Part shown: one piece after another, positions 1 to 58,860 of the stretch
Numbering within the stretch: position 1 is the stretch's first letter
Layout of the letters: the number at the start of each line of letters is the position of its first letter
IMG/VR virus record: IMGVR_UViG_3300045988_111499
Span: 1-58,860 of that record
DNA: 58,860 bases
Source: a virus
Strand: one strand, 5' to 3'
Notes under the pieces: generated by a model
What the model saw: the letters and a program-made list of their open reading frames with translations, nothing else
Told to the model about the DNA's origin: nothing
The model's database searches: none
Made by a program: the position numbers and the translations under genes

Positions 1-119
1 GGGACACAGCACAAATTCAATGCTCAAGCATTACCAAGAATCGGTAAAAGAAAAAGATATTGAAATCAATAACGCAATGAATGACTACTTCTCTCGATTA
101 GATGAGACAACAAAAAAGA
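1..119 (+). repeat. Terminal overlap copy 1 (identical to 58742-58860)
   Basis: Direct comparison of window ends. The overlap lies inside the integrase reading frame, so it is a circular-assembly overlap rather than a biological terminal repeat. Confidence 0.95.
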
Positions 120-130
120 CAACAAAATAA
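1..130 (+). CDS. int: Integrase C-terminal end (same gene as 57822-58860 across the circular junction; stop TAA 128-130)
   Basis: Frame continuity checked: codon GGA at 2-4 matches 58743-58745. Translation reads ...GHSTNSMLKHYQESVKEKDIEINNAMNDYFSRLDETTKKTTK*. Confidence 0.85.
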   Translation, partial: GHSTNSMLKHYQESVKEKDIEINNAMNDYFSRLDETTKKTTK

Positions 131-201
131 ATTGTGAACGAAGAAAAACAATAGAAAAAGTGAGCTATAACGAGAAAAAGAGAGTTGTCAATACAATTTT
201 T

Positions 202-226
202 GCTGGTTCGAATCCAGTCACTCCGA
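202..226 (+). other. attP core candidate: tRNA 3' fragment (T-arm GCTGG-TTCGAAT-CCAGT plus acceptor 3' strand CACTCCG-A)
   Basis: Canonical GGTTCGAATCC T-loop with acceptor 3' strand, but no matching 5' acceptor, D or anticodon arm in the ~75 nt upstream. It lies immediately downstream of int. Confidence 0.6.
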
Positions 227-230
227 TGAC

Positions 231-267
231 AAAACTCTCGGTATATTCGCTATATCGAGAGTTTTTT
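231..267 (+). terminator. Rho-independent terminator after the tRNA fragment
   Basis: Stem AAAACTCTCG / CGAGAGTTTT around a 14-nt loop, followed by a T run. Confidence 0.65.
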
Positions 268-289
268 GTTGCTTATTTATAGTAAAATT

Positions 290-320
290 GCTATTACACA
301 TCGAATGTTCGTGTAATAGC
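290..320. repeat. Perfect 10-bp inverted repeat GCTATTACAC / GTGTAATAGC (11-bp spacer) in the attP arm
   Basis: Read directly. It is followed by two GAAATAC words at 325-331 and 359-365. Confidence 0.6.
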
Positions 321-452
321 TACCGAAATACTACAAAATTTTGTATTTGCATTTCCGTGAAATACAATATTTTTATTCTCTACAAATACCCCGAGACAAC
401 AAAAAGACAACAAGTTAGACAACAAATCATTAACAATAATTTCCATACAGTC

Positions 453-488
453 AAAAACAGGAGCTTTTTACAGCTCCCGTTTTTTTAT
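453..488 (-). terminator. Terminator closing the minus-strand late/accessory operon (bidirectional shape)
   Basis: Stem GGAGCT / AGCTCC flanked by an A run and a T run, directly after the stop at 485. Confidence 0.6.
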
Positions 489-961
489 TTTGCGATACAC
501 TTTCTGTAGACTGCTATCTTGTTTGAAACCGCGTCTTCGTCATCAAGAAAGTCATACGCTATTTTTGCGTAGAAGTCAGGATTGTTAAGTCCGAATTCCT
601 GCGCTGTGTTGTAGTAGTCCGAGTATGCCATGTTCATAGCCGCATAGAACGCTGTAGGATTACAGTCATAGCTGTGCTGCTTGCGTACATGTTCGGTCTG
701 GTCGTAATTCCAGTGTTCACCGCGTGAGCCGTCGGAATTTCTCATGCTGTGTGTCCATTCTTCGGCATCTTCTATTGTGAGCCGTCCTATACGCTCGCCC
801 TTGCCGTACTCTTTCATCTCGCGTTCGTAGTCTTCGAGACAGTCAAGACAAGATACAGTGTCCGATATAATCTCTATGTTGTGAGCATTAACAGGCATGT
901 CCATGTATTCGTCAAGACGTTTGCGAAGCTTTTCCTTGTATTCGTTTATGTTCATTATCAT
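485..961 (-). CDS. Hypothetical protein (158 aa), accessory block
   Basis: ORF track 485-1033. Start refined to ATG 961, which follows GGGAGGA and lies 1 nt after the upstream stop (963-965). Confidence 0.6.
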   Translation of the reverse strand: MIMNINEYKEKLRKRLDEYMDMPVNAHNIEIISDTVSCLDCLEDYEREMKEYGKGERIGRLTIEDAEEWTHSMRNSDGSRGEHWNYDQTEHVRKQHSYDCNPTAFYAAMNMAYSDYYNTAQEFGLNNPDFYAKIAYDFLDDEDAVSNKIAVYRKCIAK

Positions 962-962
962 C

Positions 963-1292
963 TTATTGTCCTCCCGCGCTGATGTATCTGTATAGCGAAT
1001 CAATGTCGTTCTCCGTGAAGACAATACCCGCAAATTCTATCTGCCCCGTCTTGTGAATCGCGTCTTTCGCCTGATTGTAAACCTTGTCAAGGTCGATGTT
1101 GCCGTTTTCATCAAAAAGCGTTGCAAACATATCATCTTTTGTCAGTGAAGTTATTGTGTCCGTTACCTTTTGATTTATTTGAGGAATCAGAAAGTACACC
1201 GCGAATTTCTTTACACCGACAGCCTTTTGAGCAATCTCGGTATCGATATAGTTTGCCAGTCCGCGTTGAATCTGCTGTACATTAACTATCAT
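963..1292 (-). CDS. Hypothetical protein (109 aa), accessory block
   Basis: ORF track 963-1301. Start refined to ATG 1292 (MIVNVQQ...) 8 nt after AAGGAG. Confidence 0.6.
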   Translation of the reverse strand: MIVNVQQIQRGLANYIDTEIAQKAVGVKKFAVYFLIPQINQKVTDTITSLTKDDMFATLFDENGNIDLDKVYNQAKDAIHKTGQIEFAGIVFTENDIDSLYRYISAGGQ

Positions 1293-1304
1293 AGCGCACA
1301 CTCC

Positions 1305-1751
1305 TTAGCAATAAGCTCTCTCAATCATAATGTTGGATACTGCTGATGTAAGAGCTGCACCGGTGTTCTCAACCTGAATTGCAAGAGGAAGATTAACGGG
1401 AAGAGAAGCGCAGTTGCCGAACGCACGAACCATAAACGGTATTGTCACATTGACTGTATCACCCACAGCAGCAGCCGTCGCACTGCCTATGTACACCGAT
1501 GTGCCGCCGACGTTGAGCGAGAATGAAACAAGTCCGGCAGCGGCAGAAATGGCAGATACATTATATGTAACTCTGTAATATCCCTGTTCAGTGATATTCA
1601 CTGTGTCCGCGCCGGAAGTTGTCACTTCAAATGTCTGACAGCAGTTTGTACGAGGACATACGCGCCTTGTGATGCTGCCGAGCGGCATGAGAGCATTGGC
1701 GGCAACCGCCTGAATATTTTTGTTTGTGAGCTGAATCATTCTGTAATTCAT
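1305..1751 (-). CDS. Small beta-rich protein; possible C1q/TNF-like (BclA C-terminal-like) fold, tentative
   Basis: 148-aa ORF rich in alternating V/T/S/A strands. The fold assignment is an impression only. Confidence 0.5.
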   Translation of the reverse strand: MNYRMIQLTNKNIQAVAANALMPLGSITRRVCPRTNCCQTFEVTTSGADTVNITEQGYYRVTYNVSAISAAAGLVSFSLNVGGTSVYIGSATAAAVGDTVNVTIPFMVRAFGNCASLPVNLPLAIQVENTGAALTSAVSNIMIERAYC

Positions 1752-1833
1752 ATTTATATCTCCTTGTTATAAAAAATTGGGAGAGCTGCCGCCCTCCCTG
1801 AATCTGTATTGAGCGGATTGTTTAATCCATTAC

Positions 1834-2379
1834 TTACATATTGCCGTTGCAAGTTCCACAGCCTGTGTTGCAGATAACTCTCTGCGGTACTACCGTCTGA
1901 GTTATTGCATTCACGGCAGCGGTTACGGAATCAACCTGTCCTTTAAGAGTAGTAATGCCAGTGGTGGTAGTTGCATTGATAACAGCCTGTTCAGTCCACT
2001 TTGCATTCTGTGTTTCTCTAAGGTCTTTAATCTGTCCGTCAGTCCACTTGTAAAGGTCAAGAATCTTCGCGTCCGTAGACTGTTCTGCTTTGAGCTGAGC
2101 TATCTCCATATCCTTTGAGTAATTCTCACGGATGAGGTTTATCTCGCAGGATGTGACTTTTCTGTCCGCTTCAAGCTGTCCGCTGTTGGAAGCAGAATTC
2201 ACAAGCGCGGGAATAGCAGCCATAGCGGCGATTGTGGCAGTGTCAGACGGTTGTCTGTTGCCCCCGAGAATACCGCCGAGAATGTTTCCTGCGCCGCCGT
2301 TAGCGACAGCAAGTCCGCCGAGAGTTGTTCCGATTATGCCAAGTGCAGTAGTGCCTTTTCCGGCTACCCATTCAGCCAT
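1834..2379 (-). CDS. Protein with Gly-zipper hydrophobic N-terminus, central coiled coil and Cys-rich C-terminal tail (..VICNTGCGTCNGNM)
   Basis: ORF track 1834-2385. ATG 2379 is 9 nt after GGAGG. Its own transcription unit begins after the hairpin at 2440-2492. Confidence 0.6.
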   Translation of the reverse strand: MAEWVAGKGTTALGIIGTTLGGLAVANGGAGNILGGILGGNRQPSDTATIAAMAAIPALVNSASNSGQLEADRKVTSCEINLIRENYSKDMEIAQLKAEQSTDAKILDLYKWTDGQIKDLRETQNAKWTEQAVINATTTTGITTLKGQVDSVTAAVNAITQTVVPQRVICNTGCGTCNGNM

Positions 2380-2439
2380 TTTCAAATACCTCCGAAAATA
2401 TATTTATCACCGAACGTTGCGCACCGCCCGAAGACATAC

Positions 2440-2492
2440 AAAAAAATCTCTCTGTATCTGATACCATTGTACCATCGCAGAGAGATTTTTTC
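2440..2492 (-). terminator. Hairpin ATCTCTCTG / CAGAGAGAT flanked by A and T runs (large 23-nt loop)
   Basis: Read directly. It lies just downstream of the stop at 2510. Confidence 0.45.
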
Positions 2493-2509
2493 TTTCGTTA
2501 TTTTTGCGT

Positions 2510-2767
2510 TTATTTTGCGTTTATTTTGCCTTGTTTTTGCAAGAGACGGACGAGCCGTATCAGTGCCGGTTTGTGCCACTTTGAAACCGTCGAGTAATCG
2601 CGCCCGACAGCATCACACACGTCCTCCAGACACCCGCGCTCCACATAGAGGATTTTGAGCAGCCGTTTGTACTCCGGTCGGAGATTGCACTTGTCGATAG
2701 CCGAGGATATCAATTCCGTATCGTCTATCTCCTGCACCGCGTTTTTCTGCCGCACGTGCTCCGTCAA
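2510..2767 (-). CDS. Small HTH protein, sigma-70 region-4-like (possible late-gene regulator)
   Basis: 85 aa. The segment ..LYVERGCLEDVCDAVGRDYSTVSKWHKPALIRL.. resembles a region-4 HTH. Confidence 0.5.
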   Translation of the reverse strand: MTEHVRQKNAVQEIDDTELISSAIDKCNLRPEYKRLLKILYVERGCLEDVCDAVGRDYSTVSKWHKPALIRLVRLLQKQGKINAK

Positions 2768-2770
2768 TCT

Positions 2771-3040
2771 TTACGCCTCCTTGTCCTCGCTTTCTGCTGA
2801 TTCAATAATGCTTTTCACGCCCTCCGCGTCAATCCGTGCCGCGTCAACTTTGCTCTCGCCGTAGATGTAGCCGATAATTGAGGATATCGCCGTAATCGCA
2901 CCCGCAACCTTGCCCGCAATCTCGCCGTAGTCACTCTCGCCCACGCCAAACGACATTGCCACGCCAATAATGATACCGATGATTGTCACCCACAGTTTTC
3001 TTGATGTCAGCTTCTGTTTCCAGTTGATTTTGTTGTCCAT
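2771..3040 (-). CDS. Holin (Phage_holin_4_1-like)
   Basis: Start refined to ATG 3040 (MDNKINWKQKLTSRKLWVTIIG...) after AAGGAG. Has TM segments and lies in the lysis cluster. Confidence 0.6.
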   Translation of the reverse strand: MDNKINWKQKLTSRKLWVTIIGIIIGVAMSFGVGESDYGEIAGKVAGAITAISSIIGYIYGESKVDAARIDAEGVKSIIESAESEDKEA

Positions 3041-3041
3041 A

Positions 3042-3329
3042 TTATTCTCCTTTTTCATCTTCATAAGTTATTTCTTCCTCTCCGTAATCGGAGCGATATT
3101 CTTGTTTGATTTTTTCACGATTTTCCATTGCTGACTTGATGAGATATCCCACCACGCCGCAGCCCATGGGAGCGCCGATGTATGTCAGCAGTCCGTCAAG
3201 AGATGCCATGTCTGGAGCGATTATCAGCTGCACCACAAGATAGCACATTCCGAAAACCGCACCCACAAACCACAGCTTCACAATTGCGGACAGCGTTCTC
3301 TTTGAGTATTCAACGTCTTTCTTTTTCAT
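3042..3329 (-). CDS. Small membrane protein, holin/antiholin-like
   Basis: 95 aa with two hydrophobic segments, lying between the endolysin and the holin. Confidence 0.5.
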   Translation of the reverse strand: MKKKDVEYSKRTLSAIVKLWFVGAVFGMCYLVVQLIIAPDMASLDGLLTYIGAPMGCGVVGYLIKSAMENREKIKQEYRSDYGEEEITYEDEKGE

Positions 3330-3358
3330 GACTGCGTTAAAACTGCGTTAAATCTGCG

Positions 3359-4564
3359 TTAAAACGCAATAATGTTGTTGACCGCACGACTGCCGCCCGT
3401 TGACCGTCTCTTGATTCCCTCGACACGGATATATGAGCCGCCGCCGTCAAGAGCGATAACGTCCTCAAAGCCTTCGCCTTGTATCTTTCGCCAAACCTCG
3501 CCGGACTTGATGTAGTTTGCCGAGGTGGTTTTGAGAGTGAGTACCCATATCTCGCCGCTTCTGATGCCGAGCATGTTTCTCGACGTGCCGTAGGTGGTGG
3601 AGCTGTCCCAGCCCTCCGCGTTAACATAGCTCATGTCGACAGGCTTTTTGCCGACCACAACAGGCACTCCGCTGACGGCGTACTTGATTCCCGACGGGAT
3701 TTTGTCAACACGTTCGATTGTCGGCTTGCCCGAGTACGGCACGAGCAGTGTTGACACCTTTTTGCCCGCAAACTGCTTTGTCGCGTTGTCGGCGATACTG
3801 TACACAAGGTGGTTGCCGTAGACGTGTTCAAAAAGATTTCCCTTAGCCGCCGCCGGAATTTCCTTGATATCGCACGCGAGATTAGCGACGGGGAGCGTGT
3901 ACACCTCGCCGTCCTCCGAGCGGTAATTTGCGAAGAAGCCGCCGTTGATGTATCTCTTCACTCCGCCCTTGCGCTTGTCCGCGTCATGATAGATTATCGC
4001 AAAGTTTTTAGCGCGGGTGTATGTGATGCCGTCCTTGTCGTAGCTGTCCTTGATGTTGGTATTGCCTTTTTTGCCGGACACATCGAGACTGATGTTTGTG
4101 TTCACGTTTTTTTCTCCTTTTGATGTGGATTTGATGTCGTACTGTCCCCACTCGTTAGGTATGCCGAGATATGGTGTCGGGTCTACGGATTCACCGTTTT
4201 TGCGGACCTCAAAATGACAATGTGAGCCGAAGGAATATCCCGTGTTGCCCTCGATTCCTACTACGTCCCCCGCCTTGACCTTTTGTCCAACTTTGACTTT
4301 TCGCGCCGCCATGTGACACATGAATATCTTAAGTCCGTCCGGTGTGTCAATGCGAATGTAGTTGCCCCACTGCCATGTAAGATTAGACTTGTCCGTGATG
4401 ATTGTCGACGAGCCGATAACTCCGTCACAAGGCGCAACAAGCGTTTTGTCCGTACCGCTGAGGTCTACGCCTTTGTGGTAGTCGCGCTGTCCGTTGAGCG
4501 TGCGCCAGCCAAAGTGTGATGTGAGCGTGACCTTGCCGGATTGATAAGGGAGATTCATTTTCAC
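3359..4564 (-). CDS. Endolysin: N-terminal M23 peptidase plus C-terminal domain ending ..ALDGGGSY.. (phosphodiester-glycosidase-like)
   Basis: YHKGVDL (HxxxD) and GSHCHFEV (HxH) M23 motifs. Flanked by holin-like genes. Confidence 0.8.
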   Translation of the reverse strand: MKMNLPYQSGKVTLTSHFGWRTLNGQRDYHKGVDLSGTDKTLVAPCDGVIGSSTIITDKSNLTWQWGNYIRIDTPDGLKIFMCHMAARKVKVGQKVKAGDVVGIEGNTGYSFGSHCHFEVRKNGESVDPTPYLGIPNEWGQYDIKSTSKGEKNVNTNISLDVSGKKGNTNIKDSYDKDGITYTRAKNFAIIYHDADKRKGGVKRYINGGFFANYRSEDGEVYTLPVANLACDIKEIPAAAKGNLFEHVYGNHLVYSIADNATKQFAGKKVSTLLVPYSGKPTIERVDKIPSGIKYAVSGVPVVVGKKPVDMSYVNAEGWDSSTTYGTSRNMLGIRSGEIWVLTLKTTSANYIKSGEVWRKIQGEGFEDVIALDGGGSYIRVEGIKRRSTGGSRAVNNIIAF

Positions 4565-4890
4565 TGCGCGTTACCTCCGTCGTGCGGCGGTTCTGTCGGT
4601 AAGTCCATCACTTGATGATAGAGCTGTGTCGCAACGTCATTGCCGCCGAGGTTGTGGTAAGCCGCGTAGGCGCGTTTGAGAGCTTCCTTTGCATATATCG
4701 GGCAATATCCCCTGTCGAGATACTTGTCGTGATTGCGGATTATCTCTGCACGGAGAAGGCACTTTAAACCTTCCTCGAGCGCACTTTCATGCTTTTTGCG
4801 GAGCTTGATGTAAGTGACCGCCCATGTGATTATACCGCCGCACACAGCAGGGATGAGCCATTTCAAAATTATCATTACGACCTCTTTCAT
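4561..4890 (-). CDS. N-terminally membrane-anchored protein of the lysis cluster
   Basis: 109 aa with an N-terminal TM segment (IILKWLIPAVCGGIITWAV). Overlaps the endolysin start. Confidence 0.5.
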   Translation of the reverse strand: MKEVVMIILKWLIPAVCGGIITWAVTYIKLRKKHESALEEGLKCLLRAEIIRNHDKYLDRGYCPIYAKEALKRAYAAYHNLGGNDVATQLYHQVMDLPTEPPHDGGNAQ

Positions 4891-5408
4891 ATTTCCACAA
4901 CCTCCACATAAATTCCGACAAGCTCACTCAGTTTGTTGTACACAGGATTTCCCGTATCACGGTTGCAGATGTACGTCACGTTGTCCTCGATGTAGTACTT
5001 GCCGCTCACGAGAGCCATGTTGCCCTCATACGGTATCGGGTCATACTTTGTACCGTCATGCACTTCGTCAATCCTTTCATATAGGCTTGCCGTGATGTCT
5101 GGAGTCCATGTCTCCTGCGAGGTGTGCGCCTGTATGACCTTGTAGAGCTTGCCGAGATACTGCACCTTGTAGCCGACAGTGTACGCCGTGTCTTTTGCCC
5201 ACTCGGGATAAAACGCCGTCATTCGTACCGCCGTAGCGTCGTCGACGGACAGGGTGTTAATCTGCGCCGTGATGAGCATTGACATTACTTCGTTTTCGCT
5301 AATCGGACGGTGCTTTGCTTCTGCCGCCGCTCTTGCCGCCATTTCGTTGTACTGTGCTTCTTCTTCCGCCGTCATTTCGCGGATTACTCCGTTGATACAT
5401 ATTTTCAT
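4887..5408 (-). CDS. Tail-associated protein with chitin/carbohydrate-binding-like C-terminal motif
   Basis: Start refined to ATG 5408 (MKICINGV..). The segment YKVQYLGKLYKVIQAHTSQETWTPD resembles the CBM5/12 signature. Confidence 0.5.
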   Translation of the reverse strand: MKICINGVIREMTAEEEAQYNEMAARAAAEAKHRPISENEVMSMLITAQINTLSVDDATAVRMTAFYPEWAKDTAYTVGYKVQYLGKLYKVIQAHTSQETWTPDITASLYERIDEVHDGTKYDPIPYEGNMALVSGKYYIEDNVTYICNRDTGNPVYNKLSELVGIYVEVVEI

Positions 5409-5421
5409 TTTTTGCCATCCT

Positions 5422-6765
5422 TTATCTGCCGTATATTGTGATTTTGCCTGATACTGGCGCATATGTGGTGTTTGCCGTTGCCATTTTTATTGATGTAGCT
5501 TTGCCAACTCCAAACACAACATTATATGGGATATATGCGGTTGATGGAGCGAGATTGGTTGCGGATATAGCTTTGCCCGCCTTGTGGCATTCCCAGACCA
5601 TTCCGTTATATTTTGCTATTGCGTAGTTATAAGCCAACCCGCCGCTCTTTGGTACATCCACAAAATTGACACATACTTTTATTCCATTTATGTATAAATT
5701 TTGCGCCGAATCCGTGCTTGTAGCATTTTGCAGTTCGCTATTAATCGTTAAAAATTCCGTGTAATTGTCCAGTCCCGTGACTTCAAAAGCTGCGGTTGCC
5801 TCCGTTACCTCAACCTCGAGGATTTTAGTCCATTCTTTTTCTGTTCCCCCACTCGGCATATCCACCGCTTCCCACTCCGTCGGCTTGCCTGACGTATCGA
5901 CAGACTTCACTTTGATAATCTGCCCGACGGCTGCCGTAGCCGGAGCGGTTATCTTCTCGGCGAGAGCTGCCGTCACGACTTTGTTCTGCACGGGATTTTC
6001 TGAGGTTGACGAGAGCGCGTCGTCGACGGTGACGGAGCTGCCTGACGGCTTGTCCTGCGGGACTACGATTCCGTCTTCTCCAATGCCGAGGATTTTTCCC
6101 GCGTTGGCTACGCCTTGATTTTTGTCGAGTTTTGTGCCGATTGCTTGAGCAATTTCTTGTAAATTTTCTTCATAATTTTCAGCCGGTACATAGTTATGGA
6201 GTATATCTGTCAAGGCGGTGTTTGTGACGTAGTCGCCTGTTTTGGTGACATCTGTTGTTTGTGAGGAAAGATTTAAACTTCCACTCCAAACAGCTCCCGC
6301 ACCATCATATACGGTTATATCTACTCTACCATAGTTCATTCTCCCAAATATTACGAGCATAGGAGACGACATTCCGGTTGGCACAGTTTGGTCATAGTCG
6401 ACAGGAGAGATTATGCCATACCCAACACCCATGTTGTATAAATTAATGATATTATCAGCTTTAAGGTCTAACCAATATCTGACTGTTGGAATAGGCGAAG
6501 CTCCAATGTTGGTTCTCGCCTGCGCCTTCTGCTCGTCCGTCAGCGTTTGCTCCACGTACTGCACCGCGTTAGCCGAGCCGCCACCGCCCCCCTCTGCGGA
6601 CAGCACACCGTTTTTATCCACCGACAGCCCGCTGCCGAGCGTGGAGAACGGCTTGTTCTGCACCATCTCCCATGTGGGGGTGTCACCGCCACCTACAGCA
6701 GGGATATAATGCCACTGCCCATCCGAACCCTTCACTTTGAGCAGGTCTTTTTCTATTTTCGGCAT
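5422..6765 (-). CDS. Tail fibre / receptor-binding protein
   Basis: 447 aa. Shares the cassette VTVDDALSSTSENPVQNKVVTAALAEKI with the 568-aa fibre protein. Confidence 0.65.
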   Translation of the reverse strand: MPKIEKDLLKVKGSDGQWHYIPAVGGGDTPTWEMVQNKPFSTLGSGLSVDKNGVLSAEGGGGGSANAVQYVEQTLTDEQKAQARTNIGASPIPTVRYWLDLKADNIINLYNMGVGYGIISPVDYDQTVPTGMSSPMLVIFGRMNYGRVDITVYDGAGAVWSGSLNLSSQTTDVTKTGDYVTNTALTDILHNYVPAENYEENLQEIAQAIGTKLDKNQGVANAGKILGIGEDGIVVPQDKPSGSSVTVDDALSSTSENPVQNKVVTAALAEKITAPATAAVGQIIKVKSVDTSGKPTEWEAVDMPSGGTEKEWTKILEVEVTEATAAFEVTGLDNYTEFLTINSELQNATSTDSAQNLYINGIKVCVNFVDVPKSGGLAYNYAIAKYNGMVWECHKAGKAISATNLAPSTAYIPYNVVFGVGKATSIKMATANTTYAPVSGKITIYGR

Positions 6766-6807
6766 TTGTCTAAAATCACTCCTTTAGTTATAGAATATCT
6801 CATCTTG

Positions 6808-7728
6808 TCAGCCAATTTCTATTTCATTCGACTTATAGACAAGCAGGTAATTATATTGTGCGCCAGTATTGAACATGCGATAGCTATTTGTTGACGATAT
6901 CGACAACACAAATGTCGTATTTGTAACTGATTCTTCAAAAGAGGCATCTCCATAAACCAAAAACTCATCATAACTATTGCCATACACCCCGCAAACGGCT
7001 ATTGACTGAGCACTTTCCGGAAATCTGCTATAGCTGATTACTCCATTTAATGAAGCATTAGCATCGGATTTAGTCATTGCAACTGCGACCATCTTAAGAG
7101 AGTATCCGGAAACATTTTCATTTAAACTAATGCCCAATGTACTCTTTGAATATGGGCTTGCAGTTCCAGAAAACACCTTCACTTTGTCGTTGCTGCCACT
7201 GGATGCTCCTTCATAACTTCCACTAACCCCAAAAATTGAAACGCCTTTTTTTATGTTACCCGCAGTCAGATTTGAATCTCCGTTAACATATATGTTGCCA
7301 ATAGTGTATCGCCACGCTGGCACTACCAACTGTCTTGTAGTGCCGGGATAAACGTCCTTCCCCTTCTGCGTCGTCATTTGATTAGTTGCACTTTTCGTCC
7401 CGGCAGAAACATAGCCTTCGCTTTGCGTTGCCAATGCAGTAATAAGCCCATCCGTTGCAACTGTTATAGCCGGAGTTGCTTGAACTACCGACTTGACAGC
7501 TTCGACAGTAACCTTGCTAAGTCCGTCGTAGGTCGAATCGGGAGTAATCACCTGTTCGCTTGTGCTCGGCGTAGCTGGCTTTTCTTGCAGTTTTATCGGG
7601 CTTACTATGATTTTGTCAAATCCGTCGTATCCCTCGCTCGGCGTTATCTCCTGTTGGACTGTTGTGGATTTGACATTTTTCTGTTGAAATTCCGGCACTT
7701 TGGAATTTCCGTGAATCAAAATCGGCAT
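6808..7728 (-). CDS. Tail fibre-associated structural protein
   Basis: 306 aa, S/T/G-rich, lying between two fibre genes. Confidence 0.5.
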   Translation of the reverse strand: MPILIHGNSKVPEFQQKNVKSTTVQQEITPSEGYDGFDKIIVSPIKLQEKPATPSTSEQVITPDSTYDGLSKVTVEAVKSVVQATPAITVATDGLITALATQSEGYVSAGTKSATNQMTTQKGKDVYPGTTRQLVVPAWRYTIGNIYVNGDSNLTAGNIKKGVSIFGVSGSYEGASSGSNDKVKVFSGTASPYSKSTLGISLNENVSGYSLKMVAVAMTKSDANASLNGVISYSRFPESAQSIAVCGVYGNSYDEFLVYGDASFEESVTNTTFVLSISSTNSYRMFNTGAQYNYLLVYKSNEIEIG

Positions 7729-9434
7729 TACGGTTCACCTCGTATAATTATCTTTATCGGAATTGTAGCTGTGTTTTTCGTCCCGAAAGCCTTAAGCGTT
7801 ATACTCTTCGCGCTCTGACCACCATCCTGTAAATTCAGCTTTCCATACTCCGTGACCTGAGAAGCAGTAGCGTCGGATGAAAGGAAAATGTCAACTACGC
7901 TGTCTGCCGCAACTCCGAGAACACTGAGTGTCTGCGTGTACGGAGCTTCACTACCAGTCCATGTTGTGCCTATATTAGCTGTTCTTACCGTCGCTTTAAA
8001 CTTGTCCATATAAGCCTTTGCAACTTTGTTCTGAACAGGATTTGTTGACGTGTCGCTCATCTCGCTGTCAACCGTAATAGTCGTGCCGCCTGACGTAGGA
8101 GCAGTATATAGTTTCCCGTCCGTGCCTTTTCTGACGGGCTGAGTATCGGCGGCAGTGGCATCATCAGCCTTTATACCTCCGACAATATTAGCACCCGCAC
8201 TCGGTACAGTCTCAATCTTCTTGTCAAGCTCCGCTTTTATGACTTTGTTCTGCACGGGATTGGTTGAAGAATCGGAAAGAGCGGAATCAACCGTAACCGT
8301 AGCAGACGAGCCGTCAGAGCCTTTTGAACCGTTCTTGACTGTGAATGTAGCGGTATTGCCGTTTGTCAGCGTAACAGTGATTATGTTGTCACCACCGTCA
8401 GCCGTAGACGTTGTTGTCTGCACAACAGATTGAACACCCACACCGTCAGTGCCGGAATTGCCTTTGATATTCACGGGAGCGGGATTGTCCTTGCCGCCGT
8501 CATTCGTCCATGAGATAACACCGTCCGCGCTTACCGAAGGAGTGAATGTAACGCCGTCCGCTCCTGTTCCACCGCTTCCCGAACCTATTATAACAGGGTC
8601 TCCAACAGTCTCGTCCCCACACATAAGTTGCAGTCTGCCGTTTACGTACCTCAGTTTGTCGGGAACAAGTATGTAAGTCTGCTCGCCTGTCGGAGCAATA
8701 ACCACCCATACATTGGCACTTTCGGGAGGTGTCGCGCTTTCCGTTTCGCTCACGAATACGCCGCTGTCTCCGTCTTTGCCGTTTTCTCCAGGGTCTCCTT
8801 TTACGCCCTTTGCCGATATTCCTGTATCCGTCGTTCCTATATACCAGTTTCCGTTATCGCCGATGTGCGGGGTTATACCGTTGTCTCCTTTTGTTCCTTT
8901 CGCTGATATTCCCGTATCGGTGTCGCCTATATACCAGTTTCCGTTTGAACCTATGTGGGGTGTAACTCCGTCGTCGCCCTTGAACTCACCGCTTGCTACA
9001 GCGTCCTCAATGGCGTTATTTATCTCGCCCTTCACCGCGTCGAGAAGCTGAGAGAAGTTGTCTTTCGTGACTTTCTTCGTGTTGCCGCCCTTAGCCTTGT
9101 ATGTGGGTTTGACATTGATTTTGCCGGGCAGGGATATAATGTTTCGCGTTACATTGTCGCTGTCGGTGACATATCCGCACAAGACGAAATGCGCAACTCC
9201 CGACACAGCCGTTGCTTCCGGCGGAACGTCTATCTCGCTTGTCGAATCAAGTAAAAGAACCTCAACGGGAGCACCGCGCACGGGATGAAACACAACCTTT
9301 TTCGATAGGTCTTTCCACCCGTCGGAGAACTCAAACGACAGCTTGATATCCCCGAAAGAACCGCTTGTGCCGCCGTCTATCGCTTCCGGTTCAAGAGCGT
9401 ACTCATTCGCCCTTATCGTCTTTATTTCCGGCAT
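7728..9434 (-). CDS. Tail fibre with collagen-like G-X-Y stretch and duplicated repeats
   Basis: GDDGVTPHIGSNGNWYIGDTDTGISAKG duplicated. Also has KGDPGENGKDGDSG and two ..S.TSTNPVQNKV.. cassettes. Confidence 0.7.
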   Translation of the reverse strand: MPEIKTIRANEYALEPEAIDGGTSGSFGDIKLSFEFSDGWKDLSKKVVFHPVRGAPVEVLLLDSTSEIDVPPEATAVSGVAHFVLCGYVTDSDNVTRNIISLPGKINVKPTYKAKGGNTKKVTKDNFSQLLDAVKGEINNAIEDAVASGEFKGDDGVTPHIGSNGNWYIGDTDTGISAKGTKGDNGITPHIGDNGNWYIGTTDTGISAKGVKGDPGENGKDGDSGVFVSETESATPPESANVWVVIAPTGEQTYILVPDKLRYVNGRLQLMCGDETVGDPVIIGSGSGGTGADGVTFTPSVSADGVISWTNDGGKDNPAPVNIKGNSGTDGVGVQSVVQTTTSTADGGDNIITVTLTNGNTATFTVKNGSKGSDGSSATVTVDSALSDSSTNPVQNKVIKAELDKKIETVPSAGANIVGGIKADDATAADTQPVRKGTDGKLYTAPTSGGTTITVDSEMSDTSTNPVQNKVAKAYMDKFKATVRTANIGTTWTGSEAPYTQTLSVLGVAADSVVDIFLSSDATASQVTEYGKLNLQDGGQSAKSITLKAFGTKNTATIPIKIIIRGEP

Positions 9435-9606
9435 CGTCTACCTCCGTTTCGATTTCCTCTGCCAGTTTGTACGCCTTTACAAGACAGTCCGCAATCGCAG
9501 AAACAGTCGTACAGCCGGTAACGCCTGTGACTGTCATTTTGTTAATCCCTTGAAACGCCGCGTCTATCATCGTCTTGCATTCGCTAATCTTTTCTTTTGT
9601 GTCCAT
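9403..9606 (-). CDS. Small acidic protein
   Basis: 67-aa ORF in operon context. Confidence 0.4.
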   Translation of the reverse strand: MDTKEKISECKTMIDAAFQGINKMTVTGVTGCTTVSAIADCLVKAYKLAEEIETEVDDAGNKDDKGE

Positions 9607-9621
9607 TTCGTTCTCCTTTTA

Positions 9622-10803
9622 TCACACCGCTTTTGTGTTATCTACTATTTTTTTGGAACCGTAATAAATGCCATCTGCGCAGAAGGAGTACTCTCCGCTG
9701 TTCAGTGATACATCGCCACTATAATAAGCCGGAGAAAGTCTTATAATGCCATTTGATGCCATCATTAGTATATCGCTAAGGCTTTTTGCAAATATCATAC
9801 CATTCGCGCTTTCGAGCGAAATCGAACCTTTCGCTTCGACTTTGAACGCCACATTCTCTCTTGAGTTTGTCTCAAAATGCGGATTGTTTGTTTTTATAAC
9901 CAAAGCCCGACGCTCTTCATCTGGGGAAGAAGCACCGTTGTCACGAGTTAAGATTCTTGCCATTACAAAATCTTCATCATAATACGAGCTATAATTCATG
10001 AATTCTATTTCAGATTCAGAATTACCGTATTTATCGGCAGTTAAAGTAATTGTGCTTCCACGGATGGTTGTGTTGCCTGCTGAATCCTTGGAATAGAATT
10101 TGACATAACCATCGAGATTGATTTTGTCAGCTTTTATTACTACAGAGCTTTCGCTATTGTTCACCGCAGTGACAATAGATGCCGCCGTGACTTTGCCAGT
10201 CGTCGCGTCGGTGACATTCGCTATCATCGAAACGGTAGCCATGCCCTCTTGTGCTTCCGCGATAATGCCCGCAGTTGCAGAACTTATGAGGTTGTTTACA
10301 TCCGTTGTCGTAGTATAGCTTGCAAGCATTGATATAGTAGCCATCCCTTGACGTGCTTCAGATATAATACCTGCCTTTGCGTTAGAGATAAGCCCGTTCA
10401 CTTCGTCTGTTGTGGTGTACTGGGAAAGCATTGATATAGTAGCAAAATCCTTAGTTGCATTCGCCACAAATCCGGCGAGTGAATCCGTTCCCGTTCCGTT
10501 TTTCCATTCGGCAAAAGCTTTGATTGAAGCCGAGTTTTCATTAGTCTTGACTATGATAGAAGCTATGGAATTGCCTGTTTCTGATATTAGCCGCTTCATA
10601 CTGTCATCGAGATTGTCCATACCTATGTTGTACATAGCGTCAAGGTTGTCTCTGTTCTGTATGGCGAGCTGTTCCTTTATCGCCGCAAGTTCATTTTCAA
10701 GCTGTTTGAAACGGTCATTCTCTCTTCCGCTTATTTGTTTCTGTGCCTGTTTCTCTTTTTCGGGAACATTCGCTCCAAGATAATTACTCATTTTTGAAAA
10801 CAT
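9622..10803 (-). CDS. Virion structural protein: N-terminal coiled coil plus three ~37-aa tandem repeats
   Basis: ATISMLSQYTTTDEVNGLISNAKAGIISEA, then ATISMLASYTTTTDVNNLISSATAGIIAEA, then ATVSMIANVTD. The start could instead be ATG 10791. Confidence 0.6.
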   Translation of the reverse strand: MFSKMSNYLGANVPEKEKQAQKQISGRENDRFKQLENELAAIKEQLAIQNRDNLDAMYNIGMDNLDDSMKRLISETGNSIASIIVKTNENSASIKAFAEWKNGTGTDSLAGFVANATKDFATISMLSQYTTTDEVNGLISNAKAGIISEARQGMATISMLASYTTTTDVNNLISSATAGIIAEAQEGMATVSMIANVTDATTGKVTAASIVTAVNNSESSVVIKADKINLDGYVKFYSKDSAGNTTIRGSTITLTADKYGNSESEIEFMNYSSYYDEDFVMARILTRDNGASSPDEERRALVIKTNNPHFETNSRENVAFKVEAKGSISLESANGMIFAKSLSDILMMASNGIIRLSPAYYSGDVSLNSGEYSFCADGIYYGSKKIVDNTKAV

Positions 10804-12274
10804 CCCCTCCCCATGACAGAAGCAGCTCTATAGCAAGTATCTTTACGTCTCCGCTTCCCGCTATTCTCATCTTATGCATATAGCAGGAAGTCATTCTTAT
10901 CATGCGCCGCATAAGCCTACGACCGCCCACAGACGATTCTAAGACGGCTTTTGTTGTGGTAGTGTATTTATCCTCTGGACGCATTAAATACGCTCTCACG
11001 CTTGCTCCACTTGCAATATCACACAGAACGGATACTTTCTTGATTCTGCGAACGTCAATTCTTCCGGCAGCAAAGAAATCGGTTTCAAACCACCAGTCGC
11101 TTTCATACTCTTTGCCGCCGAGTTCATTATCCGCGTTTCCTCCGGCGTTGTTGAAAGCGTCCTCGTCATAGTCGATTATTCTAATCTTGCCGTCCCTGCA
11201 AAGCGCGACAATTCCCCATGATGTGGTTGCGAACTGCTTTACGTTGTTGTCTGAGTTGAGTTTAGACCAAACACCGCTCTTGTAGGTATAAAGTCCGTCT
11301 GAAATCTGCATATACACACGGTCTTTGTACGAGCCGAACACAGCTCCGTCAAGATTCATCCGTCCGAGTTCTCCGTTTATCTTCTTCGGAGTACCGCCCG
11401 TGAATGAATACACCGATTCACCGGACGCGAAATACAGCACGCCGCCGCATTCGGTCAGCGCATACGGATTGTCACAGCCGTAAGAGCCTACGTCAACTAT
11501 GCGGAACGGATTCTTGTTGTTGTAAACAAGCTGCATGAAGTCCTTTTTGAACAGCACAACGTGATTTGCGTATGTCGCTATAGCCGTAAACTTGCCGTCA
11601 GCTTTTACATTGGACTGCGACATTGACACCCACGCATTGGCGGAACTGCTTTCATCAGCTGTGTCAAGGTCGAAATCGGCATAATTGTTGAATGAAGAAG
11701 CATATACAAGGTCATCATTCACACCGAACAGCCTTGAACAGTATACGGAAGCATATTTTATCGGCGGATATGTCTCACCGAGAGATGCAGTCTGAAAGTT
11801 GGACGTTATGTTGAAGTCCATCGAAACACGGTCTGGATATATAAGAATCTTCCTCACATACATTGACGCCGCTATATTTTCGGTATTCGACGCGACATTG
11901 AACTGAACTGCGTATCTTTCAGTAAAATCCTCGCCTGTTCCTTTCGCCGTGCCTATCTCTCCGGTGTATTTAATATTGCCTGGTTTAATGTAGTCAGCCT
12001 TTATCTTTCCGCCGGAGCGGTATATCACAAGAAGCACGTCGCCGAATCCGTGAATTGATATCGGTTCTGTATATGTCTTGTACTCCTTTTGTTTTAAAAC
12101 CGCTTTAATCTCCGGCGGGTCTACAATAACTCCGCTCGCCCCTGTGAGCTGTCCCGTATCAATATCGTTTGTTAGGTTTAAACCGCCGAAATTCCAACGG
12201 ATAACGCGTGACTTGCTTTCGCCGGACGGTATGTACTGCGCACCATAGACAAATTCGTTGTTGTCTTTTGCCAT
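10784..12274 (-). CDS. Large virion structural protein (tail/adaptor region)
   Basis: 496 aa, placed between the head and fibre genes. Confidence 0.5.
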   Translation of the reverse strand: MAKDNNEFVYGAQYIPSGESKSRVIRWNFGGLNLTNDIDTGQLTGASGVIVDPPEIKAVLKQKEYKTYTEPISIHGFGDVLLVIYRSGGKIKADYIKPGNIKYTGEIGTAKGTGEDFTERYAVQFNVASNTENIAASMYVRKILIYPDRVSMDFNITSNFQTASLGETYPPIKYASVYCSRLFGVNDDLVYASSFNNYADFDLDTADESSSANAWVSMSQSNVKADGKFTAIATYANHVVLFKKDFMQLVYNNKNPFRIVDVGSYGCDNPYALTECGGVLYFASGESVYSFTGGTPKKINGELGRMNLDGAVFGSYKDRVYMQISDGLYTYKSGVWSKLNSDNNVKQFATTSWGIVALCRDGKIRIIDYDEDAFNNAGGNADNELGGKEYESDWWFETDFFAAGRIDVRRIKKVSVLCDIASGASVRAYLMRPEDKYTTTTKAVLESSVGGRRLMRRMIRMTSCYMHKMRIAGSGDVKILAIELLLSWGGDVFKNE

Positions 12275-12277
12275 GCG

Positions 12278-12898
12278 TTAACCTCCGTATCTTTTATTAC
12301 GCTTTTCCGCCCAAACCTTGAAGCTCTCAAGCTGTGTGTTGTAGTCTGCAAGCCACTTTCCGGCAAGTCCGTCCTCGTTCGCGATTTTGTACGCTTCTCC
12401 GCGCAGTCTCGCCGATACCATGTCGAGAAATTCCGTCGGAACTGCAACGTTTTGATTGCCTGTTTCCGTCTTCATTATTGGTCGGAGACGGTATATAACC
12501 GTAATTTTATACGGCACTTCCGTGAGACTTAGCACAAGATTCCCGTTGTAGTCTGTGTAGTACAGATTCTTGTCAGAGAAGTTCATCACGCCCTTTATAC
12601 CGCTTTTCTCAACTTGCACTCCGTCGGCATAAACCGCTATAACATCGTCATAGGTAACGGAAGCACAGCCGGAAGGGACTGTAAGCGTCGATAACATCAC
12701 CGAATCGGAAGCATAGTCAATCTCTGCGGAAGCATATTCGTCAAGTATTTCGGTGTAGATGAACTGCTCGACAGTATTAAGCCATCTGTACCACGAATCA
12801 GATTGAATCTCTATCGAAATATCCGCTTCTCCGATTATCGAATTAATGAAATCGGAACACTTTACTCCGCTGTCATACATGGAAATACCCTCCGTCAA
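12278..12898 (-). CDS. Head-tail connector-like protein
   Basis: 206 aa. Assigned from position only. Confidence 0.45.
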   Translation of the reverse strand: MTEGISMYDSGVKCSDFINSIIGEADISIEIQSDSWYRWLNTVEQFIYTEILDEYASAEIDYASDSVMLSTLTVPSGCASVTYDDVIAVYADGVQVEKSGIKGVMNFSDKNLYYTDYNGNLVLSLTEVPYKITVIYRLRPIMKTETGNQNVAVPTEFLDMVSARLRGEAYKIANEDGLAGKWLADYNTQLESFKVWAEKRNKRYGG

Positions 12899-13220
12899 GC
12901 AGTCGTTTTCTGCTCATTCTTCGTGCATACACAGCCTTGTAAGCAAAGTCCGCTTCGTTCACAAAATCGGTCTTTCTGTCGCTGTCTCCCGTGATGAGAT
13001 ATAACAGGTTGTCGCAAATGGCGGCTCTGTATTCGTCGTATATCGGTATGTCCGTGTCGACTGTTCTCGGTCGCTGATATCCCGCGCCGCCTTGTATAAC
13101 TTTCGACACACCGTATTTCCCGACAAGGTAGTTTATAGTCGTGTCGAGATGAGTGAGGAAAGTATTATGAGAACAATCAGAAGTAAGAGTGACTGTATCA
13201 TATAAATCCTTTACGTTCAA
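12873..13220 (-). CDS. Head completion/connector-like protein
   Basis: ORF track 12873-13298. Start refined to TTG 13220, 6 nt after AAGGAGG. Confidence 0.45.
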   Translation of the reverse strand: MNVKDLYDTVTLTSDCSHNTFLTHLDTTINYLVGKYGVSKVIQGGAGYQRPRTVDTDIPIYDEYRAAICDNLLYLITGDSDRKTDFVNEADFAYKAVYARRMSRKRLLDGGYFHV

Positions 13221-13306
13221 ATCGTTCCTCCTTTGTAGAATTATACGCAAACAGAAAAGGGAGTAGGGACTGTCCCTGCCCCCTTCTGCTTTATGCATGG
13301 GTTAGA

Positions 13307-14509
13307 TTATTCGGTCTTTCTTTCGATTTCAATGCAAGTACCGGGGTTCTTGCAAATGAGTTCAAGGTAGTTTGCAAGGCAAGCACGGTATACGGACTTG
13401 CCTTCCATGAGGTTGAAAATACCGCCGCCCTGGTAAGCCATGAAGTCCCATCCGGTCTGTCTGAGTTCAAACTGAGATGTGTCAACGCCCCACGCCTTAG
13501 AAGCCGGAACAAATCTCTCGTTGTAAACATCAACCTCTCTGTTGCCGTAAACAATCTTGATTGAAGCGAAACCGTTGCGGTAGTTGTTGTTGGTTACATA
13601 TTGAGTATTTGAGGACTTAAGGTAGTTGAGGAAGTCGGAATAGAGGGTGTCGCCCATCATGATAAGGTCAATCTTGCCGCGTCTCATTCTCTCGGAATCC
13701 TGAATAGCCTTGTTGATGAGAACATCGTCGGGTTCTTCTGTCTTCGCGGCAGTTACTGTGTAAGAGTAAGTGAGAGGCTTAAGCCAAGGATTATCAGCCT
13801 TTGTAAGACCGTAGATTGAAGTGATAGCGGAATCGTAAATAGTACCGAGACCGGTAATCTCTCTATCCTTGGAATTCTGCGTGTAGATAACCGCATTTGC
13901 ACCGCAAGTGAATGTGGTGTCGAATGTAACTGTCTTTGTGGAGTGGTCGATAGCCTTAATCTGTACTCCTGCTTTAGCGACAGTGCCGCCGCTCTCGTAA
14001 ATGTCGCAAGTAAGACCTTCCATGAGATAAGAGGTGTCGTTTACAACATGAGAAGCCTTTGCGGAAGTAGCTGCTGCGGAAATAGTCGCAAGCTTGCCTG
14101 AACCGTTGCCGAAAAGCATTCTGCCGACGTTCCATGCGCACGCTTCATATGATGCGTCCATCTCGTCCTTTACCGCGTCAATCATAGCCGACTTTGCGCT
14201 TCTGCCGAGCTGAATAGCCTTGTTGGAAATACGAAGCTCGTTGTACGCGTCCTTTGTGGTGTAATTGAGCTTAGAGTAAAGCGGAGCGTGTGCGTCGGGA
14301 GTGTCCTGTCCTTCGCCGCTCATACCAAAGCCGCCGCCGATACCGATTCTCGCGCCAAATTGACCCATAGAAGCATCAAGAGTGCCTTTCTTAATCTTCT
14401 GCATGAAGATTGACGGGTCAACATTCAGCGCGTTGTTCAGAAACGGAAGATACTCGTTAAGGAGTATGTTCTGAATATTGTTGAGGTCCTGTGTTCTGGG
14501 ATTAGTCAT
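13307..14509 (-). CDS. Major capsid protein
   Basis: 400 aa, directly downstream of a Q/A/E-rich scaffold-like gene with a strong RBS. Assigned from position and size. Confidence 0.7.
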   Translation of the reverse strand: MTNPRTQDLNNIQNILLNEYLPFLNNALNVDPSIFMQKIKKGTLDASMGQFGARIGIGGGFGMSGEGQDTPDAHAPLYSKLNYTTKDAYNELRISNKAIQLGRSAKSAMIDAVKDEMDASYEACAWNVGRMLFGNGSGKLATISAAATSAKASHVVNDTSYLMEGLTCDIYESGGTVAKAGVQIKAIDHSTKTVTFDTTFTCGANAVIYTQNSKDREITGLGTIYDSAITSIYGLTKADNPWLKPLTYSYTVTAAKTEEPDDVLINKAIQDSERMRRGKIDLIMMGDTLYSDFLNYLKSSNTQYVTNNNYRNGFASIKIVYGNREVDVYNERFVPASKAWGVDTSQFELRQTGWDFMAYQGGGIFNLMEGKSVYRACLANYLELICKNPGTCIEIERKTE

Positions 14510-14537
14510 TTAATAAATCTCCTTTTCTTGAATGATT

Positions 14538-15512
14538 TTATCTGCCCCAGTATTTGTCGACGTTAGAGAAGAGTTCTTCCTTTGTCTGGGGTCTGTGTTC
14601 CGGAACTGCCGCGGCGTTGGTCATGCCCTGAGAAGCAGTCATTTTAGGCAGGTTTTCATTTTGCTTTTGTATGTTCTGCGCACGCCTGATTTCGAGTGCC
14701 TTTTGAGCGTCAGGGTTCGCCATTACCGCCGATACAAGTTCATCTGTCGTCATAGTCTTGTTAGGGTCTGACCTCAGCCCGCGATTGATAAGACCGCCGA
14801 GAAGTCTCGCTCTTCCTGGTTCCATCGAGCTAAACTCCGGCATAGAGCCTATAAAGCTGTCAATCTCCGCATCGTGTTCGCGGAAATCGGGGAATCTCGG
14901 GTCATTGTAAATCTGGTCTTTCGCCGCCGATACAGCAGCTTCACGCGTTCTCGCTTCGTAATCGTCTCGCACGGGCTGCATTTCTGTCATCATCTCCTGG
15001 CGAATCATCTCGCGGAGAGCGTTCGCCATGTCTGCTTGATATTGATTCTGCGCCTGCGCCTGTTCGTCGGGGGACATATACTGAAGCTCGTTAATGTTGA
15101 GCTGAGGAAGCGTGATTGTTGCCGCCTGATTGGCAGCTTCTTCGGCAATTTGCGCTTGCTCCTGCACCGCCTGTCGTGACTGTCCGAGAGACTGCACAAG
15201 CTGTGATATCTGCTCTGAGAGCTGCTGATTCCGCGCTCTTAGCTCGTTTATCATGGCGGTCTGTGGGTCTTGTGTCGGAATCTGTGTCTGCTCCGTTGCA
15301 GTCGGTGTTGTTTCCTGCACCTGCGCAGCGTCGGCGGTATCTGTAGACTGTGCGTTTTCGACAGCCGCGGCTTCGTCAGCCATAACCTGTGCGTCTGCAT
15401 CTGCCTGAGCTTGTGCATCATCGGCAGCCGCTTCTTCCGCAGCTACACGGGCAAATCCGGCGTCAAGTACATCGTTAAGTGACTGATATTCGTTTTCGTC
15501 GCGTTCGTTCAT
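14538..15512 (-). CDS. Scaffolding protein
   Basis: 324 aa, low-complexity A/Q/E-rich and helical, lying between portal and capsid. Confidence 0.65.
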   Translation of the reverse strand: MNERDENEYQSLNDVLDAGFARVAAEEAAADDAQAQADADAQVMADEAAAVENAQSTDTADAAQVQETTPTATEQTQIPTQDPQTAMINELRARNQQLSEQISQLVQSLGQSRQAVQEQAQIAEEAANQAATITLPQLNINELQYMSPDEQAQAQNQYQADMANALREMIRQEMMTEMQPVRDDYEARTREAAVSAAKDQIYNDPRFPDFREHDAEIDSFIGSMPEFSSMEPGRARLLGGLINRGLRSDPNKTMTTDELVSAVMANPDAQKALEIRRAQNIQKQNENLPKMTASQGMTNAAAVPEHRPQTKEELFSNVDKYWGR

Positions 15513-17554
15513 TTTAATTCACCTTTCTGTTGTAATGTCTGAGCAGCCATAGCCTTTTGCATTGCTTCTTGTTCTGCCGCCTGCTGCTGTCTTGCAAGTT
15601 TCTGTTTGTGGTCTTCTATGTGCGCGTCAAACATCTTGCAGTATTCCGGCGCGCGCTTCATAAGCTGTCTGTAATCAGAGCCGAGAGCATATTTAACGTG
15701 TTCTTCGATGTGGATTGCATCATCATCGTAAATAAATCTCTCGGGTATTACGCCGCTTTCGAGGTATGCGTTCTCGCGGTTCGCGTTCTTCCGCTGTAAA
15801 TCCACTTCGGAGTATGAGGACGGCGCGTCTCGCAGGTCAAATAAATCAAGTCCCTGCTCAATAAAACGCTTGTCAATACGTCCGTCGTCTCCCGTTAGAA
15901 GTCCCGCATTAAGAGCCGCGATAAAATCCTGTCTCTTTTGGTCTTTGGAGTGCCTTAACTCGTTTTCGGCGGCAAAATCCACGTCATACGAGTTGATATC
16001 CTCCGAACACCATGTGTAAACTCCGCCTATCTCGTCCTGTCCGGCTATCATCAGTACGCGATAACCGCTCGAAAACTCCTTGTTGAGCATGAGCCAGACA
16101 CGAGCCATCGAAAGCACACCGCCGCGTATGCTGTCGGCAGTAAGCGACATACGAGTTGAATCTATCTGCCGCAGGTTGTCAATCGCAGTGCCGGAAGTTA
16201 CGCCGGACGGAGCCGCACCGACTACCATAAGCTGAGATACACCAGCCGTGTACTCCATATCAGACGAAAGCCTGTCAAGCATCGAATACACGATTGACGG
16301 CGGTTCGGGATAGTCTACTATCTCCGGCTTTCCGAACGATGGGTCATACACAAGCACGGAACCCGCTTCCATCGTGATTTCGTCCGCGTCCTCGTCCGTG
16401 TCGGGGTCTATGAGAGAACCGGACGGCACAAGCCACGGATTATTCGCCACAGTGTCAATAAAGTCCTGTATCTTGTTGTAGTTCTCGTTGTACGACCTTT
16501 GTAGAGGAATCAAGTCTTGTATAACGGACTTGCCGAAGAACTGTCCCGATACAGGCTTTGACTTAATCGCCACAAGTGGGAATACACCGGCAGGAAGTGA
16601 ACCGTAATATACAATCTCGTCCTTGATAACCGTGATAAGCCGCCCCATAGGATAGCTTTTAGACGGATTCTCGAGGTACATTATCACTCTCTCGCAGTTT
16701 TCTCTCGTCGTTTTCGTCATGCCGTAAGAGGTGTAAGAGCTGCCGTGACCTGTCGTGCCGTTAGGAAGCGGAGTGAGAATATAGCTCTCAATCTCTTCTC
16801 CGTCAAACTTTTTGCCGTATAGGTCGTATATCTCGCCGACATCAAGCACGCGCTCTATGATAACATCGTGCTGGTCTTCGATTTCCTCAACCGTGAGCGA
16901 AAACGGAAACACTTCATACGGCGATATCAGCCCGAAAGCAATGTCGCCCGACATGACAGGCTTTTCCTCTGCAACAGTGTCGCCGTCCGCGTTCATTCGC
17001 GTCACAGTGCCGTTTCCGACAACCTCTCCGATTTCCGCGTCCCACCAAGACAAGGTAAATGCAGTGCCGCATAACTCGCACCACGATATCAGCTTGTCAA
17101 TTTTGTTCTTAAAGTCCGTCACCGACTGGCAGTATTCAAGCAGTTTCGTTGAGGTCTTCGCTTTCTCCACGTCGTCGGCTTCCGGTGAGCGCGGATTGAC
17201 AATCATCTGATACTTGACCGTGCCGAGATTGGCGTGACGCGTCTCCATCAGCGGAGCAATGCGGTTGTAAACTCGTCTCTCCTTGTCGGCTTTGGTCTCC
17301 CTCTCCGTGTCCTTAATGACGTTTTTGTACACGTCAATGTCGCAGTTTTGATGTCCCGCCATAAAGTTGGCGTTCAGCGTCCATTGCAACTCGTACCGCG
17401 CTCTTTCGTCTCGCCGTCTCTCAAGCTCCTGCTTTATCCCGTCTACTACGTCTTCGTAGTATATCCGTTCCCCCTTCTCATCGAGGTCTACGGGTATGTT
17501 CGGCGGGTCGGGCTTGTTTTTCGGTTTGCCGCGGAATAAATCAAGCAAACTCAT
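15509..17554 (-). CDS. Portal protein
   Basis: 681 aa, downstream of terL and upstream of the scaffold gene. Confidence 0.7.
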   Translation of the reverse strand: MSLLDLFRGKPKNKPDPPNIPVDLDEKGERIYYEDVVDGIKQELERRRDERARYELQWTLNANFMAGHQNCDIDVYKNVIKDTERETKADKERRVYNRIAPLMETRHANLGTVKYQMIVNPRSPEADDVEKAKTSTKLLEYCQSVTDFKNKIDKLISWCELCGTAFTLSWWDAEIGEVVGNGTVTRMNADGDTVAEEKPVMSGDIAFGLISPYEVFPFSLTVEEIEDQHDVIIERVLDVGEIYDLYGKKFDGEEIESYILTPLPNGTTGHGSSYTSYGMTKTTRENCERVIMYLENPSKSYPMGRLITVIKDEIVYYGSLPAGVFPLVAIKSKPVSGQFFGKSVIQDLIPLQRSYNENYNKIQDFIDTVANNPWLVPSGSLIDPDTDEDADEITMEAGSVLVYDPSFGKPEIVDYPEPPSIVYSMLDRLSSDMEYTAGVSQLMVVGAAPSGVTSGTAIDNLRQIDSTRMSLTADSIRGGVLSMARVWLMLNKEFSSGYRVLMIAGQDEIGGVYTWCSEDINSYDVDFAAENELRHSKDQKRQDFIAALNAGLLTGDDGRIDKRFIEQGLDLFDLRDAPSSYSEVDLQRKNANRENAYLESGVIPERFIYDDDAIHIEEHVKYALGSDYRQLMKRAPEYCKMFDAHIEDHKQKLARQQQAAEQEAMQKAMAAQTLQQKGELK

Positions 17555-17748
17555 GTACTACCACCTCCGTCTCTCGGCTTTTTGCGGTATGGAGATATAA
17601 CTCCCGTCTTCCCGCGTCTCTCCGGCGGAAGTCCGCACTTGTCGGAGATAAGCCGCTCAATCATCTTGTCCTTGCGGAGATTGTCGTACATCACAGCCGC
17701 AAGCGAGACTGACAGCACCACCACAGCGCATATCAGTCCGTATATCAT
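17551..17748 (-). CDS. Small membrane protein
   Basis: 65 aa with an N-terminal TM segment. Translationally coupled to its neighbours. Confidence 0.4.
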   Translation of the reverse strand: MIYGLICAVVVLSVSLAAVMYDNLRKDKMIERLISDKCGLPPERRGKTGVISPYRKKPRDGGGST

Positions 17749-18008
17749 GCCTTGCTCCTTGTCTTGCGCACAGTCTGCACTGCGGGAGCATCGTTTTCCT
17801 TATCATTCTGCGCGTCTGTCTCTTCCGCCGGCTCTGCAAGACCGCTTAACAGCCCTATCGACTTAGCACAGTCGGGACAGAGGTACAGACCGCCGTTAAA
17901 CACATCAGTCCTCTTAGAGTAGAGGTCGGTGTTTTTGTTGCGGCATCCGCCCATCATGCACAGCCGTGCGTGATTTATCTTGTTTTTCGTTACAGCCATA
18001 CTGCTCAT
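17745..18008 (-). CDS. Small Cys-containing (zinc-ribbon-like) protein
   Basis: 87 aa with the segment ..LCMMGGC..LYLCPDC... Confidence 0.45.
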   Translation of the reverse strand: MSSMAVTKNKINHARLCMMGGCRNKNTDLYSKRTDVFNGGLYLCPDCAKSIGLLSGLAEPAEETDAQNDKENDAPAVQTVRKTRSKA

Positions 18009-19384
18009 CTTCTCCTTTTTTTCTTTTTCCCAAAGACCTCAGCCTTGTATCTGTCTATCATCTTCTGCTCTTCCGTTCTCCGGTCGGGTTCGGCGGGAAT
18101 GCGGGCGTGTGTGATGCACCAATAGCGTAGAGCGTCCGGCAAATGAGTTAGCTCGTGCGGCTCTGTAGCACAGTCGTTGATGTTGTCCTCGTCCGCCTTA
18201 ATGGTGGATATGCACCTGATAAGATTTTTGCAGCTTGAGAATATCTTAATCCGCGCCGTCTTGCCGCCGTCTACATCATCGACTACCTTTAGCCGCTCGT
18301 GTATCTGCATCCAGCCGGATATGCGGTTGTTGTCGCTCTTTGTGAGCGGCACGCCGCAGTCTCTGTATATCTCATCAATTGTGCGTCCAGTGTCCTTTGT
18401 CCTGCTCCATAAGTCGGGCGGAGCGTATGTTACCCACCTTGTCTGTGACCTCGGCTCGCCGTGTTGAATAGCGGCGGCGGCATCTGAAACAATCAGTCCG
18501 TGCTTGTACACCTCTGATATTACATAAGCGTTGCCCTCGGTGTCAATCGCCACATACAGGCAAGCCAGAGCGTCAAGACCGTAGTCGATAGCCCTCTCAA
18601 TACGCCAATAATCGGGGATTTGGAACGGCTGAATAACGTGTACATCGGGGTCAAACTCCTCAAAATACACCGCTTCGTCAACGCCCCACTCACCAAGTCC
18701 CGCTACCCTGTACCGCGCCGGTTGAGTAAGCCGCATCCGCTCAAACTCCGCCTTGTCATCGTCTGACAGCCACTCATTACACATGTAGTTTGTCGTAATC
18801 GCCAGCACATCAGGGGACGGAGTATCGAAAAATCTCGGCTTAATCCATGTGCTCTCGCTCCACGGGTTAAAAGTGAGCGAAATCTGACGGAAATATCCGT
18901 CGGGAAGGTCGCCCATGAGAGAATCACACAGCTTGTCGAACTCGTCCTCGTCCTCTATCTCGTAGCACTCCTCACACCACAGCCAGCATATAGCACCAAT
19001 CTCGCACGTGATTGACGTAATTTTAAGCGAATCATCCAGTCCGCGAAAATATATCTTTTGCCCGGTGGGAATATATGTAATTTCGAGCGGTGATTCTTTA
19101 CATTTGAAGAACTCATCCACTCCGAAACGGTGAATAGCCCACTTGAGCTGCGTGTAACAGCTGTCCTTGAGCGTGTTTGCGTATCGTCGCACGACAAGAG
19201 CGTTTGAGAGAGGATATTTTATCAGCTGATAAATGAGCTTGAGAGCCTGCGTTGTCGACTTTTTTGAGCGGCGAGAGCCTTTTATCGCGACGTAGCGGCA
19301 TTTTGAACGCCACATCGTACCGTATCCGCTCCCTACAATGTCCGGCAGATACACCCGAGAGAGCTTGTCCGCCGCGTCAGTCAC
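18005..19384 (-). CDS. terL: Terminase large subunit (PBSX/Terminase_3-like)
   Basis: Walker A-like KGSRRSKKST and Walker B-like WLWCEECYEI. 459 aa. Confidence 0.85.
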   Translation of the reverse strand: MTDAADKLSRVYLPDIVGSGYGTMWRSKCRYVAIKGSRRSKKSTTQALKLIYQLIKYPLSNALVVRRYANTLKDSCYTQLKWAIHRFGVDEFFKCKESPLEITYIPTGQKIYFRGLDDSLKITSITCEIGAICWLWCEECYEIEDEDEFDKLCDSLMGDLPDGYFRQISLTFNPWSESTWIKPRFFDTPSPDVLAITTNYMCNEWLSDDDKAEFERMRLTQPARYRVAGLGEWGVDEAVYFEEFDPDVHVIQPFQIPDYWRIERAIDYGLDALACLYVAIDTEGNAYVISEVYKHGLIVSDAAAAIQHGEPRSQTRWVTYAPPDLWSRTKDTGRTIDEIYRDCGVPLTKSDNNRISGWMQIHERLKVVDDVDGGKTARIKIFSSCKNLIRCISTIKADEDNINDCATEPHELTHLPDALRYWCITHARIPAEPDRRTEEQKMIDRYKAEVFGKKKKRRR

Positions 19385-19817
19385 TTAGGTCGCCCTCTCC
19401 CGATATCACGACGGGAACGCCGCCGGATATCTTAGTCTCCTGCTGCGTCCTGTACTCCGGATAGCGTCCGAGCCAGATTCCGGCAAGCCGTGTGTTGAGC
19501 GTTCCGTCCTCAAAACGCCCTCTCACGTTGTTTTTGCAGTCAATCTCAATCTGCGCTATTACGCCCTCATAATCCTCATCGTCCTTGTACTGCACCCAAC
19601 TGGAGTATGTGAGAGGGAGATACAGGCAAAATCCCTCTTGCGTATAGGTGAGAGGGGCAAGCACGTCGGAAACAGTTGTTTCTTTCACTTTGTTTCCGTC
19701 GGCGTCAATAGTAGTGGTTGTGACCTGCCGTCTTTTCACGTTGTTGTCGCATTTCGCCTTGTACTTCTCCCACTTTTCTGCAATTTCGTCCGGCGTAAAT
19801 TTTTTAGGACGCCCCAC
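19377..19817 (-). CDS. terS: Terminase small subunit
   Basis: ORF track 19377-19946. Likely start is GTG 19817 (VGRPKKFTPDEIAEKWEKY...), a typical terS N-terminus. Overlaps the terL start. Confidence 0.6.
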   Translation of the reverse strand: MGRPKKFTPDEIAEKWEKYKAKCDNNVKRRQVTTTTIDADGNKVKETTVSDVLAPLTYTQEGFCLYLPLTYSSWVQYKDDEDYEGVIAQIEIDCKNNVRGRFEDGTLNTRLAGIWLGRYPEYRTQQETKISGGVPVVISGEGDLSD

Positions 19818-19990
19818 ATCTTGTGCTACAAACAAATGTTGACCCAATTTCTGCCACCCCCTTTTTAAATTCCTACCCAAATTGTAGGAGTTAGGCAAAT
19901 GTCTAAAATAAAGTACACAAATGCCGAATATCACTTTATGTGTCACTTATAGCACATTTTATCCGATTTGTCAAACATTCGTCCATCAAA

Positions 19991-20039
19991 ATTTTGTATT
20001 TTGGCGAACAGCTGTACAAATATTTTGTATTTTGGCGAA
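19991..20039. repeat. Two perfect 18-bp direct repeats ATTTTGTATTTTGGCGAA (19991-20008, 20022-20039)
   Basis: Read directly. They lie upstream of terS on the late-operon side. Confidence 0.85.
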
Positions 20040-20100
20040 ATAAAAAAAAGAAATATCATGATATTCCTTTTTTGCAATATTACAGTTGTAAAATAAGAAA

Positions 20101-20330
20101 GAAAAGAACCAAAAGAAAGAATATATGTAATATAGTATATCTATAGACTTAATAGCGGTCTTAATAATATAGTATAAGAGAGAGTATATATAAAAAGAAC
20201 TATAGGAATAACTATATTATAAGATACTATAAATATAGTATATCTATAGTACTATAGTAATACTATAAATATAGATACTATATTATATATTAATACTATA
20301 GTTTTATAATATACGCAAATTCGACTTTTT
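20101..20330. repeat. AT-rich array of TATAGT/ACTATA words with nested longer repeats
   Basis: ATATAGTATATCTATAG at 20130-20146 and 20233-20249. ATACTATAAATATAG at 20224-20238 and 20260-20274. No ORF. Confidence 0.85.
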
Positions 20331-20349
20331 TTCTTTTTTTGATTTGTGA

Positions 20350-20384
20350 GCAAATAAAAAGAGCAGGGATTACTCCCCGCCCTG
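20350..20384 (-). terminator. Terminator overlapping the stop of the RHH gene
   Basis: Stem CAGGG / CCCTG, followed on the minus strand by a T run. Confidence 0.45.
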
Positions 20385-20567
20385 TGAAAAGCCGTCCGCA
20401 CTCATCTGTCGGTCTATCGCCTTAACGATGTAGGCGTTGAGCGATAGTCCGGTCCTCTCAGCCGCCGCCTGGATAATGTCCTTGCGCCCCTTGTACACGC
20501 GCAACATGATAGTGTCGTAAGCTTTTTTGTTGTAGCGGTCTTTCACCTCGCTCGAGGTTTTTCCCAC
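20370..20567 (-). CDS. Ribbon-helix-helix (Arc/CopG-like) DNA-binding protein
   Basis: The segment ..KDRYNKKAYDTIMLRVYKGRKDIIQAAAERTGLSLNAYIVKAI.. shows a beta-alpha-alpha pattern. Start is probably GTG 20567, 8 nt after GGAGG. Confidence 0.65.
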   Translation of the reverse strand: MGKTSSEVKDRYNKKAYDTIMLRVYKGRKDIIQAAAERTGLSLNAYIVKAIDRQMSADGFSQGGE

Positions 20568-20611
20568 GTCTCTCACCTCCCCTCTTTCTCTCCTTATTAT
20601 ATCACATATAT

Positions 20612-20629
20612 CATACTGCTGTCAGTATG
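20612..20629. promoter_or_regulatory. 18-bp palindromic operator CATACTGCTGTCAGTATG (site 1)
   Basis: Palindrome with perfect 7-bp arms (CATACTG / CAGTATG), read directly in the RHH upstream region. Confidence 0.7.
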
Positions 20630-20674
20630 CAAAATCAACAAATTCCCTCTCATATCTTTGTGCAACATTCCCTA

Positions 20675-20703
20675 TTGACATACTGCTATCAGTATGATAT
20701 AAT
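20675..20703 (+). promoter_or_regulatory. Consensus sigma-A promoter (TTGACA, 17 nt, TATAAT) with operator site 2 CATACTGCTATCAGTATG (20679-20696) in the spacer
   Basis: -35 at 20675-20680 and -10 at 20698-20703. The palindrome fills the spacer. Confidence 0.75.
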
Positions 20704-20775
20704 ATAGTCACAGCGAGGGAAACAAAACCTCGACAACAAAATCAAAAAATGAAAAAAAATCAAGGAGAAAAACAA

Positions 20776-21027
20776 ATGAAATACTACGTACAGATGATAA
20801 TCGCAACAGGAAGCTACACTCAGGAGCTCGACCAGCCGGAAGAAATCGAGAAAGAAGAATTCACTCAGAAGAACATCAACGACTGGTGCGAAAGCTACAT
20901 CGCCGACAACTACGGAAGCGACGAAGACGAGCAAAAAGAAAGCGGAGCACCCGATATTGACAGCCTGGGATTTGTCCTTACCGATGAAGATGGAAACGAA
21001 ATCGAAACACTTTTCCACCGCGCTTAA
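20776..21027 (+). CDS. Highly acidic early protein (83 aa)
   Basis: ATG 20776 follows AAGGAG. First gene after the early promoter and D/E-rich. Confidence 0.5.
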   Translation: MKYYVQMIIATGSYTQELDQPEEIEKEEFTQKNINDWCESYIADNYGSDEDEQKESGAPDIDSLGFVLTDEDGNEIETLFHRA

Positions 21028-21122
21028 GACTCCGCCTGACGATGGCTGGGCGGCACCCAGCCGAAACCCCGCAAGGGGTCGCGGAAAGCCAAAAAATCAA
21101 AAGCCGAAAGGAAATACAAAAA

Positions 21123-21341
21123 ATGAAATTTGAAACAATATCTGAATACGAAATTTTGAAGCATGCCTACTATCACATCATGGATAAATGGCTCAAAAGA
21201 ATCGAGCAGAATGACGAATACAAGAAAAAATACGGCAGAGAAAGTAAAATCGAACGACACTGGATTGACAAGTACAACGAGCAGTTGAACGAGCTCCACG
21301 AAGCAATCTGCAAGTTTGAGCAGGCGGAAACAAGAGCATAG
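21123..21341 (+). CDS. Hypothetical helical protein (72 aa)
   Basis: Internal ATG 21123 of track ORF 21042-21341 (MKFETISEYE...). Confidence 0.5.
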   Translation: MKFETISEYEILKHAYYHIMDKWLKRIEQNDEYKKKYGRESKIERHWIDKYNEQLNELHEAICKFEQAETRA

Positions 21342-21420
21342 CAGAGTGGCGGGAGCAATCCCGTTAATGCGGTCCGGCAGGCGGTCACAAACCCCGACAG
21401 CCGAAAGAAAGGAAAAAACT

Positions 21421-21678
21421 ATGAAGAAACTTACATCACTCGCCCTTATCATTATGTCGGGCATAGTCTCCTGCTCCCCCATCAAGCAGGAGCGTTACCA
21501 AAGCGGCGTTTATACCGCCGTCAACAGCGGCTGCGGCTACATCATCACCGCCGACGGCAACGTATGGAGTTACTTCGACCGGTCAATTCCCAGCGGCTCT
21601 TCCGTCCTCGTCACCATTTCCGACGAGGGAACAGAGGAAATCGAAGACGACGTAATCACAAACGTTGTCGAAAAATAA
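21421..21678 (+). CDS. Small lipoprotein
   Basis: MKKLTSLALIIMSGIVSC is a signal peptide with a lipobox. ATG 21421 follows GAAAGGAAAAAA. Confidence 0.6.
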   Translation: MKKLTSLALIIMSGIVSCSPIKQERYQSGVYTAVNSGCGYIITADGNVWSYFDRSIPSGSSVLVTISDEGTEEIEDDVITNVVEK

Positions 21679-21702
21679 ATCTAAAAACTTTTGCAAAACC
21701 TG

Positions 21703-21731
21703 TTGACAAATGCGCCAATGGGTGGTATAAT
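21703..21731 (+). promoter_or_regulatory. Consensus sigma-A promoter TTGACA, 17 nt, TATAAT
   Basis: -35 at 21703-21708 and -10 at 21726-21731. Confidence 0.7.
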
Positions 21732-21774
21732 ATAGGCGTAAAGAAAAGAAAGACAAAATCAAAGGAGAAAAATC

Positions 21775-22698
21775 ATGAAGCTTATCGACAAAAACACAGG
21801 AAAAACCCTCTATTCGGTTCTCGGCGGAGAAAACCTCACCCTCGACGAAGCTATCGAGTGGGCAGGAGCGGAAGCCACCGAAGACCAGACCTACATCATC
21901 GACGGCGAGGAATACTCATACGAAGACCTCGACTGGGTGGCTAACAGCTACCAGCCCGACGACGAGCCGGAAGAACCCAAAAGCTGGGCGGTGAGAATCG
22001 CTCTCCTCCACGAAGACTACCCCTACGACGGTGAGACCAAAGCTTACTACGGATTCGACGAAGCAGAAGAAGATGCTCGCATCATAGCCGAGAGAATCGA
22101 CAAATGGGAAGATTCCCATTCTCGCCGCTCACGCCGCCCCGACGACCTCCCGACTGACGGAGGTGTCGACGGCTACGAGATAGCTTTTGAGTCATCTCCA
22201 GAACTCCACAACATCCTCAACACGCAGCCCGCCGAAAACCTCCTTTACGCTTACGTCGTCGAGAGCGGAAACCTCCTCAAAGTAGTCGACGAGGACGCGG
22301 AGGGCGGAATCGAGCTCCGCGAGCTGCTCGAAACCAAGCATAGCCGTGCGGTCGAACTCCGCTTCTCCTACTCCTTCGCCGAGCTCGCCAAGGAGGTCAT
22401 CATCGACCAGGGCAAGCGAATCACCGCCGAGGAAGCTATTAAAAGATACGGTTTTCTCCGCCTCATCGACGACATTTTCGCACAAAAGTGCTACGTATAT
22501 AAGGATTACGCGCTCGACATCATCGGCGAATATCACGAGAAATATGACGACGACGAGAAAAACGACTACTACGACGACGAGCACAGCTACGCTCACACGA
22601 TTAAGAGACTCACCGAACCCGGCTACCACATGACACAAGTAGAGCTCATCGAAAAGCTGGCAAAGCGCGACTGTTTCCCGGAGGGGGCAGTCCTTTAA
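21775..22698 (+). CDS. Acidic 307-aa early protein, function unknown
   Basis: Strong RBS AAAGGAGAAAAA. Very D/E-rich. Confidence 0.6.
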   Translation: MKLIDKNTGKTLYSVLGGENLTLDEAIEWAGAEATEDQTYIIDGEEYSYEDLDWVANSYQPDDEPEEPKSWAVRIALLHEDYPYDGETKAYYGFDEAEEDARIIAERIDKWEDSHSRRSRRPDDLPTDGGVDGYEIAFESSPELHNILNTQPAENLLYAYVVESGNLLKVVDEDAEGGIELRELLETKHSRAVELRFSYSFAELAKEVIIDQGKRITAEEAIKRYGFLRLIDDIFAQKCYVYKDYALDIIGEYHEKYDDDEKNDYYDDEHSYAHTIKRLTEPGYHMTQVELIEKLAKRDCFPEGAVL

Positions 22699-23077
22699 TC
22701 AAGTCGTCTAAAAAGCCGCAGAAATTCTCGGCGTAGAAATCTGAAAAGCCGACCGAGCGGCTATAAAAAGGATTTAGGCTCGGTGCGTCCTGCCGGAAAC
22801 GGCAGGGGTATCAAAATCGAAAGGTGAATCAAAGCGGAAGTTGATGAAATCATCAAATCAGCTGAAGCGGAAACCGCATTTTCGACCGACATCAACCGCT
22901 CGAAAAACATTATCGCCTGCTATCGTGTGAAAGGAACGCCGTTCTATTACGCTTCTTCCCCGAAAAAGACGAGGAATACCGCGCAAGGCGTGAGAAAATC
23001 CACGGATTGCAGAGCGAAATCGACTTTGAAAATATGGTAAAAAACGGTCAATTCCAATATTAAGGAGGTATAAGTCA

Positions 23078-23437
23078 ATGTTATTGTCAGATTTCCACCG
23101 TCTCCGCATCGCCGCGGAGGAATGCTCATCACTTGATGAGTACATCGCCGAAGAAGGCGGAAGCCTGCCGGAGGAATGCTACCCCGCCGACGGAAGCGGA
23201 GACGCGCCAATCAAGATTTTAACAATAATCTGGGAGCTGGCGCACGATTTTTGCGCATCAAAAGTCCGCGCCGTCAGCGGCATGACGCAAGCGGAATTTG
23301 TCCGCGAGTACTGCATACCGAGAAGAACCATCGAGCATTGGGATGTGGACGAACGAACGCCGCCGCCCTACGTCCTCGAGCTGCTGGCGGCGGATGTTGT
23401 GTCGGCGAAAATTAAGGAGGTGATGGAAGAAAACTGA
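23078..23437 (+). CDS. HTH DNA-binding protein
   Basis: The segment ..SGMTQAEFVREYCIPRRTIEHWDVDERTPPPYVLELL.. looks like an XRE-type HTH. RBS is AAGGAGG. Confidence 0.6.
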   Translation: MLLSDFHRLRIAAEECSSLDEYIAEEGGSLPEECYPADGSGDAPIKILTIIWELAHDFCASKVRAVSGMTQAEFVREYCIPRRTIEHWDVDERTPPPYVLELLAADVVSAKIKEVMEEN

Positions 23438-23681
23438 AAAAACAGAATGGCAACGGATTGGCGAAGCTACGCGGGGACTAGTAATGCATGGAAAAGCAGA
23501 GAAACGGCATCGCACAGTTGGCAAGGATTAGAGAAGCAGTGGAATAGCACTGCAATCAACAGATGGAAAAGCAAAGGATAAGCAGGGCGCAGATTCGCTC
23601 AGAGTGCCAAGAGAAGCAATGAAATGGCACTGCAATTATATAGATGGAAAAGCAGTGAAAAGGAAAAGAAAGGAATAAAAA
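23438..23681 (+). other. Non-coding T-poor purine-rich island A with two ~44-nt repeat units
   Basis: No ORF. GAGAAGCAGTGGAATAGCACTGCAAT (23531-23556) repeats as GAGAAGCAATGAAATGGCACTGCAAT (23611-23636). ATGGAAAAGCA occurs at 23488, 23563 and 23644. Confidence 0.7.
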
Positions 23682-24281
23682 ATGGCAGATTTTGTAGCAA
23701 AAAAGTTAAAAGTTAGATTGACGTTTGTGGAAGAAGTGTTAGGCTCGTCTCCATCAAGCGAGAAAATCTATAGCGAGTACATAGCAAGCAAAGCGCCGGA
23801 CTCGCTTGACACGGAGGACGAAATAGAAGCAATCGAAAACGAGGAAGACAAAGGCGTGACGGTCTTCCCCAAACAAAATGGCAAGCCAGGCGTGTGGGAT
23901 TATCAGATCAAAGGCGCGTTTAAGGACGCTTGCGGCGGTCTTTCCCGCGTAAAAACGACGGAATCAGCCAAAATCAAGGCTTACAAAAAGGTCATTGATA
24001 AGTTGATTTTTGTCGAGCCGCGTTTCGCACCGTATAAAGTCAACGGCGAGCTTGGCATATGCGAGCGACCGCTGAGGACAAGCGGCGCGACAGGCGAAAG
24101 AACAGCACTCGCCGCATCGGAAACACTTCCTGCCGGTTCTTCCGTCGAGTTCACAATTCTGCTGTTCGATGAAAAACTCGAGCCGGCAGTCCGCGAATGG
24201 CTTGACTACGGCAAGTACAGCGGTTTCGGGCAGTGGCGGAATTCCGGCAAAGGCAGATTCACCTGGGAAGAAATCAAATAA
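23682..24281 (+). CDS. Unknown-family protein, paralog of 35447-36103
   Basis: 199 aa. Shares an N-terminal beta-strand motif, an ..IKGAFKDA.. helix and the C-terminal GFGQWRNSGKGRFTW loop with the 218-aa protein. Confidence 0.65.
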   Translation: MADFVAKKLKVRLTFVEEVLGSSPSSEKIYSEYIASKAPDSLDTEDEIEAIENEEDKGVTVFPKQNGKPGVWDYQIKGAFKDACGGLSRVKTTESAKIKAYKKVIDKLIFVEPRFAPYKVNGELGICERPLRTSGATGERTALAASETLPAGSSVEFTILLFDEKLEPAVREWLDYGKYSGFGQWRNSGKGRFTWEEIK

Positions 24282-24292
24282 AGCAAAAAAAG

Positions 24293-24314
24293 AGAGCCGA
24301 AAGGCTCTTTTTTA
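24293..24314. terminator. Bidirectional terminator AGAGCC-GAAA-GGCTCT between convergent genes
   Basis: Stem with a GAAA loop, A run upstream and T run downstream. Confidence 0.7.
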
Positions 24315-24782
24315 TTTTGTATCCGTAATGTATTCCGTGTTTTCGTGCCGTATCCATCCTCGGTCAAGGTGCGTGTTGTCGTATATCGTCATTCCGACGA
24401 AAATAGCCGCCATTATCACCGCAATTGCCGCGCAAATGTATTTTTCGACCCGTATACGCAGTATCTGTCTGTCTTTGTCCGCTATAATCCGCTCGGTTTC
24501 CGCCTTTATCCGTTCGATTTCCTGCTGGTGTTCTTTTTTCATTGCTTCTATAACATTGCAAGCACTCTCTTCACCGGGAGGTTCTTCTCGCGTTTCCGTT
24601 TCTTCCTCGGAACATAGCCCCAGTGCTTTTTTGAGCGCGTTTGTCACTTCCACACTCGGAGATTTCACTTCGTTGCTGCAGTACCGATGCACCGTCGAGA
24701 CAGATATTCCCGTTTTGTCCGCCAATTCCTGATAAGTCATACCTTGCTTCCGTCGAGCTTCTTCAATTTCATTCCTTTCCAT
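24312..24782 (-). CDS. XRE-family HTH regulator with C-terminal transmembrane anchor
   Basis: GMTYQELADKTGISVSTVHRYC is the HTH. ICAAIAVIMAAIFVGMTIY is the TM segment. Confidence 0.7.
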   Translation of the reverse strand: MERNEIEEARRKQGMTYQELADKTGISVSTVHRYCSNEVKSPSVEVTNALKKALGLCSEEETETREEPPGEESACNVIEAMKKEHQQEIERIKAETERIIADKDRQILRIRVEKYICAAIAVIMAAIFVGMTIYDNTHLDRGWIRHENTEYITDTK

Positions 24783-24984
24783 TCGATTTTACTCCTTTTC
24801 AAATGTTTAATCAATGTTGTTCAACTTCAATCGTCGTGTTTTCTGTCGATTTTTCTGCATTTTCCCGTATTTGATGTGTTTTTCCCATCATTTCCCATAT
24901 CTGACTGTTGCTTTTCCCGTCTCCTTGTGCTATCCTAATTATACCATAGATTACCAAAACACACAAGAGGAAAGGAAAAAATAC

Positions 24985-25101
24985 ATGGATAATCGTAAGT
25001 TTGACTTGTTCGATATCATAAACCGGCTCAACGATAAAGGAATCGTTATCCTCTGGCGTTTCGCGAAGTTCTTGTTCAGTAAAAGAAAATACCGCAAATA
25101 A
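24985..25101 (+). CDS. Candidate 38-aa small protein (MDNRKFDLFDIINRLNDKGIVILWRFAKFLFSKRKYRK)
   Basis: ATG follows AGAGGAAAGGAAAAAA. This is the internal start of track ORF 24814-25101. Confidence 0.3.
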   Translation: MDNRKFDLFDIINRLNDKGIVILWRFAKFLFSKRKYRK

Positions 25102-25124
25102 ACACATTTTCCGCAATTACGGTA

Positions 25125-25153
25125 TTTACAAACGCGTGTTCGTGTGATATAAT
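25125..25153 (+). promoter_or_regulatory. Sigma-A promoter TTTACA, 17 nt, TGaTATAAT
   Basis: -35 at 25125-25130 and -10 at 25148-25153, with an extended TG. Confidence 0.6.
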
Positions 25154-25180
25154 AAAACCAACAAACCGCCGGAGGGGAAT

Positions 25181-25285
25181 ATGACAGTAACAGACTGCAT
25201 AAAGGAACGACTAAGGAAACTCACGCCGGAGCAGAAGAAAAAGCTACTCGACCTGCTCAAACAGGTAAAAAACGTCTCGAAATGA
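25181..25285 (+). CDS. Candidate 34-aa small protein (MTVTDCIKERLRKLTPEQKKKLLDLLKQVKNVSK)
   Basis: ATG is 4 nt after GGAGGGG. Has its own promoter and terminator. Confidence 0.4.
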   Translation: MTVTDCIKERLRKLTPEQKKKLLDLLKQVKNVSK

Positions 25286-25296
25286 GACGCTTTTTG
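25270..25296. terminator. Bidirectional terminator CGTCTC-GAAAT-GAGACG
   Basis: Hairpin flanked by an A run and a T run, between convergent genes. Confidence 0.65.
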
Positions 25297-25298
25297 CA

Positions 25299-25907
25299 TT
25301 ATTTGCTGGTTGTTATACGACTTGAATTGTCGCTTGCTTGATAAGTCACTTCGCAACCAAGCAACTTTGCTATAGATTTAAGCGGCACATATGCTGTTCC
25401 ATCGTGTACAAATGGCATTACAGCCATGCCGTTTGAATCAGTAAAATAAGCTCTCTCACCGTCTATATACACCGAAATACCATAAGTCACATCAAGATAT
25501 ATCTTGTTGTCCGGAATAATTTCGGGTATCTCTTTCTTCACGTCTGTTTCGCTCGTTGCATCTGTCTTTTCTTGTTGTATTTGTGCGATGTACTCTTCTT
25601 TGGTTATAGTGCCATATTTTTTGAGATATTCTTGAAGGTCTTCTCCGAGTTCGGATATCTTAATTTTTTCAGTTTCTTGAGTTTCCGTTTCTTTTGAAGT
25701 AGTCGAAGTTTGATACAATGACGTGTAAGGGCAAACTCCGTTTACATGCTGATGCGCCGGATAACCGTGATGATAATGGTATTCGCCTGTGCTGCGGTTA
25801 TAGTGTCCTCCGTTCGAATCTGTCCTGCCCGAGTGCGCGAAGCATAGCACAGACAAACCAATTGCTGTTACAAGCGAAAGAATAATTACAAATATTCGCT
25901 TTTTCAT
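25299..25907 (-). CDS. Secreted YHYH-motif protein with copper-amine-oxidase-N-like C-terminal domain
   Basis: Signal peptide, then HSGRTDSNGGHYNRSTGEYHYHHGYPAHQH, with C-terminal ..AYVPLKSIAKLLGCEVTY... Confidence 0.7.
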   Translation of the reverse strand: MKKRIFVIILSLVTAIGLSVLCFAHSGRTDSNGGHYNRSTGEYHYHHGYPAHQHVNGVCPYTSLYQTSTTSKETETQETEKIKISELGEDLQEYLKKYGTITKEEYIAQIQQEKTDATSETDVKKEIPEIIPDNKIYLDVTYGISVYIDGERAYFTDSNGMAVMPFVHDGTAYVPLKSIAKLLGCEVTYQASDNSSRITTSK

Positions 25908-25929
25908 TTCCCCCTCCTGATTGTTTTTT

Positions 25930-26298
25930 TTATTTTTTACGCTTTTTCGCCGCTTTTACGGCAATTCCTATTGTCCCTCCCGCAGCAGCTGCGCCAACAC
26001 CGCACACGGCAACATTTTTGGCAACCTCCTTCCGCTTTCTCTCTTCCTCTTCGCGCTTTAGCCGTTCTTCTTCACGTCTCTTAGCTTCTTCTTGAGCCTT
26101 TATAACATATGGACAGCTTCCGTCGGCATAGTGATAATGCGCAGGCTTGCCATGATGGTAGTGATAATCACCTGTGCTGTGATCATAATGTCCGCCGTCA
26201 GAATCTGTTCGCCCGCTGTGTGCTACACATGGCGACGCGAGTACAAGAGCCAGCAATATCGCAATAACAGCTGTTCTTTTGCATTCTTTTGTCCGCAT
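25930..26298 (-). CDS. YHYH-motif protein with C-terminal membrane anchor (paralog of 25299-25907 N-domain)
   Basis: HSGRTDSDGGHYDHSTGDYHYHHGKPAHYH. Start ATG 26298 overlaps the upstream stop (TAATG). Confidence 0.65.
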   Translation of the reverse strand: MRTKECKRTAVIAILLALVLASPCVAHSGRTDSDGGHYDHSTGDYHYHHGKPAHYHYADGSCPYVIKAQEEAKRREEERLKREEEERKRKEVAKNVAVCGVGAAAAGGTIGIAVKAAKKRKK

Positions 26299-26726
26299 TA
26301 CAGTCGACCTTTCCGCTTCCACTTTTCAAGCTTCTTCTCCACTATCCTCGACACACGTTCTTCTGGCTTCTCTTCGCCAAACAACAGCACCAAAGCTCCA
26401 ACAACGGAAGCAAGCATAATCGCAACGCAAACAACAACCTTTATGATGTTCGACACGATTTCACTCGCACACCACTGATTCATAAAAAAATATCTCAACC
26501 CCAGGCACTTTTCGTCATAACAAAGAATTGCAAGAATCGAAAACGCAAATACGCAAGGAACAAATGTGATAAACACAACAATGTTAGGGTGATTTCCGCC
26601 CAATCTGTCAAACCACTTAAACCGAGCTGATAAGAGTGACACCAAAAGAAACCACATCTCAAGAGTGTAAGGGAGTAGGAAAACTGCAAACACTGTCGCA
26701 ATTGTACAGCCATAAAGCGTACTCAC
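26298..26726 (-). CDS. Polytopic membrane protein (about 4 TM)
   Basis: 142 aa and hydrophobic. Coupled to the repressor gene upstream. Confidence 0.6.
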   Translation of the reverse strand: MSTLYGCTIATVFAVFLLPYTLEMWFLLVSLLSARFKWFDRLGGNHPNIVVFITFVPCVFAFSILAILCYDEKCLGLRYFFMNQWCASEIVSNIIKVVVCVAIMLASVVGALVLLFGEEKPEERVSRIVEKKLEKWKRKGRL

Positions 26727-27058
26727 TTCTTCCCCTCCAATCTGTCAAGCGTATCCATCAGCCAACCGCGCATATCCTCCGGCAAGGCTTCAATCCGCCT
26801 GTATAATTCCATATCAATATCCTCAGCTTCCACCTCGGGAGCCTTTTCTTTTGCTTCCGGTTCTTCTTCGTCGCACAAATACTCAACCGTCGTTCCGAGT
26901 ATTTCCGCGATTTTCGCTAAACGTTCATCGGTCAACTTGTTCTTACCGCGTTCAACATCCGCAAGGTATGTCCTGTTTAAGCCTAATTGTTCGCAAATAA
27001 AGCTCTTCTTGACGCCTTTTAATTTAATTAGAGCGTTGATTTTGTTGATGTTGTACAC
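26723..27058 (-). CDS. XRE/CI-like repressor
   Basis: Track ORF 26723-27229. Likely start is GTG 27058 (VYNINKINALIKLKGVKKSFICEQLGLNRTYLADVERGK...), an HTH_3 pattern. Confidence 0.6.
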   Translation of the reverse strand: MYNINKINALIKLKGVKKSFICEQLGLNRTYLADVERGKNKLTDERLAKIAEILGTTVEYLCDEEEPEAKEKAPEVEAEDIDMELYRRIEALPEDMRGWLMDTLDRLEGKK

Positions 27059-27114
27059 AAAGAAATACCTCTTCTTGTCAAAAACATAGAATCCCAATTT
27101 TTGTTGGAAATCTC

Positions 27115-27144
27115 TTGACTTCCCAACGATTGTTGGAGTATAAT
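27115..27144 (+). promoter_or_regulatory. Sigma-A promoter TTGACT, 18 nt, TATAAT driving the tRNA cassette
   Basis: -35 at 27115-27120 and -10 at 27139-27144. Divergent from the CI-like gene. Confidence 0.6.
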
Positions 27145-27248
27145 ATACACGTAGCCGGAACACAGGAGAGCTTCGGTTACAGTCTGTCCTCCATTTTTGA
27201 TTATACCGTGTAAGCGGCGGATAGGGCACACGCCGAACTGCACGGACA

Positions 27249-27318
27249 ACGCGTCATATGTTCAACGGTAGACAGTGTCACAGTGACACAACAGCGGTTC
27301 GACTCCGCAAGGCGCGTC
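27249..27318 (+). ncRNA. tRNA-like element with non-canonical anticodon arm (possible tRNA pseudogene)
   Basis: Acceptor pairing CGCGTC/GGCGCG, D-arm TGTT-CAACGGTA-GACA and T-arm GCGG-TTCGACT-CCGC. The anticodon region GTGTCACAGTGACAC cannot form a 5-bp stem with a U33/R37 7-nt loop. Confidence 0.3.
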
Positions 27319-27396
27319 TTGTCATTGAGTTGTTTTCTCATTGATTTTACTCCTTTCGACGAGAGATAGGTCTCGGACATTCCCTGTCTCTCGTAC

Positions 27397-27467
27397 TGGG
27401 GAATCGCCAAACGGTAAGGCAAGGGACTTTGACTCCCTCATCGCAGGTTCAACTCCTGCTTTCCCAT
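27397..27467 (+). tRNA. tRNA-Gln (anticodon UUG at 27429-27431)
   Basis: Full cloverleaf folded by hand: TGGGGAA/TTTCCCA acceptor, GCC-AAACGGTAA-GGC D-arm, AGGGA-CTTTGAC-TCCCT anticodon arm, GCAGG-TTCAACT-CCTGC T-arm. The 5' half is close to E. coli tRNA-Gln as I recall it. Confidence 0.85.
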
Positions 27468-27471
27468 TTCA

Positions 27472-27702
27472 TCACCGATTAACCTCCGGCTTGTCCGTCC
27501 TCCCGAGAAGATAGTCAACGGACACGTCGAGATAATCGGCAATGCGCACAATTGCTTCGAGCCGGGGATAATACCCGCCGCTCTGCATGGATGAAAGTGT
27601 ATTGATACTCAGCTGGCAGTCATTGAGCATCTGCTTAATTGTAACGCCCCTGACTTTAGCGGACTTCTTAATAACCGCCGCTACCTCTTGTGTACCATAC
27701 AC
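27472..27702 (-). CDS. XRE-family HTH regulator
   Basis: Track ORF 27472-27762. Likely start is GTG 27702, 8 nt after GGGAGG. The segment ..GVTIKQMLNDCQLSINTLSSMQSG.. is the HTH. Confidence 0.6.
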   Translation of the reverse strand: MYGTQEVAAVIKKSAKVRGVTIKQMLNDCQLSINTLSSMQSGGYYPRLEAIVRIADYLDVSVDYLLGRTDKPEVNR

Positions 27703-27737
27703 AAAAAACACCTCCCGAAATTGTGCAAGCATACAAA

Positions 27738-27790
27738 TCACAAGAAGTTGTGAGTAACCCATTGAAAATCACAAGAACTCGTGATATAAT
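27738..27790 (+). promoter_or_regulatory. Switch region: operator-like inverted repeats TCACAAGAAGTTGTGA (27738-27753) and ATCACAAGAACTCGTGAT (27768-27785), plus promoter TTGAAA, 17 nt, TATAAT (27762-27790)
   Basis: Read directly. The second inverted repeat fills the promoter spacer. Lies between divergent HTH genes. Confidence 0.7.
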
Positions 27791-28007
27791 AATTACAGCA
27801 AAGCCACCGTAACGACTTCGCTGAATTTTTTCGAACAGCACAGTAATATGTTGTTAGCTAATCGAAGCAAAGCGAAATCGCCCGGTGTGACCCGAACGAA
27901 AACATATATAAACTCTAACCAAGGTCATTATATCAAGTTTTCGAACGGCTGTCAATATTCATTTGCGCAAAACTCCAACAAATTGTAGAAAGAAAGGAGG
28001 AACACCC

Positions 28008-28217
28008 TTGTATAACATAATCAAATCAAGAATGGCTGTTATCGGGCTGAAAAACGTAGACATAATAAGAATCATTAACCAGCGTTATAACGAACACTTA
28101 ATCCCACCTACATTTTCAGCCGCCCTCACAGCTTCCCACAAAACCCCTCGTCAGGAACAAATCTGCGACTGGGCGGAAGAAATCATCACAGAAAAAGAAA
28201 ACGAACAGAAACAGTAA
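28008..28217 (+). CDS. Small Cro-position protein
   Basis: TTG 28008 is 5 nt after AAAGGAGG (LYNIIKSRMAVIGLKNVDIIRIIN...). Confidence 0.5.
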   Translation: MYNIIKSRMAVIGLKNVDIIRIINQRYNEHLIPPTFSAALTASHKTPRQEQICDWAEEIITEKENEQKQ

Positions 28218-28232
28218 GAAAGGAGACAGCCG

Positions 28233-28505
28233 ATGAACCGCGACCAGCTCACCGTAACAAAGCAGTGCGCCATAGTATGGCAAAACGTAGAGTATCTGAA
28301 ATCGCTTAAAGGCGCAACAGATACCGACATAGCACGAGCGATGAACAGAAGCGTGCAGACCGTAGTAAACCGCAGGTCACACCCAAGGAACACCACGGTC
28401 GACGATTTGATAAAGCTCGGCAAATACTTCAAAATCCCGCCAGCATCCCTGTTAATGCCCCTCGTAGCCGCAGAACCGCCGAAGCCGGAGGAATACATCA
28501 AATGA
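28233..28505 (+). CDS. HTH protein
   Basis: 90 aa with the segment ..GATDTDIARAMNRSVQTVVNRRSHP... Confidence 0.55.
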   Translation: MNRDQLTVTKQCAIVWQNVEYLKSLKGATDTDIARAMNRSVQTVVNRRSHPRNTTVDDLIKLGKYFKIPPASLLMPLVAAEPPKPEEYIK

Positions 28506-28795
28506 CATCCCCCTACAAATTCAGCGAGTGGACATACGTTGATAAGGCAATCGCCGAAAATCGCCACGTATGCACCCGCTGTCACAGTGACATTACATCG
28601 GACCACATCGGAAAGCCCGTCCTCATCACATACGACGGAGACAATATCGAGTATATTTGCCCCGACTGCACAGCAGACTTCTTCTTCTACTCCCTCGGCA
28701 AGACGCTAGAAGCACTGAATTGCGACCCCGTAGACACCGAGCAGGACGAAGAAGACCGAAAGGAGCGGATGAAGAATGCCGAGATACCTTTATGA
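28502..28795 (+). CDS. Zinc-ribbon-like protein
   Basis: CTRCH...CPDC pairs. 97 aa. Confidence 0.5.
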   Translation: MTSPYKFSEWTYVDKAIAENRHVCTRCHSDITSDHIGKPVLITYDGDNIEYICPDCTADFFFYSLGKTLEALNCDPVDTEQDEEDRKERMKNAEIPL

Positions 28796-28970
28796 TGTGA
28801 CCAATCTGCACACCCAGACACCGGAAGTAAAGTCAGGCAAGAGACGCAAAGTCGCATCACATAACAAAATAGACCCCGCAGATACAGCCGTCTGCCTGAC
28901 CTGCACCGCAAAGAAATGCACAGGCGCAGCTGCTTGCTTTAAGCGAAGAAAAAAGGAGACAACCAAATGA
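28776..28970 (+). CDS. Small basic Cys-containing protein
   Basis: 64-aa ORF coupled to its neighbours. Confidence 0.4.
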   Translation: MPRYLYDVTNLHTQTPEVKSGKRRKVASHNKIDPADTAVCLTCTAKKCTGAAACFKRRKKETTK

Positions 28971-29857
28971 ACGAAGAATTGACCGAACTTATAACGATAG
29001 AGCAGCTTCCCGTAGTTGCAGAACGCTTCTCACAGATGATTGAACCCGTGCAGGAGCGTGTAAACTCAATCCTCGCAATGGAATGTAACGAAGAAACAAA
29101 GGGCGAAGTTAAGAAAGCCCGCGCAGACCTCAACAAATTCCGCAAGGCATTGAGCAACGCCGCAAAAGCAAAAAAAAATGAGCTGTTCGCACCTTGGAAT
29201 CTTGTTGAAACCGAAATAAAGCGCATAGACAGCATATGCAGCGAAGCGGACACGGAACTGCAAGGCAAAATCGGAGCAATCGAAACCGCGCAGAAAAACG
29301 AGAAGAAAGAAGAGATACAAAGCTATTACAACGAAAAGTGTAAGACTTTGGAACTCGGCTGGCTTGACTACGAGCGAATGAACCTCAATATCCGTCTCTC
29401 AGACAGCCTGTCAGCCCTCAGAAAAGCCGTAGACCAGTTCACGGACAAAGTATCGGGCGACGTTACCGCAATCCTTGCTATGCCTGACAGCGCCGAGATA
29501 ATGAGCGAATACAAACAGTCTCTCGACCTCGGATATTCCGTGAAAACCGTAAACGACCGTAAGGAAAGAATCAAAGCGGAAGCGGCAAGGCTTGAACAGC
29601 TGAAAGAGGAACAGCAGAAAGTGGCAGAACACGCAGAGAGCGTTCAGAAAGCCGCACAGAGCGCAGAAGAGCAGAGCGCGGTACTAACTCAGCCTGAGGT
29701 TAAACAAGTCCCTGCCGAACCCCCGCAGCCCGAAGAACAGGTTTGCGAGGTTCGCATATATACAGCAAGCATTACGGTAAGAGGAACAATGCAGCAGCTC
29801 AGACAGCTCAAACAGTTTATCGTAGACAACAACATCGAAATATTACCGAAGGAGTAA
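28967..29857 (+). CDS. DUF1351-like protein (typical partner upstream of RecT)
   Basis: N-terminal ..LITIEQLPVVAERFSQM.. followed by long coiled coils. Assigned partly from position. Confidence 0.55.
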   Translation: MNEELTELITIEQLPVVAERFSQMIEPVQERVNSILAMECNEETKGEVKKARADLNKFRKALSNAAKAKKNELFAPWNLVETEIKRIDSICSEADTELQGKIGAIETAQKNEKKEEIQSYYNEKCKTLELGWLDYERMNLNIRLSDSLSALRKAVDQFTDKVSGDVTAILAMPDSAEIMSEYKQSLDLGYSVKTVNDRKERIKAEAARLEQLKEEQQKVAEHAESVQKAAQSAEEQSAVLTQPEVKQVPAEPPQPEEQVCEVRIYTASITVRGTMQQLRQLKQFIVDNNIEILPKE

Positions 29858-29861
29858 AACA

Positions 29862-30779
29862 ATGAACACACAGCCCGCCCCTCAGAAAATGAAATTCTCA
29901 ACAGCAATCACAACCAAAGGTTACAAACAACTTATTGCAAATACTCTCACAGAACCGAAGCGTCAGGCAAGATTTGTAGCGGCTATCACATCGGCAGTCG
30001 GAGTGAATCCCGCGCTTCAGGAGTGCGATTCTAAGTCGGTAATCTCCGGCGCACTTCTCGGCGAATCCCTCGGCTTGTCCCCTTCCCCTCAGCTCGGGCA
30101 GTATTACCTCGTCCCCTTTAAGCAGAAAGAGAAGAGAGACCGAAACGGAAACATACTTGAACCGGAATGCACAAAAGCGACGTTTATCATCGGTTACAAG
30201 GGAATGCTCCAGCTTGCAATGCGCTCAGGCTACTATAAGAAAATCGTAGTGCTTGAACTGAAAAAAGGCGAACTTGCAGGTTTTGACCCGCTCGAAGAAA
30301 CAATCGAATGCAGTCTCATTGAAGACCCCGACGAAAGAGAAGCCGCTCCGACAGTCGGATATTACGCAATGTTCGAGTATCAGAACGGATTCAGAAAAGC
30401 CATTTATTGGACGCAGAACAAGATGATGCGCCACGCAGACCACTACAGCAAAGCATTCTCCGCCAAAGAATACGAAAGACTTCTGCGCGGTGAAATTCCC
30501 GAAAAAGAACTTTGGAAGTATTCTTCATTTTGGTACACATCGTTCGACGATATGGCAAAGAAAACAATGCTCCGTCAGCTTCTCTCACATTGGGGAATGC
30601 TTTCGACCGATATGCAGGAAGCGTTCGAAGCGGACGGTGAATCTATCACAAACGACGGAAACAACCTCGTACCCGAAATAGACGCAGGAGATACCGAACC
30701 GATAGAACCCGCACAGCCGAATGACGCACCCGTACCGCAGACAACCGAACCCGAAAACGTTGACATAAGCGCACTTTAA
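29862..30779 (+). CDS. recT: RecT-family single-strand annealing recombinase
   Basis: The segments ..SVISGALLGESLGLSPSPQLGQYYLVPF...IIGYKGMLQLAMRSGYYKKI.. are RecT hallmarks. Confidence 0.85.
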   Translation: MNTQPAPQKMKFSTAITTKGYKQLIANTLTEPKRQARFVAAITSAVGVNPALQECDSKSVISGALLGESLGLSPSPQLGQYYLVPFKQKEKRDRNGNILEPECTKATFIIGYKGMLQLAMRSGYYKKIVVLELKKGELAGFDPLEETIECSLIEDPDEREAAPTVGYYAMFEYQNGFRKAIYWTQNKMMRHADHYSKAFSAKEYERLLRGEIPEKELWKYSSFWYTSFDDMAKKTMLRQLLSHWGMLSTDMQEAFEADGESITNDGNNLVPEIDAGDTEPIEPAQPNDAPVPQTTEPENVDISAL

Positions 30780-30782
30780 ACC

Positions 30783-31448
30783 ATGAGACCGGAAGACATA
30801 AAGATAATCGCTACAGGCTCATCAGGCAACGCCACATATCTCACGCCATATAGAACGATGATTGACTGCGGCGTATCGAAAAAGGATATCGGCAAAGACG
30901 TATTCAAAAACGTCTCACTGATTCTTCTTACGCACCGCCACAGCGACCATTTCAACAAGCGTACAATCAAAGCCTTTGGCAGTCAGCGTCCATCTGTGCG
31001 GTTTGGCTGCGGCGAGTTTCTTGTTCCGCTTCTACTCGACTGCGGTATCAGCCCGCAGCAGATTGACGTATATGAGCCGGACAAGGAATACAACTATGGC
31101 TTTCTCTCGCTTGAAACGGTGACACTCACGCACGATGTGCCGAACATCGGCTACAAGCTGCACCTCGCGAAAGATAAACAGAACCTCATATACGCCACCG
31201 ACACAAACAACCTGAACGGAATAACGGCTAAGGACTACGATTATTACCTCATCGAAGCCAATTATACCACAGAAGAAATCCATGACCGAATAAAGCAAAA
31301 GGAAATGGAAGGTAAATACGCATATGAGTACGCCGTGACGCATAACCACCTGTCAGCAGAGAGAGCCAACGATTGGTTAGCAGAAAACGCCGGTGCGAAC
31401 AGCACGATTTACTATATGCACGAGCATAGGGAGAGAACCAATGCCTAA
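30783..31448 (+). CDS. Metallo-beta-lactamase-fold hydrolase (putative recombination exonuclease partner)
   Basis: LLTHRHSDH (HxHxDH) motif. Directly follows recT. Confidence 0.8.
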   Translation: MRPEDIKIIATGSSGNATYLTPYRTMIDCGVSKKDIGKDVFKNVSLILLTHRHSDHFNKRTIKAFGSQRPSVRFGCGEFLVPLLLDCGISPQQIDVYEPDKEYNYGFLSLETVTLTHDVPNIGYKLHLAKDKQNLIYATDTNNLNGITAKDYDYYLIEANYTTEEIHDRIKQKEMEGKYAYEYAVTHNHLSAERANDWLAENAGANSTIYYMHEHRERTNA

Positions 31449-31686
31449 GCGCGGAAGCGGAAAACTGTACGAGCTGAACGGCGAACGGCATACGCTGACG
31501 GAGTGGTGCAGGCTCTACGGCGTTCCCGTGCAGAGAACGTAGGGAAGAATCAGCCGCGGCAACTATACCCTCTACGAAGCACTCACAACGCCGCAGGAGA
31601 ACCCGATTCAATCACGCAGACGAAAGGAGGCACGGAAGAATGAGAAAGGCAACGGAAATAATAGACGAGAGACAACTAGTGAGTGA
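31441..31686 (+). pseudogene. Small DNA-binding-type gene split by an in-frame TAG (31540-31542)
   Basis: ATG 31441 follows AGGGAGAG. Translation is MPKRGSGKLYELNGERHTLTEWCRLYGVPVQRT-TAG-GRISRGNYTLYEALTTPQ.... The conserved-looking second half lies after the stop. Confidence 0.5.
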
Positions 31687-31894
31687 GCTGCACATCAACT
31701 GGAAATCGCGCGGCTACACCGACGGCGGAATGGCGGAATTGCTCGAAATAACACCGAAAACAATTCATTACAAACTCAGCGGAAACTTCCCTCACAACGG
31801 CTACAAAGCGCATTTTAAGGTCAACGAGATATTACAGATAATACACTATCTCGGCTTCAAGCTCTATCTTGTGAGAGAGGATGATGAGAAATGA
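31640..31894 (+). CDS. Small HTH-like protein
   Basis: 84 aa with the segment ..GGMAELLEITPKTIHYKLSG... Confidence 0.5.
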   Translation: MRKATEIIDERQLVSELHINWKSRGYTDGGMAELLEITPKTIHYKLSGNFPHNGYKAHFKVNEILQIIHYLGFKLYLVREDDEK

Positions 31895-32736
31895 ACATCC
31901 CCGACAGATGGATAGCTAAGCTCGATTCTCTCCCACCCAAGGACTTCAAAACGCTTGTGATGGCAATTCTGAAAGACGAGAGCGAACCCGAGATAACGGA
32001 AAAATTACAGTTCGTCGCTTCCGATATTTACGCCGATATCAAGCAGTTACAGCAAACAAGCGAACGTGTGAGAAAGTCTCGCTCAAAGCGTTACAGTAAC
32101 GTTACAGTAACAGTTACGGAAACGTTACAGAAACATAACAGTAACGGTTACAGTAACGTTACAGAAACAAAAGAAGAGAAAAGAGAAGCGTCTCCCCCTT
32201 GTTCCCCCTCTTCTTTTCCCCCACACCCCCTTATTAACTCCCCCTATAATCCCCCTCTTGAAGAGAAAAGAGAAGAAGCACTAACGGGCGTGTGCGCGGG
32301 CGCGTGTGAGGAAGAGCAGATACCCTTCGAGGGCTTTGAACCTCTTGACCCGCCGGAATCCGAGGTTAAGCGCAGAAAACCGACGATAGCGGAGCGTTTT
32401 GAAGCCTTATGGGCAGAATACCCCAAGAAAAACGGCAAAAAGAACGCTTTTGAGAGCTATCAGAGAGCTATAGCAGCCGGAGTAACCGACGAGACTATAG
32501 CCGACGGTATCAAGCGATACAAGGAGCATATAGCCGCAAAGCGCACGAGCGAACAGTACATACTTGCAGGCTCGACATACTTCTACCAGTGGCGATGGCA
32601 GGACATATACGACACCGTATCAGCCGCACCAACTTGCAGCGAAAAATCGGGAGGTGATGAATTTCTAAATTACCTCAACGAGGAACTTGAAAAAGAAAAA
32701 GCGAAAAGAGAAAGCCGATGGACAGAACAGACGTAA
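31891..32736 (+). CDS. Replication initiator / replisome organiser (SPP1 G38P-like) containing the origin iterons
   Basis: Iterons lie inside the ORF. C-terminal ..FEALWAEYPKKNGKKNAFESYQRAI... Followed by a G39P-like gene. Confidence 0.6.
   Translation: MNIPDRWIAKLDSLPPKDFKTLVMAILKDESEPEITEKLQFVASDIYADIKQLQQTSERVRKSRSKRYSNVTVTVTETLQKHNSNGYSNVTETKEEKREASPPCSPSSFPPHPLINSPYNPPLEEKREEALTGVCAGACEEEQIPFEGFEPLDPPESEVKRRKPTIAERFEALWAEYPKKNGKKNAFESYQRAIAAGVTDETIADGIKRYKEHIAAKRTSEQYILAGSTYFYQWRWQDIYDTVSAAPTCSEKSGGDEFLNYLNEELEKEKAKRESRWTEQT
32090..32168 (+). repeat. Seven tandem ~11-bp iterons GTTACAGTAAC (variants GTTACGGAAAC, GTTACAGAAAC, ATAACAGTAAC)
   Basis: Units start at 32090, 32101, 32113, 32124, 32135, 32147 and 32158. 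Confidence 0.85.
32173..32275 (+). repeat. Two copies of the 16-nt mirror repeat GAAGAGAAAAGAGAAG (32173-32188, 32260-32275) flanking a C-rich pyrimidine tract
   Basis: Read directly, adjacent to the iterons. Confidence 0.8.
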
Positions 32737-33335
32737 TATCAACGCTGAAAATTCTCAAAGTCGCATATCCCGGATTTTACGCGAAGATGAGCAAAACGGA
32801 CGCAGAGGACACCGTATCTGTGTGGTGCGATATGTTTTGCGAAGAGGACGTGAACGTTGTCAAAATCGCTCTGTACAAGGTCATTGAAGAACACACAGGT
32901 TTTCCTCCGACGATAGCTGACATCAAGACGCAGATACGAGAAATGCGCAGAGCGGCGACGGGAGAAAAGACGGACGAAGAACTGTGGTCTCAGCTGAAAG
33001 CGGCAGTGTCGAACGGCTACTACGGGGCAAAAGAGGAATTCGCGAAACTTCCTCCCGAACTGCAAAGATACCTCGGAACGCCTAACACTCTCCGCGAACT
33101 TTCACAGGTTGACACCGATACGTTTAACACCGTCACTCACGGGCAGTTCCTCAAACAGATAGGCATCATCCGTGACAGAGTGAGATTCGACAACGAAACG
33201 CCGCCCGAAATCAAGGCACTGCTCGGCACAGTAACAAAGCCGATACCCGCAAACAACAGACTTACCGAAAACGAATTTAACGAGAGCAGAAACAGACTGC
33301 TCGACACATTGGAAAGGACAAAATACCATGACTGA
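32718..33335 (+). CDS. Helicase-loader-like protein (SPP1 G39P-like N-terminal domain)
   Basis: The segment ..LKILKVAYPGFYAKMSKTDAEDTVSVWCDMF...GFPPTIADIK.. matches the G39P pattern as I recall it. Confidence 0.55.
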   Translation: MDRTDVISTLKILKVAYPGFYAKMSKTDAEDTVSVWCDMFCEEDVNVVKIALYKVIEEHTGFPPTIADIKTQIREMRRAATGEKTDEELWSQLKAAVSNGYYGAKEEFAKLPPELQRYLGTPNTLRELSQVDTDTFNTVTHGQFLKQIGIIRDRVRFDNETPPEIKALLGTVTKPIPANNRLTENEFNESRNRLLDTLERTKYHD

Positions 33336-33558
33336 TAACATAGAACTCACCGAATTTGCACTCTCCTCCTGGAATCTCCCGAGCAAAAAGCCGAAAGTGT
33401 CCGGCGATTACCTCATTTGGACTTCCGGCGGCATAGCAACCGTGGCGAACTACTCCGCCAAATACGACGGCTGGGGAATCACAAGCGACGGAAAAAGAGA
33501 TTACGAAATTAAAGACGTTGAGAGATGGGCAAGCATTATCCTCCCGACAATGTACTAA
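33328..33558 (+). CDS. Hypothetical protein
   Basis: 76-aa coupled ORF. Confidence 0.45.
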   Translation: MTDNIELTEFALSSWNLPSKKPKVSGDYLIWTSGGIATVANYSAKYDGWGITSDGKRDYEIKDVERWASIILPTMY

Positions 33559-33575
33559 CCGAAAGGACACAGGCA

Positions 33576-33884
33576 ATGAAACAAAGGCTGATACAGAATA
33601 CGCTGATATCGAGCGGCGTGACAATGCTCGGAGTTATAACCTCATGCGGAATGTGGTACTACACCGTTCCCTCGTGCGTCGTGTTCGTCGTAAGCGCATT
33701 GACAATGTGTCTGCTCACCATAGCAATAACAGCCGTCAGAGAGCTTCTCAGAACGTATGAGCGCACACTGCCGAAGAAGCGCAGGAGAATCCGCATGAAA
33801 TACGACAGCCGCGGAATGCACACCGACAGTCAGCGTCTCGGCTACGTATCGGCAGAAACAATCAGAGAGGTGTGCAGAAGATGA
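33576..33884 (+). CDS. Membrane protein (2 TM)
   Basis: Internal ATG 33576 follows AAAGGA (MKQRLIQNTLISSGVTMLGV...). Confidence 0.45.
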   Translation: MKQRLIQNTLISSGVTMLGVITSCGMWYYTVPSCVVFVVSALTMCLLTIAITAVRELLRTYERTLPKKRRRIRMKYDSRGMHTDSQRLGYVSAETIREVCRR

Positions 33885-33935
33885 ACACCTCACGGAAGCG
33901 GCACAGAGCAAAACAAAAACGAAAGGAGCAAAACA

Positions 33936-34193
33936 ATGACTGACGCAGAAAGATGTGTAACGTGCGGAGCTGTGATACCCGAAGGGAGACAGGTGTGCCC
34001 GATATGCTATGCGAAATACCACAACGACTACTCGGAAGAGCTGGCGTACCTCTGGAAGGTGCTGAAAAAGACCGAAAGCAGTCTCAGAAACTCTGGCAAA
34101 AGGAACGCACCCGCAGAGGAAATAGCAAACCTCCGCAAAAGGCGCGATATGCTGTACACGATAATCAACATTGTGGAGGACGCGGGAGCATGA
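33936..34193 (+). CDS. Zinc-ribbon protein
   Basis: CVTCG...CPIC. RBS is AAAGGAG. Confidence 0.5.
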   Translation: MTDAERCVTCGAVIPEGRQVCPICYAKYHNDYSEELAYLWKVLKKTESSLRNSGKRNAPAEEIANLRKRRDMLYTIINIVEDAGA

Positions 34194-34984
34194 AGTGCTT
34201 GGCAAAGAAAACGCAGTACCAAAAGGCGGAAAACGCACTCACCACCGAATACGGAATGTGGCTTCTCGAATACGTTGACGTTGCTTTCGGCGTAACGCTT
34301 GCCGAGAACTACGGCTTCCGCGAAAAGCGACTGCAAAGGTTTTACGACGGCAACCGCAACGGACTTTGCGAAATGGTTAACGCCAATATGCCGACGGCAA
34401 TGTTTGTTGACAAAGGCAAGGGCAGACGCAAGGGAGACAGTTCAGACCTCATTGACGATGGCGTAGACACGACGGAGTACATGATAAAGCGCGAACTCCG
34501 AAACATAGGCTTCTCGGACTGTGATTTTGAAGCACTGTCGCCGGAGAACCGCTACAACGAGAGCGAACGCCACACACAGCTCGATGTCATGTCTCACAAC
34601 GTGAGAACGGCGTGGTATGAAGCAAACGCAAGACGCGCTGTTAGGCTCTACGCGGCGTATACTCTGCTTTATATGCATGACACCTACAACTACGGCGCGG
34701 AGAGATTAAACCGCCTGTACGCGCTCGTAGCCCCTCAGATAAAGTCTTACGTCGAACGATTCTTAATAGGCAGCCGCCGCGTCGACAGAGAGCTGCACAA
34801 GGAACTGGACGAGATGCACGGCAAACTTGAGAAATGCGGACTGCACCTCGAAGAAGTTGTAAAGGAAGACGCGGTAGCGGTAAGCCGAAAAGAACCGCCG
34901 AAAGAACCAAAGAACCCGCCGATACACCTTGACATAGGCGAATACGAAAAAATCATGAAAGAAGTTGCCCGAGTGGCGTTATAG
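34190..34984 (+). CDS. Hypothetical protein (264 aa)
   Basis: Start refined to ATG 34190 (ATGA overlap with the upstream stop). Track ORF is 33953-34984. Confidence 0.55.
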   Translation: MKCLAKKTQYQKAENALTTEYGMWLLEYVDVAFGVTLAENYGFREKRLQRFYDGNRNGLCEMVNANMPTAMFVDKGKGRRKGDSSDLIDDGVDTTEYMIKRELRNIGFSDCDFEALSPENRYNESERHTQLDVMSHNVRTAWYEANARRAVRLYAAYTLLYMHDTYNYGAERLNRLYALVAPQIKSYVERFLIGSRRVDRELHKELDEMHGKLEKCGLHLEEVVKEDAVAVSRKEPPKEPKNPPIHLDIGEYEKIMKEVARVAL

Positions 34985-34994
34985 GGAGATACAC

Positions 34995-35405
34995 ATGAAC
35001 TTCAAACTTAAAGCAGGAGCGTTCGCGCCGATAAGAGCGCACAAGCAGGACGCGGGAGTAGACCTCTTATCCCCCGTCACGGTCACGATTTACCCTGGAG
35101 ACAGCGCAACGATAGATACAGGAGTGTGCGCGGAGATACCCGAGGGATTCTGCGGTCAGATATGGTCAAAGAGTGGGCTGAACGTTAATCACGGCATTCT
35201 CTCAACAGGAATGGTGGATGCGCTTTACTCGGGCAGTATCAAGATAAAGCTTTACAACCACTCTCACGAGATATACACGGTAAATCGCGGAGACAAGATA
35301 TCACAGCTTGTGGTAACAGCCTGCGACACAAGCGACGTAGTCATAGTAGATGAGATAGCAAGCGGAGAGCGCGGAGAAAACGGCTTCGGCAGCACAGGAA
35401 GATAA
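34995..35405 (+). CDS. dut: dUTP diphosphatase
   Basis: Motifs seen: ..DAGVDLLSP.., ..GMVDALYSGSI.., ..GERGENGFGSTG... ATG 34995 follows GGGAGA. Confidence 0.85.
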   Translation: MNFKLKAGAFAPIRAHKQDAGVDLLSPVTVTIYPGDSATIDTGVCAEIPEGFCGQIWSKSGLNVNHGILSTGMVDALYSGSIKIKLYNHSHEIYTVNRGDKISQLVVTACDTSDVVIVDEIASGERGENGFGSTGR

Positions 35406-35446
35406 CATAAATCACAAAAGAGAAAAAAGCAAAGGAGAAAACAAAA

Positions 35447-36103
35447 ATGGCTACAAAAACAGAACAGAACACACTGGAAATCAAGGAAATTATTCTCGAA
35501 ACAGTTACATTGAGAATCGTCGGCGAAACACCGCTCATTATGCACGCATGGAGTGAAAAGGCAAAGCGTGAAATCCTCGACAAGCAGATGAAAGCAACAA
35601 AGACAAGCGCGAAAAAAGCAAAGAATCCCGTCGAGGACTTTATCAGGTCAATGTACTGGCTCACACCAATGCCCGCAGACATGACAGAAGAAGGATTCAA
35701 CGAAGCTATAGCAAACGGCGCAAGGTTCGGCTTCCCTGTCACGGCGTTCAAACAAGCCGCAATTTCCGCTTCCTACCGTATGGGATGGAGCAAGGACAAG
35801 GCTTCTTTGAGGGGTGTGTTCTTCATAGAGGGAGACGAAAATCAGATGATTGAAATCAAAAGCGACGTTCCCGTAATGCGCGAAGACATGGTGAAAATCG
35901 CGGGAGGAACAGCGGATATTCGTTTCCGTGGCGAGTTTAGAAACTGGTACGCCGACATGAAAATAACATACAACAAGAACGGACAGTACACACTTGAACA
36001 GATAATCAACATCATAAACGCAGGCGGTTATTGTTGTGGCGTAGGCGAGTGGAGACCCGAACGAGACGGTCAGTACGGCAAGTTCAGAGTAGCTACAATC
36101 TAA
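35447..36103 (+). CDS. Unknown-family protein, paralog of 23682-24281
   Basis: 218 aa. Contains VTLRIVGETPLIMH, ..VTAFKQAAISA.. and C-terminal GVGEWRPERDGQYGKFRV. Confidence 0.65.
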   Translation: MATKTEQNTLEIKEIILETVTLRIVGETPLIMHAWSEKAKREILDKQMKATKTSAKKAKNPVEDFIRSMYWLTPMPADMTEEGFNEAIANGARFGFPVTAFKQAAISASYRMGWSKDKASLRGVFFIEGDENQMIEIKSDVPVMREDMVKIAGGTADIRFRGEFRNWYADMKITYNKNGQYTLEQIINIINAGGYCCGVGEWRPERDGQYGKFRVATI

Positions 36104-36381
36104 CCTCTTGGCAGGCAAGTTTGGGCGCGTTTTGTTAAGCTGCGGTACGGCAGGCATGGCAAGCTATGGCTCGGCAAGTTGCGGCGGGTTGCGGCAGTGT
36201 GCGGCTTGGCACGGTACGGCAGGTGTGGTGAAGTAGGGCAGGGCAAGGCAAGGCAAGGTTTAGTAAGGTTCGGCAGGTATGGTATGGTGGGGCTCGGCTC
36301 GGCTCGGCTCGGCAAGGTGGGGCACGGTATGGCAGGTATGGATATACCAAAATTATTAACAGTTAACAAAGGAGCAAAACA
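36104..36381 (+). other. Non-coding G-rich, C-poor repeat island B
   Basis: GGTACGGCAGG at 36144 and 36213. GGCAGGTATGG at 36272 and 36331. (GGCAA)x3 at 36242-36256 and (GGCTC)x4 at 36291-36310. Confidence 0.7.
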
Positions 36382-36843
36382 ATGGTTTACGAATGGAAAG
36401 AAGCGGCGCAGATTAAAGCGGACGCACAAAAAGCAGGAGAAATGTTAGAAAATTTGGAGAAAACTGTAGGGATTACTCCAAAGAATTTAGTTGAAGCAAA
36501 CAGAGATGATTCGGCACCTCTGCACAATGAATTTGAGTGGAACGACACAAAAGCCGCCGAAAAATACCGCGAAACACAAGCAGGCTATATCATTCGCAAC
36601 ATATGTGTTGTGAGAGAAAGCGAAGAGAAACCGCCCGTCAGAGCGTTCTATTCCGTTACAACCGACGAAGAACGCAAATACGAAAGTCTGAATGTGATTA
36701 TAAAAAGTGAGGACAAAACAAAGAAACTTCTTGAATCCGCATTAAGAGAACTTATCGCGTTCAAAGCGAAGTATTCAATGCTTTCCGAAATAGCGAATGT
36801 AATTAAAGCTATCGACGAAGTCCAGTGCAATATTGAAATCTGA
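36382..36843 (+). CDS. Hypothetical protein (153 aa)
   Basis: RBS AAAGGAG. The segment ..DDSAPLHNEFEWNDTKAAEKYRETQAGYIIRNI.. looks like a conserved phage family whose name I cannot place. Confidence 0.6.
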   Translation: MVYEWKEAAQIKADAQKAGEMLENLEKTVGITPKNLVEANRDDSAPLHNEFEWNDTKAAEKYRETQAGYIIRNICVVRESEEKPPVRAFYSVTTDEERKYESLNVIIKSEDKTKKLLESALRELIAFKAKYSMLSEIANVIKAIDEVQCNIEI

Positions 36844-37275
36844 TAAAGCAGCAAGAATATAACTGCAACGGAACAGATAAGCTGCGACACGATTAGCAAA
36901 GGAATAGAAACGAATCGAGAGGAAACGCACCGCGCCGAAATGGAATAGCGCGGCGCAGCAGTGACAAGCTCCGCAACGGAAACGAATTGATATGATAGGC
37001 ATAGAGCAGAACCGCAACGGAAAAGCGAAGCACAGAATCGCACAGCAACGGAGAAGACAGGCGTCGCAGAGAGCGGCAATGGAATGGCGCTGAGACGCAA
37101 CGATTGGCACAGCAACGGAAAGGCAACGTAAGGAATCGAATCGCGACGAAAGGTGTAGCAACGGAACAGCAGTGCTAAGATACGCCACGGAATGGCACCG
37201 AATCGCTACGACAGAACCCGAAACGGAAAAGCAAAAATACCGCGCCGGACGGAATCCGGCAGAAAGGAAGATAAT
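36844..37275 (+). other. Non-coding T-poor purine-rich island C (GCAACGGA x6, small CGGAA-loop hairpins)
   Basis: GCAACGGA occurs at 36865, 36973, 37014, 37045, 37112 and 37158. Hairpins at 36930-36953, 37156-37177, 37184-37196 and 37244-37260. Stops in the checked plus frame. Confidence 0.7.
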
Positions 37276-37572
37276 ATGAAAATCGACACAAATAAGTATT
37301 ATATCGTAAGAGGAGACCGCTCCGGCGTATTCTTTGGCAGAATCAATTATCAGGACGGCAAAGAGGTGCAGATGAACGATGTGCGCTGCATATGGTATTG
37401 GGATGGAGCAGCGTCAATCGTCGAACTCGCTCAAAACGGCGTAAAATACCCCGAAAATTGCAAATTCACCGTGACGGTAGAGGAACTAACAATCATAGAC
37501 GCGATAGAGATAATCCCTTGTACGGAGGAAGCAACGGCGATAATTAAGGCGGTAGAAGAATGGAAAGCATAA
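37276..37572 (+). CDS. Hypothetical protein (98 aa)
   Basis: ATG 37276 follows AGAAAGGAAG (MKIDTNKYYIVRGDRSGVFFG...). Confidence 0.55.
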   Translation: MKIDTNKYYIVRGDRSGVFFGRINYQDGKEVQMNDVRCIWYWDGAASIVELAQNGVKYPENCKFTVTVEELTIIDAIEIIPCTEEATAIIKAVEEWKA

Positions 37573-38291
37573 CCAAACGAATAAAGGAGTTTCTTAATGT
37601 CCGCTCTGGCTATGGCGATGGCGATGGCGATGGCTCTGGCTTTGGCGATGGCTCTGGCAATGGCTCTGGCTATGGCGATGGCGATGGCGATGGCTCTGGC
37701 TATGGCAATGGCAATGGCAATGGCGATGGCTATGGCGATGGCTCTGGCAATGGCTATGGCTATGGCTTTGGCTATGGCTATGGCTATGGCGATGGCTATG
37801 GCTATGGCAATGGCTTTGGCGATGGCGTAAAGAAAGTGAATAATCACGATATCTATATCGTAGATGATACACCCACCATAATCACGGCATTGTTTAACAA
37901 TTATGCCAAAGGTTATATTGTGGGCAACGACCTCACGCTTAAGCCTTGCTATATTGCAAAAAACGGAGACATTTTTGCGCACGGCAAAACTCTCCGAGAA
38001 GCAGTAACCGCATTGCAAGACAAACTGTTTGAAGATATGCCGGAAGAAGAGCGAATAGCCGCATTTATTGAGTGCCACGATTATGATGGAGTTTATAGTA
38101 ACTCCGACCTATACGATTGGCATCACAAACTGACAGGCTCGTGTGAGATGGGCAGACAGCAGTTTGCAAAAGACCACGGCATAGACCTTGACGGCAAAAT
38201 GAGCATAAAAGAGTTTATCAAACTCACCAAAAACGCATACGGCGGCGCAATCATAAAAAAGCTCGAAAAAGAGTATCGGAAAGGAAGATAA
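37560..38291 (+). CDS. Protein with an N-terminal run of 37 X-Gly dipeptides (X = Y/D/S/N/F) and a globular C-terminal domain
   Basis: 243-aa ORF. Repeat tract is 37605-37826. Confidence 0.65.
   Translation: MESITKRIKEFLNVRSGYGDGDGDGSGFGDGSGNGSGYGDGDGDGSGYGNGNGNGDGYGDGSGNGYGYGFGYGYGYGDGYGYGNGFGDGVKKVNNHDIYIVDDTPTIITALFNNYAKGYIVGNDLTLKPCYIAKNGDIFAHGKTLREAVTALQDKLFEDMPEEERIAAFIECHDYDGVYSNSDLYDWHHKLTGSCEMGRQQFAKDHGIDLDGKMSIKEFIKLTKNAYGGAIIKKLEKEYRKGR
37605..37826 (+). repeat. Hexanucleotide microsatellite (NNT-GGC)x37
   Basis: Every Gly codon is GGC. Every partner codon is TAT, GAT, TCT, AAT or TTT. Confidence 0.95.
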
Positions 38292-38292
38292 T

Positions 38293-38877
38293 ATGGCAAA
38301 GTTTAAAGTTGGAGATAGAGTTAAGATAGTTGACAATAGATATACAAATTGTAAAGTTGGAGATATAGGCACAATAAAAGGTATTAGGTTGTGTGGGGTA
38401 CTTCCATATGCATTCGAGCTTGACCATGATATGGAGGGTAGCTTTCACTCTTGCGATGGGCTTACGAATGTTAATCGTGGACAGTGGGTTTGTAGTGTTA
38501 ATATAGAACTTATTGAACCGGAATTCAAGTTGGTTGTTATCTCTAAAGGTGATAAGACAAAAGCTAAACTTTATCGCGAAGAATCCCTTGAAAAAGAAGT
38601 CGAAGTAAATCGTTATTACAAGGATGAATACTCAGAGAAAGCCGCCGTTGAAGCTGTTGTGAAGAAGATTTTCGGCGACGACGAGAAAAAGAACGAAGCA
38701 AACAAGCCGTACACTGGCAAGGCTGTGTGGATATGCGACAACGAGAGCGTTTATACAAAAGGCAAAATATATGAATTTGTTGACGGCAAATTCAAACACG
38801 ATTTAGGATTTACAGTTGGCGGATACACCCTCGAAAAAATGAAACGGCTCGGCTGCTTTCTCCCGATAGTGGAATGA
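38293..38877 (+). CDS. Hypothetical protein (194 aa)
   Basis: Coupled ORF with N-terminal KVGDRVKIV, an SH3/KOW-like pattern. Confidence 0.55.
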   Translation: MAKFKVGDRVKIVDNRYTNCKVGDIGTIKGIRLCGVLPYAFELDHDMEGSFHSCDGLTNVNRGQWVCSVNIELIEPEFKLVVISKGDKTKAKLYREESLEKEVEVNRYYKDEYSEKAAVEAVVKKIFGDDEKKNEANKPYTGKAVWICDNESVYTKGKIYEFVDGKFKHDLGFTVGGYTLEKMKRLGCFLPIVE

Positions 38878-39065
38878 AGAACTACAGAAAAGCGCGTCCG
38901 TCAATGCCGAGGTGGTGGTGGAACGCGCAGGATGGATGTTGGTACTGCAAAAATCAAAAGAACTGCGCGAACTGCCCTGACGCACGACGTTACCTCAAAC
39001 AATACGGCGCGAAGAAGCACAAGGGCAGGACGGCAGGAAGCAAAAAATTACAGGAGGACGAATAA
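38874..39065 (+). CDS. Small Cys-rich protein
   Basis: Contains ..GCWYCKNQKNCANCPD... Confidence 0.4.
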   Translation: MKNYRKARPSMPRWWWNAQDGCWYCKNQKNCANCPDARRYLKQYGAKKHKGRTAGSKKLQEDE

Positions 39066-39066
39066 A

Positions 39067-39366
39067 ATGCCGATGAGAGACCGCGAAGACCTCATAGATA
39101 TAGATATTCCATCCGTACAAAAGGCGATGGTGAAAGTTATGTATGATGCGTATGAAGATTGCAGAGATTTAAATTGTGTCAGCTGTCCAGATAGAAGAAA
39201 AAGCGCAAATAATTGCATGAGGAGTTGTATTCTGTTTAAATACGCACGAAAACTTTACGAAGCAGGATTTGTATACGCCGAAGAAGATGTGTGGAGCGCA
39301 TACAACGACGGTTACGCGTGCGGAATGGAACAGGGTATAGAAGCAGAAAGGAGCAGAAAAGGATGA
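39067..39366 (+). CDS. Small Cys-rich protein
   Basis: Internal ATG 39067 (MPMRDRED...). Contains ..CRDLNCVSCPD..NNCMRSC... Confidence 0.45.
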   Translation: MPMRDREDLIDIDIPSVQKAMVKVMYDAYEDCRDLNCVSCPDRRKSANNCMRSCILFKYARKLYEAGFVYAEEDVWSAYNDGYACGMEQGIEAERSRKG

Positions 39367-39590
39367 ATAACTTCATCGAACTGCACCTATGGGATATGGA
39401 CGAAAACAAGCGCAACACTCCCGTGTTAGTCAACATAGGTACCATAGAACAAATAATGATAAATTGCAAAGCTCCCACCTTTATATACTTTGGTGCGGGC
39501 GACTACCTCAGAGTATCGGAGACATACGAAGAAGTAAAGCAGCTTCTCGCGGCGGTCGAGTATGTGTACAAGGAGGAAGAGAATGACTGA
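39363..39590 (+). CDS. Hypothetical protein (75 aa)
   Basis: Internal ATG 39363 (MNNFIELHLWD...). Confidence 0.45.
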   Translation: MNNFIELHLWDMDENKRNTPVLVNIGTIEQIMINCKAPTFIYFGAGDYLRVSETYEEVKQLLAAVEYVYKEEEND

Positions 39591-39906
39591 TTGGATTAGC
39601 GTAAAAGACAAAATGCCCGAAGTAGAAGAAAGAGTGCTCTTGCACACAGTAAATGATGTGGGCGACAAAAAGTTTTATCACATTACAATAGGTATGTACG
39701 AGGACGGCACTGTCAACGCGGAATACAGCAAATATTCGTGGGATGAGAGCGCATATGACAGTGTAATTGATTATGACGAGGAAATGGATGCGGACTTTGT
39801 GTGTAAGGGATGGTGGGAGATGGGCGAGTATTCTGAAAAAGTCGCTTGGATTGATGATGAAGTTATAGGGTGGTTGCCGTTGCCGTCAGATCCACAGGAG
39901 GAATAG
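39583..39906 (+). CDS. DUF551-like protein
   Basis: MTDWISVKDKMPE... is a typical DUF551 N-terminus. Confidence 0.5.
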   Translation: MTDWISVKDKMPEVEERVLLHTVNDVGDKKFYHITIGMYEDGTVNAEYSKYSWDESAYDSVIDYDEEMDADFVCKGWWEMGEYSEKVAWIDDEVIGWLPLPSDPQEE

Positions 39907-39907
39907 A

Positions 39908-40252
39908 ATGGATGAATTTCGCAAGGAAACAACACCACGCGCAAGGAAAGAGCATAAATGCGACCTGTGTCACGGGACAATACCAAAAGGCGAAAGATAT
40001 GTGCATATTACACAGTCAGACAGCGGAGATATCTTCGACTTCAAATATCATATAGGGTGCAGCAACTTAGTAGAACGATACGTAAGAAATGAAGGCGGCT
40101 ACGTTGACGATTTTAAAGAGTATAACGTAATCGAGGATATATTCGATAGGGTTTGTTTTGATTGTGTCCATAGAACAGGATGTGAAATACCGAACACAAG
40201 ATATTGCGAAATTGCTACCTGCCCTCACGTTGTGGAAAGGTATCTGAGATGA
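39908..40252 (+). CDS. Cys/His-rich protein
   Basis: 114 aa with HKCDLCHG...CFDCVH...C..ATCPH. Confidence 0.45.
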   Translation: MDEFRKETTPRARKEHKCDLCHGTIPKGERYVHITQSDSGDIFDFKYHIGCSNLVERYVRNEGGYVDDFKEYNVIEDIFDRVCFDCVHRTGCEIPNTRYCEIATCPHVVERYLR

Positions 40253-40704
40253 CCTATAAACGCTATTGGGAACGCAACGGAACTCGTCGACCGTTTCCTC
40301 CGTTGTATGAAGCTATGAAAGCATACGGAGACGTAATGTACAAAGTGCCGGAGTACGTCGAGCCGAAACACTGTAAATGGTGCGGACAACCTCTGAGCGG
40401 CAGACGGACAAGTTTCTGCTCAAACGAATGCAGTAAAAAGTTTAATAATATGACTGTTTGGAATAGAGGACGTGACGCTTACTCACTAAGGATTCTGTAT
40501 CGCGATAACTTCACTTGTCAGGACTGCGGAGAATTTCACGCGCACAAAAACGAGTTCGGAATTTTCGTTCCAATAGATGACGGAAAACTAAACGTACATC
40601 ATATAGTGCCTGTATCAGAAGGTGGCGGCGATGAACCATCAAATCTTGTCACGCTCTGCATAAGCTGCCATCTCAAAAGGCACGGAAAGGTAAAGAATGA
40701 CTGA
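40249..40704 (+). CDS. HNH endonuclease
   Basis: CQDCGEF...LNVHHIVPVSEGGGDEPSNLVTLCISCHLKRH. Start refined to ATG 40249. Confidence 0.8.
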   Translation: MTYKRYWERNGTRRPFPPLYEAMKAYGDVMYKVPEYVEPKHCKWCGQPLSGRRTSFCSNECSKKFNNMTVWNRGRDAYSLRILYRDNFTCQDCGEFHAHKNEFGIFVPIDDGKLNVHHIVPVSEGGGDEPSNLVTLCISCHLKRHGKVKND

Positions 40705-41008
40705 ATACGAAAGATTACAAGGGCTTCTATACAGACTGCGCGAGATAATGCCGGAGATAGGCGAGAATCCCGTTGCCGACGAGATGTATAACATGGTGTT
40801 TGAGTATGCCGAGAACACAGATGAAGACGTTGTAGAAGTAGTGAGGTGCAAAGACTGCATCCATCACAGACAGCTTGACCGCAAAGACAGATACGAGGAC
40901 AGCTTCGTCGAGGGCTGCCTTTGGTGCATGATAGGACGCGGAGACGGTGTTATGCCGGAACAGTTCTGCGACGACGGCAAGAGAAAAGAAAGCGAGGGCG
41001 AAGAATGA
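40697..41008 (+). CDS. Cys-rich hypothetical protein
   Basis: 103 aa with ..RCKDCIHH...GCLWCMIG... Confidence 0.45.
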   Translation: MTEYERLQGLLYRLREIMPEIGENPVADEMYNMVFEYAENTDEDVVEVVRCKDCIHHRQLDRKDRYEDSFVEGCLWCMIGRGDGVMPEQFCDDGKRKESEGEE

Positions 41009-41382
41009 ACAACGAAGATAATAACGTACACGCTCAATCGGCAGGCAAGATTGACCTTAACCGCATGTGCGAGGTGATTGACGAAACAAAAATCAAATGG
41101 ATTGACGCACGCAAAAAACTCCCGAAAAAAACTCTTGACGGAAAGTTGTATTTAGTAGTGCGACATTGTTACTTACCTCATTGGTGGAACGACGGCTACG
41201 ATGAATTTGAGGAAGTCTGTCCTGCCGAATACATTGCGGAGCAAAAAATTTGGCAAATACAAGTCCGCGAAGGTGTATTTGATTATTGTAATGCACTCAT
41301 AGACAGTCTTGAGATACCGCATTGCATTATACAAGTACCGAGATGGGCGTATGTACCGGGCGACAAGGAAGGCGAAGAATGA
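41005..41382 (+). CDS. DUF551-like protein
   Basis: Internal ATG 41005. Contains ..IKWIDARKKLPKK... Confidence 0.45.
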   Translation: MNNEDNNVHAQSAGKIDLNRMCEVIDETKIKWIDARKKLPKKTLDGKLYLVVRHCYLPHWWNDGYDEFEEVCPAEYIAEQKIWQIQVREGVFDYCNALIDSLEIPHCIIQVPRWAYVPGDKEGEE

Positions 41383-41597
41383 ACGGCAAGACAGACCGCG
41401 CAAGCGAGATAATGAAGCAGATGGAGTTTATAGAACAGCTCACACTGAAGCTCAACAGGACTATATACCTCAGCGCACAAACAGCCATAGGAAGTAGCGG
41501 TATGAGCGGATATACCCAGATACAGTCCGACATAAAGCGGCTCAGACGTGAGCTGATGGAGCTGTCAAACATGATAGGCCATCAGTACGGGAGGTAA
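41379..41597 (+). CDS. Hypothetical helical protein
   Basis: Internal ATG 41379 (MNGKTDRASEIMKQ...). Confidence 0.45.
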   Translation: MNGKTDRASEIMKQMEFIEQLTLKLNRTIYLSAQTAIGSSGMSGYTQIQSDIKRLRRELMELSNMIGHQYGR

Positions 41598-41600
41598 GGT

Positions 41601-41837
41601 ATGACAAAGAAAAGATTCATTAAACTTTTGATGGGGGAATTACGCTATTCCCGAAACGAAGCGAGATATTATGCAGAGAAAGTACAACTCTGGGATGAAA
41701 TCGCAAGCACAAACAATTCCACATTTAAAAGCATTGGAGACAAAACAAGAGAAATTCCCGTGCCGTATATCGCACTTTACGGATTGTGCAAAAGAGAAAA
41801 GGAGATGGAGAAAGGAGAACAACATGGACGCGGTTGA
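41601..41837 (+). CDS. Hypothetical protein
   Basis: 78-aa ORF. Confidence 0.4.
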   Translation: MTKKRFIKLLMGELRYSRNEARYYAEKVQLWDEIASTNNSTFKSIGDKTREIPVPYIALYGLCKREKEMEKGEQHGRG

Positions 41838-42168
41838 ATTTTTGAAAGCAAAAATACGGATGTGTAGTAATATGGACAACTGCACATCCTGCGGTTTATA
41901 CAAGGAACACACTGACTGCGACACGAGGTGCTTTAATCATCCCGATGAAGCTGTTGCCGCTGTGGAGAAATGGGCTGCGGAACACCCTGTTAAGACGAGA
42001 CAAAGCGAATTTTTGAAGATGTTCCCGAATGTGCCATTCAGTCATAATACGATTGATATATGCCCGAGCAAGGTTGATGTATTACAAAAATGCCCTAAAG
42101 TGACACCTGGCACTCTTAATATGTGTGTATTCTGCAAACGTGAATACTGGCTTGCGGAGGTAGATTAA
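41824..42168 (+). CDS. Cys-rich hypothetical protein
   Basis: Internal ATG 41824 (MDAVEFLKAKIRMCSNMDNCTSCG...). Confidence 0.45.
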   Translation: MDAVEFLKAKIRMCSNMDNCTSCGLYKEHTDCDTRCFNHPDEAVAAVEKWAAEHPVKTRQSEFLKMFPNVPFSHNTIDICPSKVDVLQKCPKVTPGTLNMCVFCKREYWLAEVD

Positions 42169-42453
42169 ATGAGAACAACATCCGATGAACTTCTTGAAAA
42201 GTGCGGGCTAAGGTTCATTACGTCGCCAGAAGCGGATGAACTTGCGGGAGAATCCCCATGCATGAACTGCGCAAGAAAAGACTGCAACCTCAGCGGATTT
42301 TTCGAACTTGCAAGACGGAGTTTGTACATTCACGCGATGCTTGTACGCAAAGAAGAGGGATTTAGCTCGCTGAATGTGTTCACCGAAGCACTTCCCTTTT
42401 TGTTGATTGACTGCAAAGAAAGGATTGTACCGAACGAATGCACTGCAAAATAA
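42169..42453 (+). CDS. Hypothetical protein
   Basis: 94-aa ORF with ..CMNCARKDC... Confidence 0.4.
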   Translation: MRTTSDELLEKCGLRFITSPEADELAGESPCMNCARKDCNLSGFFELARRSLYIHAMLVRKEEGFSSLNVFTEALPFLLIDCKERIVPNECTAK

Positions 42454-42890
42454 GCGACTGCTTCAACTGCCCCTATCCCGACTGCATCAACGATACCTTT
42501 ACCTCGCCGAGGGAGTTTACGCCGGAGCAGAAGAAACGGCAGTGTGAGCTGAAAAAGAAAATGCTTGCGCGGCGAAGAGAGGACGGAGTGTGTATCTACT
42601 GCGGAAAGAAGCCCGCAGACAAAGGTTATAAATCCTGCATGGAGTGTCGGATAGAACGAACGAAGAAGAACCGCGAATACAGCCGCAAAACGGAAAGATT
42701 TACTCCGCGTGAACTGATGGACGGCGTAAAACTGTGCAAGCTGTGTGGGAAAAGACCGCCTGTTGACGGAAGAACGATTTGTGAAGAGTGTTTTAAAAAA
42801 TGCCTTGACAATCTTAATCACGCCGACAGCAAAGAGCAGCCGAACAACGGCTTTAGAGCATCAATAGAAGCGTACTGGAGGGGGAGATAA
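42438..42890 (+). CDS. Multi-zinc-ribbon-like protein
   Basis: Five or more CxxC pairs in 150 aa. Confidence 0.45.
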   Translation: MHCKISDCFNCPYPDCINDTFTSPREFTPEQKKRQCELKKKMLARRREDGVCIYCGKKPADKGYKSCMECRIERTKKNREYSRKTERFTPRELMDGVKLCKLCGKRPPVDGRTICEECFKKCLDNLNHADSKEQPNNGFRASIEAYWRGR

Positions 42891-43162
42891 TGACAAGGGA
42901 TGGAATTATAAAAATCTTAGACAGAGCCATGCAACGCTATGTCGAGCGGAATCAGCAGCTTTTCCTCAGCAAGGGAAAAACCGACAAGGAAATGTGGGAG
43001 GAGCTTGAAGCTATAAACAATGCGCGGTATATTCTCTCACGCTTGCCGCAGGTCGTGAATTGCCCTGACTGCGGGAGAATGTACGATACCGATTATCTTC
43101 ACTTCTGCGGAGGTGACGAGTGTGTGAGTGGAGGTGATAACGACGAAAACGGTAATGTTTAA
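42890..43162 (+). CDS. Hypothetical protein with CxxC...C..C
   Basis: 90-aa ORF. Confidence 0.45.
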   Translation: MTRDGIIKILDRAMQRYVERNQQLFLSKGKTDKEMWEELEAINNARYILSRLPQVVNCPDCGRMYDTDYLHFCGGDECVSGGDNDENGNV

Positions 43163-43529
43163 AATCGACTACCCGCCGTCCAAAGCCGGAAAGACCGCAT
43201 GGAACAGACGCTACGGGCTGAACGCATACTACGCGGGAAAGCATTGGGCGGTACGCAAAAAGGACGCAGAGTATTGGCACACAATAACCCGCGCCGCAGT
43301 CAGAGAGTGCATTAAAAAGCCTGTCATCCTTGACAATCCTGTCGTGATAGAAGCATATTTCAATGACAACATGGACGCAAGCAATCACGCAGCCATTTTG
43401 AAAATGGTGGAAGATTCACTCAAAGGACTGCTGATACATGACGATAACCGAAGATACGTCAAAGGCGTGTCAATGTTCTTCCACAACGAGGACTACATAA
43501 AAGTAATATTAAGAGAGGTAAGCGCATGA
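43155..43529 (+). CDS. rusA: RusA-like Holliday junction resolvase
   Basis: ..YPPSKAGKTAWNRRYG.. and DASNHAAILKMVEDSLKGLLIHDDNRRYV, compared with E. coli RusA [26 protein letters not shown]. Confidence 0.6.
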   Translation: MFKIDYPPSKAGKTAWNRRYGLNAYYAGKHWAVRKKDAEYWHTITRAAVRECIKKPVILDNPVVIEAYFNDNMDASNHAAILKMVEDSLKGLLIHDDNRRYVKGVSMFFHNEDYIKVILREVSA

Positions 43530-43897
43530 GCAAAGAAAACCGCGAAACAATCCTTAGTGAAGTAAAGAAGATAATCTGCAACGACCGTAACGAGCAGTAC
43601 GGCGAGCCGGAAGACAGCTTTGAAAAAATAGCGGATTACTGGACAACGTATCTCAAGCACAATTGCGTTGCACCCGACGCGGACTGTTGTTTATGTGCGC
43701 GAGACGTAGCTATATTGATGGTGCTGTTCAAGCTCGGTCGCATGGAGACAAGCTATTTCGCAAGCTACGACAGCTTTATAGACGCTATAGGCTATATGAC
43801 CTGCGCAACGGACTGCGAGTTTCCAAAGGCAAAGCTTAAAGAATACTATCCGACAGAAAGAAAATGCGTCTGGGGGGAAACCAATGCAGATAATTAA
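43526..43897 (+). CDS. Hypothetical protein (..NDRNEQYGEPEDSFEKIADYW.. family)
   Basis: 123-aa coupled ORF. Confidence 0.5.
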   Translation: MSKENRETILSEVKKIICNDRNEQYGEPEDSFEKIADYWTTYLKHNCVAPDADCCLCARDVAILMVLFKLGRMETSYFASYDSFIDAIGYMTCATDCEFPKAKLKEYYPTERKCVWGETNADN

Positions 43898-44066
43898 AAT
43901 AATCGTCGCAATACTGCTGTATGGGTATGCCGTCGGTTATTTCATCGGAGCGTTTGCACTATATGAAGCACCGAACGCAAAACCTGTCAAGCCGAAAATA
44001 AAGGCGATGATGTACGGACAAATAGCGGTTGAAATCATAGCCGCTACATTACTGCTGAGAACGTAG
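43884..44066 (+). CDS. Small membrane protein (2 TM)
   Basis: 60 aa and hydrophobic. Confidence 0.4.
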   Translation: MQIIKIIVAILLYGYAVGYFIGAFALYEAPNAKPVKPKIKAMMYGQIAVEIIAATLLLRT

Positions 44067-44076
44067 GAGATAAATT

Positions 44077-44196
44077 ATGCCAATAAGAGGAATTATCATC
44101 ATAACTATAGCTGCAGTTTTTCTCGGCTTGTTCGAGGGAGAAAACATAATAAACTTTTTCAAAAACTTAAACGACAAAGGAGATAACGAAAAATGA
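44077..44196 (+). CDS. Small membrane protein (39 aa, below ORF-track cutoff)
   Basis: ATG 44077 follows TAGGAGA. Translation is MPIRGIIIITIAAVFLGLFEG.... Stop overlaps the next start (ATGA). Confidence 0.35.
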   Translation: MPIRGIIIITIAAVFLGLFEGENIINFFKNLNDKGDNEK

Positions 44197-45239
44197 AACA
44201 GATTATAGGTGTAATAGTTACGGTATGTGCATCGGTTGCTTGTATAGTCGGCTACGCAGTAACACACGAAACCATTCCCGCCGGATATGTCGGCTACGTC
44301 TACGACAGAACGGCAACGGCAGAAGATAACGTAATTCCCGGTACATCAGTTCTTAATACAGAGCGTACAGGCAGAATTTCAATCAACCCCTTTACACAGG
44401 AAGTTATTACATATCCTACAACAATCGTCTCAAAGAACTGGACAGGCATCGGCGAGGGCGATAACAAGAAGGATATGTCAATGCAGATAGCTTCTCAGGA
44501 AGGTAAAAACATCGACGCGGATATCTATATAAGCGTCCGTCCGATAGATATCGAAAAAATTATAAAATCGTTCGGTACAAAGTCGTTTGATTCAATTATC
44601 GACAATGATATCTACGGACTTACAAAAGGCAAACTGTCGACCGTAACTCAGAACTATTCCGTTTACGATGTACAGGCAAGCCGAAGCGATATCCAAAATC
44701 GGGTTTTTGAAGTCCTTAGTAAGAACCTTGTCGAAACCTACGGTGTAGAGCTTGTCAGACTTGAAATCGGCACTCTGATTCTCCCGACAGATATAGCGGA
44801 AAAAATTGACAGAAAGACAGAAGCGCAGAATGAAGTCGAGCTTGCAAAGCTTGAAAGAGATAAGCAGGACGAAATCAATCAGCAGATAGTCGACGCGCAG
44901 AAAGCTCAGTCTGAAAAGGAACTGCTTCAGCGACAGACAGAAGCGGACGCAAAAGCCTACGAAATCACGAGAGAAGCAGAAGCCAACTTAGCCGCACAGG
45001 AAGCAGAACTTAAAATAGCAGCTTCAAAGGTTGAACAGGCAAGGCTTGAAAAAGAAGCCGAACTCGAAAAGCAGAAATCCTTTACAGATGAATACTTCCG
45101 CGATAAGGAACTTGACGTTCAGAAAGAAGCAGTAAAGGCAATTAACGGTTCAGTTAAAACGATTATCACATCAGGTGACGGCGAAGGTTACGGAGCATTG
45201 TTCGGAATTAAAGAAGTGTTGAACAACATTGAAGAGTAA
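44193..45239 (+). CDS. SPFH/band-7 (prohibitin-like) domain protein with N-terminal TM and C-terminal coiled coil
   Basis: ..IPAGYVGYVYDR...VELVRLEIGTLILPTDIAEKIDRKTEAQNE.. followed by E/A/K-rich helices. Confidence 0.75.
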   Translation: MKQIIGVIVTVCASVACIVGYAVTHETIPAGYVGYVYDRTATAEDNVIPGTSVLNTERTGRISINPFTQEVITYPTTIVSKNWTGIGEGDNKKDMSMQIASQEGKNIDADIYISVRPIDIEKIIKSFGTKSFDSIIDNDIYGLTKGKLSTVTQNYSVYDVQASRSDIQNRVFEVLSKNLVETYGVELVRLEIGTLILPTDIAEKIDRKTEAQNEVELAKLERDKQDEINQQIVDAQKAQSEKELLQRQTEADAKAYEITREAEANLAAQEAELKIAASKVEQARLEKEAELEKQKSFTDEYFRDKELDVQKEAVKAINGSVKTIITSGDGEGYGALFGIKEVLNNIEE

Positions 45240-45309
45240 AGTCGAAATTGAAAGGAAGTGTTGACTTATCGCAAATTTTAATTTTAACCGCGTTATCCTC
45301 GGAGGACGT

Positions 45310-45726
45310 TTGACGGCAGACCCCGAGCTGAAAACCACACCGTCCGGAATTTCCGTAACATCATTTACCGTTGCGGTCAACAGACGTTACTCCGGCAAAG
45401 ACGGAGAGGAAACTAAAGCGGACTTCTTCTGCGTAACCGCATGGCGGCAGACGGCTGAATTTATCACGCGCTATTTCAGAAAAGCAAGTTCCATCTGCGT
45501 AGTCGGAACTCTTCAGACAAGAACATGGACTGACCAGCAGGGGCAGAAGCGTTTTGCTACTGAAATTGTCGCTGACGAAGCACATTTCGTTGACGCGAAG
45601 TCGGAAATGCCGCAAGCCGCTCCGCAGTCAAGCTACATTCCCGACGCATACACCCAGCCGAAAACAGCCACCACCACACCTGTATTCGAGGACATAAACC
45701 CCGATTCGGAAGTCCTGCCTTTTTAA
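45310..45726 (+). CDS. ssb: Single-stranded DNA-binding protein (start uncertain; homology extends upstream to about 45265)
   Basis: OB-fold pattern ..RLTADPELKTTPSGISVTSFTVAVNR.. with acidic tail ..DSEVLPF. The in-frame NRVILGG segment lies upstream of the first canonical start. Confidence 0.8.
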   Translation: MTADPELKTTPSGISVTSFTVAVNRRYSGKDGEETKADFFCVTAWRQTAEFITRYFRKASSICVVGTLQTRTWTDQQGQKRFATEIVADEAHFVDAKSEMPQAAPQSSYIPDAYTQPKTATTTPVFEDINPDSEVLPF

Positions 45727-45732
45727 AGCGAG

Positions 45733-45945
45733 GTGCATATGATAGAGTGCATAGAAACGTGCGAGCATATGCAGAGCGTGTTCCCCGATTATCCGTGTGG
45801 AAGAGAAAACTGTCGTTTCAAAGGAGACAGCGAGAAAGCGAACGCTTGTATATGCACCGTGCAGTGTCCGTTGTTTGACGCATGGTTTTCGGAACACTGG
45901 CACAGAATACAAAAAAACGCACAATACCTGCGCAAAAAGGAATAG
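45733..45945 (+). CDS. Cys-rich small protein
   Basis: 70 aa with 8 Cys. Confidence 0.45.
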   Translation: MHMIECIETCEHMQSVFPDYPCGRENCRFKGDSEKANACICTVQCPLFDAWFSEHWHRIQKNAQYLRKKE

Positions 45946-45951
45946 AGAGAG

Positions 45952-45980
45952 AAGAGCCGATTAGTTTCGGTTCTTTTTCT
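45952..45980 (+). terminator. Rho-independent terminator ending the early operon
   Basis: AAGAGCCGA-TTAGTT-TCGGTTCTT followed by a T run. Confidence 0.7.
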
Positions 45981-46067
45981 ATACATTGCAATATACAAAA
46001 TATTAATGAATTTAGAAATATTTCATAAACTCGCGTCTTTTGAGTGGTGTTTTGTAGTATTTTGGAA

Positions 46068-46096
46068 ACAATTGCTTAATAGTTTTGTGATATAAT
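46068..46096 (+). promoter_or_regulatory. Extended -10 promoter candidate (TGaTATAAT at 46088-46096; weak -35)
   Basis: Read directly in the AT-rich gap before 46137. Confidence 0.4.
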
Positions 46097-46136
46097 AAAG
46101 CAACATCAAATTAATAATTTTATACGGAGGTCTTTA

Positions 46137-47594
46137 ATGGCACAACAAAAAAAGTATAACCCCTACGATGATGTAGCGGGAGTAGTCAACATGAAGTCGA
46201 GATACAACCAAGGCAAAGCGACAGGCGACCCGAATTACCGCTCATATAACGAACAGGCAAAGCAGTATTACGATAACCTTGTAAGAAACGGCATGGGAAG
46301 CGTAGCAGATGAGCTTCACGCAGTGGACTACGACCAAGCCGTAGATATCTTAAAGAGATATTCACCCACGCCGGACTATGAGGACTTCTATTCCGACCTC
46401 GCCGCAACAACGATTAATAACGCGCAGAATCCGCAGTCTTCAGATACCGTGAACAGAATACTGAACTCGTTCACCAATACCGATAACCTTCTGAACGGAG
46501 AGATAAAGTACGACAGCAACGGAAATGTTATCGGCGGACTTAACACAGACCACTATAATACCGGCAAGAACCAACTCGACTACCTCAACAACTTCGACGT
46601 AACCAAGCAGAGCTATTACGAGCCGATTATGAGCGAGTATAAACTCAAAGGCTATAACGCCGCGCAGGGTGAATACGCAGACACAGGCGCAACAAACGGC
46701 GGTAATATAGATTCGTACGCGGCAGCTAACGCCAACAGACAGCAGCTCGCTTTCACTAACGCCGGAATGAACGCCGCCCTCGCACAGGCTAATCAGAACC
46801 AAGGCAACTGGCAGGCACTCTACGACAGCATGACGGGACACCTCGGCAATATGGGTACAATAAATTCAAATAACCTCGCGACAGGCGCGAATATCTATGC
46901 AACGGATTCAGCAGAGAGACAGAACGCGGTAAATAACGCAACAGCCCTCGCACAGCAGGAACAGCAGAACAGAATCAATCAGTATGTGACCGACATTGAA
47001 GCCGCTATGAACAAGGAGAACAACAACACCACGCTGAAACAGGCGCAGATGAACTCCGACCTGCAGAGATATATAGCAGAACTTGAAGCAACAACAGGCA
47101 GACAAGCAACGGCAGCAGACCTTGAAGCGGCAAGAATAGCGGCAGAAGCCGACAAGTACGCATCTGACAGAACGCTTGAGGGAACGAAGTACAAAGTAGA
47201 CGCGGATAAAGTAAGCAGTAACGTTAAACAGCTTCTTAAACAGCTCGGCTATACAGTATCAAGCGACGGAACGGTTTCCGAAAGTGCGTCAGGAAGCGAG
47301 GACGGTTCTACAACAGAAGATATTATTACAACGATAATTTACAATATTGAAAACGGAGACGCGCCGGACGGAGTAACAAGTTACGATGAACTGAGAGACT
47401 ACCTTATCAGAAACGGACTTCCCAGAAGTGAGGTTGTCAAGGAAATAAATTATTGGAACAGCGACAAAGGCAAGCCGAATATATTTGATACAGTAAACAT
47501 ACAGGGCAGAACTATTCCGAGGTACAAACTGAATCAATATATGAGCCAGTACGGAATATCAAGCGACGACCCGTCAATCGGCATAAGAAAATAA
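46137..47594 (+). CDS. N/Q/A-rich 485-aa protein, first gene of the giant-ORF unit
   Basis: RBS ACGGAGG. Low-complexity N/Q-rich centre. Likely virion-internal or accessory, which is inference. Confidence 0.65.
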   Translation: MAQQKKYNPYDDVAGVVNMKSRYNQGKATGDPNYRSYNEQAKQYYDNLVRNGMGSVADELHAVDYDQAVDILKRYSPTPDYEDFYSDLAATTINNAQNPQSSDTVNRILNSFTNTDNLLNGEIKYDSNGNVIGGLNTDHYNTGKNQLDYLNNFDVTKQSYYEPIMSEYKLKGYNAAQGEYADTGATNGGNIDSYAAANANRQQLAFTNAGMNAALAQANQNQGNWQALYDSMTGHLGNMGTINSNNLATGANIYATDSAERQNAVNNATALAQQEQQNRINQYVTDIEAAMNKENNNTTLKQAQMNSDLQRYIAELEATTGRQATAADLEAARIAAEADKYASDRTLEGTKYKVDADKVSSNVKQLLKQLGYTVSSDGTVSESASGSEDGSTTEDIITTIIYNIENGDAPDGVTSYDELRDYLIRNGLPRSEVVKEINYWNSDKGKPNIFDTVNIQGRTIPRYKLNQYMSQYGISSDDPSIGIRK

Positions 47595-47611
47595 CAGAAT
47601 GAGGTAATTAT

Positions 47612-50600
47612 ATGGCGACAAAGAAATATAAGAACTCAGAACTCGGAGAACTCGGCAAATATCTTGAGGAAAGTTCTAAGAAGAAAGAAACTGACAGCAG
47701 CAATGCATCAAGCGCATTGTCAAACTCTTCTTCGGTGCAAAGATACGACAATCTCGGCGAAAGTCTGAATAACTATTTACAAAAATCAAGCGGTGTAATC
47801 AGAAAAAACGACTATGTAAATGCGCTCAATGCGCAGAGAAAGGCTATAGGTGCGGCAGTAAAGTCAGCCGTGAATTCCGCTACTTCTTCAAGACTTCCAT
47901 CGGAAATAAGCGATGCGGAAAGAGAAGCCATTGCCGAAACAACAAAGATAGCAAGGTTCAAGGAATCCGAAAGAGAGGAAGCCGCAAAAAGAGCGAAACT
48001 CAACTGGAAAAGACAGACTTCACCTGTGGTGAACGACTTAAACGATGTTACTGATGCGATAGACTATGTTTACAAGTCACAGCACAATGCAGGCATACAA
48101 GGATGGGAAGACATGGTGGGCGGCATAAACGCCATAGGCGCAGGTGTTTTAGGGGGCGTGAAACAGCTCACCAGTGCAATTAGCGGAGACGAGACAGCAC
48201 AAAAAGCAGTGTTAAACGATACTGCCGGTGCGTGGAGTGACGCGTTTAAAAAATCGTATGCGGATTATGTTAACAAAAACTCTTCAGAGGATGCAAGCGC
48301 GGCGGCACAGTATGAAATAGAACGAACTCACCCAAAGCAGGCTGAAAAGGGAAAATATTCTGTTACTCAAATAGCAAAGAACGTTACAAGCAACGCGGCA
48401 AGAATGGCTCCGCAGATTGCTATGTCAGCCGCTACGGGTAAGTTGGCTGGTGATTTAGCCGGTCGAATAGTAGGTGCTACATTGCTCGGCGCGCAGTCCT
48501 CGGTCGGCTCATACCGCGAAGCCAAGGAGGAGGGTGCAAGCGACAGACAGGCAGCGGACTTCGCCGGTCTTGAATTTCTGAACCAAGGCTTTGGTGATAT
48601 TGTGATTGGCGGTATAGGTGGCGCGACGTTCGGTTTGCTCGACAAACCAATGTCAGTGCTTGCCGGAGCAATCACTAAAACTCCAATCGCCAAAACAATC
48701 ATTCAGGCGAGCGGCAATATAGCCGGAGAAGGATTGGAGGAAACCGGGCAGAACTACCTGACTACGCTTAACAAGCGATTGACGTATAAACCCGACGATG
48801 AGTTTGATGTTGATTCAGCGGTATATGAGGGTGTTCTCGGAGGCATCAATGCCGCAATTCTCGGCACTCCCAAAACGTACAGCCAGTACAAAGTCAACCG
48901 CGCCGCGTATGATACCGTCAACAGTCTTTCCACAGCGGCAAGCAGAGTCAGCTCGGAGCAGGACGCAAAAGTCATTTCCGATATGGCAGACCAAATATCA
49001 AAAGGTGCTGATGAAGTCATAGCAGATTCCAAAACAGAAACAGCCGACAAAGCAAACGCCGAATATATAAAGCGCGGTGTAGAAGAGGTAAAGAAAAAGC
49101 TGAACGAGAACTCCGCAAACATCGTAAAAAACAATCAGTCTGTTTTGGAGAAAACACAGGAAATAATCAGAACGCATAAGACAAGCGATGCAGAATCTCT
49201 CTCGGAACTTGTCAATGCAGTCAAAGAATCCGGATATGGCGGAAACAGTAATAACGCCGTAAACAATACCGTCGACTATGTAAACGAACTCATAATAGAA
49301 CAGAATCAAGTGGCAAAAACAGCTGAAAGTATTGCTTCTATGCAGGACGGTCAGATATCGGAAGACGCGCAGACAGCGGCAGTTCAAAAACAAAAAGCCA
49401 ACGAAGCACTTGAATACACAAACACTGTAATTCCGCAACTCAAGAGTATCAGCGAAAACCTACGTTCCAAAAGAAGCGAGATTAACGCCCGTCTCAAGCT
49501 CGACGAAAATACAGAAACAGCGGCAACTCAAGATGTAAAGCAGGAAGTCAATACTCAAACTACAGCCACAGATACATCGGCGAATGCGACAGCCGAAGCT
49601 CAGCAAACCCAAACAAATACCACAGAGCGCGTCAGCAACAGCGCATACCATTCAGAAACCGCAGAGAATATCCGTAGCACTTACGAAGGCAGGAACATAA
49701 AGGAGACAGCAGAGAACATTATCAAGGCTCACGGCAATGTCAGAAGTGCTGTAGACTATGTCCATGATGTTTACGCAAAAAGCGGAGGTTCTAATGCAGA
49801 CGCGTCTACAAAAGAATATATCCGCGCACTTGATAGTGAAATCAGAAAAGCAAACAAACCTCTTCTCGAAAAGAACATAAAGAGAATAGAAACGCTTCTC
49901 AAAGAGTACGGTGTAAAGAATGTTGAAATAGACGAAAGCATTACTCCGTTGACGGATGACGGTAAATCCGTGTGGGGAATGGCTCATTATAACCGTGGCA
50001 CAGGAAGGATATATGTTTCTCCCTACGCAGACGGCAAGGCAATAATCGGCTCTAAAATCGTCCATGAATTTACCCACCATGCAGCAAAAGCCGACAATTC
50101 TCTTGTGGGTGACATTCTAAAAGCCGCAAGAGAATCAAAAGTCTTCAACAAGGAAATAAAGCTTGCTGATGGAACAACCACAACCACCGTCGACAATCTC
50201 ACGCGCCTTGTGAAAGAAAACTACGCCGATGAGATAAACGAATACATTGCAACCTCAACAAACCTCTCGCGCTACAAGGTGCTTGTCGGAATGGGCAAAT
50301 CAGAAGCAGATGCCGCCAGAATTGTTGCAGATGAGTTCAAAGCGTCTCATGCGGAAGAATACAACAGCATAGTTGACGAATACGTAAATGAAGATACTGC
50401 GGCTTATGTTATGGAATTTCTCAATCAAGAAAAAAACGAGGACATTCTGTCTCAGCTGATTAAAGACAATCGCCCTCTTTGGAAGCGTATTCTTGACAAG
50501 ATTGAAGATTTCATTGCAAAGATAACCGGCAAAACCGAAGCAAGAGAATATCAGAAAGCCGCCGACAAAATAAGAGAAATTCTCGGAAACGAAATCGACG

Positions 50601-53600
50601 CAAAGGTAGAAAACACAGGCTCTTTCAAGGCTATTCAGCAACAGATTAAAAACGGCAACTCCAAAATAGGAAACACTCCCGATGGAAGAAAGTTCTCTAT
50701 GGAGCTGAATGTAGATGAATCCAACGGACTTTTCGCAATTCACAATCTCACAGCAGACAGTTTCATGAAATCATATGAACTCGGTGGATTTGCTATGCCG
50801 TCTATTGCAATTGCAAGAAGCGATGTGGGTCATTCCAATTTCGGAGATATCTCTCTTGTATTCGCTTCCGATACAATCAACCCCGCAAACCCGGACAACA
50901 AGGTTTATTCGGCTGATGCATGGACACCGACATTCCCCAAGATAGAATACGAAGCAAACAGCAAAGTCACAGATAAACTGCGCGACAAATATTATGAGCT
51001 TTACGGAAAGTTCGGTCATGAAAAAATCTCCGCTTTATATCCTTACGGAAATTACTTTGAAGAGCAGCTCAATACAGACGGCGGTGTTGACGGTATAATC
51101 TCAAAGCAAAGCAACAATCCGCAGATGATGCAGGTTTATCTTGCCGACACACAAGGAAAAACTGTTGATTCTGTTGTCAAAGAAACAAAAACTACACTTC
51201 CGTCAGAACAGGTAGAACAGTCTGAATTCATTATTGATAAGCTCGGTGCAGATACTGTAAATGAAATGCGTCCGCAAGCCAATGAATCTCCCATAAGCGC
51301 ACGCAAGAGATGGATGAGCGAACACGGAGATGCTTTCAAAGCCGCATACACCGATTATTTGATGCAGTCGGGACTTACCTCAGAAGAAGCACAAAACGCG
51401 ATAGACAATATGACTAAAGCGCAGTTGTTATCTCAGATGGTTAAAGCACGTAATTACCTTGCGAATGGTGCTGAAACTGTAAAATCAGAAGTAGATACAG
51501 AAGCTACCAACAACGCTATTAAAGAAGCTGTAAATCAAGAGGATTACTTGAAATGGCTTCACAGCCTTTTTGACGGCGGCGAAAAAAAGTCAGGCGTTCC
51601 AAACGGCAAAGAACCGTATACACGCAACGGCAATCAACGCCCTTTCTCTGCAACACATTATCCCGTCACGCTTGATAATATAGTTCTCTCGATGAAGTCA
51701 CAAGGAGACGGCAACACCAAAAACGCAACGTCAGTATTTGTCGGCTCAAAGACAATCCGTGCGGAAAGCGCAGCAGAGTACAGTTCTCTCGATGAAATAA
51801 GAGCCGATAAAGGCAGACTTGCTCATAGAACCCCGGAAGAAGCAAAAGCTGCATGGGATGAGTTTGATAACCGTTTGTCCGCTATCATAAACAGAATAAT
51901 GGATGCGGAGAGCGGAATCGACAACCGTTTCATCGAGCAGGACAGAATAGGCTCTGTTCTCGCGGAAGCTTCAAGGAACAATACCGAAGCCAACATAAAA
52001 AAAGTCCTTACTCAATATAAGCTCACTCCGACAGTAGCAGCAGATTTCAAGGCACTTGTAGACGATATCAAGTCCGCGCCGGTTGACATCTTTGAAGCAA
52101 AGCCAGAAAGAGTGGTAGGGCTTGACGAAGTAAAGTATGCCATAGTTCCGTCAGACATAAACTCCGACGTTACAACAGCACTGAATAACGCCGGAATAGA
52201 AACCAAAACATACGAAAACGGCAACGAAGCGGACAGGCTGAAAGTTCTGAACACGCTATCCGACGTAAGATTCTCGAAGCAGCTTGACACAGACACCTCT
52301 TCCAAAATAACGCAAGCCGACGTAGAACAGCTCCGTTCAATCGGAAGAAAAAGCATATTCGAATTTACATCAGAGGATATTCAGAAGTCCGAAAAATGGG
52401 CGAAAAAGTTCTACTCAGAACTCGGCACAAAGTCTCCGTTCTTCCGTGCATGGTTCGGTGACTGGCGTGAGAATGATACTGGGACATACAAAGCCGTCAA
52501 AGCAAGTGGCAGCTCTTATAGCGGTGCCGGGCGGGCGCATAATACAGATATGGGCAGGGACATTTCATGGGGGAGTTCTTTAACAAGAGAAACCCAAAAC
52601 CACGCTGTTAAATCCAAAATTGCCGTGTCTGCATTAGGCGATATTCAGAGTGTAGTAGAAAACTCTATATACTTAGACACAAACATTTCTGAAAAGTCAA
52701 GCAATACTAAAATGCAGAACACAGCTTTCATGCATAGTTTGTATACAGTTTATGAGAGCAACGGACAAAAATACTTGCTTAAACTCTTTGTGGAAGAAGC
52801 ACTTCCAAATAAAGGCGGAGAACCGTTCTCAAGAGCATATGAATTAAAAGATATAGAAAAAATAGCCGATTTATCTGGCGGTGTTCTCTCACAAAAAGGA
52901 GGCTTAACCGAGGATAAATCGACTACCAGTATCAGTATATCCGATTTGTACGCACTTGTCAAGGGCTACGACAAAGATTTTAAGTCTCAACCGTCAAGCA
53001 AAGTCGTGAACACAGACGGCACGCCTAAAGTTGTATATCACGGAACAACGGCAAACTTCACTGAATTCAAACCAAGCAACGGCGCACTCGGAAAAGGAAT
53101 ATATTTCACGGATTCCAAAGACTTCGCGAAAGGCTATACATACCAAAACGGAGTGGCGGTCGGAAACGTCATGGAATGCTATCTCGATATAAAGAATCCG
53201 TACATAGTGAAATATGCCGATAACTACGATACAGATGCATTGAGAGAAAAAGGTTACGACGGAATATTGCACGAAGCAACCGGAATGTACGTAGCATTCG
53301 ACCCGACGCAAATAAAGTCTGTTGACAACATCGGGACATTCGACAAAGGCAAAGGCGACATACGCTACTCCAAAGAGCTAATGACGGCAGAGGAAAAGAA
53401 GAAAGTCCGCCAAGCAGAAAGAGCGGCATATCTTGAAAGACAGCTCGTCTCAACCGCACCGCTCGGAGGAAAGGCAAAAGCCGTTTCTCCGACAGCAAAA
53501 GCCGCAGTAGCAAAGAAAATAGCGTCAGGTATGCCCGGCGTATCGACAGCTCAGGTAAACGAACAGCTCACAAAGTTCTTTGAGGTTATCGAACACCCAA

Positions 53601-56600
53601 AGGCAACAACACCCGCCGCATACAGAGATGAAGTCCGTCAAATGGCAAATGTCACGGCTCAGAACCTCTACAACGAGTTCCGCATAGAAAACACAAACCC
53701 GCTGTATGATGAGTTCAACGATGCATATAACCACATCAAGAGCCTTAAATTCAAGATGACCGACGCTGTAAAAGACGACTTCGGCAAAGAAGCATACAGT
53801 GACTTCTACAAGAGAGCAAGAGGAACATTAAAGCTCCGCGTTAACGACGGTATGGCAGTAGACGAGCTGTGGGGCGAACTGTGCAACCTCTATCCTTACT
53901 TTTTCAACGAAAGCACCACAAACCCAAGAGAGATGATGGAGCAGATATACGAGGTTCAGTCTTCGCTAAAGAAAACTCCCGGACATCCGTATTACGACAT
54001 GAGTTCTGAAAACACAGACATATTTTCAGAAGGTGAAGACACCGCAACAGTAAACTCTATAGCGGACGCTCTTGTAGCAGCATACCTTGAAAACGCCAAG
54101 CCTACAGTTGCGGCAGAAAACAAATCACTGCGGAACGAAAACAAACGCCTTGCAGAAGAAGCCAACGCAGCAAGGGGAGAAGCCGCCGACGCAAAAACCA
54201 CGCTTAAAGTAACTATGGACTGGAATCAAGCCGAACTGACTAAAATGTACGGAGATTTCACGCGCCAAATCAGCGAAGAACAAAAGCAGCTGCAACAAGC
54301 AAACAGAAAAATCGAACGCTTGACAAACAAGGTGGAAAGAAAAAATGTAAACATGGCTCAAAAGACAGCTCTCAAGGAAATAGGCAGGTTGCATGAGATG
54401 TTTACAAATCCCACTAAGCAGAAGCACATTCCGCAGAATCTCAGAGCGGCAGTCGGCAGTTACCTCACATCTTTGAACAACACAAAGCTCTTGAACGGCA
54501 AAACCGTAAATTCTCAAGAAATAACTGAAATACTACAATCAGAGCGTGAGAAAATAAACAATGAAGCCGCCAAGGTCATCAACACTTTGTCAGGCAAATT
54601 CACAACTGATTCGGAACTGTATCAGGGTAGGTCAACAAGGCAGATAGAAGCACTGAAATTTGAACTTGACAAATTAACCGAGCTTGCTAACGAAAGCCCA
54701 AACAGCGGAATTGATTCTTCTAATAATGCCGATTATATCAGAACTGTCACAGACCTTACAAGAATGGTGAACTACCTCGTCAAGCAGTCAAATGACTTCT
54801 TCACGGGAACAAGGAAAGTCGAAGCCGAAACCTTTGCGAAGAGCTGGATTGACGAACTTTCCGGTCACAAAACACGTATCGGTGAGACCGGATTTGAGCG
54901 AAGCCAGTTCAAAAAGCTGCTTGACGGAGTAGGCTACAGTTTCATGTCAGCGGACTTGTTCTTCTCGACGATGGGAGAACCCGGCAAGGAAATATCAAGC
55001 TGGTACAGAAACGCTCAAACGCGTCAGGTGAAGATGAAGCAGGAGTACGGAGAGTATATGTCCGAGCTTCTGGGAGACAATTACAGCACCATCTCCGGAA
55101 GCACACAGGCGAAAAAGAACCTGATTGATGTGAAGATTCATGGCAACGACGTAAAAGTATCGAAAAATCAGCTCATGTCATTGTATCTCACATGGAAGAG
55201 AGCGGCAGGTCGCAGACACCTTGAAAACGGCGGAGCGGCATTCACAAACGCAAACAACGAGACAAGCAAAGTTTACGTTATCGACGAAGCAACATATAAC
55301 ACACTCATGGAAAAGCTGACAGCAGACGACAAGAGAATAGCAGACGGCATAGGAAAGTTCTTATCGGAAAACTGTTCGGAATGGGGCAATGAAGCTTCAA
55401 TGCAGCTCTACGGAATCAGGCTTTATGAAGACAGCAACTACTTCCCGATTCGCACACCAAGCGAACTGCGAGACACAAACTTCTCAAACCTCGCAGATAC
55501 GCATACCATAGAGAACTCATCGTTCACCCACAAGCTCAACAAAAACGCTAACGCCGCCGTAGTCATTGGAGACGTGTTCGATATAGCAGACAGGCACGTA
55601 AACGATATGTCAGCTTATTCAGCATATGCGCCGCTCAACAACAGCATGGAAAGAGCCTTCAACGCCAACGGATTAAAGCGTGCGCTAAGTTCAGCATACG
55701 GTAACAATGGCGTAAAGTATATGCAGGACTTCATCGACAAAATTAACGGAAACGAACCAAAGCGCACCACAGGAGAGAACGCAAACAAGGTTCTCAATTT
55801 CATCTCCAACAATGCGAAGAAAGCGGCAGTTTCGGCTAACATTTCGACAGCATTGAAGCAGCCGTTGTCTCTCGTAAGGTCGTGGCTTGTCATAGACCCC
55901 AAATACACCCTCGCCGCGTATGCCCAAATAAGACCAGGCGTAAACAACATAGTTAAGCAAAGCAAGGAATACAACAGAATCCTGAACACCATGAACGAAT
56001 ACTCCGGTATTGCCGTGATTAAGTCACTGGGATATTCGGACACGGGAATAGGAACTACCACACGAGAAACCTATGACGAGCAAAGTCTCAAATCTGCTTA
56101 TAATAAAGCCAAATATATTAAGCAGTCAGCCGAAGACATTGCAATGAGACCCGCCGAATTTGCGGATGAAATCACATGGGTGCGTATGTGGAAAGCGTGT
56201 GAACTTGAAGCTAAGGCAAAATACGGCAATACATTGTCTACCGATGAATTTAACAGACACGTCGCAAACAAGTTCAATGAGATTATCGGCAAGACACAGG
56301 TTGTCGATTCGATTCTCGACACTGCACCGATAAGCACCAATAGGTTTTTCAAGACGCTGTACCCGTTCATGAACGAACCTGTAAAGACCGCAGCAACACT
56401 CATCTCAGCGGCGGAAAACGTCAGAAACGGCAAAGCAGGAGCGAAAAAACAATTAACAAACGCTATCGGCTGCTATGTTATCTCGAACTTGTTACTTGAG
56501 CCTATAGTCTCATCTCTCATCGGTATGTGGAGACACGATTCGCCCAAAGACCCCGAAGACTTCGCAAAGAAATTTTTGGAAAGATTTATAGGCATTAAAG

Positions 56601-57664
56601 CCGACGGCGAAACAAAATGGACGGACATATTCTCTTCTAACGTCGCTGACGGTTTATTTGCAGTCCCGTATATCGCTCAAATTTATGATACAATCGCAAA
56701 CAAGTTTAACAATTTTGACCCAGAGCGAATGGATTTACAACCAGTAGCCGACTTAGTAGGAAACGGTATGTACTTTTTCAACAGTCTTTCCAAAGAAGAC
56801 TATGAAAACCAAAAAACAAAGGCGAACTACGCCACCGACATGATAGCTTCATTGGCACAGATTCTCGGCATCCCCGGTTCTACTCTTAAAAGAGATTTGT
56901 CAGCTATAGCAAGAACAGCTGTAGACGCAACAGGGGCTTATGTGGCACAGTGGGAACTCAACAAAGTTTACTACAACCTCGGTAACGTAACCGCAAGAAC
57001 GAACAAGAACTTCTATGACATCATGGCGAAAGCGTACAATGCCGGAGACACAGAAGCCTATTCGTATATGCTGAGAGACCTTCGTTCCATTCAGACAGGT
57101 GCAAAAGCGTTCGGTGTGCCGTACAACAACATTAATAAGTACATCACCGAGCACGGCGCGAAGATAGTAGAAGGCACGGATATGTGGTATGTGTCACTGC
57201 AAGCGGAATACGACCTGAACACTTTCGTTCCGAATATGAAAGTTGAAAAACTTGTAACAAGTGTTTACCAAAAAGCAAAGAATGAGAAACTCGACAATTA
57301 CGAAAACGCAATCTACAAAGCTCCCACAACGAAAGCAAACGCTACGTTCAGTGTGAATAAAGAAGATTACGAAATGACACTTGAAGAATTCGACAACTAC
57401 ATCAGAAACACAGGAGACTTTGCTTACAAGATTACAAACGCACTTCCGTCAAATTACAAGTGGTCAAGTCTGAACACAGCACAGCAGCTCTACGCGCTTG
57501 AGAAGACATACGAATTCTCGAAGGCGTATTGGAAGAAAAAGCTCAAACCCGAATATTCTTCTAAGTCAAATTGGATGGATGAGCTTTGCGACAACAAGGT
57601 CGACTTCCAAACTTACGCACGCGTCATAATCAATCAAGCGAAAAAATACTCGCCAAAGGATTAA
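47612..57664 (+). CDS. Giant 3,350-aa multi-domain protein (polyvalent-protein-like): Gly-zipper hydrophobic N-region, zincin HEFTHH, ART-like H-Y-E module, long uncharacterised C-terminal half
   Basis: Single uninterrupted ORF. HEFTHH at 50063-50080. VVYHGT (His 53039-53041), GIYFT (Tyr 53102-53104), GILHE (Glu 53273-53275). Confidence 0.9.
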   Translation: MATKKYKNSELGELGKYLEESSKKKETDSSNASSALSNSSSVQRYDNLGESLNNYLQKSSGVIRKNDYVNALNAQRKAIGAAVKSAVNSATSSRLPSEISDAEREAIAETTKIARFKESEREEAAKRAKLNWKRQTSPVVNDLNDVTDAIDYVYKSQHNAGIQGWEDMVGGINAIGAGVLGGVKQLTSAISGDETAQKAVLNDTAGAWSDAFKKSYADYVNKNSSEDASAAAQYEIERTHPKQAEKGKYSVTQIAKNVTSNAARMAPQIAMSAATGKLAGDLAGRIVGATLLGAQSSVGSYREAKEEGASDRQAADFAGLEFLNQGFGDIVIGGIGGATFGLLDKPMSVLAGAITKTPIAKTIIQASGNIAGEGLEETGQNYLTTLNKRLTYKPDDEFDVDSAVYEGVLGGINAAILGTPKTYSQYKVNRAAYDTVNSLSTAASRVSSEQDAKVISDMADQISKGADEVIADSKTETADKANAEYIKRGVEEVKKKLNENSANIVKNNQSVLEKTQEIIRTHKTSDAESLSELVNAVKESGYGGNSNNAVNNTVDYVNELIIEQNQVAKTAESIASMQDGQISEDAQTAAVQKQKANEALEYTNTVIPQLKSISENLRSKRSEINARLKLDENTETAATQDVKQEVNTQTTATDTSANATAEAQQTQTNTTERVSNSAYHSETAENIRSTYEGRNIKETAENIIKAHGNVRSAVDYVHDVYAKSGGSNADASTKEYIRALDSEIRKANKPLLEKNIKRIETLLKEYGVKNVEIDESITPLTDDGKSVWGMAHYNRGTGRIYVSPYADGKAIIGSKIVHEFTHHAAKADNSLVGDILKAARESKVFNKEIKLADGTTTTTVDNLTRLVKENYADEINEYIATSTNLSRYKVLVGMGKSEADAARIVADEFKASHAEEYNSIVDEYVNEDTAAYVMEFLNQEKNEDILSQLIKDNRPLWKRILDKIEDFIAKITGKTEAREYQKAADKIREILGNEIDAKVENTGSFKAIQQQIKNGNSKIGNTPDGRKFSMELNVDESNGLFAIHNLTADSFMKSYELGGFAMPSIAIARSDVGHSNFGDISLVFASDTINPANPDNKVYSADAWTPTFPKIEYEANSKVTDKLRDKYYELYGKFGHEKISALYPYGNYFEEQLNTDGGVDGIISKQSNNPQMMQVYLADTQGKTVDSVVKETKTTLPSEQVEQSEFIIDKLGADTVNEMRPQANESPISARKRWMSEHGDAFKAAYTDYLMQSGLTSEEAQNAIDNMTKAQLLSQMVKARNYLANGAETVKSEVDTEATNNAIKEAVNQEDYLKWLHSLFDGGEKKSGVPNGKEPYTRNGNQRPFSATHYPVTLDNIVLSMKSQGDGNTKNATSVFVGSKTIRAESAAEYSSLDEIRADKGRLAHRTPEEAKAAWDEFDNRLSAIINRIMDAESGIDNRFIEQDRIGSVLAEASRNNTEANIKKVLTQYKLTPTVAADFKALVDDIKSAPVDIFEAKPERVVGLDEVKYAIVPSDINSDVTTALNNAGIETKTYENGNEADRLKVLNTLSDVRFSKQLDTDTSSKITQADVEQLRSIGRKSIFEFTSEDIQKSEKWAKKFYSELGTKSPFFRAWFGDWRENDTGTYKAVKASGSSYSGAGRAHNTDMGRDISWGSSLTRETQNHAVKSKIAVSALGDIQSVVENSIYLDTNISEKSSNTKMQNTAFMHSLYTVYESNGQKYLLKLFVEEALPNKGGEPFSRAYELKDIEKIADLSGGVLSQKGGLTEDKSTTSISISDLYALVKGYDKDFKSQPSSKVVNTDGTPKVVYHGTTANFTEFKPSNGALGKGIYFTDSKDFAKGYTYQNGVAVGNVMECYLDIKNPYIVKYADNYDTDALREKGYDGILHEATGMYVAFDPTQIKSVDNIGTFDKGKGDIRYSKELMTAEEKKKVRQAERAAYLERQLVSTAPLGGKAKAVSPTAKAAVAKKIASGMPGVSTAQVNEQLTKFFEVIEHPKATTPAAYRDEVRQMANVTAQNLYNEFRIENTNPLYDEFNDAYNHIKSLKFKMTDAVKDDFGKEAYSDFYKRARGTLKLRVNDGMAVDELWGELCNLYPYFFNESTTNPREMMEQIYEVQSSLKKTPGHPYYDMSSENTDIFSEGEDTATVNSIADALVAAYLENAKPTVAAENKSLRNENKRLAEEANAARGEAADAKTTLKVTMDWNQAELTKMYGDFTRQISEEQKQLQQANRKIERLTNKVERKNVNMAQKTALKEIGRLHEMFTNPTKQKHIPQNLRAAVGSYLTSLNNTKLLNGKTVNSQEITEILQSEREKINNEAAKVINTLSGKFTTDSELYQGRSTRQIEALKFELDKLTELANESPNSGIDSSNNADYIRTVTDLTRMVNYLVKQSNDFFTGTRKVEAETFAKSWIDELSGHKTRIGETGFERSQFKKLLDGVGYSFMSADLFFSTMGEPGKEISSWYRNAQTRQVKMKQEYGEYMSELLGDNYSTISGSTQAKKNLIDVKIHGNDVKVSKNQLMSLYLTWKRAAGRRHLENGGAAFTNANNETSKVYVIDEATYNTLMEKLTADDKRIADGIGKFLSENCSEWGNEASMQLYGIRLYEDSNYFPIRTPSELRDTNFSNLADTHTIENSSFTHKLNKNANAAVVIGDVFDIADRHVNDMSAYSAYAPLNNSMERAFNANGLKRALSSAYGNNGVKYMQDFIDKINGNEPKRTTGENANKVLNFISNNAKKAAVSANISTALKQPLSLVRSWLVIDPKYTLAAYAQIRPGVNNIVKQSKEYNRILNTMNEYSGIAVIKSLGYSDTGIGTTTRETYDEQSLKSAYNKAKYIKQSAEDIAMRPAEFADEITWVRMWKACELEAKAKYGNTLSTDEFNRHVANKFNEIIGKTQVVDSILDTAPISTNRFFKTLYPFMNEPVKTAATLISAAENVRNGKAGAKKQLTNAIGCYVISNLLLEPIVSSLIGMWRHDSPKDPEDFAKKFLERFIGIKADGETKWTDIFSSNVADGLFAVPYIAQIYDTIANKFNNFDPERMDLQPVADLVGNGMYFFNSLSKEDYENQKTKANYATDMIASLAQILGIPGSTLKRDLSAIARTAVDATGAYVAQWELNKVYYNLGNVTARTNKNFYDIMAKAYNAGDTEAYSYMLRDLRSIQTGAKAFGVPYNNINKYITEHGAKIVEGTDMWYVSLQAEYDLNTFVPNMKVEKLVTSVYQKAKNEKLDNYENAIYKAPTTKANATFSVNKEDYEMTLEEFDNYIRNTGDFAYKITNALPSNYKWSSLNTAQQLYALEKTYEFSKAYWKKKLKPEYSSKSNWMDELCDNKVDFQTYARVIINQAKKYSPKD

Positions 57665-57683
57665 TAACACCTCCAAACAGAAA

Positions 57684-57716
57684 AAGGCAGTCGATGAAAT
57701 ACTCGATTGCCTTTTC
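57684..57716 (+). terminator. Rho-independent terminator after the giant ORF
   Basis: AAGGCAGTCGA-TGAAATAC-TCGATTGCCTT followed by TTCT. Confidence 0.7.
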
Positions 57717-57821
57717 TAATATTTTTATTGTTTTCGGCACGAAGCTGTTGTATTTTCCAGTTGCCGGTGATATAATAGCTTTGACTGTATGGGTGAAACA
57801 AAAATCGAAAGGAATAAAATC

Positions 57822-58860
57822 ATGGCAACACCCAAGAAAACAAAAAACGGATGGACAATTCTCGTTTATGCCGGGATAGACGAGAACGGAAAGAAGAGGT
57901 ATCAAAGACTAAGCGCACCGACAAGAAAAGAAGTGGAAAAGCTTGCGTCGGAATTCGACAAAGAAATGGACGGACACAGCGCGTCGAACATCACAATGAC
58001 CGTAGGAGACGCTGTAGACGCGTATATAGCCGCAAGAGAGACAGCAGGATATTCACCCAAGACAATACGCGAATACAAGGCATACAGGCGCACAGCACTT
58101 CAAGGATTGGTTGACATTAAGCTTTACTCCGTGACAGACGAGATGATTCAAAAGGAGATAAACAAAGCCGCTGTCGGTCACTCGCCGAAGTCTGTCTCTT
58201 TGTGGTGGGGACTGTTCGGAGCGGCAATACGCCAGTACAGAAAAGGATATGCCCCATCTGTGCTGTTGCCAAGCGTGAAGCGAAAACCCGTAGAAGTGCC
58301 GGACGAAACGACAATAAAGAAAATGTTCGCGGAGCTGAAAGGAGACCCGCGCGAAGTCCCGATTATACTCGCTTCCGTGTGCGGTATGAGAAGAGGGGAA
58401 ATATCCGCACTGGATTTAAAAAATGATATCGACTATCAAAAAGGACTTGTGTATGTAAACAAGGCATATACAAGAAACGAGAACAACATATTTGAACTCA
58501 AAGAACCGAAAACCGAAGCGGGAAAAAGAGTTATATCAATTCCGCAGTGGGCGGCAGAAAGACTTTATGTTTACTCAAACAAACATAATTTCAAAATGTA
58601 CAACCCCAATCAGATAACACAAATGTACGCCCACGTAAGAAAAAAGTATAACCTCACCTGTACCTTCCACGGTTTGAGACATTACTACGCGTCAATCATG
58701 CTTGCCCTCGGAGTACCAGATAAGTACGCAATGGAAAGAATGGGACACAGCACAAATTCAATGCTCAAGCATTACCAAGAATCGGTAAAAGAAAAAGATA
58801 TTGAAATCAATAACGCAATGAATGACTACTTCTCTCGATTAGATGAGACAACAAAAAAGA
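57822..58860 (+). CDS. int: Tyrosine recombinase / phage integrase (runs off the window end and continues at 1-130)
   Basis: ATG 57822 follows GAAAGGA. Not in the ORF track because there is no stop before the window end. Motifs seen: AGKRVISIP (Arg), HGLRHYYAS (H-x-x-R), MGHSTNSMLKHY (His...Tyr). Confidence 0.85.
   Translation, partial: MATPKKTKNGWTILVYAGIDENGKKRYQRLSAPTRKEVEKLASEFDKEMDGHSASNITMTVGDAVDAYIAARETAGYSPKTIREYKAYRRTALQGLVDIKLYSVTDEMIQKEINKAAVGHSPKSVSLWWGLFGAAIRQYRKGYAPSVLLPSVKRKPVEVPDETTIKKMFAELKGDPREVPIILASVCGMRRGEISALDLKNDIDYQKGLVYVNKAYTRNENNIFELKEPKTEAGKRVISIPQWAAERLYVYSNKHNFKMYNPNQITQMYAHVRKKYNLTCTFHGLRHYYASIMLALGVPDKYAMERMGHSTNSMLKHYQESVKEKDIEINNAMNDYFSRLDETTKK
58742..58860 (+). 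repeat. Terminal overlap copy 2 (identical to 1-119)
   Basis: Direct comparison of window ends. Confidence 0.95.

What the first reader, a model, noticed from the sequence alone, without database searches (positions are those of the whole stretch)
36844..37275. 432-bp T-poor non-coding island C with six GCAACGGA words and recurrent CGGAA-loop hairpins
Seen in sequence:
- No plus-strand gene. The frame continuous with the downstream ATG (37276) is broken by TAG, TGA, TAA and TAG.
- T is so depleted that three overlapping minus-strand ORFs stay open across roughly 36893-37115 (track ORFs 36648-37115, 36775-37188, 36893-37126), which is a composition artefact.
- The 8-mer GCAACGGA occurs six times (36865, 36973, 37014, 37045, 37112, 37158), at irregular spacing.
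- Four small hairpins present the same purine motif in their loops:
  - CCGCGC-[CGAAATGGAATA]-GCGCGG (36930-36953)
  - TAGCA-[ACGGAACAGCAG]-TGCTA (37156-37177)
  - GCCA-[CGGAA]-TGGC (37184-37196)
  - GCCGGA-[CGGAA]-TCCGGC (37244-37260)

Inference: this is a structured RNA, or an array of single-strand or duplex protein-binding sites, transcribed within the early operon. I know of no described phage element with this word structure.
Basis: partly seen in the sequence, partly recalled or inferred. Interest (0 to 1): 0.7.

Follow-up and report, generated by a model that had tools for sequence, protein, structure and literature searches.

The report
Phage VIPR guide-RNA repeat array
The T-poor island is most likely a staggered array of five-base repeats encoding guide RNAs for a phage Cas7-like protein (a VIPR system, first described in 2026 preprints), so it is a new example of a very recently described system and not an unknown element.

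Summary
The island has no ORF, is 9.7% T, carries six GCAACGGA words, and all four hairpins are at the stated coordinates. The island is ten consecutive blocks of 5-10 exact pentamers N-G-(A/C)-N-N. Each block is 5k+1 nt long. The register slips by one base at every xGGAA word, so the GCAACGGA words are block boundaries.

The 218-aa gene two genes upstream matches the solved SUSP1 Vipr protein. It is followed by a GGY/NN pentamer array and an accessory gene, which makes a canonical VIPR locus.

A second stand-alone Cas7-like protein (23682..24281) has its own N-G-(A/C)-N-N array. Of 74 homologues, 73 carry adjacent arrays with the same block architecture and the boundary word GCAANGG. In six related loci, a homologue of this protein sits directly upstream of the island.

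The VIPR preprint describes NNNNG-type repeats and staggered arrays with 1-nt overlaps. Island C fits both.

The RNA is not globally structured, matches no Rfam family, and shows no conserved reading frame.

I could not test expression, and no targets were found.

Verdict: new member of a known (2026) kind.

The parts
36844..37275 (+). Whole non-coding island: a leader, ten staggered pentamer blocks, and a conserved 3' end
   Evidence: No + strand ORF. T is 9.7%. The island is present with variable length (about 100-450 nt) in 44 related loci, giving 34 distinct versions.
36870..37213 (+). Ten consecutive blocks of 5-10 exact pentamers N-G-(A/C)-N-N. The first periodic G of the blocks falls at 36871, 36902, 36943, 36979, 37020, 37051, 37082, 37118, 37164 and 37190. 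Each block starts GGAAx and most end xGGAA. Neighbouring blocks are offset by +1 nt.
   Evidence: Block parse. Position frequencies: position 3 is A 0.41, C 0.51; positions 4 and 5 are A-rich. Significance against Markov simulations. Across variants the periodic G varies in 1 of 55 columns, against 53-69% for the other positions.
36865..36873 (+). First GCAACGGAA boundary word. The others start at 36973, 37014, 37045, 37112 and 37158. Variant boundaries (AAGGAA, ATGGAA, CACGGAA, AAACGGAA, GACGGAA) lie at the remaining register slips.
   Evidence: GCAANGG is also the most frequent word in the arrays next to 73 homologues of the 199-aa RAMP (Cas7-like protein).
37214..37262 (+). Conserved 3' end of the array (GAACCCGAAACGGAAAAGCAAAAATACCGCGCCGGACGGAATCCGGCAG), including the terminal hairpin at 37244-37260
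   Evidence: The 3' end is conserved in the variants printed, whatever gene follows. Part of it was the search pattern, so this conservation is not independent. There is a 1-nt indel in the stem (GCCGGA/TCCGGC against GCCGG/CCGGC).
37263..37278 (+). Shine-Dalgarno region and ATG of the downstream gene. This is copy 1 of the repeat AAAGGAAGATAATATG.
   Evidence: Exact second copy at 38280-38295. Relatives L001 and L003 join the island directly to the homologue of gene 38293..38877.
35447..36103 (+). vipr gene (Cas7-like RAMP, PHROG 4652) of the neighbouring canonical VIPR locus
   Evidence: Matches PDB 36pp_D 'SUSP1 Vipr protein' at E = 2.7e-6. The G-loop aligns as CGVGEWRP against CGVGDWRP.
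36104..36345 (+). GGY/NN-type pentamer array (canonical vrRNA (VIPR guide RNA) array) between vipr and vap
   Evidence: Runs of up to 15 pentamers. Lag-5 autocorrelation is G 1.75, A 2.20, C 1.95. Homologous loci carry GGCAGG/GGCAAG arrays at the same place.
36382..36843 (+). vap-like accessory gene (PHROG 15946), immediately upstream of the island
   Evidence: Paired with the vipr homologue in nearly all of about 90 loci. AF2 model pLDDT 90.7. No significant fold match.
23682..24281 (+). Second stand-alone RAMP (199 aa), the proposed protein partner of island C
   Evidence: Foldseek top hits are type VII Cas7 and Csm3 (E = 3.7e-8, probability 1.0, TM 0.6). G-loop is GFGQWRNSGKGRF. Of 74 homologue loci, 73 have an adjacent same-strand array. 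A homologue sits directly upstream of the island in L131, L134, L140, L146, L172 and L173.
23438..23681 (+). Third pentamer array, with the same N-G-(A/C)-N-N consensus, directly upstream of the 199-aa RAMP gene
   Evidence: Strongest period-5 signal in the window. Sequence. Block parse and frequencies.

Best explanation
Island C is a staggered array of guide-RNA units (vrRNAs) of a VIPR (Viral Interference Programmable Repeat) system.

Shown here:
- The DNA is ten head-to-tail blocks of 5-10 pentamers N-G-(A/C)-N-N.
- Only the periodic G and the boundary word GCAANGGAA are conserved.
- The phage encodes two stand-alone Cas7-like RAMP proteins, each with an adjacent pentamer array.
- The architecture of island C is the signature of arrays next to homologues of the 199-aa RAMP (23682..24281).

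Inferred from the published type II system:
- The island is read through as part of the early + strand operon.
- The transcript is cut or delimited at the GG boundary words into units of about 31-46 nt.
- One RAMP protomer binds each pentamer through the invariant G, forming a short helical filament.
- The free bases of successive pentamers are presented for gapped base pairing with double-stranded DNA of a competing phage or prophage, which is then transcriptionally silenced.

Blocks are gained, lost and reshuffled as cassettes between otherwise near-identical phages. This would change the set of targets.
For: Pentamer architecture and its significance:
-.
- Across variants the periodic G varies in 1 of 55 columns, the boundary-word columns in 22%, and all other positions in 53-69%.

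Neighbouring canonical VIPR locus:
- The 218-aa protein matches the SUSP1 Vipr structure sequence at E = 2.7e-6, with the G-loop aligned.
- A GGY/NN array lies between it and a conserved accessory gene in about 90 loci.

Second RAMP:
- The fold matches Cas7/Csm3 at E = 3.7e-8 and TM 0.6.
- Of 74 homologue loci, 73 have an adjacent same-strand array made of 6-9-pentamer blocks. GCAAAGG, GCAACGG and GCAATGG are the top 7-mers.

Linkage of the island to this RAMP:
- A 66%-identical homologue (64-74% by tblastn across the six loci) lies directly upstream of the island in six loci.
- A 91-97% homologue lies 8-11.5 kb upstream in every island locus with at least 10.4 kb of upstream sequence.
- Twenty island loci have no PHROG 4652 vipr nearby, so the island does not depend on the adjacent locus.

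The preprint states:
- vrRNAs are tandem pentamers bound by one Vipr protomer per repeat.
- Alternative vrRNAs have NNNGG, YNNNG and NNNNG repeats.
- Staggered arrays exist in which vrRNAs overlap by 1 nt, so that the end of one marks the start of the next.

Other:
- No ORF or conserved frame. Indels are 31, 36, 41 or 46 nt.
Against: - There are no expression or processing data.
- No targets were found. A search with the 1-nt-skip rule over the 1.45 Mb I had fetched showed no enrichment over wrong skip lengths. This test had little power.
- The canonical GGY motif is not met. Position 1 is G in only about 20% of pentamers, and position 3 is A as often as C.
- Blocks have 5-10 repeats and no structured 3' tail of about 40 nt each, unlike type II vrRNAs.
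- Among close variants, positions 4-5 are not more variable than positions 1 and 3.
- Sequence-level homology of the 199-aa RAMP to the Vipr family is weak (hhalign E = 1.2e-3, probability 19%). I could not place it among the seven published VIPR types.
- One island locus (L156) has 9.9 kb of upstream sequence without the RAMP. The gene may lie further away.
- The extreme T depletion is unexplained.
Confidence: 0.8

Rival explanations
1. The island is a decaying or passive pentanucleotide satellite: a former vrRNA array, or a slippage product, that now serves only as a recombination-prone linker at a mosaic junction.
For: There are 34 distinct versions in 44 loci, with breakpoints at the repeated words. 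The genes on both sides differ among relatives: five alternative downstream genes, and upstream either dUTPase, vap or the RAMP. A 17-nt repeat marks a two-gene deletion. The phage encodes RecT, whose relatives bind DNA in a 5-nt register (PMC11611040).
Against: The periodic G is almost invariant while everything else varies. The same block architecture and boundary word are kept next to RAMP homologues of only 57-63% identity. A neutral satellite would not hold that pattern.
Confidence: 0.08
2. The island is a decoy array. It mimics vrRNA scaffolds in order to titrate the Vipr proteins of rival phages, by analogy with RNA anti-CRISPRs. It would not guide the phage's own RAMP.
For: The island occurs up to 12.6 kb from its presumed RAMP gene and next to a VIPR of a different type. 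The relaxed consensus is unlike GGY. [quoted passage not shown]
Against: The consensus and boundary word are those of arrays adjacent to the phage's own 199-aa RAMP family. They are not those of the GGY type that a decoy for the neighbouring family would need. There is no direct evidence for titration.
Confidence: 0.05
3. The island is a sponge or structured RNA that presents GGA/CGGAA motifs in hairpin loops to an RNA-binding regulator such as CsrA.
For: There are about 16 GGA motifs, and four hairpins with GGAA in the loop. The A-N-GGA word resembles the CsrA/RsmE core motif (my own knowledge).
Against: The GGA count (16) is what base composition predicts (about 14, my calculation). Folding is no better than shuffles. 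There is no Rfam match to CsrB/Rsm or any other family. Hairpins 1-3 are not kept in relatives. No CsrA-like gene was found among the 30 window ORFs scanned against Pfam. The words fall exactly at register slips of a pentamer array, which this model does not explain.
Confidence: 0.03
4. The words are double-stranded DNA iterons of a replication origin or partition site.
For: The words are directly repeated and lie in a non-coding stretch of the early region. Replication genes are about 4 kb upstream.
Against: The whole 430 nt, spacers included, is strand-asymmetric (T 9.7%). This points to a single-strand function. There is no AT-rich unwinding region. Spacing is 5k+1 and not helical. Copy number ranges from about 2 to 11 among near-identical phages. 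The island travels with a RAMP gene, not with the replication initiator.
Confidence: 0.02

Closest known systems
VIPR staggered vrRNA arrays with NNNNG/YNNNG-type repeats (bioRxiv 10.64898/2026.04.26.720920, Methods and fig. S18 legend)
   Same: Both are tandem pentamers with a conserved G. Both lie next to a stand-alone phage RAMP gene on the same strand. In both, successive units are offset or overlap by 1 nt, so that one unit ends where the next begins. Both are non-coding and hypervariable between related phages.
   Different: I could not see the figures, so identity with a particular published type is untested. Here position 3 is A/C, not Y. A boundary word GCAANGGAA is conserved. In the window the array lies 12.6 kb from its presumed RAMP gene and abuts a second VIPR locus of another type.
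Type II VIPR vrRNAs of phage SUSP1 and the P. fulva prophage (same preprints; structure PDB 36pp)
   Same: One protomer binds each pentamer. Variable bases lie between conserved G-containing positions. Arrays lie up- or downstream of vipr and vap.
   Different: Type II has strict GGY/NN, 9-16 repeats, and a structured tail of about 40 nt per vrRNA. Island C has one conserved G, 5-10 repeats per block, and no tail per block. The 1-nt-skip decoding rule has been shown only for type II.
Class 1 CRISPR arrays and Cas7-bound crRNA
   Same: A Cas7-fold protein polymerises along a guide RNA with a fixed register. The array consists of short conserved elements separating variable guide cassettes. Cassettes are gained and lost between strains.
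   Different: The register is 5 nt, not 6 nt. There are no 23-55-nt identical repeats and no cas1/cas2 or other cas genes. Guide information is non-contiguous.
CsrB/RsmZ-type protein-sponge RNAs and TRAP-binding (G/U)AG repeats
   Same: Many short purine motifs on an otherwise unstructured RNA are bound by a multimeric protein. TRAP sites also have a spacing of about 5 nt.
   Different: There is no Rfam match. GGA is not enriched beyond what composition predicts. The conserved unit is a single G every 5 nt, not GGA in a loop or a GAG/UAG triplet.

Membership tests
VIPR vrRNA array | Tandem pentanucleotide repeats with conserved G-containing positions alternating with variable positions | tested here: met
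   Ten blocks of 5-10 exact pentamers cover 80% of the island. The periodic G varies in 1 of 55 columns, against 53-69% for the other positions.
VIPR vrRNA array | Canonical GGY motif (G1, G2, pyrimidine 3) | tested here: not met
   Position 1 is G in 0.19-0.21 of pentamers. Position 3 is A 0.41-0.49 and C 0.43-0.51. The preprint does admit NNNGG, YNNNG and NNNNG variants, and island C fits the NNNNG class.
VIPR vrRNA array | Adjacent, on the same strand, to a stand-alone RAMP (vipr) gene outside any CRISPR-cas locus | tested here: met
   In the window a vipr-vap pair lies directly upstream. In six relatives the second RAMP is directly upstream of the island. Of 74 homologues of that RAMP, 73 have such an array.
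VIPR vrRNA array | Partner protein has the RAMP fold with a G-loop | tested here: met
   The 199-aa protein matches Cas7/Csm3 by Foldseek at E = 3.7e-8 and TM 0.6. Its G-loop is GFGQWR. Profile-profile similarity to the Vipr family is weak (E = 1.2e-3, probability 19%).
VIPR vrRNA array | 9-16 repeats followed by a conserved structured 3' tail of about 40 nt (type II architecture) | tested here: not met
   Blocks have 5-10 repeats and no individual tails. There is a single conserved 3' hairpin at the end of the array. The layout instead fits the 'staggered array, 1-nt overlap' architecture.
VIPR vrRNA array | Expressed as discrete small RNAs that co-purify with the Vipr protein | not testable with these tools
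   No transcript data. There is no + strand promoter- or terminator-like site inside the island, which is consistent with read-through from the operon.
VIPR vrRNA array | Variable bases match natural DNA targets under the gapped (1-nt skip) rule | tested here: inconclusive
   Over the 1.45 Mb I had fetched, skip 1 gave 15 exact hits against 8 and 5 for skips 0 and 2. At one mismatch or fewer the counts were 94, 132 and 111. The canonical guides also showed no signal. The database is too small and the decoding rule for NNNNG repeats is unknown.
CsrA/Rsm sponge RNA | GGA motifs enriched and presented in conserved hairpin loops, with a match to a CsrB/Rsm family model | tested here: not met
   There are 16 GGA against about 14 expected from composition. 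z = +0.62. No Rfam hit. Hairpins are not conserved.
Known structured RNA (any Rfam family) | Covariance-model match, or folding energy beyond shuffles | tested here: not met
   (E up to 5).
Iteron-type replication origin | Iterons of 17-22 bp at helical phasing, next to an AT-rich region and the initiator gene | tested here: not met
   Spacing is 5k+1. G+C is 0.45-0.55 with no AT-rich stretch. The initiator-like gene 31891..32736 is 4 kb away.
CRISPR array | Identical repeats of 23-55 nt separating unique spacers, usually with cas genes | tested here: not met
   Repeat families are only 60-77% alike, and the conserved element is 7-9 nt. No cas1/cas2 was found among the ORFs scanned.

The most novel reading that the evidence does not exclude
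Island C may be a trans-acting, cassette-type guide array. Blocks delimited by the GCAANGGAA word would be exchanged, duplicated and deleted as units between co-circulating gut phages. The array would then behave like a CRISPR array without Cas1. It can sit far from its RAMP gene and beside a second VIPR of another type, which raises the possibility of cross-loading or decoy function between two VIPR systems in one genome. The near absence of U would be a functional requirement of this repeat class.
Probability: 0.15. Interest if true: 0.75.

Novelty: new member of a known kind. Interest (0 to 1): 0.55.

Why it matters
VIPR systems were reported only in 2026, as phage-borne RNA-guided DNA-silencing systems proposed to predate CRISPR. 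This window gives a compact natural example from gut Clostridia phages. It has two different RAMP families and three pentamer arrays in one genome.

Forty-four related loci carry 34 array versions. They show block-level gain, loss and reshuffling at a conserved boundary word. That material could be used in three ways:
- to work out how staggered NNNNG-type arrays are processed and decoded;
- to measure how fast guide repertoires turn over in nature;
- to test whether arrays can act at a distance from their protein gene.

For annotation, the result shows that T-poor 'non-coding islands' with a G every fifth base in phage early regions should be read as candidate vrRNA arrays.

Tried and rejected
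- **Rfam.** Searches at gathering threshold and at E up to 5 on the window, and on seven related loci, found nothing in the island.
- **blastn against GenBank phages.** No match.
- **Global RNA structure.** Rejected: z = +0.62 on the + strand. The minus strand gives z = -2.76, but nothing suggests a minus-strand transcript.
- **CsrA-sponge idea.** Rejected. GGA is not enriched beyond composition, the hairpins are not conserved, and no CsrA was found among the 30 window ORFs scanned against Pfam.
- **Decayed gene.** Rejected. No relative has an ORF or a conserved frame, and indels are 31, 36, 41 or 46 nt.
- **Dependence on the upstream 153-aa gene.** Rejected. Most relatives have the island directly after dUTPase.
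- **RecT nucleation site.** I considered this because LiRecT binds 5 nt per monomer. The RAMP association supersedes it. It survives only within the passive-linker rival.
- **Type III toxin-antitoxin (ToxI-like) mimic, DGR template and CRISPR array.** Considered from memory and dropped. There are no exact tandem repeats, and no reverse transcriptase or cas gene among the ORFs scanned.
- **Target prediction with the 1-nt-skip rule.** Inconclusive on the 1.45 Mb I had fetched.
- **Hypervariability of positions 4-5.** No excess over positions 1 and 3.
- **Fold search of the vap model.** Nothing significant.

Full report
**Observation.**
- The interval 36844-37275 lies between a 153-aa gene (36382..36843) and a DUF6948 gene (37276..37572), and has no + strand ORF.
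- Its composition is A167 G126 C97 T42.
- GCAACGGA occurs six times in the island. There are 16 copies in the whole window against 2.3 expected.
- The four hairpins and the three minus-strand ORFs are at the stated coordinates.
- No Rfam family matches the island at gathering threshold or at E up to 5.
- The + strand folds no better than dinucleotide shuffles (z = +0.62).

**What the island is made of.**
I collected 82 distinct sequence contexts around ACGGA from the window and its relatives. G falls at -10, -5, 0/+1, +6 and +11 relative to the word. G autocorrelation in the island peaks at lags 5, 10 and 15 (2.12x, 1.95x, 1.72x). The flanking genes show no such peaks.

Parsing for G at exact 5-nt spacing splits the island into ten consecutive blocks of 5-10 pentamers.
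- Every block starts GGAAx and most end xGGAA. The register therefore slips by +1 at each such word, and each block is 5k+1 nt long.
- All six GCAACGGA words are block boundaries. Their 'irregular' spacings of 108, 41, 31, 67 and 46 nt are sums of 31, 36, 41 and 46.
- Inside blocks the consensus is N-G-(A/C)-N-N, with A-rich positions 4 and 5.
- The blocks cover 80% of the island. In 2000 first-order Markov simulations the mean was 0.61 blocks and the maximum was 4.
- In the whole window, 17 of the 19 + strand runs of six or more units lie in just three arrays: 23456-23610, 36114-36345 and the island.

**Relatives.**
The 3' end of the island retrieved 45 loci from viral and metagenome collections.
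- Forty-four usable loci gave 34 distinct arrays of about 100-450 nt, all with 7-12% T.
- The arrays are built from a shared pool of blocks that come and go as cassettes, with junctions at the ACGGAA words.
- No reading frame is conserved.
- Across these variants the periodic G differs in 1 of 55 columns and the boundary-word columns in 22%. Every other pentamer position differs in 53-69% of columns.
- The flanks are mosaic. In most relatives the island directly follows the dUTPase stop codon. In the window lineage a three-part module sits between dUTPase and the island. Five different genes can follow the island, while its 3' hairpin and Shine-Dalgarno sequence stay the same.
- A 17-nt repeat (37262-37278 and 38279-38295) marks a two-gene deletion seen in L001 and L003.

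**The neighbouring locus is a VIPR system.**
The 218-aa protein 35447..36103 (PHROG 4652) matches the chain 'SUSP1 Vipr protein' (PDB 36pp_D) at E = 2.7e-6. The glycine-rich loop aligns as CGVGEWRP against CGVGDWRP.

Two 2026 preprints describe VIPR systems.
- A phage-encoded Cas7-like RAMP (Vipr) polymerises, one protomer per repeat, on vrRNAs.
- The vrRNAs are tandem pentamers, canonically GGY/NN.
- The variable bases pair with double-stranded DNA with a 1-nt skip.
- The system silences competing phages.

The stretch 36104-36345 is such a GGY/NN-like array. The 153-aa gene is the accessory (vap-like) gene. The vipr-array-vap arrangement recurs in about 90 loci from Clostridia to Sphingopyxis.

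**Why island C belongs to a second VIPR system.**
- Island C lacks the GGY motif.
- It occurs in at least 20 loci that have no PHROG 4652 vipr nearby.
- The third array of the window (23438-23681) has the same N-G-(A/C)-N-N consensus. It sits directly upstream of a 199-aa ORF (23682..24281) whose C-terminus reads GFGQWRNSGKGRF.
- An AlphaFold model of this protein (pLDDT 78.5) matches type VII Cas7 and Csm3 at E = 3.7e-8, probability 1.0 and TM about 0.6.
- Profile comparison with the Vipr family is weak but aligns the G-loops.
- The family is large, with 4410 homologues.
- Of 74 IMG/VR loci at 56-63% identity, 73 carry an adjacent same-strand array of 120-720 nt. These arrays are built of 6-9-pentamer blocks that start GGAAx or GGCAx. 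Their most frequent 7-mers are GCAAAGG, GCAACGG and GCAATGG. That is exactly the architecture and boundary word of island C.
- In L131, L134, L140, L146, L172 and L173, a homologue (64-74% identical by tblastn) lies directly upstream of the island.
- In every island locus with at least 10.4 kb of upstream sequence, a 91-97% homologue lies 8-11.5 kb upstream, as it does in the window.
- The preprint's Methods mention alternative vrRNAs with NNNGG, YNNNG and NNNNG repeats. The legend of its fig. S18 describes staggered arrays whose vrRNAs overlap by 1 nt, so that the end of one marks the start of the next.

**Mechanism: shown and inferred.**

Shown:
- the array anatomy;
- conservation of the periodic G and of the boundary word;
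- cassette turnover among relatives;
- the RAMP fold of the 199-aa protein;
- the family-wide gene-array association.

Inferred by analogy with type II VIPR:
- read-through transcription (there is no promoter- or terminator-like site on the + strand inside the island);
- delimitation into units of about 31-46 nt at the GG boundaries;
- one RAMP protomer per pentamer, anchored on the G;
- gapped pairing of the free bases with competitor DNA, causing silencing.

Not established:
- which bases form the guide in this repeat class;
- what the targets are. The 1-nt-skip search on 1.45 Mb of fetched sequence was uninformative;
- why T is so strongly avoided.

**Rivals.**
- A passive satellite or recombination linker explains the mosaicism. 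It does not explain the near-invariant G register and boundary word across RAMP homologues of only 57-63% identity.
- A decoy for rival Vipr proteins is possible but has no direct support.
- The GGA-loop sponge or structured-RNA reading fails on enrichment, folding, hairpin conservation and Rfam.
- Double-stranded iterons fail on strand asymmetry, spacing and linkage.

**Verdict.**
Island C is best read as a staggered NNNNG-type vrRNA array, most likely serving the 199-aa RAMP. It is a new member of a kind described in 2026 preprints. It is of moderate interest as a natural data set on array dynamics and on two co-resident VIPR systems.

Noticed in passing
window 22747-22813 (+): A Pistol self-cleaving ribozyme (RF02679, 65.4 bits) lies about 600 nt upstream of the pentamer array 23438-23681 and the 199-aa RAMP gene. 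The VIPR preprint reports hammerhead-interspersed vrRNA arrays, so this ribozyme may be a processing element for the second VIPR locus.
   Followed up: partly
window 35447-36843 (+): A complete canonical VIPR locus: vipr 35447..36103, GGY/NN-type array 36104-36345, and vap-like gene 36382..36843. The array folds worse than shuffles (z = +2.79). The gene pair with an intervening array recurs in about 90 loci from several phyla.
   Followed up: yes
window 23438-24281 (+): A second VIPR-like locus: an N-G-(A/C)-N-N pentamer array followed by a 199-aa Cas7-fold protein with no PHROG or Pfam family. Its family has 4410 homologues in the protein collection.
   Followed up: yes
L008 4430-4830; L009 4445-5270; L010 1110-1660; L011 4400-4990: Here the order is reversed. 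A vap homologue comes first, then a T-poor non-coding region of 400-850 nt, then a distant vipr homologue (22-25% identity). The non-coding region has GCACA/GACAG pentamers and long-range complementary segments (for example ACGACCTCACCCAAGGG ... CCTTTGGGTGAGGTCGT). There is no Rfam match. It may be another array architecture with structured elements.
   Followed up: partly
window 37262-37278 and 38279-38295: An exact 17-nt repeat, GAAAGGAAGATAATATG, ends the island and also ends gene 37560..38291. Relatives L001 and L003 lack the two genes in between, so the repeat is a recombination or deletion junction.
   Followed up: partly
window 37560-38291 (+): This gene encodes a Gly-rich (GYGDGS)n protein built from GGCNNN hexanucleotide repeats. 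The repeat tract differs in length and sequence among close relatives.
   Followed up: no
window 47612-57664 (+): A single 3350-aa ORF. I did not examine it.
   Followed up: no
window 37243-37261 (- strand): Read on the minus strand, the terminal hairpin of the island is followed by a T-run and scores as an intrinsic-terminator-like site. It could block antisense transcription into the array.
   Followed up: no
window 27397-27467 (+): A tRNA gene (59.7 bits) lies next to the minus-strand gene block 25299-27762.
   Followed up: no

Follow-up and report, generated by a model that had tools for sequence, protein, structure and literature searches.

The 3,350-codon open reading frame (ORF) analysed here encodes a polyvalent protein of the phage type, i.e. 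another member of a known group of proteins. It is probably a capsid-packaged protein that combines ejection and effector functions, as an analogue of N4 gp50 and phi24B gp47. The ORF is uninterrupted (10,053 nt) and represents 17.1% of the genome once the end overlap is removed; recalculation thus agrees with an earlier note on this DNA, which had reported a single ORF of 3,350 codons covering about 17% of the genome. The window is the whole stretch of DNA that was analysed (58,860 nucleotides). The encoded protein (~370 kDa) successively includes a conserved N-terminal region of ~1,000 aa, a PBECR5 module, a cassette slot and a C-terminal module of ~1,430 aa, and is built as beads on a string. 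The features are listed in Table 1.

Table 1. Features of the giant gene, of its transcription unit and of the adjacent integrase gene, sorted according to their position in the window
Feature	Position	Strand	Basis or remark
Terminator-like hairpin closing the upstream (SSB) transcription unit	45945..45985	+	Fold and T run
ATATACAAAATATT motif	45991..46004	+	Present twice more, shortly 5′ of the terminase/late operon
Extended -10 promoter element TGATATAAT for the two-gene unit	46088..46096	+	Sequence
N/Q-rich partner protein, 485 aa	46137..47594	+	Directly upstream of the giant gene
Giant polyvalent protein ORF, 3,350 aa	47612..57664	+	ORF, Pfam, PHROGs, homologues
Conserved N-terminal Gly-rich region (aa ~165-410) with GEGLEE motif	48104..48841	+	Alignments
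Zincin-like region (aa ~770-970)	49919..50521	+	HExxH and AF2 topology
Junction motif 1, GRKFSMEL (aa 1025-1032)	50684..50707	+	At the beginning of the PBECR5 module
PBECR5 domain (aa 1026-1291), predicted metal-independent BECR-fold endoRNase	50687..51484	+	Pfam PF18814
Unannotated conserved stretch of the PBECR5 module (aa 1292-1550)	51485..52261	+	Homologue alignment
Junction motif 2, DVRFSKQL (aa 1551-1558)	52262..52285	+	Left border of the cassette slot
LPD3 domain (aa 1641-1733)	52532..52810	+	Pfam PF18798
ART-PolyVal ADP-ribosyltransferase domain (aa 1801-1906)	53012..53329	+	Pfam PF18760
Junction motif 3, DIRYSKEL (aa 1916-1923)	53357..53380	+	Right border of the cassette slot
All-alpha conserved C-terminal module (aa 1924-3350)	53381..57661	+	phrog_22978, E 4e-199
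Intrinsic terminator 3′ of the giant gene	57676..57722	+	13-bp stem by terminator scan, plus folding
Tyrosine integrase	57822..58860, on to base 129 across the circular junction	+	phrog_1, E 2e-44

Predicted effector modules

The PBECR5, ART-PolyVal and LPD3 families were defined from polyvalent proteins of phages and conjugative elements (PMC5512222). All three exceed their Pfam cut-offs here: PBECR5 (E 3.9e-54, 184.5 bits versus a cut-off of 25), ART-PolyVal (E 5.1e-19, 69.9 bits versus 31.2) and LPD3 (28.2 bits with the whole protein and 34.8 with the isolated segment, versus 27). The polyvalent type proposed in the earlier note is therefore supported, and the profile searches that bear on it recovered catalytic families (an RNase and an ART).

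The histidine of the 'A.HNL' motif of PBECR5 (H1044) is conserved in the consensus sequences of diverse giants. The adjoining stretch (aa 1292-1550) has no match in Pfam; distant homologues align with it and with PBECR5 jointly (query residues 1027-1575, 29-41% identity). The ART is a short form devoid of the helical insert. It had been read as an H-Y-E enzyme from VVYHGT, GIYFT and GILHE. These three motifs are present and the ART fold is backed by Pfam, but the third residue is D1883 of GYDGI and not a glutamate: YHGT (H1810), G-YFT (Y1831) and GYDG (D1883) are conserved in the family alignment, whereas the Glu of GILHE is not. In the ART-PolyVal/Tox-ART-HYD2 clade, the His, Tyr and Asp are carried by strands 1, 2 and 5, respectively (PMC5512222); judging from its conserved residues, the ART of the giant fits this H-Y-D clade.

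N-terminal region

The N-terminal region includes Gly-rich segments (aa 168-186 and 325-343), previously described as hydrophobic Gly-zippers. They are indeed rich in glycine and conserved, but they are only weakly hydrophobic (Kyte-Doolittle about 1.1-1.2) and the AF2 model of the Gly-rich region is of low confidence (pLDDT 30-50), so that they are unconvincing as transmembrane helices. G280, E373, G374, E377 and G410 are invariant (alignment A7), E373 and E377 being invariant in 21 diverse giants.

The HEFTHH proposed as a zincin motif is found at aa 818-823 (nt 50063-50080). H818, E819 and H822 of its HExxH (aa 818-822, nt 50063-50077) are invariant in 21 diverse homologues, in which E927, a candidate third ligand, is nearly invariant. 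AF2 predicts beta strands followed by a helix bearing HExxH (pLDDT 70-95), and the 'AxY..tI.vSP..HExxH' signature weakly matches giants of phi24B, F116 and RapA. Neither MPTase-PolyVal nor any other peptidase profile of Pfam matches the region, nor does any PDB sequence. Foldseek comparison of the N-terminal model with PDB gave no match at E<=0.001, the model being too helical and of too low confidence for a zincin domain to be isolated. The motif thus stands whereas a peptidase profile or fold match is lacking, and the zincin call, which remains putative, rests on the invariant HExxH and on a compatible predicted topology.

For the giant protein as a whole, NCBIfam contains no matching family, and PDB sequence searches with the protein, with a profile of its C-terminal module and with a full-length family profile gave nothing meaningful.

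Cassette slot and junction motifs

A conserved R[YF]S[KM][EQ]L junction links one module to the next, and it is exactly there that close relatives swap, gain or lose modules. The slot (aa 1559-1923) here holds LPD3 and the short H-Y-D ART. BLAST alignments with close relatives break off at query residues 1559-1575 (left border) and 1916-1918 (right border). Among 100 close relatives, 13 cassette types were found, with modules that include ART, MuF_C, GNAT, LPD3-like and unknown ones; every cassette module ends in R[YF]SK[EQ]L, and some cassettes carry no recognisable enzyme. Carrier regions are 96-98% identical between phages that differ only in the content of the slot.

The six-frame translation contains the junction motif three times, always within the giant ORF. 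The three DNA copies share only 13-16 of their 24 bases; the conservation is therefore that of the peptide. In 148 distant representatives, the motif is enriched about 3-fold (1.77 versus 0.61 per protein) and lies at no fixed distance from the C-terminal module.

C-terminal module

The residues in which the earlier note could name no motif were expected to form new domains. They have no counterpart in Pfam or PDB, but they are not orphan: they form conserved modules common to thousands of phage proteins. The C-terminal module, which has no sequence match in Pfam or PDB, matches 3,175 clusters (50% identity), 2,315 of them at E<=1e-30, and in these clusters the ~1,430-aa module is, with few exceptions, the C-terminal part of a giant phage protein. 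In diverse giants, it is fused to ART, PBECR3/5, C5-methylase, SNF2 helicase, GNAT or MuF_C; stand-alone modules of about 1,400 aa also exist. A profile search with alignment A4 of a set of 5.8 billion proteins returned 19 proteins only, a number limited by the word index.

The AF2 model of the module is helical (pLDDT 75, pTM 0.65) and includes hydrophobic helix segments (e.g. aa 2952-2970, Kyte-Doolittle 1.65). Foldseek found no match of this model at E<=0.001 in PDB and 102 matches in BFVD; among the matches listed, the top ones are C-terminal parts of large phage proteins. A match to a protein of Tenacibaculum phage Gundel is weak (TM 0.21), and the label 'structural protein' of the latter is bioinformatic, not proteomic.

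Phage genome and transcription unit

The genome is circular (~58.7 kb after removal of a 120-nt end overlap, 1-120 = 58742-58860) and has genes for TerL, the portal and the capsid. The virion and lysis genes lie on the - strand (485-19946), and the giant-gene unit on the + strand, followed by the integrase gene; these gene calls agree with the layout reported earlier (unit beside int, on the strand opposite the virion genes). A GGTTCGAATCC-containing stretch at about 190-230 resembles a tRNA 3′ end, although neither ARAGORN nor Rfam called a partial tRNA at this presumed attP. The portal is of the P22 type (above the Pfam cut-off); models of SU10-type portal, capsid and adaptor also match, all below their cut-offs. 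The P22-type portal and the weaker SU10-type portal and adaptor matches indicate a short-tailed phage. The source phage is a temperate podovirus. No tape-measure gene was found in it, and a tail tape-measure protein was rejected as identity of the giant since no TMP family matches in Pfam or PHROGs and the portal indicates a short tail.

Among 50,697 phage records, a near-DNA search gave zero matches and tblastn gave matches confined to single domains. A host search by a scan of genome contigs retrieved one MAG, whose locus shows neither a tRNA nor a clear junction; an 84-kb contig is a phage assembly longer than one genome length, devoid of host flank.

The two bracketing terminators reported earlier are real according to folding z-scores: the upstream hairpin (-16.6 kcal/mol, z -5.5, none of 200 shuffles as stable) and the downstream one (-18.6 kcal/mol, z about -6.8) are each followed by a T run, and the latter was also retrieved by the terminator scan. 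The TGnTATAAT element and the upstream N/Q-rich ORF of 485 aa were likewise retrieved. The promoter scan found no -35 match for the former. TGNTATAAT is present in 12 copies in the window (1.7 expected), mostly intergenic, and the integrase gene has its own TGATATAAT at 57768-57776. As the genome is rich in such host-type TGnTATAAT promoters, the host polymerase is probably used from the start. ATACAAAAT is found in 5 copies (0.67 expected), including copies at 19988-20032 (-) and at the motif upstream of the giant unit (+), each oriented as its downstream operon; the ATATACAAAATATT/ATACAAAAT motif is possibly a regulator site shared by the giant unit and the late operon.

Gene context in relatives

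In the relative L004, the portal gene, the gene in scaffold position, the capsid gene and another four genes of the virion correspond one for one to those of the window (E 1e-24 to 1e-183), and a homologous pair (partner and giant) lies between the tail-body and fibre genes, within a podovirus virion module. In L001, the giant gene is flanked by capsid/fibre genes on one side and by a CHAP lysin gene on the other. The location 'apart from the virion module' given in the earlier note is thus true of this genome but is not a property of the gene; the separation results from a rearrangement in this lineage.

The partner is related to a 418-aa ORF of L004 (phmmer E 7e-91) and to a 555-aa ORF of L006 (phmmer E 2e-88), each located directly 5′ of a giant homologue, and L013 has a 473-aa counterpart. 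The gene located upstream of the giant in L001 (502 aa) shows no detectable relation to it. The only match of the partner in PHROGs is phrog_5158 (unknown function), and no family was found in Pfam or NCBIfam. The partner gene travels with the giant gene.

Proposed function and alternatives

The giant would most likely be packed in the capsid and expelled through the short tail with the DNA, several enzymes thereby reaching the new host simultaneously. The two conserved end regions may act as a packaging and translocation chassis, as suggested by analogy with N4 gp50, and the 485-aa partner may be co-ejected. In the cell, the RNase and ART could act on host RNA and protein, thereby weakening defence or bringing the host under phage control; the zincin-like domain might cut the string at the junction motifs, which is pure inference. 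As the end modules have no detectable homology to phi24B gp47, F116 p59/p60 or N4 gp50, the mechanistic parallel is one of analogy only. The earlier proposal of an injected effector or anti-defence protein thus holds for its polyvalent identity, borne out by Pfam, while delivery with the DNA is favoured by the L004 context, the phi24B proteomics and the plan of N4 gp50. A more specific version is advanced tentatively: the N-terminal region and C-terminal module would be an uncharacterised delivery chassis (~3,200 clusters), a counterpart of polymorphic toxins. The beads would be released after injection at the R[YF]SK[EQ]L junctions by the built-in zincin or a head protease; a constant carrier with one slot would have RNase, ART, acetyltransferase, methyltransferase-like and unknown modules shuffled between near-identical phages.

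It is unlikely that the protein is not packaged and is instead an intracellular multi-enzyme protein, made in the prophage or early from its own promoter and acting in superinfection exclusion, abortive infection or anti-defence. The own host-type extended -10 promoter, the strong terminators on both sides and the location beside int/attP on the strand opposite the virion genes are usual for lysogenic-conversion cargo and speak against packaging; this int-adjacent arrangement is kept in the close family, and toxin-like RNase and ART domains could serve exclusion. However, relatives embed the gene pair co-directionally in the virion module, the motif upstream of the unit is common to the late operon, ~2,400 aa of conserved non-enzymatic chassis are hard to explain for a cytoplasmic enzyme, and the analogous phi24B protein, likewise encoded next to int, is nevertheless found in virions. 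T7-like phages encode their core proteins between tail-body and fibre genes, i.e. where L004 carries the pair. Quite unlikely, all the same, is a structural ejection or conduit protein (a T7 gp15/gp16 counterpart, or tape-measure-like) that would bridge the envelope, with enzyme modules that are accessory, inactive or used for penetration. The chassis is long, helical and conserved, with Gly-rich segments and hydrophobic helices, some cassettes lack enzymes, C-terminal modules exist alone, and a conduit role was proposed for gp47 by the phi24B authors (bioRxiv 10.64898/2026.04.10.717836). Against this, the catalytic residues of ART, the PBECR5 histidine and HExxH are conserved across distant relatives, enzymatic cassettes are exchanged fast and in many combinations among near-identical phages, which speaks for selection by a conflict rather than by a structural role, and the C-terminal model has no fold similarity to solved ejection proteins. 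The size and three-part proportions recall N4 gp50, and some crAss-like phages fuse ART-PolyVal to giants annotated as RNA-polymerase subunits; it is nevertheless very improbable that the unannotated residues conceal a virion RNA polymerase of the N4 type or some other machinery of early transcription or replication. An N4-like RNA polymerase was rejected since no polymerase family was found in Pfam, PHROGs or NCBIfam and HMM and hhalign comparisons with N4 gp50 were negative; moreover, the C-terminal module has no fold match in PDB and the TGnTATAAT-rich genome probably depends on the host polymerase from the start.

Significance

Polyvalent proteins were predicted computationally in 2017 and, to our knowledge, hardly any has been the subject of experiments since. 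It was not until 2026 that a preprint on phi24B described the detection of such a giant in virions (bioRxiv 10.64898/2026.04.10.717836). The slot variants constitute a natural experiment (same carrier, different effector beads): since near-identical carriers differ only in the beads of the slot, effects of single modules, several of them without an assigned function, on host range or anti-defence could be read directly. Thousands of clusters of phage proteins contain the C-terminal module, which has no structural or functional annotation. If it packages or translocates proteins, this would explain the passage of a ~370 kDa protein in short-tailed phages and would allow a large set of phage proteins, now named after the enzyme that they carry, to be annotated better.

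Comparison with known systems

The giant resembles the phage-type polyvalent proteins of Iyer et al. 2017 (PMC5512222) by the presence of unrelated effector domains in one giant protein of a phage encoding portal and terminase; PBECR5, ART-PolyVal (H-Y-D) and LPD3 are found, plus the HExxH region. A zincin-like MPTase domain is common, not obligatory, in such proteins (PMC5512222). The late or virion-gene context expected of them is found in L004 and L001, the unit being separate in this genome. The mosaic turnover of domains in relatives is similar to that described for Helicobacter jhp1044 (PMC5512222). In contrast, none of the LPD or MPTase models of Pfam matches the N-terminal region or the ~1,430-aa C-terminal module, and the single cassette slot and the conserved partner gene are not covered by the Pfam models of Iyer et al.; no mention of a linker was found in the text of PMC5512222.

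phi24B is, like the source phage, a temperate podovirus of about 58 kb. Its gp47 (vb_24B_48, 2,807 aa) was found in virions by mass spectrometry and is the proposed encapsidated ejection protein of this Stx phage (bioRxiv 10.64898/2026.04.10.717836). A 421-aa gene and then the giant gene are the last genes before attP/int in phi24B, as are a 485-aa gene and then the giant here. Both giants are LPD-rich, MuF_C of phi24B is also found in some relatives of the present giant, and gp47 has a similar 'AxY..I..HExxH' signature. The domain sets differ: LPD5/LPD1/LPD38/MuF_C in gp47, PBECR5/LPD3/ART here, LPD5, LPD1 and LPD38 being found by Pfam in gp47 and not in this giant. The host of phi24B is Gram-negative, whereas there are hints of a Gram-positive host here. 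The chassis shows no detectable homology to gp47 and its partner, F116 p59/p60 or N4 gp50/gp51, nor is homology of the 485-aa partner detectable in phi24B; the family HMMs match gp47 at the short HExxH signature only.

The N4 gp50 virion RNA polymerase (about 3,500 aa) is an ejection protein whose gene neighbours those of two others, gp51 and gp52; its N-terminal third is helical and needed for injection, its middle part is enzymatic, and its C-terminal ~1,400 aa are needed for encapsidation (PMC13434306; PMC5512222). The giant shares with gp50 the three-part plan, an HExxH domain and the beads-on-a-string design, which in gp50 serves passage through the tail channel. It differs from it by the absence of an RNA polymerase domain and of detectable homology, by its exchangeable cargo (RNase and ART) and by its phage, a temperate one that probably relies on the host polymerase.

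Like the giant, gp039c of Caulobacter Rauchvirus RapA (2,039 aa, annotated 'lysis protein') carries ART-PolyVal and the HExxH signature; RapA is a cultured podovirus, and the gene belongs to its tail region. It differs by an LPD22 N-terminus and the lack of PBECR5. Its weak colinear HMM matches (22 bits with the N-terminal model, 20 bits with the C-terminal one) are marginal scores, and its possible homology to the giant is a lead.

Finally, the giant is comparable, by analogy, to MuF-fused phage toxins and to T4 Alt, in that an effector enzyme (ART, RNase) would be borne by a virion-targeted carrier and delivered with the DNA. MuF_C modules are found in some relatives of the giant, although the giant itself, unlike MuF-fused toxins, does not carry the MuF (Phage_Mu_F) head-morphogenesis domain. 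Its ART belongs to the H-Y-D clade as judged above and that of T4 Alt to the R-S-E clade, and its carrier is far larger than those of MuF-fused toxins and T4 Alt.

Domains and catalytic motifs of the giant protein

The giant protein is encoded by a single uninterrupted ORF, as the earlier note had described, and belongs with near certainty to the polyvalent class proposed there. Pfam profile search, a check of the kind suggested in that note, found PBECR5, LPD3 and ART-PolyVal domains (see table), families that come from the polyvalent-protein survey of Iyer et al. 2017 (PMC5512222). In the ART clade, the triad is His (strand 1), Tyr (strand 2) and Asp (strand 5) (Iyer et al. 2017; PMC5512222). 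YHGT (H1810), G-YFT (Y1831) and GYDG (D1883) are conserved in the ART-module alignment of the giant's family, and the Glu of 'GILHE' is freely variable. Of the H-Y-E ADP-ribosyltransferase read earlier, the family, the His and the Tyr stand, but the third residue is D1883. In the giant protein the ART is short and lacks a helical insert found in relatives.

H818, E819 and H822 of the HEFTHH motif are invariant in 21 diverse homologues, E927 being nearly so. In the AlphaFold model, this HExxH lies in a helix after a small beta-sheet (pLDDT 70-95). Searches against peptidase profiles, PDB sequences and, with Foldseek, PDB folds found nothing for this region; the zincin proposed earlier is retained as a likely prediction. 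The signature 'A-x-Y…I-x-v-S-P…HExxH' has weak matches in the giants of phi24B, F116 and Caulobacter phage RapA. The Gly-rich segments previously read as hydrophobic Gly-zippers (aa 168-186 and 325-343) are part of a conserved region in which G280, E373, G374, E377 and G410 are invariant, but they are only weakly hydrophobic and modelled at pLDDT 30-50.

Features of the two-gene unit, the giant protein and the presumed attachment site
Feature	Position	Strand	Basis or remark
tRNA-3'-end-like stretch, contains GGTTCGAATCC	window ~190-230 (within 190-270)		presumed attP core
ATACAAAAT motif sites	19988-20032 (-), 45991-46004 (+), 329-373, 24314-24322
Hairpin upstream of unit, then T run	45945-45985		z -5.5 vs shuffled controls
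TGATATAAT element ahead of unit	46088-46096
Partner ORF, 485 aa, N/Q-rich, precedes giant gene	46137-47594	+
Giant ORF, 3,350 aa, ~17% of genome	47612-57664	+	ORF reading
Hairpin downstream of giant gene, then T run	57676-57722		z -6.8 vs shuffled controls
Junction motif 1, GRKFSMEL	aa 1025-1032		just before PBECR5
PBECR5	aa 1026-1291		Pfam, E 3.9e-54
Junction motif 2, DVRFSKQL	aa 1551-1558		one slot border
LPD3	aa 1641-1733		Pfam
ART-PolyVal	aa 1801-1906		Pfam, E 5.1e-19
Junction motif 3, DIRYSKEL	aa 1916-1923		other slot border

A constant carrier with variable cargo

New domains had been expected among the residues without a named motif; about two-thirds of the protein is unannotated. For the last ~1,430 aa, the PHROG match (E 4e-199) is to a family of unknown function, and Pfam and PDB sequence searches gave no match. 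An exhaustive HMMER search (query aa 2000-3199; 1.84 billion cluster representatives) found this C-terminal module in 3,175 clusters, 2,315 of them with E<=1e-30. Its position is nearly always C-terminal, within proteins of 2,000-4,500 aa; a few modules stand alone (~1,350-1,490 aa). The AlphaFold model is all-helical (pLDDT 75, pTM 0.65). It has no match among PDB folds (best E 0.12) and 102 matches at E<=0.001 in a viral predicted-structure library. Among the matches listed at the top, these are C-terminal parts of large phage proteins whose names follow the carried effector: nuclease, PolyVal ART, crystallin-motif lysin, N-acetyltransferase or type I restriction enzyme. In 13 diverse giants sharing the module, Pfam found ART (7), PBECR5 (6), PBECR3 (2), C5 DNA methylase, SNF2 helicase parts, GNAT, MuF_C and LPD3. 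These distant giants also keep the N-terminal region, the HExxH and the start of PBECR5. Overall, the carrier stays constant and its enzymatic cargo varies.

The same plan is seen at close range. In BLAST comparisons with close relatives, aa 1-1560 and 1916-3350 are 80-98% identical and the stretch between is replaced. Anchoring on the flanks of this slot gave 13 cassette types among 100 proteins (201-748 aa). Cassettes are strings of smaller modules: LPD3-like; MuF_C (itself a PBECR domain); ART, short or long; GNAT; a weak methyltransferase-like module with DIGGGRFD; an LPD3-like module B; and an unknown module D. Every cassette module ends in …R[YF]SK[EQ]L. One relative, P0099, is devoid of the whole PBECR5 module, with the deletion joint near the first two junction-motif positions.

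In a six-frame translation of the window, the junction motif is absent outside its three copies in the giant protein; a looser form is ~three-fold enriched across 148 distant representatives. At the DNA level the three copies share only 13-16/24 bases; conservation is therefore of the peptide rather than of a DNA recombination site. The motif may be cut by a protease, act as a flexible joint or serve in docking. Iyer et al. suggested that polyvalent proteins are processed by MPTases (PMC5512222); in line with this, we infer that the zincin-like domain may cut at this motif.

The phage and the two-gene unit

Bases 1-120 of the window are repeated at 58742-58860; the assembly is therefore circular (~58.74 kb). 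A tyrosine integrase gene (57822 to 129) spans the junction, downstream of the giant gene. Lysis and virion genes (19946 to 485) are on the minus strand, opposite to the two-gene unit, as the earlier note had it. PHROGs and Pfam matches include large terminase, major capsid protein, fibre protein, M23+NAGPA lysin and a P22-type portal over the Pfam cut-off; SU10-type portal, capsid and adaptor models matched under their cut-offs. No tape-measure protein was found among the window genes with PHROGs and Pfam. The plus strand encodes RecT, a replication initiator and SSB. Judged by this gene set, with its P22-type portal and no tape-measure, the phage is a temperate short-tailed one. A DNA-level search of deposited phages found no close match. 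The giant protein is identical or near-identical on dozens of ~58 kb metagenomic contigs; one database copy is named 'MAG TPA: nuclease [Caudoviricetes sp.]'.

The tRNA-3'-end-like stretch is a plausible attP; a strong hairpin (~227-267) lies just after it, and ARAGORN and Rfam called no tRNA at 190-270. The phage carries a tRNA-Gln (anticodon TTG) at 27397-27467 (+). In the lysis region, a 183-aa ORF (1834-2385, minus strand) has a strongly Gly-rich, hydrophobic N-terminus (GTTALGIIGTTLGGLAVANGGAGNILGGILGG) and may encode a holin-like or membrane-active protein. The terminase/late operon is separated from a ribbon-helix-helix-like small ORF (20370-20576, minus strand) by an AT-rich block at 20189-20311. 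The block consists of degenerate TACTATAG-like repeats, with periods of 19, 36 and 52, and may serve as an array of regulator sites, as an origin or in packaging.

The 485-aa partner ORF was found as described. Both bracketing hairpins are far stabler than shuffled controls, which bears out the terminators proposed earlier. So does the sequence for the TGnTATAAT element: TGNTATAAT is ~seven-fold enriched in the window (12 vs 1.7 expected), mostly intergenic, with sites including 20596, 20695, 21723, 25145, 27782, 46088 and 57768. The pattern points to extended -10 promoters of the host sigma-A type, with a hint of a Gram-positive host. The short motif ATACAAAAT occurs five times (0.67 expected by chance), twice just ahead of the late operon and once ahead of the unit, each oriented like the downstream genes, a weak hint of co-regulation.

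The partner is homologous (E ~1e-90) to ORFs directly upstream of the giants in two relatives, L004 (418 aa) and L006 (555 aa), and a close relative has a 473-aa counterpart; the two genes are therefore conserved as a unit. In L004, the portal, scaffold-position and capsid genes and four further virion genes pair one-to-one with those of the window (E 1e-24 to 1e-183), and the unit is co-directional, between tail-body and fibre genes. This slot encodes the internal core and ejection proteins of T7-like phages. In L001, a more distant phage that appears to be transposable, the giant gene has capsid/fibre genes on one side and a CHAP lysin on the other. The separation from the virion module noted earlier holds for the window and its close family, which retains the int/attP-adjacent position, but not for L004 and L001; it is therefore a lineage-specific relocation. 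The phage of contigs L001-L003, with the distant giant relative P0106, encodes a DDE transposase of the rve type and a reverse transcriptase, and is flanked by three different host-gene sets in three samples, which suggests that it is transposable and possibly diversity-generating.

Proposed function

Packaging and delivery of the giant protein are probable. Giant and partner would be produced late, packed in the capsid and expelled via the tail, the end regions of the giant mediating packaging and passage. After delivery, the PBECR5 RNase and the H-Y-D ART would target RNA and proteins of the host; the zincin-like domain may part the beads at the junctions. With its enzymatic cargo, the protein might instead be an intracellular effector that is not packaged, which is unlikely given virion-module placement in relatives. 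That it is essentially a structural conduit, its enzymes being accessory, is slightly less likely still in view of the conserved catalytic residues. An N4-like polymerase is highly improbable: N4 gp50 has no detectable homology to the giant protein.

The protein is of a known kind: its signature domains were defined from polyvalent proteins. The searches turned up no account of the size and ubiquity of the C-terminal module, of one cassette slot that near-isogenic phages fill in at least 13 natural ways, or of the conserved junction peptide and partner gene. Together, these make the family a good experimental system.

Comparison with known systems

Gp47 of the Stx phage phi24B, a giant LPD-containing protein, is abundant in virions by mass spectrometry and invisible in the reconstruction; its authors propose an encapsidated ejection protein (2026 preprint, bioRxiv 10.64898/2026.04.10.717836). 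The layout is that of the window: the giant gene (2,807 aa), preceded by a gene of 421 aa, comes last before attP/int, but neither product has detectable homology to its counterpart here. In N4 gp50, the helical N-terminal third is required for injection and a ~1,400-aa C-terminal region for encapsidation, with an enzymatic part in the middle (PMC13434306; PMC5512222). A 2026 study (PMC13434306) describes it as an ejection protein of beads-on-a-string design that leaves together with gp51 and gp52, whose genes adjoin its own. gp47 and gp50 would be functional analogues of the giant protein, not relatives.

In the tail region of the cultured Rauchvirus podophage RapA (L010, 4285-10404), a 2,039-aa 'lysis protein' has ART-PolyVal, LPD22, the HExxH signature and weak colinear matches to both end modules, and so may be a distant relative that is amenable to experiment. 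Pseudomonas phage F116 (L011, 978-12339) has two adjacent giants, p59 (2,129 aa, annotated methyltransferase) and p60 (1,649 aa; LPD23 and ART-PolyVal), which end the virion module, with the lysis genes next and the integrase nearby. This cultured temperate podovirus thus has a polyvalent arrangement of its own.
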